The notes under the pieces were generated by a model. It was not told the origin of the DNA and searched no databases. It saw nothing but the letters and a program-made list of their open reading frames with translations. Below are positions 1 through 64,000 of a stretch of DNA of 64,000 bases, piece after piece. The position numbers and the translations under genes are program-made. The DNA is taken from positions 1,054,001 through 1,118,000 of the forward strand of contig BROI01000008.1 in NCBI GenBank assembly GCA_027923505.1. Direction: 5' to 3'. The stretch is from Mayamaea pseudoterrestris (Eukaryota). Each line of letters starts with the position of its first letter. Position 1 is the first letter of the stretch.

Positions 1-310
1 CAGCGCAACCGGAAACAAAGTTGATCTCTCGACGTCCAAAAAAGTAATCATGAGTCTTATCTCTGCCACGCGAGAAGAACAAATGATGCTTTGCGATGCA
101 TTGGGCGGTGGGGAGTGAACGACATTTGATCGGACGAATCGCTCCTTGAATCAGAGTTAGGACTTGACGGCAGATGACTCGCAGGCCGTATTTGCCAGCA
201 GCAAGCTTGTTGAGTAAACAATTTTAATGTAACATATTTATAAATGCGATCTATAAAATAAAAGAACATATATACGATGTTGTTGCTTCATGCGACAACC
301 AAAATCGAGG

Positions 311-3300
311 TTAACCTCCGCCCCTGGCAGCGATGGCTGCCATCAAACCGCCACGACCGCCGGCGTCGCCTCCACCGCGACCTTTGATCGCATCCAAAAG
401 GCCTCCTCTTCCAGGCGGGCCACCGCCTCCACGACCACGCCCTTGTATTGCATCCATGAGTCCACCGCGGCCACCTCCTGCTTGCCCTCTTCCCTTTATA
501 CCATCCAGCAACCCGCCTCTTCCACCTTGTCCTCGACCCTTGATTCCATCCAACAATCCGCCCCTTCCTCCTCCACGCCCCTTGATGCCGTCCAATAGGC
601 CGCCGCGTCCAGGGGCGCCAGCTGGAATACCTGGCGGAGGTGGAGATGAAGGAGAGTCGTCAGCAGCCTCATCGGCGGCACTCTTTCGTTTCTCCTCGAC
701 CTCCTTCTCGATATCGGCAATAGTTCGAAGTTTGCGAGATCGATCCGACCGCTTAGCTTGCAAATTTACTAACACCTCAAGGTTCTTGTCGTGAAGTTCG
801 TTGAACATTCCTTCAAGCAGTTCAATTGTTTTCGCAATACGTGTGTCATAAATGGCAAGGTCTTTCATGCGCATTCGAATGAATGTAAAGAATTGCTGTG
901 TCAATTCAATAACCTCCTCTGACAGACTCGCCTCAACTGAACTACGGATGTCAGGCTTGTCGCCTCCGGCTTTCTTCTTTCCAGATGTCTGCATGCCCGA
1001 GCGCTGGGCGAAATCGAGTGTCATCAGCTTTATTTCGTTGATTGTCTCGGTAAAATTGGCGATTTCCTTAGTTTTGTCAGCGTCACTCTGGTTTGGTCCA
1101 CCATTATCAATCTTAAATTCAATCCAGCGAATCAGTGCGTGTTCCATCTTGTCCATGGCTTCATCCATCGACTCGCAGCTTCCATTCGCTTTCGACACCT
1201 GCAGAAGCTTGCCCTTATAGTGCTTCTTTAGCAAATCTGCACGCTCGTTGGCCTTCTTCTCGCGCGCAAGTTCACGGGCCTCGGCCATCGCCTTTGCTCC
1301 GGGATCATCAGCGTCGGACTTTGTCACGTTCGAAATCTCATACTCGGCAGCATCCGTCCATCCATAATCGCTTCTGTAGTCTGGCATAAGATCAGCCTTG
1401 CACGGGCATTGTTTTCCAATGAGAGGACATCCAACATCCGGATTCTCTCGAGTTGCGTAAGGATGATTGTCTGGTGGACCATACTGTGCAATGTGACGGT
1501 CAAACGGCGCAAGATTTTCTTTGAAGTTGTTCTTCATCATTTGGTACCAAGTCCATTTCCTTTCGCTCATTTTCTCAGCCTTGTTCTTCTCCCACCGGGG
1601 ACCGAGGACACGCAAATGCGAATACAATGCGCGACGTTCTGTCAATGTCAAACCGGTGACGCGCATATTTTCAAGCGTCGAAGGATGCATTCGCTCAATA
1701 TCGTCCGGGTTAAGGCGAAGTATCTGGAGCACATTTGTTCTTTTGAACTTCTTTGCAATAGCCGCAGGCAGAAATTTGCCATTTGGCGATGGATTGCCAG
1801 TCAATTCTGCTTCGCTCATGCTGCGGATGTTGACAGGCATATGGCGCCGAATCATCTTAAGTGCTTCAAGATTCTTGGGGGCGTTCTCTGCCTCCCACTC
1901 CTTCTCTTTTCGATCCTGTTCGGCTTGATATTCCTCGGAAATCATCAATGCAGTGTTGTAACGTTCCATTTCTTGCTCAAGTTTAAAGTATTCCTCTCGC
2001 AGTTTGTTTTGTTCCTCCTTGTCTTCTCGAACGACGTCGCTGCCGCCAATTTCGTTCATGCGCTTTGCAATAGTGCCAACTTTCGCTAAAGCTTCTGAAT
2101 AGTCAATATCTTCGGCAATTTGGATGCCAGCCCCAGCGAGCTGCTTTTCAAGTTTCTTTTGACGCTTCTCTGCTTCTTGAAGTTTCTGCATTAGTGCTCC
2201 CATCTCTCCCATTTGAAGCTTTTCCAGCAGTGCAGTGATGTCATCACCGAGGGGAGCAATAGCTCGAGCCGCCGTGGCCAGCGAAGTTGATACAACTTCT
2301 TGGTCTTCTCTGATTGAAGCTAGGTGCTCGCCAGGTTTAATGGTCGGTACCGAAACGCCATCTGGTACATTGACAGCTCGACTACCGGCTGGTGTAGGAC
2401 CGCTGCCACTGTTGGTCCCACCATCGCGTTTCATCATTGATACAGGATAAAGCACCTCGCCGGGTTGCATGTCCTGTGGTTGAAGGACAAACTTGGGTGG
2501 CTCTTCAGCGTTCTCACGCTTTTGTACCACCATCGCTTCGAGTTCAGTCTTGCTTTGGCCCGACAGTTTAGAGAGTTCATCAAGCGTCATGTACTTGGTT
2601 GTCGCCTCGGCATCCCCACTGGTTGGTTCGCCATTTGAAACCTTGACTTCAAATTTTTCTGTTGGCAGAACAGAAAACATGGATCTTTCGTCCGATGCAA
2701 CCCTCGTTTTCGGTCCTTTTGGTAAATTCGCAAGTGAGCCTTTTGGGGTAGCTGGGGTCTTGTCAAGTTTGAGATTTGGGTCATCCGAAACGACTACGAC
2801 GTATGCAACAGACGTGGGCGCTGGATCGGCGGACATGGGCTGCGACGGCGCAGGATTTTGTGGTGGCGATATCGGTGTTACTGGTTCTTGCTGCGTCTGT
2901 GTTGACACCGCAGACACACTAGCCTCATCACAAACGGCGGCAACCACATTGGCGGCAACTTCCTCTTGAAGCATTTTGTGGCGAACGGCGTCAATAGGCA
3001 TGCCCATCTTGATCTTTTTGCGGTAAAACTGAGCCAGCGCTTCCTCATCTTCTGTCAAAAGAGTGGACGAAGCTGGCAAGCGTTCAAGCGATGAATCATG
3101 TGCCGCAGCTGCCGCAACCACATGTTGTTCGCCGGTACCTCCACACACGGCTGCAATGACTTTATTGTCGACTCCATCTTGCATCATCTTGTGTCGAACA
3201 GCATCAGCCGGCATGCCCATCTTTATTTTCTTGCAATAAAATTGTGCTAGAGCTTCTTCGTCCTCCGTTAGATCTTGCAACGATGATGGCACAGGCAACG

Positions 3301-6300
3301 GCGCGGGAATTGGTGTAGGTGCTGGCACGGGCTCTTGCGTCGACACACGTGCACCACAAACGGCAGCAATAACATGCTCGTCGACTCCATCTTGTGCCAT
3401 TTTGTGTCTGACGGCATCTTGTGGCATACCCATTTTTATTTTCTTGCGGTAGAACTGTGCCAGCGCTTCATCATCTTCTGTCAAGCCGAGTTCGTCTCCC
3501 GACACCGTCGATGAAGGCGGTGGTACAGGTTCAGATGCCGTTGTGGACATCTGAGCAGGCGAGTCCACATTTCCGCAAACAGCGTTTATAACTTTATTCG
3601 CAATGTCATCCTGCATCATCTTGTGCCTAACAGCGTCCAGTGGCATGCCCATTTTTATCTTCTTCTGATAAAATTGGGCCAAAGCTTCTTCGTCTTCGTC
3701 TAAACCAGATTCAATGGTCGTTACAACAGGAATCGGCGCCCTTGCGGGGGTTAACGCAGCGGGTTCGACCACGCTAGAACCTCCGCAAACCGCAAAAATA
3801 ACATTCTCAGCAACTCCGTCCTGCAGCATTTTATGCCTCACAATCTCTTTTGACATGCCGAGTTTTAACTTTTTGCGGTAAAATTGCGCTAGCGCTTCAT
3901 CATCTTCAGACAATCCAGCATCATCTGTCAACTTTATTGGCTCCGCCTCAAAGGAAGGCTTGTCGGGCGTTGATTCAATTGTCGTATCCTTTGTTTCGTC
4001 TGGTTCTGATGGTGCCGACGACGAATCCAGCTTGGTTGTTGATGGCGGCCATCGTGATACTGGAGACGACGAATCAGTTTCGGCCGAGGTTGTTGCCTCC
4101 GGATTACAAGTCTCTTCTGTTGCAGGAGTCCTCTTCTTCATCCAAGACGGAGTAGCTGGGGCGCGCCCCGCACCTAGAGCAAACGGATTGGCTGTAGCAA
4201 CAACATTTGCAGCTGATTGCTGAATATCTGCTGGATGATCAACAGCCTGCGGTGCTGTTACGGACAATTTGGTATCAATCTCATCATAGGATGCACTAGC
4301 AGAATCAGCCTCGGGCTTGACTGCGTTTGACTCATTCACGACGCTGGGAATCGAATCGCTTACAGACAATCGACTTGGCGGTTGAATATTTCCACCAACA
4401 GTTGCAGCCTCTGTCAGTTTTGGTCGATTATCCGCATCCGCTCCAAGCTTTTGATCCAGTGCGCTCCCAGGATTTCCGTCGCCAGCACTCGTTACGACTC
4501 GCTTGACTCTCCGCACTAGTTTGCCATCGGCTCGCCGATACACCTCTGTCCCATCCTGCTCGGCAGCCACGGACGTCTTCTTCCGTCGCAGGACCTTTTT
4601 ACCATCGGCTCGTATAATGATTTCGCCATCTGAAATTTGACCTCCAGCAACTGTCGCAGCTCCAGATTTTTGCTTGGCTGGTTGTTCCAGCATTTGCGTC
4701 AGCTGCGCCTTGTCCGTCACGAGTCCGACCGCTGCCGCCGCCTTTGTCTTTTTGACTCGTCGCACCTTTTTACCGTCAGCTCGAATGTAAATTTCACCGT
4801 CTGCTGCATTATCGGCAGTCACTTTCTTTGACGGTTGGTCGCCCGCTACAGTTGCAGCAGCGCCAGCGCCAGCAGGTCTTGCGGCAGTCGCCAACATTCC
4901 CAAGTCGGTCGATCCAGCCTTTGCAACAGTTCCGGTGGCTCGCTTGACTCGTCGCACCTTTTTACCGTCGGAGTTGATGTAAATTTCCCCCGACGTTGGC
5001 ACTACGGCAATCGAAGCAGCACCCGTCTTTGGCGGTGGCTTGGACGCACTCGCTTCCAGCAAGGCATCTAGTTCAGCCTTTGTTGTCATGGCTGGTGGCG
5101 GCGGAGTAGGTGTTGGTGGCAACGACTCTTTGGCAGGCTCGTTTGGTACCACTGTAGCAGATGCATCCTTCTTCTTGACAATCACCTTTTTGACGCGTCG
5201 CACCTTTTTACCATCGGGTCGAATGTAAATTTCCACCTCCTCCCTAATCTCCTGGCCAGGACCAAGCACTCGCTCTCCTCCCACGGTGGCTGCTCCAGTC
5301 CTGCCTCCGCCAGAAGTGAGCATGTTATTGAGACTGGTGCCAGCTGGTTTCTTGAGACGTCGCACGAGCTTTCCATCCGCTCGTCGATAGACTTCATATT
5401 CTGGCGCAGCAGGAGTTGTTGTTGTCGCTGTTTCTGTCTCGGCAGCAGCGTTTGCATCATTCGTTTCATTGGCATTACTATTCGTCGCTGAAGCAGTATT
5501 ACTACCAACACCATGAGTATTGACTGCTTGCTGCATGGCCGCCAATCCACTCGTTGATTGCGACGTTTGGGGAGCCGGCGGCCGCTTGACCACCCTGCGC
5601 ACCTTTTTGCCTTGAGCGTTGACGTAAATCTCGCCCAAGCCGGCGCTGGACAGTGGCGCGCCCGATACAGTCGCGGCGCTCGTCTTTTTTGGTGTTGGTG
5701 CAGTTGAAGTTGTTGGTTGAGTAGTGTCAGCATTTTGGCTCGTTTGCAGAAACGAGTTTAAATCATTTTCTGGCGACTCGTTCGCCTCGGCATCCGCCAG
5801 CAAGTTCCGTCCGCTCCGACTCTTGACAATGGTACGCTTGACGCGCCGCACCTTTTTGCCATCGGGTCGTACGTAGATTTCGTACTCCTCGTGATGCTGA
5901 TTAATTGACGCTGCTGCACCTGGTTTGTTCGTCACGGGCCCGGCAACGAACGGCTTTGCAAAATCGCCAGCCACCGACTTGCTGGCGCCGCCTGCCTTGG
6001 GCTTTTTGCTTCCGCTTACCAAGTCTAAAAAGCCGCCAAGTGTTTTTGGTCGAGTAAATGTATTTGCCGTATTACTTTCAACTGCAGCTGCTGCTGCATG
6101 ATTGACTCGCTGCTCCGTCACTGTATTACTATTGACGCTGCTGCTGCTTGTTGCTGCCGTGGCCATGGTTGCGGCGCTATTATTGCTGTTATTGCCATTG
6201 CCTCCAGTCGCACTTGCGCCAACACTTTCGTTTCCCACCACGGACTTTGGTCGCATGACGCGCTTGACGACGCGCCGCACCTTTTTGCCGTCGGCGCGCA

Positions 6301-6406
6301 CGTAGATTTCGCCGCCGTCTCCGGAAACGGTCGAGGCGGCGGATTTGCGCAAGGAGCTCTTGGGTAGATTCAATGCTGCAGGTGATGAAGAAGTTGGAGT
6401 CGACAT
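311..6406 (-). CDS. Large (2031 aa) putative actin-cytoskeleton regulator: 9 N-terminal EIYxRxDGKKVRRVK repeats, 5 CCDC53/WASH-subunit-like repeats, coiled coil, Pro-rich linker, 6 C-terminal WH2-like GRGGLLDxIxGR repeats
   Basis: Uninterrupted 6.1 kb ORF from ATG 6406 to TAA 311. Five copies of ALAQFYxKKxKxGMxxxxVRHKMxQxxV resemble the YxKMxKxGxPxxAVxxKM motif of CCDC53-like domains. PPPPG followed by GRGGLL/MxxI repeats resembles WH2 actin-binding motifs. Domain names come from motif recall, not a search. Confidence 0.85.
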   Translation of the reverse strand: MSTPTSSSPAALNLPKSSLRKSAASTVSGDGGEIYVRADGKKVRRVVKRVMRPKSVVGNESVGASATGGNGNNSNNSAATMATAATSSSSVNSNTVTEQRVNHAAAAAVESNTANTFTRPKTLGGFLDLVSGSKKPKAGGASKSVAGDFAKPFVAGPVTNKPGAAASINQHHEEYEIYVRPDGKKVRRVKRTIVKSRSGRNLLADAEANESPENDLNSFLQTSQNADTTQPTTSTAPTPKKTSAATVSGAPLSSAGLGEIYVNAQGKKVRRVVKRPPAPQTSQSTSGLAAMQQAVNTHGVGSNTASATNSNANETNDANAAAETETATTTTPAAPEYEVYRRADGKLVRRLKKPAGTSLNNMLTSGGGRTGAATVGGERVLGPGQEIREEVEIYIRPDGKKVRRVKKVIVKKKDASATVVPNEPAKESLPPTPTPPPPAMTTKAELDALLEASASKPPPKTGAASIAVVPTSGEIYINSDGKKVRRVKRATGTVAKAGSTDLGMLATAARPAGAGAAATVAGDQPSKKVTADNAADGEIYIRADGKKVRRVKKTKAAAAVGLVTDKAQLTQMLEQPAKQKSGAATVAGGQISDGEIIIRADGKKVLRRKKTSVAAEQDGTEVYRRADGKLVRRVKRVVTSAGDGNPGSALDQKLGADADNRPKLTEAATVGGNIQPPSRLSVSDSIPSVVNESNAVKPEADSASASYDEIDTKLSVTAPQAVDHPADIQQSAANVVATANPFALGAGRAPATPSWMKKRTPATEETCNPEATTSAETDSSSPVSRWPPSTTKLDSSSAPSEPDETKDTTIESTPDKPSFEAEPIKLTDDAGLSEDDEALAQFYRKKLKLGMSKEIVRHKMLQDGVAENVIFAVCGGSSVVEPAALTPARAPIPVVTTIESGLDEDEEALAQFYQKKIKMGMPLDAVRHKMMQDDIANKVINAVCGNVDSPAQMSTTASEPVPPPSSTVSGDELGLTEDDEALAQFYRKKIKMGMPQDAVRHKMAQDGVDEHVIAAVCGARVSTQEPVPAPTPIPAPLPVPSSLQDLTEDEEALAQFYCKKIKMGMPADAVRHKMMQDGVDNKVIAAVCGGTGEQHVVAAAAAHDSSLERLPASSTLLTEDEEALAQFYRKKIKMGMPIDAVRHKMLQEEVAANVVAAVCDEASVSAVSTQTQQEPVTPISPPQNPAPSQPMSADPAPTSVAYVVVVSDDPNLKLDKTPATPKGSLANLPKGPKTRVASDERSMFSVLPTEKFEVKVSNGEPTSGDAEATTKYMTLDELSKLSGQSKTELEAMVVQKRENAEEPPKFVLQPQDMQPGEVLYPVSMMKRDGGTNSGSGPTPAGSRAVNVPDGVSVPTIKPGEHLASIREDQEVVSTSLATAARAIAPLGDDITALLEKLQMGEMGALMQKLQEAEKRQKKLEKQLAGAGIQIAEDIDYSEALAKVGTIAKRMNEIGGSDVVREDKEEQNKLREEYFKLEQEMERYNTALMISEEYQAEQDRKEKEWEAENAPKNLEALKMIRRHMPVNIRSMSEAELTGNPSPNGKFLPAAIAKKFKRTNVLQILRLNPDDIERMHPSTLENMRVTGLTLTERRALYSHLRVLGPRWEKNKAEKMSERKWTWYQMMKNNFKENLAPFDRHIAQYGPPDNHPYATRENPDVGCPLIGKQCPCKADLMPDYRSDYGWTDAAEYEISNVTKSDADDPGAKAMAEARELAREKKANERADLLKKHYKGKLLQVSKANGSCESMDEAMDKMEHALIRWIEFKIDNGGPNQSDADKTKEIANFTETINEIKLMTLDFAQRSGMQTSGKKKAGGDKPDIRSSVEASLSEEVIELTQQFFTFIRMRMKDLAIYDTRIAKTIELLEGMFNELHDKNLEVLVNLQAKRSDRSRKLRTIADIEKEVEEKRKSAADEAADDSPSSPPPPGIPAGAPGRGGLLDGIKGRGGGRGGLLDGIKGRGQGGRGGLLDGIKGRGQAGGGRGGLMDAIQGRGRGGGGPPGRGGLLDAIKGRGGGDAGGRGGLMAAIAARGGG

Positions 6407-7021
6407 GATAGCCAGATATTCTTCTTCTTCCTGTCGCTGCTGCTTTTAACAGTAATATTGTAAATTACCTAACAATCTCGTCGCTTCGTTTTTGCTTTTA
6501 TTGCTCGACGAGACGCCAATGGCCGAATCGAATGGAAGCAGTCGAAAAAGTGTCACTTCCGCGGCGGAATGCTAATTGAATCGAATGGAAGTCAGCTTGT
6601 TAGCAATCCAATTTTCCGCAACAAATTGTCGTATATTATATACTAGTATTAGTCACAAATAGTCAAGTCGACGGACCAAGACTGCAAGTGGATAAATGCA
6701 TGAAATGCACGTGAAATAATCTTGTCGCGCGCAGGTTGATGCACCTTCGTGCGGTCATTTTGGAAGGTTAAGTAATTAGGGATGAGACCGAGAAGTTTGT
6801 GCCATTGACGTTTTATTTTGTTACGCCTTTCATGAATACTTTTTGGCGTCCGTAACAGCTATTTTCGCGTGGCAGTAAATAATATTTTGGAACGCTCAAA
6901 TAGCACCACTGGAAACGGATCCTGCGACCAACCATGACGATCACACCGTACATACACAGCGCTTCCGGCGGCGATTACACCAATCTTGTACGGGTTATAC
7001 AAAATTCACACAGCAATCATC

Positions 7022-8851
7022 ATGGGTCAACAGCAATCCTCGTCATTTCCAGGAGCTCCGCCGCCAGAAAACCAGCAACAAGATTGTCAGCCTTGCTTTT
7101 TGCTCTTTCGCTCATGTGGCGGCGGCCGACAAACGACTCGCTCCAACAATAACAACGCTAATAGCAGCAGCAAGGCCGCCGCGAGCTTTGGGACTCCCGT
7201 TCCCGACACTCCCATTCATACGAGGCGAAAGAGAGAAATCATGACGGAGCAGTTACGAGAAAGTGGATTGCAAGGGAATACTGTTACGAGCAGTGACATT
7301 AACAACAGTGGTCAGAGCCATCACCTTTTGATTGCACCGGCAGGAGTCGATGCTGGACGAAACGGTGCCAATGGTTTCGTAAAGAATAACAGCAGCAATA
7401 GCAGCAAATTTCTTCCATCCAACTTACTGCCACCTACGGCTCATCCGCAGCAGCCGCAGCTACCCAAGAGCATTGTTCACGACGGACCAACGGCCGAGCA
7501 GGAACTGCATGACAAGTATCAGTTGATGGAGGTCTTGGGAGTCGGAAGCACCTCAACGGTACATCGATGCGCGCTCAAGCAAGCGAGTAGTAGTGGAACA
7601 GTTAACACTAACGACAAGACCGCCAACAACTCTAGCAGCAGTACTAACGAAACATTATATTTCGCCTGCAAAATCATTGACTGCCAGCTAATGGAGGAGC
7701 GCTTCCAGGGAATGATGTCACAATTTCAAACCGAGATTCAAGCACTGCAGGAACTCGTCCACCCAGGAATCATTCGACTCTACGACGTGTACGTTTGCGC
7801 CACGGAAAAGATTTACATCATTATGGAACTCATGGAGGGTGGTGAACTGTTTGACTACGTTGTGGAGAAGGGAACGCTGACCGAGGAGGAAGCGTCGCGG
7901 ATTGTGCGCAACGTCATTTCAGCCATTGCCTACATGCATTCGTGCAACTACATACATCGAGACTTGAAACCAGGTTTGTAATAAAAGTTGGTTGTTTTTA
8001 GTGTTATAGTGTGCTTCGGAGTCGAGATTTTGTTTGGTTGCTTGTGGTTATACTCACAATCCGTGTTTCTCTCACATCGACCTTTGTCACACACACAGAG
8101 AACCTTTTGCTGAAGCGACCACCCAAGTCACCAAACGAAAACATTGACGTGAAAATTATTGACTTTGGGTTAAGCAAGGTAGGTATTTGTGGGTTTGGGC
8201 AAGCGGTTTCGGCGCGCAAGTTGTTTTCTGACTCACGTGCTCGCACTCTTTGTCATAATCGCCACAGATGATGGAGCAAGACATTACTGGCACATTTCTT
8301 GGTACACGTGGCTATCTAAGTCCCGAGCAACTTTCGCGGCGAGACTACACCAAGGCGGTGGATAGCTGGGCCCTCGGCGTGATTGTCTTTGGTATGTTCC
8401 GTCCGCGTGATTAATCGCAAATCCACTTCGTTCCCTGCTCATTTAAGCCATTTTTCTCTACACAGTATTGCTGTGCGGCTGCCTGCCATTCGACGATGAC
8501 TCTTCCGCCATTGCCAACGATGAACTCGTCCGCGTGAAATTCACACTTCGCTACCCCCGCTGGGCCAAGAACCTTAGTCCATCGGCCAAGGACTTGCTGT
8601 CACACTTGCTTGACACGAACCCAGTCACTCGCTACACTGCAGATCAAGCGCTCGAACACCCTTGGGTCCGTGGAGTGACGGCACCAAAGGACAATGTGCT
8701 GGCGTCGCCGGGACGCATCAAGAAGAGTCCCATGTTAAATGGCAGTGGCCGCGTGGGTCGCTTCACACCAGGAGGCACCCGGCGGAAGGAGCAAGAGACG
8801 CCGCCGCAGACGCCACAGCAGACACAAATGGTCCGCAAGACGAGCATGTGA
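7022..8851 (+). CDS. CAMK-group Ser/Thr protein kinase, 4 exons (7022-7973, 8099-8178, 8268-8391, 8466-8851)
   Basis: Kinase motifs LGVGSTSTV, FACKII, HRDLKP/ENLL, KIIDFGLSK, GTRGYLSPE, DSWALGVI, R(Y)TADQALEHPW. GT-AG introns at 7974-8098, 8179-8267 and 8392-8465 join these motifs in frame. The MGQQQSS N-terminus suggests myristoylation. Confidence 0.93.
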
Positions 8852-9292
8852 ATGTGTCTACATACCATTGTACAATGCGCACTTACGTAGCTAAGGATGG
8901 CGGCATTATCCATAACAGTGCCGCGTGGATAACAATAGGCCCGCATTACATAGTGAAATACACATATCATTGTATATATAAGAGCAAAATTACTAAATTG
9001 GTTAAATGCAACACGCTCAGCGGTAAGAAAAGAGAATGGACCCGATGCAATGGCCGCAAGTAGTGGCCTCTGGTTTTGCTTGTGCCTTAAAACATGAAAT
9101 TGACGTGTAGTATAAACTTTTACTGGCTCATGATAGTCATGATGGTGCGAATGAGTGAAGGGAGTGCATTGTAGGGATCTGAAAGCGGCGTACGGTTTGA
9201 AACTCGAAACATGAATGGTGCAGTGCTTGGGCTTGACTATTGTAGCACTATGACCTTATTTTAGAGCTGTAGATGCGAAATCATGGATATTT

Positions 9293-11361
9293 CTAGCCGA
9301 TGATGCCATCTCCTGGCTTGCGAATAACTTTGTCAGCAGCCAGCAACAATGCCAAGCTTCGTGGACTATGGACCCTCTCGTTCGTACGAATGACATGTTG
9401 AGTTGCCTGTGCCATTTCCTTGTCATTGTGGGTCGCACCAGCGGCTGGCAAAGTGTCCGACCGTATCGCCAGCTCAGCCGAGCCCTTCTCCCGAAAGCGT
9501 TTAAGTGAAGCGAGGAAGGCTGACAAGCTCGGTGGAGGGCCTGACGCCTCAGTATCAGTTCGTGGCGGCGACGGAGCGGCAACATTGCAATCTTGGAGAC
9601 CATCGCCAGCGACAACCAATGTTTTCAAGCTATGTGACGAATTCATACCCTTCACTTCTCGATTTGAAAGTTGCTCTGCCATGACAGCGTCATTCTCCTG
9701 AAGGAGCGTATCCGCGGCAAGCAAGGCTGCAAGGCTTGCGGAGTAGTTGTTTTTGTCTGAACGACTCTTGTAACACGACGCCTGATGGTTCCCGCTGCCT
9801 TGTCCAACGTAGCCAGCGAAAAGCATGTCGCGCAAAGTGACAGGACAGACAACTTTCTCGTCGCGCTGATGAAACGACGGTGGCGGTGGCAACGCGAGGT
9901 TCAACGTGGCGCTGTCCACCTTGCCGATGAAAGGAAGCGAGTGACTAGGCTTTGCTGTAATGGTCTGATGGCTAGGCTTGGGAGAAGGCATCTTGGAGGG
10001 CGGCAACATGGACGCGCGCTCCATAAACTTGGCTCCCGTGTGCGCCTGGCGGTAGACTTCCAAATCAACTTGAGCTGCAGCAAGGAGCTTCGCGATTTGC
10101 CCTACTAAAAGGTGATCCGACGCAAGCATGCTGTTCTCCAAATTCATTCGAGACAAGATGGTTTTTCGGCTCTCGCCGATGAGCTGCTTCGGTGAGCCAC
10201 GCCGGACATTTGAGGCACCATCAGCCCAGTATGATTCACATGGTCGGTTAGTGAAAGGACGGCTAGTGAAGAAACTGTATCCGTGCAAGTCGGCACCAAA
10301 GATAGTCTCCTTGTTGGAGGTCTTCTTGCCTTCCGGTTGCCAGCCTTGTCCTCGGATCTTGACAGCGAGGTGCGCCTCGAAATCAATGCTCATGACTGAT
10401 TCGGGCAAGGCAAAATCGCTGCCAAAACTTGTGGATCTGGACTTTCGACTCTTGGTAGTCTTGGACGACTTTCGCGTCGGCGTCACAACGGCAACTCGCG
10501 GCTCAATCAATGTTTTGGGCGTTACTAATGCCGCGTCACTAGCGGGAAGCATGGGTAGAGCGTAAAAGTTTGGCTCCGTGTCTGGCGATGAAGGCTTTCT
10601 ACCGCCAGTACCCTTGATCTTGACTCGCTCGATGCGGCTCACCAAGAACTCCTTGCCTCGAAGAAACAGAGGGTGGTAGTACGATCCTTTATCGTTGCCT
10701 GTCGATAGCGTGACAGTGTGAGGTGTGAGTATCATAAATCTCGAAGCAAACGTAGAAACAATATCGTTACTCGAATAAGTAGTTGTTCTTACCTGCAGTG
10801 ATACGTTTGAAGCCGTACCTATAGAGTGAAGAACAGCAACAGGTACTTGTGAGTCGGTCATCGCTCAACGTCAAATACTCCGCGTCTCGAGCTCGTTGTT
10901 GTTTGGTCAAAGCAAGATTCGATTTGCAGCTCCATCGAAAAACCAACTTACATGTTGAGCTGCCTCTGGAAGCTCGAGTAATGGTTCATCTGAAACCAAA
11001 CTGTAGAGAGAGAAATGTTTGAGACTATTGGACAAGATTCGTTGCGTTCTCATTATGTAAAAGAACATTTTCACTCACACGGCAGAATCTCCTTGACGAA
11101 TCGTTGATGATCGCTGACCAGAAAGCTTCGACCATGCACCAGCCACGAGATGACACCATCCGATCCATCCTTTTCCACTTCTTGAATCATAAAGTGGAGC
11201 TTGGAGGGGAAGGCTTGGAGACTGTTGCACCTGTTGGACGTACGTGCCGGCAAGGTTCCTTCCATTTCATTGGCGTAGTCAACGTATTCTGCACCCAGCT
11301 TATGGATGTGAAGGCTTTGACCTCCATCAATGAAAGTATTTGTAGGAGTAAGAGTGTTCAT
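9293..11361 (-). CDS. HSF-type DNA-binding transcription factor, 4 exons (approx. 11361-11079, 11000-10952, 10818-10793, 10698-9293)
   Basis: Spliced translation gives the HSF domain: FPSKLHFMI..ISWLVHGRSFLV..FVKEILP/FWFQMNHYSSFQRQLNM/YGFKRITAG/NDKGSYYHPLFLRG. Three GT-AG introns restore the frame. The start codon is uncertain (first in-frame ATG used). Confidence 0.9.
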
Positions 11362-11996
11362 GGCTTGGAGGAAAGTCTTGTGCCAAGTTAAGTCGTTCTT
11401 CTGCAAAAGTGAGGCTCCTGCAAAGGAAGAAACCAGATCTGGCTCTTGGATGGGGATGTTGAGAACGCAATGGACTCAGCGCAAATGTGTTTCAAAACAT
11501 AAGCCTTCCAAACTTCGAGGTGGTTTCAAGGACTTTTACGCGAGAAAATGGATCCCGGACGGGAAGCTTCCATATGAGCAATCGCGGAATCGGCGACTGC
11601 ATAACGGCTCATTGACATTTTGAATCACGTACGTATGCCAAACGACGAACGTGTCGACCTCTTGCTAGATTCACTAAGAGAAAAAGTGTACAAACCTTGG
11701 GCCGACGAGTTCCGGCTGTTTCACTTTCTCCTTTTGACAGGCGTCATCACGTTCGTTGGTGTTCCTCTGTTTCTACTTGAAAAGGGCTTAGTCCTTCTTT
11801 TACCTCCGTTTTCTGAAATGTGAAGCCCCTGGCGTCATTGTTTACTAAGTACTCCGAATCTGTTGAGTCAGAAAGCAACCAGTGAGAGATTTTAGCTACG
11901 GTATGGAAGTTTGCTACCATACGATCCAGGCCTGCCTGTTCAGTATTTCTGGGTGTACGTATGAATTATGATGAGATACGTTACATATAGGTTAAT

Positions 11997-14900
11997 CTAC
12001 GATAGCAGGGCTTGGTCAGCTATCGACCGCCAAGGACCCGAAAAGTCGCATTTTGCACGGATTGCTCGGACAACCCCAAGGTATGCTTCCTTAGTGTTGG
12101 TGTCGGTCGAGCACATCATGCGCAAGTTAAAAATAGCTGCAATGAGCGTCTCAGCCCTTTTACGTGATACATCTGCACCAGCAATGATTGCACGCAAGCG
12201 GTTCAGAACAACTTGCGTCAGGCCATGATCCAGGCGCGACCGCCCTTGCGCCAGATTTAAAATGCCAATTGAGCGGTCGCAAAAGTCAACACCAATCGCA
12301 TCGCTAGCCTCAAAGCACATCATTGGCAGCGTGCATATAGAATGGAGCACATCAAGGTCATCGGCGCCGATGGGGACAACTGCATCGAGGAGGTGGCAAG
12401 CTGACGAAAGGCTAATGCCTTGAACAGTTGAGCGAACAATGTTTCCGTGCGCGCCCTCACAAGCACTTCGTAATAAGCGAAATATCTCACAGCCTCGTAG
12501 TACTACTTCGTTCGTCTCCTGTAACTTAGTTTGATAATTGACGAGGCAGAATGGAACTAACGGCGGCGCCAAGCCAAGTGACGCGTCTGCCATGTCTTCA
12601 GCAGGCAATACCTTTGCAGCGCGCTGAACAGCGACATAAAGAAAATCCACGAAGGCCTTTCGAGACTGAACGCTCGGAAAAATTTGTATCCATGGCCGAG
12701 AAACAAGCATAGATTGAGCCCAGTACAAGAGTCCAAGTCGTTTAAAAACGTGAGCCTCGCACCGTTCACCACCAACACAAATAATCTTTCGCAACGCATG
12801 AAGCGCCAGAACCGATTCCTGATCACTGGAGGAGTAAATCCTAGAGCTCTCAATACTCGTTATGACTAATTCCAGTGCATAGCAAGAAACAACGGGCTTG
12901 TAGCAGTCTTCGTCCATAAAACCGTCGGCCACTAAACGGAGGGCCCACGACCTTTCAGCTGACGCCTGACCCGGCTCGTTGGCGGTCGAACAAAAAAGGG
13001 ATATGAAAGCAGGTAGTCTGTCAAGGTCTTGAAAAGCTCCATGCTCGTCATCAACGCGGAGAAAGAAGCGATTCATTGCTGCGAAGAGCTTATCGTTCGG
13101 TCTGGCAAGTATCATGCTTGCCTTGGCTAGGAAAATGGCTGATACTCCTGGTAATTTTATAATATCACCTGATTTCCAGTTGTCTTCAACTCGTTTAATC
13201 GCGAGCGACTGGTGGACTGACTTCAAAAGCATCGCTATCTGCGGACGATCTCTCCAGGATGCAAGTGCTCGAGCAGCCTCAGAGTACATTATTGTCAAGA
13301 ACTGACCGAGTATGGCAGCAGCTAACTGACGTACGCTTGAACAAGTGCTGCATAAACTCGCTAGAGCAAGCGCTAGACCACCTTTTTCACAAAGGTTATG
13401 CGCGAATACTGCGTCTCCTCCCGTCTTAATGAGCGACGCGAGGACCAGTGGCAAGACGAAAGCAGGACTATATCTGCGATCATCAAGTTCGCTCCCGCAC
13501 AATGATTGATCTCTGGTAATCGAGTCGTCGCTAAGGTACTTATCATGAGTTGGAAAGCTACGCAGCGTTGCGTACATTCGTTGTATGTCGATTGCATCAG
13601 GCAACCAATCCCAGCCTCGAGCCAACCCATCGTCAGCTGGTGCCTCGTTCCATCGAAGCTGATCCATGGAAACGGCTTCATCCTGCGGTGATCGCGTGAG
13701 TTATGGTATAAAAGTGTAATTTACTAGTGTACAGATGTGCTTACCATATCTGCCAGTCCATTGTATCTGTAAATTATGTTTCGCAAACATCGATCAGGCA
13801 CTGTAACGCCTGCACCGAAAGCTTGAAGAAAAATCCCCATCACCTCATAATCAAAGTCGACAGAATCGAGCGAAGATGTACAGACGCTTAGAATCTTGAG
13901 CATAGACGATTGAAGTGGCACACTTCCCGTATCTGTAAGAAGTTTACGGAAAATCGAGTGCCTTGACACCGACAAGAAGATGCGGCGCAGCTCAGGCCGG
14001 CAAACATTCAAAACATTTGGTATTTTTTGTGACAATCTTTGGTCGCGAAGGAACATCAATTCCTGTGCAACCTCCGACGCGTCGTGTAGAAGAGACATCG
14101 CTCCTACGCTAAAGGAAAGGCTAACTGTGACTTCAACGACACTAACCAGGCCAGAACACGCCGACTCTGCTAGCAGCCACTCCTCGAATCGACTAATCCG
14201 CACCATTTTCACAAACTCACTGATAGCAGAATGAATTTCTGACACTAAATCGGCATTAATGGTTTGCTTGACGAGGTGGGTGCCCAAAAACGTGACAAAT
14301 TGTTGGAACAAACTTCTCGACAAGTCGCTGGCTTTCACCGACTGCCAGCGATGCACGAGATTATGGACTTGAAATCCAAACAGAAGAACACTATTTAGCC
14401 GAGTCTGGTCCCGCCCAAGCATTTCCTCGGGTGACTGCATGCCTTCACTGAACCGGTAGATGAGCGCTCCTGCTATTGCGTCGTAATGCTCGGGACATAA
14501 CTCGCAATCTTTCGTCGTAGCAGCTAAGAGTATCGAGGTGAGTTCATTGAATTCACCTTCATCGATTCGGTGCGTCGAATTTATTAGCGATACTACTCGG
14601 CGCGCCATTGTCGTTCTAATTGTGTCCAAAGCAACACTGTGAGTACGTGCAAATGAGTGCTTGACAATCTCGCATAGGGGTCCATCGAGCAATCGAGAAT
14701 ATAAATCAAGGCAAATATCAGAATCAGAAGCAATAAGCTTTAACAGTGTCGCTCCATACAAAACAGCATCAGATTTGATAAGCGCCAAGATAAAGATGGC
14801 TTCATGTTTATCGTAACGTCGCACATTAGCAACACACCGTTTAAGAATCAACCGAGAATCCAACTTTGCTAGTCGACTGAGTAACGCGCATGAAACCGAC

Positions 14901-17900
14901 GAGGGCGTCGACGATAAAAGAGACATAAAAAACACATTTTCGATGCGATGCAAAACGTTCTTGTCGTTGCATGTGAGCCAGACGTTGACAGCAGCGTTTG
15001 CAAATAATTCTTGAGGAGCGTCGACCAATGCAGATTTCGCCGAAATGAGTTCCAACAACTCTATTACCAAGTGGAGCCACACCGCGTTGACAATTGGTGT
15101 TTTGGAAGTAGCTGAAAACTCTGTTAAACATTTAGCCGCCATACCCACAAGAGACGAGGGCGTCGCGTACCTGGCAACAGCATGCATGAATAGCGGGGTC
15201 ATCGTTATGTTTGCGGTATCAACTTCCGAGAAGAAACGAGACGCATGCCACGCTGGTACTGCACCGCCGTTGTCCATATTATAAATTCCGCCCGTTTGGA
15301 AAACTAAGTCTGCAGTGAGAGCATCAGGGTAGGCTGCCATAGCTAGCTTCAAAAATCCAACGCCGCCAACCTGGAACATGGTTAGGGCACGAAGTTGAGA
15401 ATGAGTTACGCCAATGAACCCATGGCGATGTGACATTTACAAGTTACCTTCAAATAAGCCGGATACAACAAGCGAAATGCAGCGCGAGGACTAGTTAATT
15501 CGTTCGGCATTTCGATGTTAGCAAGCACCTGGTGCCCCGATTGTCTCAGCATCACTTCAATATCAGAATTTATCGTACGGGACGTGAGAATGAACCCCCC
15601 GACTTCAACGTCACGGCCGGTAGATATTGACGCGGGCGACCACAAGTTGGCCATTAATCGAACAAAACACATATTCCGATGACTGGCGCTGGTGGTACTA
15701 AAGGAACTAAGGCATCTGGCATAGTCCTGGAGGCTGCCCCGCGACTTCAAGTTTGAATGTGAGCCTGCCATGACGAAAGCAGCCAGAGGTAGAGGCTTCA
15801 AGTGATGTAGAAGGCAGCGACTCGCGACTTGGCAACACAGCAATGAAAAGCTCTCGCTCACGTCTGGCAAGCTGAAGGAATTAAGAAGCAGCGACGACAC
15901 ATTGGGTTCCGCCGCTGAGCTACCGGTAACACTTTTCCAAGCTTTCGCGAATTGAATATTACCGAGTTGACTTTCCTGCAATGTGTATAGCAAAGAACAA
16001 AAATCGTCCAAACATCTAAGGCTCAACCCGTCGACCCAGCACGAGAGCTCGTATTTAATATCGGATTGACAGTCCGGACTCATCACCGTAGCAGGAGCGC
16101 CGATGCGGAGTAAGAGTTGCAAAGATAGTATTCTTGCCTTGCCAAAGACAGCCGAAGAGCGTGTTGCTATCATTGTTGTTAAAATGATTCGCAAAGTGGC
16201 GATTGACACGGAGGTAGAGATATTCTGCATTGATCGAATGAGTGAGTGATAAGAGAACTCTCTTACTATACAATTTTTCGTCGTTCGAAACGCACCCGTT
16301 CTCCATATAAATCAAGCAGCGTCGAAATAACTTTTAATTGCGCGAGTATAGCTTGCGTCGACAAGTCTCCAAGCTTGTCAGTCGACAAAACTTTCGCCCA
16401 GTCAAGAGTCAGAGATCGCAAATTTTGTGGATAGAGGGACGCGAAGAGCCGAATCACACTGCAAGCATGACTCACAACGACGGTGCTCGGCTCCCCATCT
16501 GCAATTGTGAAACGTTGTAATAGCGATAGGAGCGTGTGGAACTCAGGGAGGTGCGATGCAACTGCCTTTAATGCTGCGCTTTGGTCAACGATGTTCTTCG
16601 ATCCGACAAACGCTCTTAGCCTCTCAAGTACAACGACAAGAAACTTTAATGTTTCTGCAACAACGAGTGCATTCGATTGAAGGAGAGCTTTGGTGATTTG
16701 CGGTTTTCGCAACCCGGTCGGCAGCAATGAATCGACGACAAGTTCGGTGTTCCCTTGCGGTCCCTTGTCGACGCACTCAGCCGTCGATGGTCCATCTCGA
16801 ATCATGCGCGACACGAAGTTAATGCTTTTGATGTAGTCGAACACTCGCTTCGAGTCCGGAATCGAGAGCGCATGAAATAGTCCGACCAAGAGTTCTGGCG
16901 TTTTAGCGACAGCGTCAACAATAAACTTTTGTACCTCGAGTCCTTTTTGAGCCTGCATGAGCATCACCATGGCGCGAACTGATAATTGGACGTTGGCAGA
17001 CGATTTGTCTGATTGCAAATTATGCAGCAACGGCGACCTTTGCGTATCGGCGAGTAGGAGAAGCATGACCCGACGAGCTTCAACCCCAACGCGTTGAAGG
17101 TCGCTGAGAGAAGTGTAAACATCCGAATTTGATACAGTAGATTGAAAATTCAGCATTACAGGGGCATGGGCCGTCAGGCGACATATATTCTGAACAGCGT
17201 CGCGTGATAGCAGCTCTCCAAGCAGTCGCTTCGCAATGCGTCCACCAGACAGTAAGCGCTGTAAAACTCCAAGGAACTCAGCCACAGATTTGTATAAAAC
17301 CATATCCGATTTATTGTCGTCTGCATTCTTCGCGTCCAGCGTCAGTTCCTTCAGTGCCAAAAAGACCATTCCGGCCGGAATCTTTCGCTCGCGTGCGCCT
17401 GACAAAGCAACGCATGAAAAGATTGCAGGATCTTCCCACTCCAAACAGACACGGGCGAGATTTATTGCGCTGGCGAGTACTGACGGCTGCGACAAGGCCG
17501 CTTTTGTATCGTTCTTCTCGTTGGCTTTCTTGCCGCAAGTGGGCCTGAAAAGAATTCGAACGATACGCTCCGGAATTGTCGATTGCATTGACCGACAAAT
17601 CTGTCGACAAGTTTCAACTGTTATCATTGATAGTCTCGCCAATACATGCAGAATCAGAGGCGTCAGTGATTCTCGGCCACTAACACCATTTTTGCCGTCC
17701 GACTCGTCTCGCAACGAAGCTAGCAAACCTGGCAGTCGCTTTTTGATGAGTTCAGCGACTATGCGATCACGTGACGCAGCCTTTGATGGGTCGCCCTCCA
17801 CAGAATCGACAACCATTATTTGCGACTCACTATGTGATTCCCGAATGAGACTTTGCATTGGAATGGCAGCCGTCACTACTTCACCAAGAGCTTGAAGGTA

Positions 17901-18398
17901 TACCTTGTAAATGGCGCGAGAAAGCCGTCCCTTTTTATTCTTGGCCAAGGCTTTCTGAAGACGTCCGACTCCAGGAACCAATTCATCGCCCGTCAGTTCC
18001 ACTGCCAGCGGACTTTTTGCTAAATACGCCTTTAGTAGTCCCGTCGGCCACTCGCCCACGACGACGGTTCCAACGTCTCTGGCCGTCACGGACGTTCCGA
18101 CGAATGGAACATTGTAGTTTGCCGAATCATCCTTCCAAGTTTCATCATCTCCCTTCTTTAGTCGTTTCTGCGCAGCTACTTCCTCGTCTACATCATCATC
18201 TTCGCTGTTATTTGATGCTTCATCTTGGCTGCTGTCTAGATCTGTATCAGCCCTTAATGCTTGCATCCGCTCGCGACGAACGATGCGAACGAAACGTTTG
18301 AGGCAGCGATAAATGGCGTTTGGATCCTCTCCGTTTAGAGTTGCGGCAAACTCGGTAGCGCCCAATGGCTCAATCAGTGACTCTCTTGATCGCTTCAT
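11997..18398 (-). CDS. URB1: Nucleolar pre-ribosomal-associated protein 1 (URB1/Npa1)-like, 4 exons (introns approx. 16295-16225, 15448-15372, 13744-13683)
   Basis: Four consecutive long minus-strand ORFs are joined by short GT-AG introns into ~2000 aa. C-terminal motifs YSPAFVLPL, LALALASLCS..VRQLAAAIL, FLAKASMILARPNDKLFAAMNRFFLR and LPAFISLF..ERSWALRLVADG resemble the URB1 C-terminal (NopRA1) domain. ATG of MKRSRE is at 18398. Confidence 0.75.
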
Positions 18399-18643
18399 TG
18401 TAATGTTACAAGATAAATGAGCTACCAATAGACGTGCAGCGCAGGATGTAGTGAGTCGTCGAGCAACTTCAAAACAGATGAAGGATTTTGGCTGACGCTG
18501 CGACACAATCATCTTACCGCCTTACTAAACCATGGGCACCATGAAACGATGAAGGAACGAAACAGTTCAGACTCGAGCCTGCAGCTTCATCAGTTGTCTC
18601 TCTCCAATTTCTCTCTCTACTCTCTTCTTCAAAAACTTTAATA

Positions 18644-19066
18644 ATGAAATACTCTTTAACAGTCTCAAGTAGCCGTCGCAAGTCCCGCAAGGCTCACTTT
18701 GGCGCTCACTCGGAGGCCCGCCGCAAGCTCATGAGCGCCAACCTCAGCAAGGAGCTTCGAGCCCGCCACAACGTACGAAGCATGGCCATTCGCAAGGATG
18801 ACGAAGTCATGGTCGTGCGTGGCTTGTACAAGGCCAGAGAAGGCAAGGTCGTGCAAGTGTGTCGCAAAAAGTTTGTCGTTCATATTGATCGATTGAACCG
18901 AGACAAGGTGAATGGCAATTCGGTTGCCGTTGGCATTCAAACTTCCAATTTGGTCATTACCAAACTCAAGCTTGACAAGGACAGAAAAGCAAAACTGGAA
19001 GCCAAGGCTAAAGGAAAGGAGAGTAAGAAGGAGAAGGAGGATGTCGCCATGAGTAATGTGGATTAA
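18644..19066 (+). CDS. RPL26: 60S ribosomal protein L26 (uL24)
   Basis: MKY...[42 protein letters not shown] and [13 protein letters not shown] match eukaryotic L26. Confidence 0.98.
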
Positions 19067-19287
19067 TTGCGTTGCAGGTAAATTACGTTTACGAACATAC
19101 TCTAGACGAAACAAAAACATATTTCTATTGTTATTACTTGTAGAAATTACTGCAAGCTTGTTTTTTGTATTGCTCTTGGTACTTGTCAGGATGGAGAAAA
19201 TGTCGTGAAGCGTCAAGCTACCTACATGAGCGAAGTAGACTCTCTCATTAATCATGCATCATTCCCATCTAGTGTATACTAATTATT

Positions 19288-20532
19288 CTACTTTCCGAAA
19301 CCCTTGGCAGGTTTCTTCCTTCTCTTGACAGCCTTGGCCGCCTGTCGTCGCTGCTCTCGGTTCATGGGCTGATCATCATGTTCGCCAACCAATTTTGGTG
19401 CCCCATCGTCGTCAAACTCGCCCTCCTCCTCGTCGTCGTAGTCACCGTCAAACTCAAAATCGTCGTCGTCATCATCATCATCAATGTCTAGTTCATACAA
19501 GTCTTCATTGTTTCCATCATATTCTATGTCCAAATCGTCTCGAAAGTCTTGGTCACGCACAGCAGTTGCCGGCACGGACAGCATGTTCGTCTGTACTCGC
19601 TGCTGCTCCTTTCTTTGCTCCTTTTGCAACTGCTTGAGCTTTACGCCGCGAGATGTTGACGACAATGAGTCGATTTGCAAATAGTCGGGCAGCAGGTCGG
19701 GGTCGAGCCGACGAAGCATGGACACTTGGTCGGGATCCAACACCATTAGTTCCTCCTCCTCGGCTTGCGCCAGTCCAGCCTGAATGGCAACCTCCTCATC
19801 GGTGAGTGGCTCTCGCTTGGTTTTACTCACATAGACTTCGTTTGGTTTGAGTTGTTTGACGCCCTGCTTGACCACCAGCTGGCGTCCATGCAGCTCCATG
19901 TTGTGGCATTTCAGTATACACACTGTCGCAAAGTGTGGTTCCGTAAAGTCACAAAAGGCGTAGCCTTTGCTTTTGGAGGTTTTCCAGTCGCGCACAATGT
20001 GCAGTCGATGCAGCCACAAGTAGTCGGGCAGGTGCGCACCCAGTGACTGCTGCAGCAAGTCCTGCAAGTCGGTTTCGGTGGTCTCGTAGGCCAAATTGCC
20101 AATGAATAGTTTGCAGGGATTGACGAAGCGCTTGGTGCCAATGCGACCGGCTGATTGGAGCCGCTCCTGGTGGAGACTCATCATAGTGGAATCTGATTGA
20201 AAGGGTTTCTTTGGTTTGTAAATGCGTGGAGATAACGCAGATGCTGTTTCCGTTGATTGGGCTCGTCCTGACGACTGTTGCGTATAGGCGGGCTGCGCAA
20301 AGAGTGACTTTTTTGGAGCAGGTGAATTCTTTGCATAGCCACTATCAGTATACGAGTTCTTGCTGTTCATGTGCAAGCAAACGTTTTGTTCACAATGCCT
20401 TGATTTTGATTGTAGACGCGATTGTCGAGAGACACTAACGTCTCGATTGTGGAACGTCCATGCTGCAGCGTCGGGTATTTGTAACGAGACTAGCAGTACC
20501 ACCAATGTAAGATATGCATGACAGAGTTGCAT
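19288..20532 (-). CDS. RRM-domain RNA-binding protein with signal peptide and probable plastid transit peptide; acidic C-terminal tract
   Basis: RNP2 KLFIGNL and RNP1 KGYAFCDF are present. A hydrophobic N-terminus ends in AAA-W (variant of the diatom ASA-F motif) and is followed by an S/R-rich stretch. Ends in KPAKGFGK. Confidence 0.88.
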   Translation of the reverse strand: MQLCHAYLTLVVLLVSLQIPDAAAWTFHNRDVSVSRQSRLQSKSRHCEQNVCLHMNSKNSYTDSGYAKNSPAPKKSLFAQPAYTQQSSGRAQSTETASALSPRIYKPKKPFQSDSTMMSLHQERLQSAGRIGTKRFVNPCKLFIGNLAYETTETDLQDLLQQSLGAHLPDYLWLHRLHIVRDWKTSKSKGYAFCDFTEPHFATVCILKCHNMELHGRQLVVKQGVKQLKPNEVYVSKTKREPLTDEEVAIQAGLAQAEEEELMVLDPDQVSMLRRLDPDLLPDYLQIDSLSSTSRGVKLKQLQKEQRKEQQRVQTNMLSVPATAVRDQDFRDDLDIEYDGNNEDLYELDIDDDDDDDDFEFDGDYDDEEEGEFDDDGAPKLVGEHDDQPMNREQRRQAAKAVKRRKKPAKGFGK

Positions 20533-21474
20533 TGTGTGAACGAGTTGCGGTTATAACAGGAGCTGCGGGATCAGCGATAGATGATGTGATAGCGAAATTT
20601 CGTCTCGGAGTTTTTTGTTGGTTGCGAGGCAAGATTCATCGCTTCGGTACCAAGTCGTTCACGATGCGACATTGTTTGAAACTTTCGCATCGAGAAAGCG
20701 TCCGCGTGACCCAAGGAAATATCTTCGGGGCAATAGTTATGGCGTCATTGGGCCCAAGGAGTGAGCACTTTTATGTATCACGGAACACTGACGTACGCAG
20801 ACTTATTCCGATCTTGACATTTTCCTTCTGGTGACTTTTGCGGAAGCGCCTTCCTTGCCATTCACACTTTCCAATAATTCATTTTCTCGACCACCGTGAA
20901 GCCAACGCCATCGGATGATTCCAACGCGCTTCGAGGCAGCACTCTTTGCTTGCATTCGTCACCCACCTTGACTTCGAGTCCAGTGACGGCTTGTGCTGAG
21001 ACAGAGCACCGTCGCCAAGAGGACCGAGATTACCTATTCAACGCGCTCAGCACGGCCCTGGAGATTTCCTATTCTTCGAGCAACACTTTTCTTCAATCGC
21101 TGGACGCGGAGAAAGATGAGAGTAGCCTTCAGTTACCGACCAAGCGAAGCCAGTAGAAGAGAAGGTTTACGCGGCGCTATGCGACTTCTCTCACACTTAA
21201 TCCAAGCACTCAATTCAGCTCGCTATATGCTATCCAACTTTTGCTATTCGCTAACGTACTTCTGCTAATGCTACAATACTGCTCCCTGTACAAGTCAAGC
21301 TATCAAACATACCTTATCAGTCTTTCTCTAACAATAATCGTTCTTTTTTCCATGCTACTGCTCAACGCACCGGAATGCATATACACAGCTCGAGAGTCCA
21401 TTTACCATTACTAATCAACTAATAAGACAGCAGCAGCTAATTTCATTGAGTTTGTACAAATTATGTTCAACTTA

Positions 21475-22503
21475 TTACGCCTTAATAATTGTCCTCAATC
21501 CAACAGTCGCCAATAGACCCGAAAATCCCCAACGCAACGTTGATTCATTCGTCTGCATCGCCAGCTTGCCTCCAATGTACGCTCCTACCAAGGCACCAAT
21601 CGACAGCGCCGGCGCCACTCGCATGGCCACACTCTTGGCTCGCGCATGTGTCATTGTTCCCACGGCGGCTGGAAGCACCATGGCAGCCAAGCTTGTGGCA
21701 AGGGCCTCTTGGTGCGTCATGGTGCTTCCACTGGCCAACGTCAGGGCGGGTACGACAATGACGCCGCCGCCAACGCCAAAGACACCAGCTAGAAAGCCGC
21801 TACATAATCCAATGCAGGATGGAATGAGTATTCTGCTTGGTTGTGATAGAATAGTGTCTTGGAATGATGTTTGCAGTCTTGGCGAGGCTCGTTCGTTGGT
21901 GTGAGGCGAATGCAGCGCATGTGGCGAATGAGAGGTTGCTTCAGCATTGTCCGCAATATATGTTTCTGCTCTACCTTCATTATGATGCATGATATAAGCT
22001 TTCAAGGGAACAATTGGTGCCATGGCAAGCATCAATACTCCAAGCGCTCGTTTCAGTGTTCGTTCCGAGAGTGAGCGCGTAAAATTGGCACCCCACCGAG
22101 CCGAAACCATTCCACAAACAGCAACAGCAGCTGCACTTTCCAAATGAACTGCATCAGGTCCATAGGCAACCGCACCGGCCAGACCTGTAGCCGTCACGGC
22201 AAACAGTGAAGTGGCGTGCGCCTGATGCTGCGAGAGCTTTAATATCGATGTCATGAGAGGAATCATGATGAAGCCGCCTCCCATACCGGCCAAGGAACCA
22301 GCCGTTCCAGCCAAGGATCCAATGCCAAAAGATAATGCATTTGTTGCGAATGGAGATGGCGATGAGGACTGAGAATTTGACTGTGATGCCGACGAAGTTG
22401 TTCCTCGCCGCCTGGCGATTTGTGTCTTGCAGACGCTGCGTCGCTTAGCAATGTGAGCGACGTTATCGTATCTAAACGAGCGAGTGACATGTCCGAGACT
22501 CAT
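21475..22503 (-). CDS. TauE/SafE (sulfite exporter, DUF81) family membrane protein with N-terminal organellar presequence
   Basis: Two homologous halves with GSLAGMGGGFIMIP and GVFGVGGGVIVVP, plus (A)HATSL/LATSL and G(A)xxGAYIG motifs. R/S-rich N-terminus. Confidence 0.9.
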   Translation of the reverse strand: MSLGHVTRSFRYDNVAHIAKRRSVCKTQIARRRGTTSSASQSNSQSSSPSPFATNALSFGIGSLAGTAGSLAGMGGGFIMIPLMTSILKLSQHQAHATSLFAVTATGLAGAVAYGPDAVHLESAAAVAVCGMVSARWGANFTRSLSERTLKRALGVLMLAMAPIVPLKAYIMHHNEGRAETYIADNAEATSHSPHALHSPHTNERASPRLQTSFQDTILSQPSRILIPSCIGLCSGFLAGVFGVGGGVIVVPALTLASGSTMTHQEALATSLAAMVLPAAVGTMTHARAKSVAMRVAPALSIGALVGAYIGGKLAMQTNESTLRWGFSGLLATVGLRTIIKA

Positions 22504-22651
22504 TCTGGACAATTAACCTACGGTAGTCGCGTTATGCAACATAAGATACATGGTGAGTGCCTCGTGTGGACGACGGAGCCGAGGATCAATTCATGTCGCA
22601 TTCACTACCGTTACGACGAGCGGTCGCTAACGCAAAAACCAAGTTAGGGAC

Positions 22652-22966
22652 TCATACCACTAGGATGCCCCATGCCCTGGCCATTCAACGACCCAATCAG
22701 TCAGGCAAAACATGTCCAGGGTGTGCCATTGACATGAGCATGGTCTTAAATGGTGAGAAAAAGACTGCCTGGAAGCCTACACCATGGAATGGTCCGCAGG
22801 ATGGGTGTGGCTGACACCCCAACTTATGGTATCATACCACTAGGATGCCCTATGCCCTAACCACCCAACAACCCAATGAGTCAGGCAAAACCTGTCCAGG
22901 GTGAGCCATTGACATGAGCATGGCCTCAAATGGTGCGAAATGGACTGCCTGGAGGCTGACCATGGT
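22652..22966. repeat. ~180-bp tandem repeat, ~1.7 diverged copies
   Basis: tcataccactaggatgcc occurs at 22652 and 22832, and the downstream sequence (agtcaggcaaaac, gccattgacatgagcatgg, gactgcctgga) is shared. Confidence 0.85.
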
Positions 22967-23368
22967 ACTGTCGCTTGAGGCAGCTGCATAACTCCAGTCC
23001 GCAACTGGTAGCGTCTTTGCATTGTGTAAGTGAATGTCAATGTTCTTGCTCTTGTAGCGGCTTGTCCAACAATAATGTACTGGATGATAAACTGGAACTA
23101 GTTGTTGCGCTGCTGCTGCTGCTGCCATAATTCAACGTGGTACTCGTCGATTTGCTTGAAACGTGCCTGCGCATCTGCCAACAAAGCTCGCGCGCCTCGG
23201 TGCGAAAGACTTGCAAATCCTCCGCTTGGTACCATCTGGTAATTGGATTGTCGTTGTGGTCATCATGGAAGCTGCGGCAGGTATAATGTGCACCAGCTCG
23301 GAAACGTGGACCGATCGAATTTGACGATTTGAGAGAGCATCCAAAATAATGCCTGCTGAGGAAGTCAT
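22960..23368 (-). pseudogene. Possible degraded coding fragment (one in-frame stop) wedged between repeat clusters
   Basis: ORFs 23132-23464 and 22850-23128 are in the same frame, separated by a single TGA. CpG content is normal, unlike the flanking repeats. No recognisable domain. Confidence 0.2.
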
Positions 23369-23489
23369 GCTGCTACGGCTCCTCTCACTTTTGGATATTA
23401 CTAATGATAATGAGCAGGAAAGCTTTTGATCAGTCACGTCTATGTAGCACATTGTGGGTTTCAATATTGTTGCAGATGGAGTTGCCTAT

Positions 23490-24030
23490 AACAAGCCCTA
23501 TATACACCAAAACCACATCAGAATGGTGCCAACATCATTATTCAGTCTGCGCTACAAGATGGCATGCCTGGCTGGTGACTCAGTAGACTGCAATGTGATT
23601 GGTGACAAGATGTCACCAGTCTCAGCCCACAGATGCCTTGACATTCAATTGCCCCTATAACATGCCCTGTGCATGCCCAAATCACACCAGAATGGTGCCG
23701 ACATCATTTTTTAGTCTGCGCTACAAGATGGCATGCCTGACTGGTGTCTCGGTAGACTGCAATGTGACTGGTGATAACTTCTCACCAGTCTCAGCCCTAT
23801 GCTGCCGTTGTGACATCCAATTGCCCATATAACAAGCCATGTCTCATCTGGTATGCATCCAAATTACACCAGAATATTGTCAACATCATTTTATAGGTTG
23901 CGGTACAAGATGTCATGACTGGCTGGTGTTTCATTTGACTGTTATGTGATTGTGACAAGCTGTCACCAGTCTCAGCCTGCAGATGCCGTGACATTCAATT
24001 GCCCATATAACATGCCACATATACACCCAA
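23490..24030 (+). repeat. 169-bp repeat family, left cluster (~3 copies)
   Basis: gaatggtgcc at 23521 and 23690, with a diverged copy at 23872. Each unit contains gctacaagat, gactgcaatgtga, tcaccagtctcagcc and acattcaattgccc or close variants. Confidence 0.9.
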
Positions 24031-24036
24031 TGTTTT

Positions 24037-27000
24037 TGGACCTTATTATGCACCTATTGCGGATTGCAGTAGCAGGTTCAGATTCTTGCTGGCCAGGTTG
24101 CATCACTATACAAATCCCATCTGAAACTTTGATGTGGTGAAATCACTTGGAGGAACCTACTTGCTATATTCACGCATAATCACTGGCTGACTGGCTTCCA
24201 AATTGGAACATCTCAACCTTTGACTTTGTCAAACATCTTATCCCCATTGCCAAGGCATGCTCAGAATCATGCTAGCAAGGTTGGATCATCACATAAATCC
24301 CAACTGAAACTTTGCTGTGTTTGGCACACGGAACACCCTACTTGTTTCACTCTCAGTCACACCACAGCCGCTGCCAGAACTGCTGCTGTTTTCAAAGTTC
24401 CAAGCCTTGGACCTTGTCAAGCACCTTCTGTGGATTACAGTAGCAGGTTCAGATTCTCGCTGGCCAGGTTGCATCACTATTCAAATCCCATCTGAAACTT
24501 TGTTGTGGTGGAATCACTTGGAGGAACCTACTTGCTATATTCATGCATAACCACTGCCTGACTGGCTTCCAAATTGGAACATCTCAACCTTTGACTTTGT
24601 CAAACATCTTATTCTGATTGCCATGGCATGCTCAGAAACATGCTTGCAAGGTTGGATGATCACATAAATCCCAACTGAAACTTAGCTGTGTTTGGCACAC
24701 TCACACCACAGCCACTGCCAGAATTGTTGCTGGTTTCAAAGTTCCAAGCCTTGGACCTTGTCAAGCACCTTCTGCGGATTGCAGTAGCAGGTTCAGTTTC
24801 TTGGTGGCCAGGTTGCATCACTATACAAATCCCATCTGAAACTTTGATGTGGTGGAACCACTTGGAGGAACCTACTTGCTATATTCACGCACAACCACTG
24901 GCTGACTGGCTTCCAAATTGGAACATCTCAACCTTTGACTTTGTCAAACAACCTAACCTGATTGCTATGGCATGCTCAGAATCATGCTTACTAGGTTGGA
25001 TCATCACATAAATCCCAACTGAAACTTTGCTGTGTTTGGCCCATGGAACACCCTACTTGTTTCAGTCTCAGTCACACCACAGCCGCTGCCAGAACTGCTG
25101 CTGTTTTCAAAGTTCCAAGCCTTGGACCTTGTCAAGCACCTTCTGCGGATTGCAGTAGCAGGTTCAGATTCTTGGTGGCCAGGTTGCATCACTTTACAAA
25201 TCCCATCTGAAACTTTGATGTGGTGGAACCACTTGGAGAAATCTACTTGCTGTAATCACGCAAAACCACTGGCTGACTGGCTTCCAAATTGACCTAGTAA
25301 GCATGATTTTGAGCATGCTTGGCAATCAGGATAGGATGTTTGACAAATCCCAACTGGAACTTTGCTGTGTTTGGCACACGGAACACCCTACTTGTTTCAG
25401 TCTCAGTCACACCACAGCCGCTGCCAGAACTGCAGCTGTTTTCAAAGTTCCAAGCCTTGGACCTTGTCAAGCACCTTCTGCGGATTGCAGTAGCAGGTTC
25501 AGATTCTTGTTGGCCAGGTTGCATCACTTTACAAATCCCATCTGAAACTTTGATGTGGTGGAACCACTTGGAGAAACCTACTTGCTATATTCACGCATAA
25601 TCACTGGCTGACTGGCTTCCAAATTGGAACATCTCAACCTTTGACTTTGTCAAACAACCTAACCTGATTGCCATGGCATGCTAAGAATCATGCTTGCAAG
25701 GTTGGATCATCACATAAATCCCAACTGAAACTTTGCTGTGTTTGGCACACAGAACACCCTACTTGTTTCAGTCTCAGTCACACCACAGCCGCTGCCAGAA
25801 CTGCTGCTGTTTTCAAAGTTTCAAGCCTTGGACCTTGTCAAGCACCTTCTGCGGATTGCAGTAGCAGGTTCAGTATCTTGGTGGCCAGGTTGCATCACTA
25901 CTTTACAAATCCCATCTGAAACTTTGATGTGGTGGAATCACTTGGAGGAACCTACTTGCTATATTCACGCATAATCACTGGCTGACTGGCTTCCAAATTG
26001 GAACATCTCAACCTTTGACTTTGTCAAACAACCTAACTTGATTGCCATGGCATGCTCAGAATCATGCTTGCAAGGTTGGATCATCACATAAATCCCAACT
26101 GAAACTTTGCTGTGTTTGGCACACGGAACACCCTACTTGTTTCAGTCTCAGTCACACCACAGTCGCTGCCAGAACTGCTGCTGTTTTCAAAGTTCCAAGC
26201 CTTGGACCTTGTCAAGCACCTTCTGCGGATTGCAGTAGCAGGTTCAGATTCTGGGTGGCCAGGTTGCATCACTTTACAAATCCCATCTGAAACTTCGATG
26301 TGGTGGAACCATTTGGAGGAACCTACTTGCTATATTCACACATAAGCACTGCCTGACTGGCTTCCAAATTGGAACATCTCAACCTTTGACTTTGTCAAAC
26401 AACCTATCCTGATTGCCATGGCATGCTTAGAATCATGCTTGCAAGGTTGGATCATCACATAAATCCCAACTGAAACTTTGCTGTGTTTGGCCCATGGAGC
26501 ACCCTACTTGTTTCAGTCTCAGTCACACCACAGCTGCTGCCAGAACTGCTGCTTGTTTTCAAAGTTCCAAGCCTTGGACCTTGTCAAGCACCTTCTGCGG
26601 ATTGCAGTAGCAGGTTCAGATTCTTGGTGGCCAGGTTGCATCACTTTACAACTCCAATCTGAAACTTTGATGTGGTGGAACCACTTGGAGAAACCTACTT
26701 GCTATATTCACGCATAACCACTGGCTGACTGGCTTCCAAATTGGAACATCTCAACCTTTGACTCTGTCAAACATCTTATCCCCATTGCCAAGGCATGCTC
26801 AGAATCATGCTTGCTAGGTTGGATCATCACATAAATCCCAACTGAAACTTTGCTGTGTTTGGCACATGGAACACCCAACTAGTTTCAGTCTCAGTCACAC
26901 CACAGCCACTGCCAGAATTGCTGGCGTATTCAAAGTTCCAAGCTTTGGACTTTGTCAAACACCTTCTGTGGATTGCAGTAGCAGGTTCAGATTCTTGGTG

Positions 27001-30000
27001 GCCAGGTTGCATCACTATACAAATCCCATCTGAAACTTTGATGTGGTGGAATCACTTAGAGGAACCTACTTGCTATATTCACGCATAATCACTGGCTGAC
27101 TGGCTTCCAAATTGGAACATCTCAACCTTTGACTTTGTCAAACAACCTAACCTGATTGCCATGGCATGCTCAGAATCATGCTTGCAAGGTTGGATCATCA
27201 CATAAATCCCAACTGAAACTTTGCTGTGTTTGGCACACGGAACACCCTACTTGTTTCAGTCTCAGTCACACCACAGCCGCTGCCAGAACTGCTGCTGTTT
27301 TCAAAGTTCCAAGCCTTGGACCTTGTCAAGCACCTTCTGCGGATTGCAGTAGCAGGTTCAGATTCTTGGTGGCCAGGTTGCATCACTTTACAAATCCCAT
27401 CTGAAACTTTGATGTGGTGGAACCACTTGGAGGAACCTACTTGCTATATTCACACATAAGCACTGCCTGACTGGCTTCCAAATTGGAACATCTCAACCTT
27501 TGGCTTTGTCAAACAACCTATCCTGATTGCCATGGCATGCTTAGAATCATGCTTGCAAGGTTCGATCATCACATAAATCCCAACTGAAATTTTGCTGTGT
27601 TTGGCCCATGGAGCACCCTACTTGTTTCAGTCTCAGTCACACCACAGCTGCTGCCAGAACTGCTGCTTGTTTTCAAAGTTCCAAGCCTTGGACCTTGTCA
27701 AGCACCTTCTGCGGATTGCAGTAGCAGGTTCAGATTCTTGGTGGCCAGGTTGCATCACTTTATAAATCCCATCTGAAACTTTGATGTGGTGGAACCACTT
27801 GGAGGAACCTACTTGCTATATTCACGCATAACCACTGGCTGACTGGCTTTCAAATTGGAACATCTCAACCTTTGACTCTGTCAAACATCTTATCCGCATT
27901 GCCAAGGCATGCTCAGAATCATGCTTGCTAGGTTGGATCATCACATAAATCCCAACTGAAACTTTGCTGTGTTTGGCACATGGAACACCCAACTAGTTTC
28001 AGTCTCAGTCACACCACAGCCACTGCCAGAATTGCTGGCGTATTCAAAGTTCCAAGCTTTGGACCTTGTCAAGCACCTTCTGTGGATTGCAGTAGCAGGT
28101 TCAGATTCTTGGTGGCCAGGTTGCATCACTATACAAATCCCATCTGAAACTTTGATGTGGTGGAACCACTTGGAGGAACCTACTTGCTATATTCATGCAT
28201 ATCCACTGGCTGACTGGCTTCCAAATTGGTACATCTCAACCTTTGACTTTGTCAAACAACCTATCCTGATTGCCATGGCATGCTCAGAATCATGCTTGCA
28301 AGGTTGGATCATCACATAAATCCCAACTGAAACTTTGCTGTGTTTGGCCCATGGAACACCCTACTTGTTTCAGTCTCAGTCACACCACAGCCACTGCCAG
28401 AATTGCTGCTGTATTTAAAATTCCAAGCCTTGGACCTTGTCAAGCACCTTCTGCGGATTACAGTAGCAGGCTCAGATTCTTGGTGGCTAGGTTGCATCAC
28501 TATTCAAATCCCATCTGAAACTTTGATGTGGTGGAACCAATTGGAGGAACCTACTTGCTATGTTCACGCATAACCACTACCTGACTGGCTTCCAAATTGG
28601 AACATCTCAGCCTTTGACTTTGTCAAACAACTTATTCTGATTGCCGTGGCATGCTCAGAAGCATGCTAGCAAGGTTGGATCATCACATAAATCCCAACTG
28701 AAATTTTGCTGTGTTTGGGACATGGAACACCCTACTTGTTTCAGTCTCAGTCACACCACAGCCCCTGCTAGAACTGATGCTGTTTTCAAAGTTCCAAGCT
28801 TTGGACCTCGTCAAGCACCTTCTGCGGATTGCAGTAGCAGGTTCAGATTCTTGGTGGCCAGGTTGCATCACTTTATAAATCCCATCTGAAAATGTGATAT
28901 GGTGGAACCACTTGGAGGAATCTACTTGCTATATTCACACATAAGCACTGCCTGACTGGCTTCCAAATTGGAACATTTCAACCTTTGGCTTTGTCAAACA
29001 ACCTATCCTGATTGCCATGGCATGCTTAGAATCATGCTTGCAAGGTTGGATCATCACATAAATCCCAACTGAAACTTTGCTGTGTTTGGCCCATGGAGCA
29101 CCCTACTTGTTTCAGTCTCAGTCACACCACAGCCACTGCCAGAATTGCTGCTGTATTCACAATTCCAAGCCTTGGACCTTGTCAAGCACCTTCTGCGGAT
29201 TGCAGTAGCAGGTTCAGATTCTTGGTGGCCAGGTTGCATCACTTTATAAATCCCATCTGAAACTTTGATGTGGTGGAACCACTTGGAGGAACCTACTTGC
29301 TATATTCACGCATAACCACTGGCTGACTGGCTTCCAAATTGGAACATCTCAACCTTTGACTTTGTCAAACATCTTATCCTGATTGCCAAGGCATGCTCAG
29401 AATCATGCTTGCAAGGTTGGATCATCACATAAATCCCAACTGAAACTTTGCTGTGTTTGGCACATGGAACACCCAACTAGTTTCAGTCTCAGTCACACCA
29501 CAGCCGCTGCCTGAACTGCTGCTGTTTTCAAAGTTTCAAGCCTTGGACCTTGTCAAGCACCTTCTGCGGATTGCAGTAGCAGGTTCAGATTCTTGGTGGC
29601 CAGGTTGCATCACTATACAAATCCCATCTGAAACTTTGATGTGGTGGAACCACTTGGAGGAACCTACTTGCTATATTCACGCATAACCACTGGCTGACTG
29701 GCTTCCAAATTGGAACATCTCAACCTTTGACTTTGTCAAACAACCTATCCTGATTGCCATAGCATGCCCAGAATCATGCTTGCTAGGTTGGATCATCACA
29801 TAAATCCCAACTGAAACTTTGCTGTGTTTGGCCCATGGAACACCCTACTTGTTTCAGTCTCAGTCACACCACAGCCACTGCCAGAATTGCTGCTGTATTC
29901 AAAGTTCCAAGCCTTGGACCTTGTCAAGCACCTTCTGCGGATTGCAGTAGCAGGTTCAGATTCTTGGTGGCCAGGTTGCATCACTATACAAATCCCATCT

Positions 30001-33000
30001 GAAACTTTGATGTGGTGGAACCACTTGGAGGAACCTACTTGCTATATTCACGCATAACCACTGGCTGACTGGCTTCCAAATTGGAACATCTCAACCTTTG
30101 ACTTTGTCAAACAACCTATCCTGATTGCCATGGCATGCTCAGAATCATGCTTGCAAGGTTGGATCATCACATAAATCCCAACTGAAACTTTGCTGTGTTT
30201 GGCCCATGGAACACCCTACTTGTTTCAGTCTCAGTCACACCACAGCCACTGCCAGAACTGCTGCTGTATTCAAAGTTCCAAGCCTTGGACCTTGTCAAGC
30301 ACCTTCTGCGGATTGCAGTAGCAGGTTCAGATTCTTGGTGGCCAGGTTGCATCACTTTACAAATCCCATCTGAAACTTTGATGTGGTGGAACCACTTGGA
30401 GGAACCTACTTGCTATATTCACGCATAACCACTGGCTGACTGGCTTCCAAATTGGAACATCTCAACCTTTGACTTTGTCCACCAACCTATCCTGATTGCC
30501 ATGGCATGCTCAGAATCATGCTTGCAAGGTTGGATCATCACATAAATCCCAACTGAAACTTTGCTGTGTTTGGCACACGGAACACCCTACTTGTTTCAGT
30601 CTCAGTCACACCACAGCCGCTGCCAGAACTGCTGCTGTTTTCAAAGTTCCAAGCCTTGGACCTTGTCAAGCACCTTCTGCGGATTGCAGTAGCAGGTTCA
30701 GAATCTTGGTGGCCTGGTTGCATCACTATACAAATCCCATCTGAAACTTGGTTGTGGTGGAACCACTTAAATCCCAACTGAAACTTTGCTGTGTTTGGCA
30801 CATGGAACACCCAACTAGTTTCAGTCTCAGTCACACCACAGCCGCTGCCTGAACTGCTGCTGTTTTCAAAGTTTCAAGCCTTGGACCTTGTCAAGCACCT
30901 TCTGCGGATTGCAGTAGCAGGTTCAGATTCTTGGTGGCCAGGTTGCATCACTATACAAATCCCATCTGAAACTTTGATGTGGTGGAACCACTTGGAGGAA
31001 CCTACTTGCTATATTCACGCATAACCACTGGCTGACTGGCTTCCAAATTGGAACATCTCAACCTTTGACTTTGTCAAACAACCTATCCTGATTGCCATAG
31101 CATGCCCAGAATCATGCTTGCTAGGTTGGATCATCACATAAATCCCAACTGAAACTTTGCTGTGTTTGGCCCATGGAACACCCTACTTGTTTCAGTCTCA
31201 GTCACACCACAGCCACTGCCAGAATTGCTGCTGTATTCAAAGTTCCAAGCCTTGGACCTTGTCAAGCACCTTCTGCGGATTGCAGTAGCAGGTTCAGATT
31301 CTTGGTGGCCAGGTTGCATCACTATACAAATCCCATCTGAAACTTTGATGTGGTGGAACCACTTGGAGGAACCTACTTGCTATATTCACGCATAACCACT
31401 GGCTGACTGGCTTCCAAATTGGAACATCTCAACCTTTGACTTTGTCAAACAACCTATCCTGATTGCCATGGCATGCTCAGAATCATGCTTGCAAGGTTGG
31501 ATCATCACATAAATCCCAACTGAAACTTTGCTGTGTTTGGCCCATGGAACACCCTACTTGTTTCAGTCTCAGTCACACCACAGCCACTGCCAGAACTGCT
31601 GCTGTATTCAAAGTTCCAAGCCTTGGACCTTGTCAAGCACCTTCTGCGGATTGCAGTAGCAGGTTCAGATTCTTGGTGGCCAGGTTGCATCACTTTACAA
31701 ATCCCATCTGAAACTTTGATGTGGTGGAACCACTTGGAGGAACCTACTTGCTATATTCACGCATAACCACTGGCTGACTGGCTTCCAAATTGGAACATCT
31801 CAACCTTTGACTTTGTCCACCAACCTATCCTGATTGCCATGGCATGCTCAGAATCATGCTTGCAAGGTTGGATCATCACATAAATCCCAACTGAAACTTT
31901 GCTGTGTTTGGCACACGGAACACCCTACTTGTTTCAGTCTCAGTCACACCACAGCCGCTGCCAGAACTGCTGCTGTTTTCAAAGTTCCAAGCCTTGGACC
32001 TTGTCAAGCACCTTCTGCGGATTGCAGTAGCAGGTTCAGAATCTTGGTGGCCTGGTTGCATCACTATACAAATCCCATCTGAAACTTGGTTGTGGTGGAA
32101 CCACTTGCTGTATTTACGCACATGCCTGACTGGCTTCCAAATTGGAAAATTCAAAATTTTATTTGTCAAACATCTTATCCTGATTGCCATGGCATGCTCA
32201 GAATCATGCTTGCAAGGTTGGATCATCACATAAATCCCAACTGAAATTTCGCTTTGTTTGGCACATGGAACACCCTTCTTGTTTCAGTCTCAGTCACACC
32301 ACAGCAACTGCCAGAATTGCTGCTGTATTCAAAGTTCCAAGCCTTGGACCTTGTCAAGCACCTTCTGCGAATTGCAGTAGCAGGTTCAGATTCTTGCTGG
32401 CCAGGTTGCATCACTATTCAAATCCCATCTGAAACATTGTTGTGGTGGAATCACTTGGAGGAACCTACTTGCTATATTCACCCTAATCACTGGCTGACTG
32501 GCTTCCAAATTGGAACATCTCAACCTTTGACTTTGTCAAACAACCTATCCTGATTGCCATAGCATGCCCAGAATCATGCTTGCTAGGTTGGATCATCACA
32601 TAAATCCCAACTGAAACTTTGCTGTGTTTGGCCCATGGAACACCCTACTTGTTTCAGTCTCAGTCACACCACAGCCGCTGCCAGAATTGCTGCTGTTTTC
32701 AAAGTTCCAAGTTTTGACCTTGTCAAGCACCTTCTGTGGATTGCAGTAGCAGGTTCAGATTCTTGGTGGCCAGGTTGCATCACTGTAAAAATCCCATCTA
32801 AAACTTTGACGTGGTGGAACCACTTGGAGGAACCTACTTGCTGTATTCACGCATAGCCACTGGCTGACTGGCTTCCAAATTGGAACATATCAACCTTTGC
32901 CTTTGTCAAACATCATATCCTGATTGCCATGGCATGCTCAGAATCATGCTAGCAAGGTTGGATCATCACATAAATCCCAACTGAAACTTTGCTGTGTTTG

Positions 33001-36000
33001 GCACAGACACCGAACTTGTTTGTCTTCACACCACAGCCACTGCCAGAACTGCTGCTGTATTCAAAGTTCCAAGCCTTGACTTAGCCCAAAGTTCATTCGG
33101 TGGCCAGTTATACAACATCAACTTTGATGTGTGGAACCTACTTGCTATATCCACTTGCTAACCACTGGCTGACTGGCTTCCAAATTGGAACATCTCAACC
33201 AAGGACTTTGTCAAACAGCTTATCCTGATTGCCATGGCATGCTCAGAATCATGCTTGCAAGGTTGGATCATCACATAAATCCCAACTGAAACTTTGCTGT
33301 GTTTGGCACATGGAACACCCTCCTTGTTTCAGTCTCAGACACACCACAGCCACTGCCAGAATAGCTACTGTTTTCAAAGTTCCAAGCCTTGGACCTTGTC
33401 AAGCACCTTCTGCGGATTGCAGTAGCAGATTCAGATCCTTGGTGGCCAGGTTGCATCACTATACAAATCCCATCTGAAACTTTGACATGGTGGAACCACT
33501 TGGAGGAACCTACTTGCTATATTCACGCATAACCACTGGCTGACTGGCTTCCAAATTGGAACATCTCAACCTTTGACATTGTCAAACATCCTATCCTGAT
33601 TGCCAAGGCATGCTCAGAATCATGCTAGCAACGTTGGATCAAGACATAAATCCCAACTGTAACTTTACTGTATTTGGCACATGAAACACCCTACTTGTTT
33701 CAGTCTCAGTCACACCACAGCCCCTGCCAGAATTGCTGCTGTATTCAAAGTTCCAAGCCTTGGACCTTGTCAAGCACCTTCTGCGGATTGCAGTAGCAGG
33801 TTCAGATTCTTGCTGGCCAGGTTGCATCACTATACAAATCCCATCTGAAACTTTGATGTGGTGGAACCACTTGGAGGAACCTACTTGCTATATTCACGCA
33901 TAACCACTGGCTGACTGGCTTCCAAATTGAAACATCTCAACCTTTGACTTTGTCAAACATCTTATCCTGATTGCCATGGCATGCTCAGAATCATGCTAGC
34001 AAGGTTGGATCATCACATAAATCCCAACTGAAACTTTGCTGTGTTTGGCACATGGAGCACCCTCCTTGTTTCAGTCTCAGTCACACCACAGCCACTGCCA
34101 GAATAGCTGCTGTTTTCAAAGTTCCAAGCCTTCAACCTTGTCAAGCACCTTCTGCGGATTGCAGTAGCATGTTCAGATTCCTGCTGGCCAGGTTGCATCA
34201 CTATACAAATCCCATCTGAAACTTTGATGTGGTGGAACCACTTGTAGGAAACCTACTTGCTATATTCACGCTTGACCACTGGCTGACTGGCTTCCAAATT
34301 GAAACATCTCAACCTTTGACTTTGTCAAACATCTTATCCTGATTGCCATGGCATGCTCAGAATCATGCTAGCAAGGTTGGATCATCACATAAATCCCAAC
34401 TGAAACTTTGCTGTGTTTGGCACATGGAGCACCCTACTTGTTTCAGTCTCAGTCACACCACAGCCACTGCCAGAATAGCTGCTGTTTTCAAAGTTCCAAG
34501 CCTTGGACCTTGTCAATCACCTTCTGGGGAATGCAGTAGCAGGTTCAGAATCTTGCTGGCCAGGTTGCATCACTATACAAATCCCATCTGAAACTTTGAT
34601 GTGGTGGAACCACTTGGAGAAACCTACTTGCTATATTCACGCTTGACCACTGGCTGACTGGCTTCCAAATTGGAACATCTCAACCTTTGACTTTGTCAAA
34701 CATCTTATCCTGATTGCCATGGCATGCTCAGAATCATGCGAGCAAGGTTGGATCATCACATAAATCCCAACTGAAACTTTGCTGTGTTTGGCACATGGAG
34801 CACCCTCCTTGTTTCAGTCTCAGTCACACCACAGCCACTGCCAGAATAGCTGCTGTTTTCAAAGTTCCAAGCCTTGGACCTTGTCAAGCACCTTCTGTGG
34901 ATTGCAGTAGCAGGTTCAGATTATTGCTGGCCAGGTTGCATCACTATACAAATCCCATCTGAAACTTTGATGTGGTGGAACCACTTGGAGAACCCTACAT
35001 GCTATATTCACGCTTGACCACTGGCTGACTGGCTTCCAAATTGAAACATCTCAACCTTTGACTTTGTCAAACATCTTATCCTGATTGCCATGGCATGCTC
35101 AGAATCATGCTAGCAAGGTTGGATCATCACATAAAACCCAACTGAAACTTTGCTGTGTTTGAAACATGAACCTACTTGTTTCAGTCTCAGTCACACCACA
35201 GCCACTGCCAGAATAGCTGCTGTTTTTAAAGTTCCAAGCCTTGGACCTTGTCAAGCACTTTCTGCGGATTGCAGTAGCAGGTTCAGATTCTTGCTGGCCA
35301 GCTTGCATCACTATACAAATCCCATCTGAAACTTTGATGTGGTGGAACCACTTGGAGAACCCTACATGCTATATTCACGCTTGACCACTGGCTGACTGGC
35401 TTCCAAATTGAAACATCTCAACCTTTGACTTTGTCAAACATCTTATCCTGATTGCCATGGCATGCTCAGAATCATGCTAGCAAGGTTGGATCATCACATA
35501 AATCCCAACTGAAACTTTGCTGTGTTTGGCACATGGAGCACCCTCCTTGTTTCAGTCTCAGTCACACCACAGCCACTGCCAGAATAGCTGCTGTTTTCAA
35601 AGTTCCAAGCCTTCAACCTTGTCAAGCACCTTCTGTGGATTGCAGTAGCAGGTTCAGATTCCTGCTGGCCAGGTTGCATCACTATACAAATCCCATCTGA
35701 AACTTTGATGTGGTGGAACCACTTGGAGGAACCTACTTGCTATATTCACCCTTGACCACTGCCTGACTGGTTTCCAAATTGAAACATCTCAACCTTGGAC
35801 TTTGTCAAACAGCTTATCCTGATTGCCATGGCATGCTCAGAATCATGCTAGCAAGGTTGGATCATCACATAAATCCCAACTGAAACTTTGCTGTGTTTGG
35901 CACATGGAGCACCCTCCTTGTTTCAGTCTCAGACACACCACAGCCACTGCCAGAATAGCTGCTGTTTTCAAAGTTCCAAGCCTTGGACCTTGTCAATCAC

Positions 36001-39000
36001 CTTCTGGGGAATGCAGTAGCAGGTTCAGAATCTTGCTGGCCAGGTTGCATCACTATACAAATCCCATCTGAAACTTTGATGTGGTGGAACCACTTGGAGA
36101 AACCTACTTGCTATATTCATGCTTGACCACTGGCTGACTGGCTTCCAAATTGGAACATCTCAACCTTTGACTTTGTCAAACATCTTATCCTGATTGCCAT
36201 GGCATGCTCAGAATCATGCGAGCAAGGTTGGATCATCACATAAATCCCAACTGAAACTTTGCTGTGTTTGGCACATGGAGCACCCTCCTTGTTTCAGTCT
36301 CAGTCACACCACAGCCACTGCCAGAATAGCTGCTGTTTTCAAAGTTCCAAGCCTTGGACCTTGTCAAGCACCTTCTGTGGATTGCAGTAGCAGGTTCAGA
36401 TTATTGCTGGCCAGGTTGCATCACTATACAAATCCCATCTGAAACTTTGATGTGGTGGAACCACTTGTAGGAACCTACTAGCTATATTAACGCTTGACCA
36501 CTGGCTGACTGGCTTCCAAATTGGAACATCTCAACCTTTGACTTTGTCAAACATCTTATCCTGATTGCCATGGCATGCTCAGAATCATGCTAGCAAGGTT
36601 GGATCATCACATAAACCCCATCTGAAACTTTGCTGTGTTTGGCACATGCAACACCCTACTTGATTCAGTCGAATTCACACCACAGCCACTGCCAGAATAG
36701 CTGCTGTTTTCAAAGTTCCAAGCCTTCAACCTTGTTAAGCACCTTCTGGGGATTGCAGTAGCAGGTTCAGAATCTTGCTGGCCAGGTTGCATCACTATAC
36801 AAATCCCATCTGAAACTTTGATGTGGTGGAACTACTTGTTGGAACCTACCTGCTATATTCACACATAACCACCACCTGACTGGCTTCCAAATTGAAACAT
36901 CTCAACCTTTGACTTTGTCAAACATCTTATCCTGATTGCGATTGCCATGGCATGCTCAGAATCATGCTAGCAAGGTTGGATCATCACATAAAACCCAACT
37001 GAAACTTTGCTGTGTTTGAAACATGAACCTACTTGTTTCAGTCTCAGTCACACCACAGCCACTGCCAGAATAGCTGCTGTTTTTAAAGTTCCAAGCCTTG
37101 GACCTTGTCAAGCACTTTCTGCGGATTGCAGTAGCAGGTTCAGATTCTTGCTGGCCAGCTTGCATCACTATACAAATCCCATCTGAAACTTTGATGTGGT
37201 GGAACCACTTGGAGAACCCTACATGCTATATTCACGCTTGACCACTGGCTGACTGGCTTCCAAATTGAAACATCTCAACCTTTGACTTTGTCAAACATCT
37301 TATCCTGATTGCCATGGCATGCTCAGAATCATGCTAGCAAGGTTGGATCATCACATAAATCCCAACTGAAACTTTGCTGTGTTTGGCACATGGAGCACCC
37401 TCCTTGTTTCAGTCTCAGTCACACCACAGCCACTGCCAGAATAGCTGCTGTTTTCAAAGTTCCAAGCCTTCAACCTTGTCAAGCACCTTCTGTGGATTGC
37501 AGTAGCAGGTTCAGATTCCTGCTGGCCAGGTTGCATCACTATACAAATCCCATCTGAAACTTTGATGTGGTGGAACCACTTGGAGGAACCTACTTGCTAT
37601 ATTCACCCTTGACCACTGCCTGACTGGTTTCCAAATTGAAACATCTCAACCTTGGACTTTGTCAAACAGCTTATCCTGATTGCCATGGCATGCTCAGAAT
37701 CATGCTAGCAAGGTTGGATCATCACATAAATCCCAACTGAAACTTTGCTGTGTTTGGCACATGGAGCACCCTCCTTGTTTCAGTCTCAGACACACCACAG
37801 CCACTGCCAGAATAGCTGCTGTTTTCAAAGTTCCAAGCCTTGGACCTTGTCAATCACCTTCTGGGGAATGCAGTAGCAGGTTCAGAATCTTGCTGGCCAG
37901 GTTGCATCACTATACAAATCCCATCTGAAACTTTGATGTGGTGGAACCACTTGGAGAAACCTACTTGCTATATTCATGCTTGACCACTGGCTGACTGGCT
38001 TCCAAATTGGAACATCTCAACCTTTGACTTTGTCAAACATCTTATCCTGATTGCCATGGCATGCTCAGAATCATGCGAGCAAGGTTGGATCATCACATAA
38101 ATCCCAACTGAAACTTTGCTGTGTTTGGCACATGGAGCACCCTCCTTGTTTCAGTCTCAGTCACACCACAGCCACTGCCAGAATAGCTGCTGTTTTCAAA
38201 GTTCCAAGCCTTGGACCTTGTCAAGCACCTTCTGTGGATTGCAGTAGCAGGTTCAGATTATTGCTGGCCAGGTTGCATCACTATACAAATCCCATCTGAA
38301 ACTTTGATGTGGTGGAACCACTTGTAGGAACCTACTAGCTATATTAACGCTTGACCACTGGCTGACTGGCTTCCAAATTGGAACATCTCAACCTTTGACT
38401 TTGTCAAACATCTTATCCTGATTGCCATGGCATGCTCAGAATCATGCTAGCAAGGTTGGATCATCACATAAACCCCATCTGAAACTTTGCTGTGTTTGGC
38501 ACATGCAACACCCTACTTGATTCAGTCGAATTCACACCACAGCCACTGCCAGAATAGCTGCTGTTTTCAAAGTTCCAAGCCTTCAACCTTGTTAAGCACC
38601 TTCTGGGGATTGCAGTAGCAGGTTCAGAATCTTGCTGGCCAGGTTGCATCACTATACAAATCCCATCTGAAACTTTGATGTGGTGGAACTACTTGTTGGA
38701 ACCTACCTGCTATATTCACACATAACCACCACCTGACTGGCTTCCAAATTGAAACATCTCAACCTTTGACTTTGTCAAACATCTTATCCTGATTGCCATG
38801 GCATGCTCAGAATCATGCTAGCAAGGTTGGATCATCACATAAAACCCAACTGAAATTTCTGTGTTTTGGCCCATAGAACACCCTACTTGTTTCAGTCTCA
38901 GTCACACCACAGCCACTGCCAGAATTGCTGCTGTATTCAAAGTTCCAAGCCTTGGATCTTGTCAAGCACCCTCTGCAGATTGCAGTAGCAGGTTTAGATT

Positions 39001-39081
39001 CTTGGTGGCTAGGTTGCATCACTATTCAAATCCCATCTGAAACTTTGATGTGGTGGAACCAATTGGAGGAACCTTTGCTAT
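24037..39081 (+). repeat. 371-bp satellite array, left arm (~40 monomers)
   Basis: Head-to-tail units, e.g. aaatcccaactgaaac at 30173 and 30544 (period 371). ORF-track hits recur at ~371-bp spacing. Confidence 0.99.
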
Positions 39082-39174
39082 TTGCCAGACCAAAGCCGCG
39101 GGACTCGGATGCAAACCTTTAGCTACAGTCTCGTAACCTAGTAATCTCAAAGTTGCAGAAGATTGTAACGTCTG

Positions 39175-39708
39175 CTAGTAGACAAGGTCGTGAGCAACCC
39201 TCAAATTAGGACGGCGCCCTGGATAGCCTTGAGCGTTGACTTCCTGGGAGCTTTCTCGAAGGTAATGCTGCACAGAAGGAGCAGACCATCTGAGACGGAA
39301 AGCAATCTCCTGTATATCAAGACCTGCGTTTTGCAAGGCAACAGCTGCTGTGACCCTGTTGGAATGGGCCACTATGCGGGTCACATTCTGGCGGAGGAAA
39401 TGTTTTGGGTTTGGGTATGCTCCAACCACTGCTGCCCGCATCACTTTAATAATGTCGCGAGACTGGAGATAGTCATAACTCCCCGTGGCTGATGTGTGGA
39501 AGACTCCCAATGGCTCTTTGAAAGGCTTGCGGTGTAGGCAACGCGCTCTGCCAATGATGGATATGCTTGCGGCGATGGGGCAAATGAATGGATGCCCCGA
39601 GCGCTTAAATTTTCGTATGGTGAAATTGGTTTGGCTCTTGTCATAGCGAAAGCGCAGGTGCAGTTCTGCTGCTGAACTCTGATGCTGGAGCAACTTGTCA
39701 GCACTGCG
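39175..39708 (-). CDS. Tyrosine recombinase, C-terminal catalytic part (5' part replaced by satellite sequence)
   Basis: LRFRYDKS, ICPIAA, AHSNRVTAAVAL and RLRWSAPSVQHYLRES give the H-x-x-R, W and catalytic Y motifs of DIRS-type recombinases. Confidence 0.88.
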   Translation of the reverse strand, partial: RSADKLLQHQSSAAELHLRFRYDKSQTNFTIRKFKRSGHPFICPIAASISIIGRARCLHRKPFKEPLGVFHTSATGSYDYLQSRDIIKVMRAAVVGAYPNPKHFLRQNVTRIVAHSNRVTAAVALQNAGLDIQEIAFRLRWSAPSVQHYLRESSQEVNAQGYPGRRPNLRVAHDLVY

Positions 39709-40415
39709 TTCAAAGTTCCAAGCCTTGGACCTTGTCAAACACCTTCTGCGGATTGCAGTAGCAGGTTCAGATTCTGTGTTGTAGTGTTGCATCACTTTAC
39801 AAATCCACTGGCATTTTTGTGGGGCCCCCTGGACCGATATTCACACATAATCACTGCCTGACTGGCTTCCAAATTGGAACATCTCAACCTTTGACTTTGT
39901 CAAACAAACCTATCCCTGATTGCCATGGCATGCTCAGAATCATGCTTGCAAGGTTGGATCATCACATAAATCCCAACTGAAATTTTGCTGTGTTTGCAAC
40001 AACATGAACAGTCTCAGTACACCACACCACTGCCAGAATTGCTGCTGTATTCAAAGTTCCAAGCCTTGGACCTTGTCAAACACCTTCTGCGGATTGCAGT
40101 AGCAGGTTCAGATTCTTGGTGGCCAGGTTGCATCACTTTTACAAATCCCATCTGAAACTTTGATGTGGTGGAACCACTTGGAGGAACCTACTTGCTATAT
40201 TCACACATAAGCCACTGGCTGACTATGGTGGCTCCAACTGAACATCCAACCTTTCCTGATTCTGGCTCTCATCTTCAGGTTGGATCATCACATAAATCCC
40301 AACTGAAACTTTTGCTGTGTTTGGCACCATGAACACACGTTTCCAAGTCACACCACAGCCACTGCCAGAATTGCTGCTGTATTCAAAGTTCCAAGCCTTG
40401 GACTTTGTCAAACAC
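39709..40415 (+). repeat. ~2 degenerate 371-bp satellite monomers inside the retroelement
   Basis: Satellite sequence (ttcaaagttccaagccttggacc ... gactttgtcaaacac) is interleaved with short non-satellite patches. Confidence 0.9.
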
Positions 40416-42906
40416 GCATATTGAACTTGCAGCTTGCCAGGTTGTCATTGTTAAGCCTCCACATGAAGAGCAAGGTGAGGTTCCAGCCTCCTATACCTTT
40501 GGTACTGGCGTCGCTTTTCATGATGTTGGTAGGTTCGCGAGCTACCATGAGGCCAATGGGTTTGTGCCAGACGTGCTGCCATTTTGGATTGTTGAGTGTA
40601 GGATACAACATGCGTAGATCATCCAGCACCTCCTTTGATAACAAAATCCTTCCTTTACGCCACCAAGCTCGAGTGCTTGGTTTCTTAGAGTCATTGACTC
40701 TGCGTTTCTTGCTGTCAAGTCTCTTTGCTTGCTCATCTGCCTGGCGCGCCGCATCAGAAAGCGATTGTTGCACTCGAATGGCGAGGAAATCGGCTAGGTC
40801 GGCGACGAAAGCACCATGCCGCATGAGGCCCACTAAAGAAGATTTGTCGGCTGCCGTGATAATTACCTGTTTGAATTGTTTGTTCTGTAGCCATTCGTCA
40901 TTCATTTGCTCGAGCATAATGGCGAGCTTGCGTTGCTTAGCATCCGGCCATCCAACTGTCATGCGGCGCGTATCCCAGTCGAGGCCAAGGTATGTTAGCT
41001 GATGGGAGACATCGCATTTCCATTTCCTGTCATTGATACACGGGGAGCGATGCCTGGGGTTTGGCTCGCCAAAAACCACTCGAGCGGCAATGACACTGCG
41101 GTGAATGGCTTCCTGGATAGTAGCTCGTGTTGCCACCACCCCTTGATCATCCACAAAGCTCGAGAAGCCGTACTTGTAATCTGGACCAAGCAGATTGTCG
41201 GTACCCGTGTTGTAACAATCCCGCACTGCTGTGACAATAGTGGGTTCTTGGCAGGACTAAGATGGTAAAGTCCGTGGACCCAATATAAGGGTCGCTTGTC
41301 CCGGGATTCCCCAGTCTCAGTCACGCCACCACCAAAGATCATTCCAACTGGGATCACCAACCAGTGGTCTAACACCGTAGCAAATGCGACCGCAATATCT
41401 GGATGGTAATGTAACCAACGGAACGCGGCTGAAATATCGTCTGCCGCAATGTACAACTCCTCTTGTGGATGGTCCAGGCGAAGATTGTAGATTAACTTGA
41501 CCAGTCGGTGGATAACAGAGCCATAGTAGACCTTTGGATTTTGTTGTTCGTCGTGGTCTGTAGTTCTGAGCTTTGCAATCTGACTATTGACATTGCCGCG
41601 ATCCCCAGGATAAAAGGGCGTTGATGGGTCGTTAATGAGGCGGCCCTCGTCGCCAACTCTGCCTGGCTTGGGCGGTATGTAGGAGATGAGTGCTAGGAAG
41701 AGTCCTGGAATATACTTCCAGAGAAAATGAGGAAACATGATGTGATATGACAGTTTCTCCTCCTTTCTGTATTTCTCCATGACGTCGTCCCAGCAATGCT
41801 CCAGGCCTCGATTGTTTTCTTTTTCCCGCTTTGCAACGTCCCTAATAGGGCAGCGGAACTTGCTGATACCAGGAACGCCCTCGTCGATGGCGTGCAGTGC
41901 CTTGTCGAAAGCAATGGGTGGGTAATCCCTTAGGATGACCTTGCGCCGGACCGCTGTGATAACGTCGCGACAAAGATGCCTTGTTGAAAGCAATGGGTGG
42001 GTAATCCCTTGGGATGACCTTGCGCCGGACCGCTGTGATAACGTCGCGACAAAGAGAGCGATCTTGATTTTGCTGTGTATATTCTCCTCCCAGCCACCGG
42101 AGCAGGTCACCATAATTAAAATCACACCGAAGCAGCGCGGCTCCCATGTCCAGAACTCGAGTGGGGCAAATAGGGGTTAAGTCTAGCGCTGGATAATGGC
42201 GTTCGACACGTAGGTGATGGACCGCTCTTGTCGATGTGCGGTAGCGTAAGCTTGCGTATTCATGCGTCTTGTCGCGGAGTGTGAAGGCCATGAGTCGCCG
42301 CAGCGACACACGTAGGTAATCCCACATGATATGTACGATGTGGAAAAAGGAAGGGCAGTCATGCTCCGTCTGGAGATTGTCTGTTTCCTTCCCCCAACCT
42401 TGTCGTCGGCGCGACCAGACCAAGTCGTCCAAATGTAGCATACTCGCCGAGCCGTAAAGCGGGTGATTATTCTGAGGGTTTGCGGCCTGGAGAGCCAGAG
42501 AGTCTTCTGTATCAAGGAAAGGCCAAACAGGCGCAATCACTGTAGCGAAATATTGATTATAGTCCACAAGCGCTGGCCACGCCACTTTTGAATGCGGCTG
42601 CTGTCGTCGTAGGTTTTGTTTTCGAGGCTGTGCAGTATCATTGAATGGCGGTAGCAGCGACCTGAGCGACGATGTTGCTGTCGATGTTTCTGTCTGCTCA
42701 TGTTGAATGGCCGGCGCTGTCGGAGCGATGACCCGAGGAGGTGCGGGAAGTGTCGGAGCGGTGTCACGAGTAGGTGCGCTTGCTGAAACTGTGATGGTGG
42801 TGGCTGCGAGGCGCTCCAAAGGATCGGCCATCGCCGGTGCCGGAACAATGGGCGTCCCGCTGCCTCGTGGGGCGACTGCTGGGCGCGAGTCGATGATGCT
42901 TGGCAA
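40416..42906 (-). pseudogene. Reverse transcriptase / RNase H of the DIRS-type element, split over three ORFs
   Basis: RT motifs GRLIND, ADDISAAFRWLHYHPD, IPVGMIFG, FVDD (41157-41146) and LTYLGLDWDT, then RNase H KSDASTKGIGGW. Frameshifts at ~41900-42050 and ~41230-41330. Confidence 0.9.
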
Positions 42907-42912
42907 TGGTAG

Positions 42913-45900
42913 TCAGGAGGAGGTAATGCGCGTGTATTCGGCGGTTGCTTGGAATTTTGCTCTGACGGGCCCTCGCTGAAGAAAATTAGTCAACTGCAAC
43001 AGGCTTTCTCGTGTCCATGGCTGTTGCGTTTGCCGGATGTCAATTTCACAGCGATTACAAGCGGCCGAATTGCACCCTTGCATGCCAGCAATGATGAACG
43101 GGAAGCAAACTTGTTTCCCTTGCAGGATTGGAGCCGATATCTGAGCTCTTGTCCATGTTCCCAAAATATCTTTCACATTTCGCACAGATGGTTCTGGATT
43201 GTCCACAAAACGAATTAATGGCACTGGCGCACGACGGTACGTACCAACGTTTGGCGGCAGCTGGCGTTGCTGTTGCTGTGGCGGATGTTGTTGCTGCTGG
43301 GGATTGTGTCGCGGATTACCCAGCGCGGCGACCCGATCTGGTCTCACCGCCGGGTTTGCCTGCTGTTGTAATGGCCTAGCCGGTTGTATGTCTGGCAAGA
43401 TAGCTTGACTATAGAAAGCATTGATTGGCAATGTGTGTGCGGTAAATACCGTTGCGTTGAATGAGCTGCTGCAATCCTGTCGCCAGTCGTGAAGGACTGT
43501 TTTAAGTGTGGCGTAGTCGCGGACTCTGATGCTTGTCTCAAAAACGCAAAGGTCAGAGCGTGCCGGTTCCTCCCAGAGAAGAATTGGTAAGCAGTGTTGT
43601 TCCATGGTATGCGTCACTGCCCAATCAAGAAATATTTGAATGAGGTTGCTGAGGCTGACGAGGACAGCGTTTGAGGCTGCGACTTGATGACGAGCCGGCA
43701 TACGATCCCAAGCTTGCTGTGTTTGACTCTTGGAAAGGTGTTCAACCAGCCAGTGTAGATGACCGGCGAAAGGAGACGAGACCATGAATGGAGAGAGCTC
43801 ATCGTTCAATTGCTGTAGATGACGGAAGCGACTCGGAAAATGGAAGACGACGTGTAGCCACCAACCAAGATTTTTAATCAACTGCACCATTTTATTGCAA
43901 GGAACTCCCTCCCCTGGTAGGCGAAAGGTATTGCCAAGAATGGTAGGGAGGAAGTGGTAGGGTGTAATGCTCGCGCTCAGTGCGGATGGAGAAACTTGGA
44001 AAGTTGTACCCGCGGACACCACTCCCGACTGTAATGCCCTGAGTATTTCAGTCTTGGTGTAGAAGGTATCACCCTCGAGCAGTGGCCGGAAGTATGTAGG
44101 AAAGGACGAGCGTAATGTTGCTTCATATTCTGTCTGTAGGAAATTGCGCATGAATACGCAACTGCTTGCTCACGATCCTGGCAGATGGAATCCAACAACT
44201 GGAATGCCATGGGCTCAACGCCTAATGGGCAGCTGACGGAGTTGAGCATGGCGCCCTTCACGAACAACTGTCGCCTTGTAGGATACTGTTCCGTAGATTA
44301 GGGTTCCCATGGCAGGCTCGGTCATGTAGCTTTGCATTTGAGTCGTCAATTGCTCAAACGGCAGGTACAGACCCGAGGCAACTGCCAGTTGTACCGTTGG
44401 CTGATGCCGCTGAGGGAGCTTCATTCTTGGAGGCGTTGAAGGAGGGTTCGGTGGACGTTTGGAGCCCACGTATTTGACTGAATCTCCGTCTTCACTAGTC
44501 TGGTGATGAGACACGAATAGTGTTTTAGCTGTGCCAGGAAGTCCGTCCGCTCGTTTGCGTCGTTCGTCGTCATACCAAGATGGCGGGTTTCTGTCTGGGT
44601 CGTTATGTTTCAACTGCAGCGGAGAGCCAACTCCAGCACTGAACCAGTCATTAAAAACCTGCGCTACCAAGTCTCCAATGGGTGGTCTTGACCTTGTCGT
44701 TGCCGCGGAGCTTGGAGTGTTGTTTTCCATGTGAGAAGTCTTTGTAACGATGCGCAGCTTTGCTAGATCCGCTGCCGAGGTGGAGGCCGAGATATCCACA
44801 CGAGCGAAGCGATCTAACCAACTCGGGAGTCCTTGGCGAAGGAAATTGATCTCAAATTGTTTGCACCAGTTGGATGTCTTTATGTTCAACAATCCTGCGA
44901 GATACCACATGTTTTCCATGCGGGTTTCGTGAAACTTTGCCATCTGTGGCGAGTTTTGAAAGATGGTCTGTGCGTTTTGTCCCAGCAAAATAAGCTTGTC
45001 GTGCCAGTTTGGTTCTAAAGTATGTACCAAGTGATCCCACAAGATTTTTGATCGAATGACTAGCTCAGGATGATGAAACGTTTGTTGTGCAAGCAACGAT
45101 GACTTTTCTTTCCAGGCCTCCCAAGTGGCTGTCACCTGCGACATGATCCATGTTTCAGTTTTCATGTCGTCGGCACTCTCTCTGCATCCCTTGAGCCAAA
45201 TAGTGAGAAGGCGATTGTCGTCCATCCAGTCGTATACTTCATTTGGCAGCCCCGTAAAGGCGATGCAGTGCGCTTTCAACTGCTCGGCTGTAGTGCAGAC
45301 GGCCGGATCCAATGGTAAACCGATCGGCATGCCGTGGTTTGGAGGGAGAAAGAAGCACCCCAAATCTTTGTTGTCGAATGCTGTAACTCTCTATCGGTGG
45401 CGTACGCTAAAACTGGCTTTTCTCCATATTGATATAAAGGCGGGCCCTCCCAGTGGCCAGTGCCTCCAATAAGCTCGTGCTCGAACGAGCCTGCGTCTGG
45501 CAGTTCTTCCTCGTGAATGCAGAGCATCACAGGTTGTAGCATCTTGTCACCGCGCGGAAATACAGCCATGTCCATCTTGATTTCCTCGAACCATTCTTCA
45601 CGTGTAGACTGCAATGGGGCTCGTGTTTGCCTTGATAGACTCGCGAGGATTGGAACCATTGCTTGAGGCGCGTCAAACCCGCTGGGTGATAGCAAGAGTG
45701 TCGGCTCGACCGGGTCGTCAGTATCCGACAGACCTTCATTATCCATCTCTGGTCCATTGGTAACTGAATGGCCGAGCTTTGTGTCATGGAGAGAATACTT
45801 TTCGCCAAGCGCCGTTCCTGACGGCATGGCTGAGCAAATGATAACCAGCTGCTCTTTTCCTGGGTGCGTTTCATCAGCGCCCGGGGCTCCTGCGCCCGAG

Positions 45901-46244
45901 TACTGCTTGCGTAAGGATGAGAGTGTCAAGATGCCTCCAATATTTTCCGTCGTTAAGAGCTTGAGGCGAGTAGGCGTTCCATGCCACATGTGTTTTCCAT
46001 CACCGTCGAGGCCTTCCTGCTTGGTCATCTCCTTGTTCAAAGCGTAAACTTCCTCCTTCGTCAGGACCACCTGCCCTTCAGTCCAACCATCAATCTGCAA
46101 CTCCATAGCTGCGGCTCTCTCCTCTCTCTTGGGCGTCTCCTCCCCCAGCCACGTAGTCGAGGCCTTGGTTTGGATCGGCAAACGGAAAGCAGGCGAAGCG
46201 CCCCCAAACTCTTTGAGAGCTCCAGGGAAACGGACGAGCGTCAT
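42913..46244 (-). pseudogene. ORF1 (gag-position, ~1100 codons) of the DIRS-type element, several frameshifts/stops; ends in a Gln/Pro-rich linker and Cys-rich finger
   Basis: Overlapping minus ORFs 45276-46439, 44215-45363, 43977-44267 and 42913-44151. C-terminal CFPFIIAGMQGCNSAACNRC lies just upstream of the RT ORF. That these were one ORF is inferred. Confidence 0.65.
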
Positions 46245-46531
46245 GATCAAGAAAACGAGAGAATAGGGAGCAAAGAAAACGCGGTTCGAGCAACAAAGGC
46301 AAGAACAAACAACAGAGAGCTTGCTAGACAACAACAAGGTCGGCAAGCTAACCAAAGGAATGGGAGGCAACCCGATCAACATCGGCATGTGGTCTGCCCG
46401 TTGTCGGTAGCTGTTCCCATTCTTCTCTCCCCGCACCACTGATGATGTGACTATCGATCACAGTGTACTCATAAGGGTATCTTATGAGTGTCCCCAAGGC
46501 AGTCTCCTCAAAGCATCCGCCCTGAGCCGGA

Positions 46532-49500
46532 CCATGGCATGCTCAGAATCATGCTAGCAAGGTTGGATCATCACATAAATCCCAACTGAAACTTTGCTGT
46601 GTTTGGCACATGGAGCACCCTCCTTGTTTCAGTCTCAGTCACACCACAGCCACTGCCAGAATAGCTGCTGTTTTCAAAGTTCCGAGCCTTGGACCTTGTC
46701 AAGCACCTTCTGTGGATTGCAGTAACAGGTTCAGATTATTGCTGGCCAGGTTGCATCACTATACAAATCCCATCTGAAACTTTGATGTGGTGGAACCACT
46801 TGGAGGAACCTACTAGCTATATTCATGCTTGACCACTGGCTGACTGGCTTCCAAATTGGAACATCTCAACCTTTGACTTTGTCAAACATCTTATCCTGAT
46901 TGCCATGGCATGCTCAGAATCATGCTAGCAAGGTTGGATCATCACATAAACCCCATCTGAAACTTTGCTGTGTTTGGCACATGGAACACCCTACTTGATT
47001 CAGTCGCATTCACACCACAGCCACTGCCAGAATAGCTGCTGTTTTCAAAGTTCCAAGCCTTCAACCTTGTGAAACACCTTCTGTGGATTGCAGTAGCAGG
47101 TTCAGAATCTTGCTGGCCAGGTTGCATCACTATACAAATTCCATCTGAAACTATGATGTGGTGGAACCACTTGGAGGAACCTACTTGCTATATTCACGCT
47201 TGACCACTGGCTGACTGGCTTCCAAATTGGAACATCTCAACCTTTGACTTTGTCAAACATCTTATCCTAATTGCCATGGCATGCTCAGAATCATGCTAGC
47301 AAGGTTGGATCATCACATAAATCCCAACTGAAACTTTGCTGTGTTTGGCACATGGAGCACCCTACTTGTTTCAGTCTCAGTCACACCACAGCCACTGCCA
47401 GAATAGCTGCTGTTTTCAAAGTTCCAAGTCTTGGACCTTGTCAAGCACCTTATGAGGATTGCAGTAGCAGGTTCAGATTCTTGCTGGCCAGGTTGCATCA
47501 CTATACAAATCCCATCTGAAACTTTGATGTGGTGGAACCACTTGGAGGAACCTACTTGCTATATTCACACTTGACCACTGGCTGACTGGCTTCCAAATTG
47601 GAACATCTCAACCTTTGACTTTGTCAAACATCTTATCCTGATTGCCATGCCATGCTCAGAATCATGCTAGCAAGGTTGGATCATCACAAAAATCCCAACT
47701 GAAACTTTGCTGTGTTTGGCACATGGAGCACCCTACTTGTTTCAGTCTCAGTCACACCCCAGCCACTGCCAGAATAGCTGCTGTTTTCAAAGTTTCAAGC
47801 CTTGGACCTTGTCAAGCACCTTCTGTGGAATGCAGTAGCAGGTTCAGAATCTTGCTGGCCAGGTTGCATCACTATACAAATCCCATCTGAAACTTTGATG
47901 TGGTGGAACCACTTGGAGAAACCTACTTGCTATATTCACGCATAACCACCAACTGACTGGCTTCCAAATTGGAACATCTCAACCTTTGACTTTGTCAAAC
48001 ATCTTATCCTGATTGCCATGGCATGCTCAGAATCATGCTAGCAAGGTTGGATCATCACATAAATCCCATCTGAAACTTTGCTGTGTTTGGCACATGGAAC
48101 ACCCTACTTGATTCAGTCGCATTCACACCACAGCCACTGCCAGAATAGCTGCTGTTTTCAAAGTTCCAAGCCTTCAACCTTGTGAAACACCTTCTGTGGA
48201 TTGCAGTAGCAGGTTCAGAATCTTGCTGGCCAGGTTGCATCACTATACAAATTCCATCTGAAACTATGATGTGGTGGAACCACTTGGAGGAACCTACTTG
48301 CTATATTCACGCTTGACCACTGGCTGACTGGCTTCCAAATTGGAACATCTCAACCTTTGACTTTGTCAAACATCTTATCCTAATTGCCATGGCATGCTCA
48401 GAATCATGCTAGCAAGGTTGGATCATCACATAAATCCCAACTGAAACTTTGCTGTGTTTGGCACATGGAGCACCCTACTTGTTTCAGTCTCAGTCACACC
48501 ACAGCCACTGCCAGAATAGCTGCTGTTTTCAAAGTTCCAAGCCTTGGACCTTGTCAAGCACCTTCTGCGGATTGCAGTAGCAGGTTCAGATTCTTGCTGG
48601 CCAGGTTGCATCACTATACAAATCCCATCTGAAACTTTGATGTGGTGGAACCACTTGGAGGAACCTACTTGCTATATTCACACTTGACCACTGGCTGACT
48701 GGCTTCCAAATTGGAACATCTCAACCTTTGACTTTGTCAGACATCTTATCCTGATTGCCATGCCATGCTCAGAATCATGCTAGCAAGGTTGGATCATCAC
48801 AAAAATCCCAACTGAAACTTTGCTGTGTTTGGCACATGGAGCACCCTACTTGTTTCAGTCTCAGTCACACCACAGCCACTGCCTGAATAGCTGCTGTTTT
48901 CAAAGTTCCAAGCCTTGGACCTTGTCAAGCACCTTCTGCAGATTGCAGTAGCAGGTTCAGATTCTTGCTGGCCAGGTTGCATCACTATACAAATCCCATC
49001 TGAAACTTTAAATGTGGTGGAACTACTTGTCGGAACCTACCTGCTATATTCATGCTTGACCACTGGCTGTCTGGCTTCCAAATTGGAACATCTCAACCTT
49101 TGACTTTGTCAAACATCTTATCCTGATTGCCATGGCATGGTCAGAATCATGCTAGCAAGGTTGGATCATCACATAAACCCCATCTGAAACTTTGCTGTGT
49201 TTGGCACATGGAACACCCTACTTGATTCAGTCGCATTCACACCACAGCCACTGCCAGAATAGCTGCTGTTTTCAAAGTTCCAAGCCTTGGACCTTGTCAA
49301 GCACCTTATGCGGATTGCAGTAGCAGGTTCAGAATCTTGCTGGCCAGGTTGCATCACTATACAAATATGAAACATAACACGAATCACACATAACCACCAC
49401 GTGACTGGCTTCCAAATTGGAACATCTCAACCTTTGACTTTGTCAAACATCTTATCCTGATTGCCATGGCATGCTCAGAATCATGCTAGCAAGGTTGGAT

Positions 49501-52500
49501 CATCACATAAATCCCAACTGAAACTTTGCTGTGTTTGGCACATGGAGCACCCTCCTTGTTTCAGTCTCAGTCACACCACAGCCACTGCCAGAATAGCTGC
49601 TGTTTTCAAAGTTCCGAGCCTTGGACCTTGTCAAGCACCTTCAGTGGATTGCAGTAACAGGTTCAGATTATTGCTGGCCAGGTTGCATCACTATACAAAT
49701 CCCATCTGAAACTTTGATGTGGTGGAACCACTTGGAGGAACCTACTAGCTATATTCACGCTTGACCACTGGCTGACTGGCCTCCAAATTGGAACATCTCA
49801 ACCTTTGACTTTGTCAAACATCTTATCCTGATTGCCATGGCATGCTCAGAATCATGCTAGCAAGGTTGGATCATCACATAAACCCCATCTGAAACTTTGC
49901 TGAGTTTGGCACATGGAGCACCCTCCTTGTTTCAGTCTCAGTCACACCACAGCCACTGCCAGAATAGCTGCTGTTTTCAAAGTTCCAAGCCTTGGACCTT
50001 GTCAAGCACCTTCTGCGGATTGCAGTAGCAGGTTCAGATTCTTGCTGGCCAGGTTGCATCACTATACAAATCCCATCTGAAACTTTAAATGTGGTGGAAC
50101 TACTTGTCGGAACCTACCTGCTATATTCATGCTTGACCACTGGCTGACTGGCTTCCAAATTGGAACATCTCAACCTTTGACTTTGTCAAACATCTTATCC
50201 TGATTGCCATGGCATGCTCAGAATCATGCTAGCAAAGTTGGATCATCACATAAATCCCAACTGAAACTTTGCTGTGTTTGGCACATGGAGCACCCTACTT
50301 GTTTCAGTCTCAGTCACACCACAGCCACTGCCAGAATAGCTGCTGTTTTCAAAGTTCCAAGCCTTGGACCTTGTCAAGCACCTTCTGCGGATTGCAGTAG
50401 CAGGTTCAGATTCTTGCTGGCCAGGTTGCATCACTATACAAAGTCCATCTGAAACTTTGATGTGGTGGAACCACTTGGAGGAACCTACTAGCTATATTCA
50501 CGCTTGACCACTGGCTGACTGGCTTCCAAATTGGAACATCTCAACCTTTGACTTTGTCAAACATCTTATCCTGATTGCCATGGCATGCTCGGAATCATGC
50601 TAGCAAGGTTGGATCATCACATAAATCCCAACTGAAACTTTGCTGTGTTTGGCACATGGAGCACCCTACTTGTTTCAGTCTCAGTCACACCACAGCCAAT
50701 GCCAGAATAGCTGCTGTTTTCAAAGTTCCAAGCCTTGGACCTTGTGAAGCACCTTCTGTGGATTGCAGTAGCAGGTTCAGGTTCTTGCTGGCTAGGTTGC
50801 ATCACTATACAAATCCCATCTGAAACTATGATGTGGTGGAACCACTTGTAGGAACCACTTGTAGGAACCTACTTGCTATATTCACGCATAACTACCGACT
50901 GACTGGCTTCAAAATTGGAACATCTCAACCTTTGACTTTGTCAAACATCTTATCCTGATTGCCATGGCATGCACAGAATCATGCTAGCAAGATTGGATCA
51001 TCACATAAATCCCAACTGAAACTTTGCTGTGTTTGGCACATGGAACACCCTACTTGTTTTAGTCTCAGTCACACCACAGCCACTGCCAGAATGGCTGCTG
51101 TTTTTAAAGTTCCAAGCCTTGGACCTTGTCAAGCACCCTCTGCAGATTGCAGTAGCAGGTTCAGAATCTTGCTGGCCAGGTTGCATCACTATACAAATCC
51201 CATCTGAAACTTTGATGTGGTGGAACCACTTGTAGGAACCTACTTGCTTTATTCACGCTTAACCACTGGCTGACTGGCTTCCAAACTGAAACATCTCAAC
51301 CTTTGACTTTGTCAAACATCTTATCCTGATTGCCATGGCATGCACAGAATCATGCTAGCAAGGTTGGATCATCACATAAATCCCAACTGAAACTTTGCTG
51401 AGTTTGGCACATGGAGCACCCTCCTTGTTTCAGTCTCAGTCACACCACAGCCACTGCCAGAATAGCTGCTGTTTTCAAAGTTCCAAGCCTTGGACCTTGT
51501 CAAGCACCTTCTGCGGATTGCAGTAGCAGGTTCAGAATCTTGCTGGCCAGGTTGCATCACTATACAAACCCCATCTGAAACTTTGATGTGGTGGAACCAC
51601 TTGTAGGAACCTACTTGCTATATTCACGCATAACCACCGACTGACTGGCTTAAAAATTGGAACATCTCAACCTTTGACTTTGTCAAACATCTTATCCTGA
51701 TTGCCATGCCATGCTCAGAATCATGCTAGCAAGGTTGGATCATCACATAAATCCCAACTGAAACTTTGCTGTGTTTGGCACATGGAGCACCCTACTTGTT
51801 TCAGTCTCAGTCACACCACAGCCACTGCCAGAATAGCTGCTGTTTTCAAAGTTCCAAGCCTTGGACCTTGTCAAGCACCTTCTGCGGATTGCAGTAGCAG
51901 GTTCAGAATCTTGCTGGCCAGGTTGCATCACTATACAAATTCCATCTGAAACTTTGATGTGGTGGAACCACTTGTAGGAACCTACTTGCTATATTCACGC
52001 ATAACCACCGACTGACTGGCTTCCAAATTGGAACATCTCAACCTTGGACTTTGTCAAACATCTTATCCTGATTGCCATGGCATGCTCAGAATCATGCTAG
52101 CAAGGTTGGATCATCACATAAATCCCAACTGAAACTTTGCTGTGTTTGGCACATGGAGCACCCTACTTGTTTCAGTCTCAGTCACATCACAGCCACTGCC
52201 AGAATAGCTGCTGTTTTCAAAGTTCCAAGCCTTGGACCTTGTCAAGCACCATCTGCGGACTGCAGTAGCAGGTTCAGATTCTTGCTGGCCAGGTTGCATC
52301 ACTATACAAATCCCATCTGAAACTTTGATGTGGTGGAACCACTTGTAGGAACCTACTTGCTTTATTCACGCATAACCACTGGCTGACTGGCTTCCAAATT
52401 GGAACATCTCAACGTTTGACTTTGTCAAACATCTTATCCTGATTGCCATGGCATGCTCAGAATCATCATGCTAGCAAGGTTGGATCATCACATAAATCCC

Positions 52501-55500
52501 AACTGAAACTTTGCTGTGTTTGGCACATGGAGCACCCTCCTTGTTTCAGTCTCAGTCACACCACAGCCACTGCCAGAATAGCTGCTGTTTTCAAAGTTCC
52601 AAGCCTTGGACCTTGTCAAGCACCTTCAGTGGATTGCAGTAGCAGGTTCAGATTCTTGCTGGCCAGGTTGCATCACTATACAAATCCCATCTGAAACTTT
52701 GATGTGGTGGAACCACTTGTAGGAACCTACTAGCTATATTAACGCTTGACCACCGACTGACTGGCTTCCAAATTGGAACATCTCACCCTTTGACTTTGTC
52801 AAACATCTTATGCTGATTGCCATGGCATGCTCAGAATCATCATGCTAGCAAGGTTGGATCATCACATAAATCCCAACTGAAACTTTGCTGTGTTTGGCAC
52901 ATGGAACACCCTACTTGTTTCAGTCTCAGTCACACCACAGCCACTGCCAGAATAGCTGCTGTTTTCAAAGTTCCAAGCCTTGGACCTTGTCAAGCACCTT
53001 CTGTGGACTGCAGTAGCAGGTTCAGAATCTTGCTGGCCAGGTTGCATCACTATACAAATCCCATCTGAAACTTTGATGTGGTGGAACCACTTGTAGGAAC
53101 CTACTTGCTATATTCACGCTTGACCACTGGCTGACTGGCTTCCAAATTGAAACATCTCAACATTTGACTTTGTCAAACATCTTATCCTAATTGCCATGGC
53201 ATGCTCAGAATCATGCTAGCAAGGTTGGATCATCAAATAAATCCCAACTGAAACTTTGCTGTGTTTGGCACATGGAGCACCCTACTTGTTTCAGTCTCAG
53301 TCACACCACAGCCACTGCCAGAATAGCTGCTGTTTTCAAAGTTCCAAGCCTTCAACCTTGTTAAGCACCTTCTGGGGAATGCAGTAGCAGGTTCAGAATC
53401 TTGCTGGCCAGGTTGCATCACTATACAAAGTCCATCTGAAACTTTGATGTGGTGGAACCACTTGTAGGAACCTACTTGCTATATTCACGCTTGACCACTG
53501 GCTGACTGGCTTCCAAATTGGAACATCTCAACATTTGACTTTGTCAAACATCTTATCCTGATTGCCATGGCATGCTCAGAATCATGCTAGCAAGGTTGGA
53601 TCATCACATAAATCCCAACTGAAACTTTGCTGTGTTTGGCACATGGAGCACCCTCCTAGTTTCAGTCTCAGTCACACCACAGCCACTGCCAGAATAGCTG
53701 CTGTTTTCAAAGTTCCAAGCCTTGGACCTTGTCAAGCACCATCTGTGGACTGCAGTAGCAGGTTCAGATTCCTGCTGGCCAGGTTGCATCACTATACAAA
53801 TCCCATCTGAAACTTTGATGTGGTGGAACCACTTGTAGGAACCTACTTGCTATATTCACGCTTAACCACTGGCTGACTGGCTTCCAAATTGGAACATCTC
53901 AACATTTGACTATGTCAAACATCTTATCCTGATTGCCATGGCATGCTCAGAATCATGCTAGCAAGGTTGGATCATCACATAAATCCCAACTGAAACTTTG
54001 CTGTGTTTGGCACATGGAACACCCTACTTGATTCAGTCGCATTCACACCACAGCCACTGCCAGAATAGCTGCTGTTTTCAAAGTTCCAAGCCTTCAACCT
54101 TGTCAAGCACCCTCTGCGGATTCCAGTAGCAGGTTCAGATTATTGCTGGCCAGGTTGCATCACTATACAAATCCAATCTGAATTTTTTATGTGGTGGAAC
54201 CACTTGTAGGAACCTACTAGCTATATTCACGCTTGACCACTGGCTGACTGGCTTCAAAATTGGAACATCTCAACCTTTGACTTTGTCAAACATCTTATCC
54301 TGATTGCCATGGCATGCTCAGAATCATGCTAGCAAGGTTGGATCATCACATAAACCCCATCTGAAACTTTGCTGTGTTTGGCACATGCAACACCCTACTT
54401 GATTCAGTCGCATTCACACCACAGCCACTGCCAGAATAGCTGCTGTTTTCAAAGTTCCAAGCCTTCAACCTTGTGAAACACCTTCTGTGGATTGCAGTAG
54501 CAGGTTCAGAATCTTGCTGGCCAGGTTGCATCACTATACAAATTCCATCTGAAACTTTGATGTGGTGGAACCACTTGGAGGAACCTACTTGCTATATTCA
54601 CACTTGACCACTGGCTGACTGGCTTCCAAATTGGAACATCTCAACCTTTGACTTTGTCAAACATCTTATCCTGATTGCCATGGCATGCTCAGAATCATGC
54701 TAGCAAGGTTGGATCATCACATAAATCCCAACTGAAACTTTGCTGTGTTTGGCACATGGAGCACCCTACTTGTTTCAGTCTCAGTCACACCACAGCCACT
54801 GCCAGAATAGCTGCTGTTTTCAAAGTTCCAAGCCTTGGACCTTGTCAAGCACCTTCTGCGAATTGCAGTAGCAGGTTCAGATTCTTGCTGGCCAGGTTGC
54901 ATCACTATACAAATTCCATCTGAAACATTGATGTGGTGGAACCACTTGGAGGAACCTACTTGCTATATTCACGCTTGACCACTGGCTGACTGGCTTCCAA
55001 ATTGGAACATCTCAACCTTTGACTTTGTCAAACATCTTATCCTAATTGCCATGGCATGCTCAGAATCATGCTAGCAAGGTTGGATCATCACATAAACCCC
55101 ATCTGAAACTTTGCTGTGTTTGGCACATGCAACACCCTACTTGATTCAGTCGCATTCACACCACAGCCACTGCCAGAATAGCTGCTGTTTTCAAAGTTCC
55201 AAGCCTTCAACCTTGTGAAACACCTTCTGTGGATTGCAGTAGCAGGTTCAGAATCTTGCTGGCCAGGTTGCATCACTATACAAATTCCATCTGAAACTTT
55301 GATGTGGTGGAACCACTTGGAGGAACCTACTTGCTATATTCACACTTGACCACTGGCTGACTGGCTTCCAAATTGGAACATCTCAACCTTGGACTTTGTC
55401 AAACATCTTATCCTGATTGCCATGGCATGCTCAGAATCATGCTAGCAAGGTTGGATCATCACATAAATCCCAACTGAAACTTTGCTGTGTTTGGCACATG

Positions 55501-58500
55501 GAGCACCCTACTTGTTTCAGTCTCAGTCACACCACAGCCACTGCCAGAATAGCTGCTGTTTTCAAAGTTCCTAGCCTTGGACCTTGTCAAGCACCTTCTG
55601 CGAATTGCAGTAGCAGGTTCAGAGTCTTGCTGGCCAGGTTGCATCACTATACAAAGTCCATCTGAAACATTGATGTGGTGGAACCACTTGGAGGAACCTA
55701 CATGCTATATTAACGCTTGACCACTGGCTGACTGGCTTCCAAATTGGAACATCTCAACCTTTGACTTTGTCAAACATCTTATCCTGATTGCCATGGCATG
55801 CTCGGAATCATGCTAGCAAGGTTGGATCATCACATAAATCCCAACTGAAACTTTGCTGTGTTTGGCACATGGAGCACCCTACTTGTTTCAGTCTCAGTCA
55901 CACCACAGCCACTGCCAGAATAGCTGCTGTTTTCAAAGTTCCAAGCCTTGGACCTTGTCAAGCACCTTCTGTGGACTTGCAGTAGCAGGTTCAGAATCTT
56001 GCTGGCCAGGTTGCATCACTATACAAATCCCATCTGAAACTTTGATGTGGTGGAACCACTTGTCGGAACCTACTTGCTATATTCACAAATAACCACCAAC
56101 TGACTGGCTTCAAAATTGGAACATCTCAACCTTGGACTTTGACAAACATCTTATCCTGATTGTCATGGCATGCTCAGAATCATGCTAGCAAGGTTGGATC
56201 ATCACATAAATCCCAACTGAAACTTTGCTGTGTTTGGCACATGGAACACCCTACTTGTTTCAGTCTCAGTCACACCACAGCCACTGCCAGAATAGCTGCT
56301 GTTTTCAAAGTTCCTAGCCTTGGACCTTGTGAAGCACCTTCTGTGGATTGCAGTAGCAGGTTCAGAGTCTTGCTGGCCAGGTCGCATCACTATACAAATC
56401 CCATCTGAAACTTTGATGTGGTGGAACCACTTGGAGAAACCTACTTGCTATATTCACGCATGACCACTGGCTGACTGGCTTCCAAATTGGAACATCTCAA
56501 CATTTGACTTTGTCAAACATCTTATCCTGATTGCCATGGCATGCACAGAATCATGCTAGCAAGGTTGGATCATCACATAAATCCCAACTGAAACTTTGCT
56601 GAGTTTGGCACATGGAACACCCTACTTGTTTCAGTCTCAGTCACACCACAGCCACTGCCAGAATAGCTGCTGTTTTCAAAGTTCCAAGCCTTGGACCTTG
56701 TCAAGCACCTTCTGCGGATTGCAGTAGCAGGTTCAGATTATTGCTGGCCAGGTTGCATCACTATACAAATCCCATCTGAAACACTTTGATGTGGTGGAAC
56801 CACTTGGAGAAACCTACTTGCTATATTCACGCATAACCACCGACTGACTGGCTTCAAAATTGGAACATCTCAACCTTTGACTTTGTCAAACATCTTATCC
56901 TGATTGCCATGGCATGCACAGAATCATCATGCTAGCAAGATTGGATCATCACATAAATCCCAACTGAAACTTTGCTGAGTTTGGCACATGGAGCACCCTC
57001 CTTGTTTCAGTCTCAGTCACACCACAGCCACTGCCAGAATAGCTGCTGTTTTCAAAGTTCCAAGCCTTGGACCTTGTCAAGCACCTTCTGCGGATTGCAG
57101 TAGCAGGTTCAGATTCTTGCTGGCCAGGTTGCATCACTATACAAATCCCATCTGAAACTTTGATGTGGTGGAACCACTTGGAGAAACCTACTTGCTATAT
57201 TCACGCTTGACCACCGACTGACTGGTTTCCAAATTGGAACATCTCAACCTTGGGCTTTGACAAACATCTTATCCTGATTGCCATGGCATGCTCAGAATCA
57301 TGCTAGCAAGGTTGGATCATCACATAAATCCCAACTGAAACTTTGCTGTGTTTGGCACATGGAGCACCCTACTTGATTCAGTCTCAGTCACACCACAGCC
57401 ACTGCCAGAATAGCTGCTGTTTTCAAAGTTCCTAGCCTTGGACCTTGTGAAGCACCTTCTGTGGATTGCAGTAGCAGGTTCAGAGTCTTGCTGGCCAGGT
57501 CGCATCACTATACAAATCCCATCTGAAACTTTGATGTGGTGGAACCACTTGGAGAAACCTACTTGCTATATTCACGCATGACCACTGGCTGACTGGCTTC
57601 CAAATTGGAACATCTCAACATTTGACTTTGTCAAACATCTTATCCTGATTGCCATGGCATGCTCAGAATCATCATGCTAGCAAGGTTGGATCATCACATA
57701 AATCCCAACTGAAACTTTGCTGAGTTTGGCACATGGAGCACCCTCCTTGTTTCAGTCTCAGTCACACCACAGCCACTGCCAGAATAGCTGCTGTTTTCAA
57801 AGTTCCAAGCCTTGGACCTTGTCAAGCACCTTCTGCGGATTGCAGTAGCAGGTTCAGATTCTTGCTGGCCAGGTTGCATCACTATACAAATCCCATCTGA
57901 AACTTTGATGTGGTGGAACCACTTGGAGGAACCTACATGCTATATTCACGCTTGACCACTGGCTGACTGGCTTCCAAATTGGAACATCTCAACCTTGGAC
58001 TTTGTCAAACATCTTATCCTGATTGCCATGGCATGCTCAGAATCATGCTAGCAAGGTTGGATCATCACATAAATCCCAACTGAAACTTTGCTGTGTTTGG
58101 CACATGGAGCACCTTCCTTGTTTCAGTCTCAGTCACACCACAGCCACTGCCAGAATAGCTGCTGTTTTCAAAGTTCCAAGCCTTGGACCTTGTCAAGCAC
58201 CTTCTGCAGATTGCAGTAGCAGGTTCAGAATCTTGCTGGCCAGGTTGCATCACTATACAAATCCCATCTGAAACTTTGATGTGGTGGAACCACTTGTCGG
58301 AACCTACTTGCTATATTCACGAATAACCACCAACTGACTGGCTTCAAAATTGGAACATCTCAACCTTGGACTTTGACAAACATCTTATCCTGATTGCCAT
58401 GGCATGCTCAGAATCATCATGCTAGCAAGGTTGGATCATCACATAAATCCCAACTGAAACTTTGCTGTGTTTGGCACATGCAACACCCTACTTGTTTCAG

Positions 58501-58824
58501 TCTCAGTCACACCACAGCCACTGCCAGAATAGCTGCTGTTTTCAAAGTTCCAAGCCTTGGACCTTGTCAAGCACCTTCTGTGGACTTGCAGTAACAGGTT
58601 CAGATTATTGCTGGCCAGGTTGCATCACTATACAAATCCCATCTGAAACTTTGATGTGGTGGAACCACTTGGAGGAACCTACTTGCTATATTCACAAATA
58701 ACCACCAACTGACTGGCTTCCAAATTGGAACATCTCAACCTTTGACTTTGTCAAACATCTTATCCTGATTGCCATGGCATGCTCAGAATCATGCTAGCAA
58801 GGTTGGATCATCACATAAATCCCA
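46532..58824 (+). repeat. 371-bp satellite array, right arm (~33 monomers)
   Basis: Same monomer and orientation as the left arm. Resumes at ccatggcatgc (46532) and ends at tcacataaatccca (58824). Confidence 0.99.
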
Positions 58825-59229
58825 TTCCTCTTATGTTTGTTGATATTTTGAGCCAATGCTGTGGTGACTATCACCCCGATATCCACCAGCCTGTCTGCCA
58901 TGGTGGGACTGGGCAGATCCAATAACTCGTTGGATCTGCCAGCGGTGCACCTCAAGTGGCACTTCAGACTGCCAGAATGGCCTGCCAACTCTGGAATACT
59001 AAAGACATTATGTTTTATAATGGATAAGGATGATGCAAAGGCTTGTCACTAGGGGTGTGTAACCCATTCCTTTGCCATGAGACTCTGCACATTCCACAAA
59101 TGATTGAATGTGCCAGCGGTGCACCCTTTTTGGCTCAGGAATCATCTGTGTTGCCCGCGGAGCCCACCAATCCATTTCATTTCATGTTTGATGTCATGAT
59201 GGGCAAATGCGTTGGTCAGTTGCACCCAG

Positions 59230-60080
59230 AATGTCACGGCATCTGTGGGCTAAGACTGGTAAGAAGTTCTAACCAGTCACATCACAGTCTACTGGTTCAC
59301 CAGCCAGGCACACCATCTTGTAGCGCAACCTAAATAAAGATGTTGGCACCATTCTGGTGTGATTCGGGTGTATACATGGCATGTTGTATGGGCAAGTAAA
59401 TGTCACATCAGCAGCATGCTGAGACTGGTGACAACTTGTCACCAATCACATTGCAGTCTACTGAGACACCAGCCAGTCATACCATCTTGTAGCGCAGCCT
59501 GAAAAATGATGCTGTCATCATTCTGGTGTGATTTGGGTGTATGCATGGCATGTTATATGGGCAGTTGAATGTCACGGCATCTTTGGTTTGAGACTGGTAA
59601 GAAGTTCTCACCAGTCACATTGACGTCTACTGAGACACCAGCCAGGCATACCATCTTGTAGTGATCACTGAATAATGATGTTGGCACCATTCTGGTCTGA
59701 TTTGGGTGTATACATGGCACGTTATATGGGCAATTGAATGCCACGGCATCTATGAGCTGAGACTGGTGAGAGGTTCTCACCAGTCACATTGCAGCCTACT
59801 GAGACACCAGCCAGTCATACCATTTTGTAGCGCACACTGAATTAATGATGTTGGCACCATTATGGTGTGGTGGGGGTGTATACATGGCATGGTATATGAG
59901 CATTTGAATGTCCAGGCATCTGTGGGCTGAGACTGGTGACAAGTTGTCACCAATCACATTGCAGTCTGCTGAGACACCAGCCAGGCATACCAACTTATAG
60001 TGCAGCCTAAATGATGATGTTGGCACCATTCATGTGTAATTTGGGTGTATACATGGCATGTTATAGGGGCAATTGAATGT
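59230..60080 (-). repeat. 169-bp repeat family, right cluster (~5 copies), inverted relative to 23490-24030
   Basis: ttggcaccatt (reverse complement of aatggtgccaa) at 59343, 59681, 59851 and 60020, with a diverged copy near 59512. Confidence 0.92.
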
Positions 60081-60234
60081 GCTGGCTGGAGTGTCTGCCT
60101 ACCCATCCAACTGATGCTACAAGTCTGCAGGAAATGAGATGTATGCACCAATTGCACCACATTCTAGTCAGAAGGCATATCCATTTATGAATTGATGGAT
60201 AAGGACTATGAGGGGAAGTGCCTGGAGGTTGCAC

Positions 60235-61300
60235 TTTAGCACCATGGAGCTTATTACTCTTTGAATGTCTGCCCTCCCAAACAACTGATGCTACATGTGA
60301 GCATTGAATGATTGTTATGCACCAATCTCACCGAATATGTGTCCCCAAGCATAGCAAGAACAGAATTCATGGAACAAGACTATTGGGGGTAGTCGTTGAA
60401 GGCCACACACTGTAGCACCATGGAGCTGGTTACTGTGCGGATATTTGCCCTCCCAAACAACTAATGCTACATGTGAGCTGGGAATGATTGTTATACACCA
60501 ATTCCACCGCATACAAGTCCCAAAGGATAGCCTAAACAGAATTCATGGAACAAGACTATTGGGGGCAGTCTTTATAGGCTACACACTGTAGCACCGTGGA
60601 GCTGGTCACTGTGTGGAGGTTTGCCCTCCCAAACAACTGATGCTATATGTGATCTGGGAATGCTTTTTCTGCACCAATCTCATTGCAAACCTGGTCCCAA
60701 AGCATAGCCAGAACAGAATTTATGGAACAAGACTATTGGTGGTAGTCTTTATAGGCCACACACTGTAGCACCATGGAGCTGGTCATTGTGTGGAGGTTTG
60801 CCCTCCCAAACAGCTAATGCTACATGTGAGCTGGGAATGATTGTTATGCACCAATCTCACCAAATACGTGTCACCAAGCATAGCCAGAACAGAATTCATG
60901 GAACAAGACTATTGGGGGTAGTATTTATAGGTCACACTGTAGCACCATGGAGCTGGTTACTGTGTGGAGGTTTGCCCTCCCAAACAGCTGATGCTACACG
61001 TGAGCTGGGAATGATTGATATGCAACAATCTCACCGCATATGTGTCCTTGAGCATAGCCAGAACAGAATTCATGGAACAAGACTATCGGGGGTAGTCTTT
61101 ATAGGCCACACACTGTAGCACCGTGGAGCTGGTTACTGTGTGGAGGTTCGCCCTCCCATACAACAATTGCTGCAAGTGAGCTTGAAATGGTTTTTATGCA
61201 CCAATCTCACCGCATATTAGTCTTAAAGAATAGCCAGACAGAATTGATGGGAAAACGCTAACAATGGCAAGATTTGAAGGCCACACACTTAGCACAATGA
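60235..61300. repeat. ~176-bp tandem repeat, ~6 copies
   Basis: cagaattcatggaacaagac-like anchors at 60361, 60537, 60714, 60890, 61064 and 61239. Confidence 0.95.
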
Positions 61301-61808
61301 TGCTACCGATAGTCACTGCTTGGGCATCTGCCCTACCATTCATGCATAAGGATCTACATATAGTAGCATCAACAACGCCAAAATCAACTATAAAAGAATT
61401 ACAAGCTGCTTTATGCAACTGGGTTTATGAGTTTTTTTTAAATTCTGCACCGTCGAACCTTGATCCACTTTACATTGGCGTCTCAAGTTTCTTAGAGCCG
61501 GCAATTTTGTTTGCCCATGAAGCCAAGCTTTGAAGTACTCCATCGTCTTCCTTTCAATCAAGACGTTCCTCTTGAGCCTGCAAGAATGACAATACGAATG
61601 ACGCGGTGTGAGCAAATCTGTCAAAACGGATGAACCAATACTAACATCGATAGTCAAGAAGCGCATCAGTGTTAAAAAGCTCGATTTCATATAATCACCA
61701 TTGCAGAGAGCTCAGACCCTCAGGATAGAATGAAACATTGTCATCATCAGCGTCGTTTATCATTTAATCCCCCGCCACATTTACTTACTTCTCTACCTTG
61801 GTTTTACC

Positions 61809-64000
61809 TGTCAATTGACATCTATTTCGACACGAACAACCCTTTGTAGAGAGGTTCAAGCCTGAGATACGCTGAATCCAAACATGCGTCGGCCAAGGAT
61901 GACCATTGCGATAGTTTGATGGCTCGTCGCCTCGTCGTCTTCGTCATGCCAGGTGTGTACATGAGTGCGTAGATGCATGTAATGGCGGCGGGCCGACGTA
62001 AGGCGTCGCTCGGTCAACAACGGTCGAACGATATGCATCAAACCGATCACATCGTCCTCATCCTCGAATAATGTCTGATGCTTTTCTCCACTGCAAGTGA
62101 CCGTCAAACATTTATCGTTGGAGATATGATGTTGCTCAAGGAAGCTGAAGGGAAAACGAATGGTTCCGCGACACATCGTCGCGCGTCGGACCTCAACCAA
62201 TCAATGCGTGACAGGGGACCAATTCGAAACCTTTTGTGACCTCACTGTCAAATTGACACTTTCCTGGTTCTCTGCCTTATTCTCGCCAAGGTAAAAAAGA
62301 GATTGCGACAGTAGAAAATGGAAGACTGCAATAGTCTTGCATGGTCTCGAGCCAAGGGAGATATGTCCCTTGTCTCGAGCGTTGTGAAGCGTTGGTGGTT
62401 GTCATCACCATCCAGCGACAGTGAAAAGACGTGATGACGTTTTGGTGTTCTCGCTTCGTCGCATCTCGCTCCATGCAATCTGCAATCATCAATCGACCAC
62501 ACCCAATCCTTTAATGCTACAACATAATGCGCCTCGCACTGGCTCAACCCCGCAATAAATCCTACTGCGGACATTGGCAATTACGGCCTCATAACTGTCA
62601 TTCTGCTGTTTTTCCTTTAGCGGCGGGCCTCGTCAAACATGCCCAAACGCACCCTTTCTTCGTCAGCTGCGTCTTCCAAGTGTTGAGCATGGATGAGAAC
62701 CCAAACCGAAGCGGCAGCGGTGACGTCACGAAGACGGTCACATTTAAGTAAGCGCGGTAAGCGGCAACCGAAGGAGTGGATCGAGGACGATCACTTCTTG
62801 GAGAAAATAAGTAAAGTGGTTTTATTGACTCTGTTCTGCTTAATCATTAGTGTCGCTTCAAGGGCGCGCAAGATATATTCTAGATCCAACATTTTCTCCA
62901 AGAAGCGAGTGAAAAGACATGTCTTCGACGAGCAATACTCCGACGACAGGAGCGGCGTCGAGCGGTGGAGGTGCACCTCCCGCTCCGCCAGCAAGCGAAG
63001 GAAACCGACGCAACCGTCATTATCGTCGTGGGAATCGTGCTGGGAATCGTTCCGGGAATCAAGGCAATGGTAACAGACTCAACGGACCGAGTCGTGCGCC
63101 GAGTGGAAATTTCCAAGGAAGCGAGCCGACGCTCGCTGGATTCATCTACGACTATAACGGTTCGCGCGATCCCGATGGATTCATCCGTACGACGAACGAG
63201 ATCATCACTTTCGTCGGGCGCTCCTACAAGAAATATACCAAGGAGCTGCTCAAGGGCATGCGCAACGTGGAACTGGAGATTCCTGACGAGCCTGCACGTC
63301 CAACGAAGGATGCCGACACGACGGACTCGGACTGGTCCATAATGCTCGAGGAATACAAGGCCGACAAGAAAGAGCATGTCGAGCGCGTGCGTGTATACTC
63401 CGACTTCCTCGCTGGTCTCTACGCCGTGTTGCATGGACAATGCACGGAGCGTATGAAGGATCGTGTCAAGTCGCACGCCAAGTTCCGAGACGCCGAGGAG
63501 GACACGGACGGAATTAAGTTGCTGGCGATTATCAAGGAGATCTCGCATACGTACGAAGGGCGCTGCAAACTTGTGGATCAAGTCGTGGACATTCAAGCTG
63601 AGTTGTTCGACGTACTCAAGGAGCGCGCGAAAGCCTGCAGAAATATTACGAAAGCATGGTCACGCTGGCAGACGTGGCGAAGGCGGTTGGCGTCACGATG
63701 CACAACGAGATTGTGGCGTTGAACATTGCCAAGGATGACAATCGTAACAAGGCGAACAAGGAGGATATCAAGGCCGCCGAAGAGCTCGAGCTTGCGATGC
63801 TTTTCGTGCGTGGCGCAACGGGCGAATACGCTGGGTATTGCAAGCACTTGCGCAACTGCTACCTCGACGGGCACGACAACTTCCCGTTGACGATCCACGA
63901 TGCATACAACATCATGCAGCGTCGTGAGCATGCGGATGGAGAAGCCACGTTGCCAACGAACGAGGGCGTGGCGTTTCACACGACTGGTACAGCGCGTGAC
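61809..64000 (+). mobile_element. 5' part of a Ty1/Copia-like LTR retrotransposon (diatom CoDi type), running off the window; 5' boundary tentative
   Basis: A gag-like ORF starts at 62919. Upstream is CpG-rich non-coding sequence starting at TGTCAATTGACA (61809), a plausible TG LTR start. No second LTR in the window to confirm. Confidence 0.65.
62919..64000 (+). CDS. Copia-type Gag-like polyprotein N-terminus, -1 frameshift near 63617, truncated by window end
   Basis: FQGSEPTLAGFIYD..FIRTTNEIITFVG and LYAVLHGQCTERMKDRVKS..DGIKLLAIIKEI. The -1 frame continues stop-free as QGARESLQKYY..LAMLFVRGA..HLRNCYLDGHDNFPLTIHDAYNIM, motifs I recall from diatom Copia gag proteins. Confidence 0.75.

Follow-up and report, generated by a model that had tools for sequence, protein, structure and literature searches.

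A rearranged relic of a tyrosine-recombinase retrotransposon, probably of Ngaro-like layout, within a 371-bp satellite of the diatom Mayamaea pseudoterrestris

Described tyrosine-recombinase retrotransposons and the place of the new element

Tyrosine-recombinase (YR) retrotransposons are rare and little-studied elements whose reverse transcript is circularised via a repeat module and enters the chromosome by recombination, with no DDE integrase involved. What defines DIRS1-like elements, such as DIRS-1 of Dictyostelium, is the combination of a methyltransferase domain with inverted terminal repeats and an internal complementary region (PMC4157794). PAT-like elements (Pat1, Toc, Kangaroo), which encode reverse transcriptase (RT), RNase H and YR and carry split direct repeats of the A1-B1-A2-B2 type, fall in the methyltransferase-bearing DIRS group (PMC4157794). 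The stramenopile Cafeteria burkhardae has four described Ngaro types of ~6 kb, with Pfam matches to PF00078 for RT, PF17919 for RNase H and PF00589 for YR (PMC8547959). For diatoms, the literature searched yielded only the RepeatMasker class 'LTR/Ngaro' in Chaetoceros muelleri (bioRxiv 10.64898/2026.04.27.720831).

The element considered here occupies 7,450 bp (46531..39082, minus strand) of a 64,000-nucleotide stretch of the M. pseudoterrestris assembly (contig BROI01000008.1, positions 1,054,001 to 1,118,000; hereafter the window), between two parts of a satellite array (Table 1). With a probability of about 0.8, it is a dead, rearranged diatom YR retrotransposon of the DIRS order, with a layout closest to that of Ngaro. 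The first-pass annotation of the window had called it a DIRS-type YR retroelement, and this is borne out, for the DIRS order in the broad sense, by its RT, RNase H and YR motifs and by its relatives.

The element shares RT, RNase H and YR with DIRS1-like elements, and its layout, as read from sequence, is nearer to Ngaro than to DIRS1, because inverted repeats and a methyltransferase domain were not found. No inverted pair of at least 25 nt occurs in 39082-46531, the self-comparisons of the relatives' loci noted direct repeats alone, and Pfam detected no methyltransferase family in 10 or in 36 relatives. The relatives' ORF2 stops soon after the AD-LSR motif of RNase H and the YR frame overlaps it or is fused to it, and, as in Ngaro, no methyltransferase domain was found between these two domains; the family also differs in this from PAT-like elements. 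With the Ngaro elements of C. burkhardae it has in common the gene order ORF1, RT-RNase H and YR on one strand, a recombinase in place of a DDE integrase and, in the relatives, a repeat module downstream of YR, although the window copy has no repeat module at all. Unlike in Cafeteria, none of the three domains reaches its Pfam threshold, ORF1 spans ~1,100 aa in units of 8.2-9.8 kb, ORF1 and ORF2 share one frame across a single stop, and YR lies in the -1 frame or is fused.

Table 1. Features of the element and its satellite surroundings (window coordinates)
Feature	Position	Strand	Remarks
371-bp satellite, left part	24036..39081	+	TRF and monomer map; ends at monomer phase 289; CpG o/e 0.12
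3' fragment, YR C-terminal half (K, HxxR, W, Y motifs)	39082..39708	-	box-I Arg absent
YR VQHYL	39259-39273	-	
YR RLRW	39286-39297	-	
YR HSNR	39355-39366	-	
YR RFRYDKS	39634-39654	-	
Internal satellite block	39709..40415	+	~1.9 monomers, phase 142 to 175; orientation as in the arrays
ORF2 (pol): N-terminal domain, RT, first part of RNase H	40416..42912	-	two frame changes; ends after 'KFNMR'
RNase H SDAS	40504-40515	-	
RT FVDD	41146-41157	-	
Copy-specific deletion and frameshift in RT	41241..41328	-	no counterpart to P0002 residues 42-87
RT motif B IPVGMIFGG	41328-41354	-	
RT motif A AADDISAAFR	41418-41447	-	
79-bp tandem duplication	41898..42055	-	97% identical; shifts pol frame
In-frame stop between ORF1 and ORF2	42913..42915	-	
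ORF1 region	42916..46388	-	~1,158 codons from first ATG
5' leader	46389..46531	-	143 nt to satellite junction, either the native end or a truncation
371-bp satellite, right part	46532..58824	+	TRF and monomer map; starts at monomer phase 1 (position 46532); CpG o/e 0.10

Domains, relatives and intact layout of the family

In the coding frames, the RT (FVDD), RNase H (DAS) and YR (HSNR..RW..Y) motifs lie where the first-pass annotation had placed them. An RT of the LTR-retroelement type is indicated by the window motifs, by the predicted fold of P0002, the closest relative, and by protein clusters of the ESM Atlas, with no match in Pfam or in PDB sequences. The AF2 model of P0002 is well predicted over residues 50-430, and among its 11 best Foldseek matches 10 are RTs of retroviruses, pararetroviruses or Ty3, led by the CaMV RT (E 4e-3, probability 0.92), with no RT match at E<=1e-3; in the ESM Atlas, RVT_1 is the annotation of the nearest named clusters (score 0.90). 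Pfam returned no RT or RNase H family in the window frames or in 10 relatives (E<=0.01) and no RVT family in 36 aligned members, and a PDB sequence search with the pol profile gave no match. An RNase H follows the RT, with the motifs DAS, HIN-LEF, DNTSA and AD-LSR in relatives; that of the window ends after the first of them.

The recombinase carries the residues R-K-HxxR-W/H-Y, without a DDE integrase, R, K, H-x-x-R, W and Y being invariant in 49 aligned relatives, and the window copy itself lacks the box-I Arg. Searched against PDB, the YR profile matched Cre alone (17 of 17 rows, best E 0.026), and the AF2 model of P0161 (pLDDT 90) also matched Cre (E 1e-5, target TM 0.66), with 32 matches at E<=1e-3 and Cre, Tre and the Tn1549 integrase among the matches listed. 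Over all seven frames of the element, Pfam gave only a Phage_integrase match to the window YR, at 16.7 bits and under the cut-off of 27.1; the YR frame returned nothing meaningful from PDB sequences, and no integrase family was found in the frames scanned. RT and RNase H are collinear with YR in the window and in relatives, which sets the element apart from Cryptons, where YR occurs without RT.

A phmmer search with the RT-RNase H frame gave 285 relatives at E<=1e-3, with P0002 as the best (78% identity); the 10 that were looked up are unnamed or hypothetical proteins. The relatives comprise hypothetical proteins of M. pseudoterrestris and 79 metagenome loci, which were collected with the YR alignment. 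P0002, P0004 and P0006 each hold RT, RNase H and YR in a single protein. In relatives, the intact layout begins with an ORF1 of ~1,100 aa, which a single in-frame stop separates from an ORF2 composed of an N-terminal domain, RT and RNase H; YR comes next, either overlapping ORF2 in the -1 frame or fused to it. ORF1, stop and ORF2 share one frame in 7 of 16 relatives' loci, and in one more across a contig end overlap. The stop between ORF1 and ORF2 is, on the evidence of these loci, a feature of the family and not decay, because the same layout recurs in them. The ORF1 region matches no Pfam family; in 6 metagenome loci weak relatives of it precede pol, and the M. pseudoterrestris protein P0160 matches it at 47-48%.

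Downstream of YR, 13 of the 24 loci of at least 6 kb carry a direct-repeat pair with copies of 108-653 bp. Start-to-start spacing is 349-669 bp in 12 of these 13, the remaining one (L034) being a 119-bp tandem pair. The pair resembles the B1-A2-B2 part of the split direct repeats known from PAT and from Ngaro (A1-[ORFs]-B1A2B2), no locus containing both ends of an integrated copy for a comparison of A1 with A2. Six relatives' contigs show end overlaps, with periods of 8.2-9.8 kb. Metagenome contigs of the family look circular or tandem.

The window copy, its satellite and its probable history

The element lies, as had been claimed, in the middle of the satellite: TRF and the monomer map put the ends of the array 15.0 kb away on the left and 12.3 kb on the right. 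The 371-bp monomer is a dimer of ~185-bp units and resembles neighbouring satellites of 169 and 176 bp. No further copy of the element occurs in the 27 kb of array, the window holding a single one. The left neighbourhood of the array consists of ordinary genes. The satellite shows mild TpA loss (o/e 0.42-0.45, genes 0.59), and the element shows none.

Within the element, a block of satellite separates pol from YR, and its identity had been overlooked in the first-pass annotation. It measures 707 bp and takes the place of ~357 codons (~1.07 kb) of pol, from the remainder of RNase H into the N-terminal half of YR with its box-I Arg, residues 360-716 of P0002 having no counterpart in the window by tblastn. 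The RNase H and YR domains each end abruptly at it. The homologue P0001 runs on past 'FKMR' into the E and D motifs of RNase H at the point where the window enters satellite, and on the other side 39699..39235 aligns with residues 717-871 of P0002 at 93%. The copies within the block are 91-98% alike, with a period of ~332-341 and a CpG o/e of 0.11, and show 83.5-88% identity to the array consensus.

The remaining parts are also damaged. Comparison with P0002, P0004, P0152 and P0006 by tblastn gives frame changes of -2/-3/-2 in the window pol. The 79-bp duplication is skipped by other copies in public sequencing runs (joint 41969->42056), and at the site of the RT deletion another copy in these runs has 196 nt against 144 in the window. 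The C-terminal tail of YR is frameshifted, and the copy extends ~114 nt past the expected YR stop without a split-repeat module. A long ORF1 had been claimed as well: the region of ~1,158 codons is present, although a single frameshift near 45276-45390 and a pair of in-frame stops, at 44215-44217 and 44170-44172, now interrupt it. Since pol is partly replaced and frameshifted, and ORF1 is frameshifted and interrupted by stops, the window copy is, to judge by its reading frames, dead and no longer able to move.

The first-pass annotation had also noted the absence of obvious long inverted or split direct terminal repeats, and self-comparison of the window copy agrees: apart from the internal satellite and the tandem duplication it has no direct repeats, and its two ends, compared with each other and with the satellite, score at shuffle level. 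The further suggestion that atypical termini characterise the lineage is not supported, the copy being a rearranged relic. Taking into account that 13 of the 24 long relatives' loci carry close direct repeats after YR, the terminal repeats were most likely lost from this copy by truncation. No RNA run was listed among the public sequencing runs that contain this sequence. Among contigs from public runs, those of X2 and X4 continue past the 5' junction (46531) with one shared non-satellite sequence. A 28-nt loose end past 46532 is absent from the window at up to 3 mismatches and so is not the element's own 3' end here. No head-to-tail circle junction of the window copy was found among the public-run contigs listed; one joint that goes back (47595->38039) links satellite to satellite.

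The monomer phases at the junctions, 289 | 142 ... 175 | 1, are discontinuous, and 82 bp of monomer are missing between the outer flanks. Exact phase continuity across the junctions was sought, half-monomer phase included, and none was found. A clean insertion site cannot be reconstructed. In the left flank, a higher-order duplication (36900-39081 vs 35049-37218, 98.35%) reaches the junction, so that no order of events can be read from it. The two arrays and the internal satellite block have a CpG o/e of 0.10-0.12, against which the two pieces of the element reach 0.90 and 0.71 and the neighbouring genes 1.07. This difference, 0.9 in the element vs 0.1 in the satellite, suggests that the satellite was already CpG-depleted before the element was rearranged with it.

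The reverse descent, in which the satellite would have been born from the element's terminal repeat module, natively present in 1.5-2 tandem copies, with the array copy as mother element, agrees with the repeat spacing of 349-452 bp in 11 relatives' loci, a range that includes 371 bp. It is nevertheless extremely improbable, given the same CpG contrast, the shuffle-level scores between element ends and satellite, the failure of the satellite to match any of the 79 loci at the nucleotide level, the non-satellite sequence beyond the 5' end of other copies, and a monomer built of ~185-bp units like those of the neighbouring satellites.

The element would thus have come to lie in a pre-existing, CpG-depleted 371-bp satellite. 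Its 3' repeat module and ~1.07 kb of pol would then have been lost, and ~1.9 monomers from a divergent form of this satellite would have taken the place of the lost pol. One possible route is the repair of a break with filler copied from satellite DNA that was close by or related; the other is that deletions left two partial copies next to each other. Retrotransposon relics in satellite heterochromatin offer a parallel, being likewise dead elements embedded in a homogenised array, as does filler DNA at repaired breaks, a foreign patch at an internal break; here the filler would be satellite inside a transposon.

A tentative alternative, possible though the less favoured, is that the two pieces were independent from the outset: one fragment with the 3' YR part and another with the 5' ORF1-RT part, separated by 707 bp within an older form of the array. 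The YR piece is 93.5% identical to P0002 (144/154), whereas the RT piece is 78.7% identical (214/272), and the distance ratio of 3.57 exceeds the 1.13-2.20 of 9 other pairs compared; the trapped monomers, moreover, form a distinct variant. However, the pieces are collinear, share one orientation and follow each other in the expected order, and a single replacement is more parsimonious than a pair of truncated insertions or of deletions. The uneven identity could also arise if P0002 or the element's ancestor were itself recombinant, and the YR end is generally the better conserved. It is very unlikely that the block is an artefact in which assembly joined two loci. Satellites are prone to misassembly, and no independent contig bridges 39708|39709 or 40415|40416 among the matches listed; yet the block represents a variant of its own, not a duplicate of the array on either side, and exact-match contigs of the element interior exist in two public runs.

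Satellite targeting and meaning for the family

The first-pass annotation proposed a lineage that aims at the satellite and uses the array as a multi-copy landing pad. Such targeting would operate through a sequence-selective recombinase or through tethering by the large ORF1. Target preferences are known in this class: DIRS-1 is enriched in the heterochromatic centromeres of Dictyostelium (PMC7192593), and the Cafeteria Ngaro types favour virophage DNA, a preference that the authors link to ORF1 (PMC8547959) and that is a precedent for the proposal. YR elements have also been reported in chordate centromeric satellites (bioRxiv 10.64898/2026.09.17.752431). The copy itself lies near the middle of the array, and one relative's locus (L052) has a 180/361-bp array ~3.5 kb from its element. 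On the other side, the window offers a single copy, with no second one in 27 kb of array and ordinary genes on the left; its junction phases are discontinuous, with the 82 bp of monomer missing; and the X2 and X4 contigs pass 46531 into the same non-satellite sequence. Tandem arrays of period of at least 60 appear in only 2 of the 79 relatives' loci, a weak argument, as short-read assemblies lose satellites. Satellite targeting is regarded as improbable.

Going further, the family might be a centromere- or heterochromatin-seeking diatom YR retrotransposon whose ORF1 of ~1,100 aa tethers it to satellite chromatin, the array being a satellite centromere and the window copy one old hit among many. 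We regard this as doubtful at best; if true, a satellite centromere would be new for diatoms.

The window copy itself is an ordinary relic, a new family member within a known kind of YR retrotransposon. The family has unusual features: RT, RNase H and YR all escape Pfam, ORF1 is very large, the in-frame stop between ORF1 and pol is conserved, and YR is read in the -1 frame or fused. Its description is useful for the annotation of diatom genomes, where such elements would otherwise be called 'hypothetical protein'.

Decay of the copy inside the satellite

The first-pass annotation had placed a tyrosine-recombinase (YR) retroelement about 15 kb and 12 kb from the ends of a satellite array, on the basis of RT (FVDD), RNase H (DAS) and YR motifs. 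The distances measured are 15.0 kb and 12.3 kb, and all these motifs were located on the minus strand. The presence of a YR retroelement inside the satellite is upheld, and its interpretation in part: targeting of the satellite by the lineage is hypothetical, and the atypical termini are best read as the truncation of a relic.

Features of the element and of the 371-bp satellite (window positions; phase is the position within the monomer, phase 1 being 46532)
Feature	Position	Strand	Remarks
371-bp satellite, left part	24036-39081	+	
Element coding region between arrays	39082-46531	-	7,450 bp
YR tyrosine	39259-39273	-	
YR RLRW	39286-39297	-	
YR HSNR	39355-39366	-	
YR K-motif	39634-39654	-	
Internal satellite	39709-40415	same orientation as arrays	~1.9 monomers, phase 142 to phase 175
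RNase H SDAS	40504-40515	-	
RT FVDD	41146-41157	-	
RT motif B	41328-41354	-	
RT motif A	41418-41447	-	
371-bp satellite, right part	46532-58824	+	

The copy in the window is dead. Using the related proteins P0152, P0004, P0002 and P0006 as tblastn queries, pol is found at 42729..40411, in frames -2, -3 and -2 in succession, and the YR at 39699..39235; a tblastn search of the window with four full-length relatives revealed no second copy of the family. The first frame change in pol coincides with a 79-bp tandem duplication (41898-42055) that is missing from other copies in public sequencing runs, where 41969 is joined to 42056. The second coincides with a gap opposite residues 42-87 of P0002, at which another copy has 196 nt versus 144 nt in the window. 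Residues 360-716 of P0002, comprising the remainder of RNase H, the linker and the N-terminal half of the YR with its box-I arginine, have no counterpart, and their place is occupied by the internal satellite. In the homologue P0001, the E and D motifs of RNase H follow the residues FKMR, and it is exactly at that point that the window enters satellite. Furthermore, the final ~13 residues of the YR are out of frame with respect to P0002, and the long upstream ORF1 (46388..42916) is broken by a frameshift and by in-frame stops at 44217 and 44172. The stop at 42913-42915, which separates ORF1 from pol in one shared frame, differs in kind from these lesions and is a feature of the family, since the same arrangement, with just one stop between the two, recurs at seven of 16 relatives' loci, and at one more across a contig end overlap.

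Identity to the array consensus is 83.5-88% for the internal satellite and 93-99% for most of the 69 full array monomers, among which two outliers stand at 86% and 92%. The internal satellite's own repeats, with a period of ~332-341, are 91-98% alike. It is thus a distinct satellite variant rather than a degraded part of the array as it now stands. We infer that satellite filler took over the middle of pol during break repair. Alternatively, two partial copies could have been left adjacent, instead of one element with a replaced middle. A mosaic origin is hinted at by the identity to P0002, which is 93.5% for the YR piece versus 78.7% for the RT piece; this corresponds to a distance ratio of 3.57, where nine other pairs gave 1.13-2.20.

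Divergent enzymes of the family

The RT, RNase H and YR are real, though very divergent. In Pfam searches, Phage_integrase was the sole match of the window's frames (E 0.0066, 16.7 bits versus a cut-off of 27.1); ten relatives gave nothing at E<=0.01, and 36 aligned relatives gave no RT family, with Phage_integrase appearing in three of them (best E 0.036). A profile of these 36 had no match among PDB sequences. When frame 41256..40408 was used as a HMMER query against 1.84 billion representative proteins, scanned in full, 285 proteins matched this RT-RNase H at E<=1e-3, the top ones being hypothetical proteins of the diatom Mayamaea pseudoterrestris; P0002 is 78% and P0004 56% identical to the query. 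The AF2 model of P0002 has a mean pLDDT of 60, with residues 50-430 well predicted, and reverse transcriptases make up 10 of its 11 best Foldseek matches, from CaMV, foamy virus, MoMLV, HIV, XMRV and Ty3 (top match E 4e-3, probability 0.92; none at E<=1e-3). The closest named ESM-Atlas clusters carry RVT_1 (score 0.90), which is taken as a lead only.

The YR part of P0002 (residues 480-884) is matched by 222 shorter proteins; 49 of these were aligned, and R216, K287, H378, R381, W404 and Y412 are invariant among them. The profile of this alignment retrieved only Cre from PDB (17 of 17 rows, best E 0.026). The AF2 model of one YR relative, P0161, has a pLDDT of 90 and matches Cre with E 1e-5 and a target TM-score of 0.66; it has 32 structural matches at E<=1e-3, with Cre, Tre and Tn1549 integrase among the matches listed, and XerH and lambda integrase ranking just short of this threshold.

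Organisation and termini of the relatives

When metagenome contigs were scanned with the YR alignment, 79 loci of relatives were obtained, and 16 long ones were read for ORFs. In these, an ORF1 of 1,059-1,288 aa is followed, past one stop and in the same frame, by an ORF2 (RT-RNase H) of 930-976 aa. The YR ORF lies in the -1 frame relative to pol at 10 of the 16 loci, overlapping the end of ORF2 in nine and without overlap in one; it is fused to ORF2 in two, and four are decayed copies. Taking into account both this -1 position and the one-frame ORF1-stop-pol layout, stop readthrough and -1 frameshifting are suggested as expression devices. The one-frame layout is seen at loci L035, L038, L056, L061, L062, L066 and L015, and in the window at 42913-42915. 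The ORF1 pieces of the window are weakly related to sequences upstream of pol at six metagenome loci, and are also matched by P0160, a protein of M. pseudoterrestris.

The fused pol-YR forms (P0002, P0004, P0006; L051, L056) are devoid of the last RNase H motif, AD-LSR, and of the C-terminal tail of ORF2, and RNase H may be incomplete in this subgroup. At L006 and L008, the RT is missing, and an ORF1-like stretch leads straight into the end of RNase H and the YR; this relative may be an internally deleted, non-autonomous derivative.

Downstream of the YR, a direct-repeat pair is present in 13 of the 24 loci of at least 6 kb, with copies of 108-653 bp and a start-to-start spacing of 349-669 bp in 12 of the 13; at L034 the pair is a 119-bp tandem. 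Two 100%-identical repeats of 388-433 bp lie 16-35 bp apart in L015, L037 and L060, and L066 has a 653-bp repeat with a 16-bp spacer. Split direct repeats are defined by a B1-A2-B2 layout (PMC4157794, PMC8547959). The relatives' pair has this layout and would represent candidate split direct repeats. Six contigs (L015, L035, L037, L061, L062, L066) have end overlaps with periods of 8.2-9.8 kb, as expected from a circle, a head-to-tail tandem or a permuted repeat; they may be circular or head-to-tail forms.

As had been noted from the sequence, there are no obvious long inverted or split direct terminal repeats in 39082-46531, where neither a downstream direct-repeat pair nor an inverted repeat of at least 25 nt was found; the ends of the element resemble neither each other nor the satellite. 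Only ~114 nt follow the expected YR stop, and the relatives carry their repeat module downstream of this point, so the missing termini are best read as truncation and not as atypical ends.

Satellite surroundings, other copies and affinities

The satellite domain is layered, roughly symmetric and adjoins ordinary genes, with a kinase, a NopRA1 protein, an RRM protein and a TauE exporter on its left. The 371-bp monomer is a dimer of two ~185-bp units, ~67% alike. A 169-bp satellite brackets the array at 23487-24016 and 59229-60080 in opposite orientations (minus strand on the right; 78-83% identical), and a 176/353-bp satellite comes next, at 60232-61250. At the outer flanks of the element, the left array stops at phase 289 and the right one resumes at phase 1, with 82 bp of one monomer absent and no junction pair in continuous phase. 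A ~1.85-kb segment of five monomers is duplicated (35049-37218 versus 36900-39081, 98.35% identity) and reaches the left junction of the element. The CpG observed/expected ratio is 0.10-0.12 in both arrays and the trapped satellite piece, against 0.90 in the large piece of the element, 0.71 in its other piece and 1.07 in neighbouring genes, a contrast that speaks for a satellite already CpG-poor before its rearrangement with the element. TpG/CpA is 1.6-1.8 in the satellite, and TpA observed/expected is 0.42-0.45 versus 0.59 in genes.

Contigs of four public runs were compared with window 37500-48000. Exact pieces of the element locus occur in two of the four, and the many further pieces, 10-18% diverged, indicate that the family is multi-copy. 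Runs X2 and X4 each contain a contig that extends past 46531 with identical non-satellite sequence in both, reflecting either an element that is longer at 5' in other copies or another copy with a non-satellite flank. One contig of X2 joins 44978 to 46305 via AACCCTAAC, a telomere-repeat-like filler. In run X1, summed contig depth reaches 12,000-21,000 at 46429-46531, the last ~100 nt of the 5' leader, versus 100-900 in the interior; either an averaging artefact, due to contigs entering satellite, or a high-copy terminal module could account for this. Among the 79 relatives' loci, a tandem array of period at least 60 was found in two (L041, L052), a weak indication against satellite targeting given that short-read assemblies lose satellites. 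The 180/361-bp array of L052 (6606-7993, 7.8 copies, ~3.5 kb downstream of the repeat module) resembles the 185/371-bp satellite in period, with no likeness in sequence.

According to PMC4157794, a methyltransferase domain is present in DIRS1-like elements, together with inverted repeats, and in PAT elements, together with split direct repeats. In its layout, the family is closest to Ngaro. The Cafeteria Ngaros are ~6 kb long with Pfam-recognisable domains (PMC8547959), and the diatom family differs from them in its size, giant ORF1, in-frame stop, -1 or fused YR and sequence divergence. A literature search retrieved no account of a diatom family of this kind; for Chaetoceros muelleri, 'LTR/Ngaro' is mentioned as a RepeatMasker class (bioRxiv 10.64898/2026.04.27.720831), and a review of marine stramenopiles lists 'DIRS/Ngaro-like' elements among the repeats it surveyed (PMC3145265). 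In chordates, YR elements within centromeric satellites are described in bioRxiv 10.64898/2026.09.17.752431. In sum, the window element is itself an ordinary, dead copy; the family to which it belongs is unusual and has been poorly described, and the element is of interest more for this family's architecture than for its own place in the satellite.
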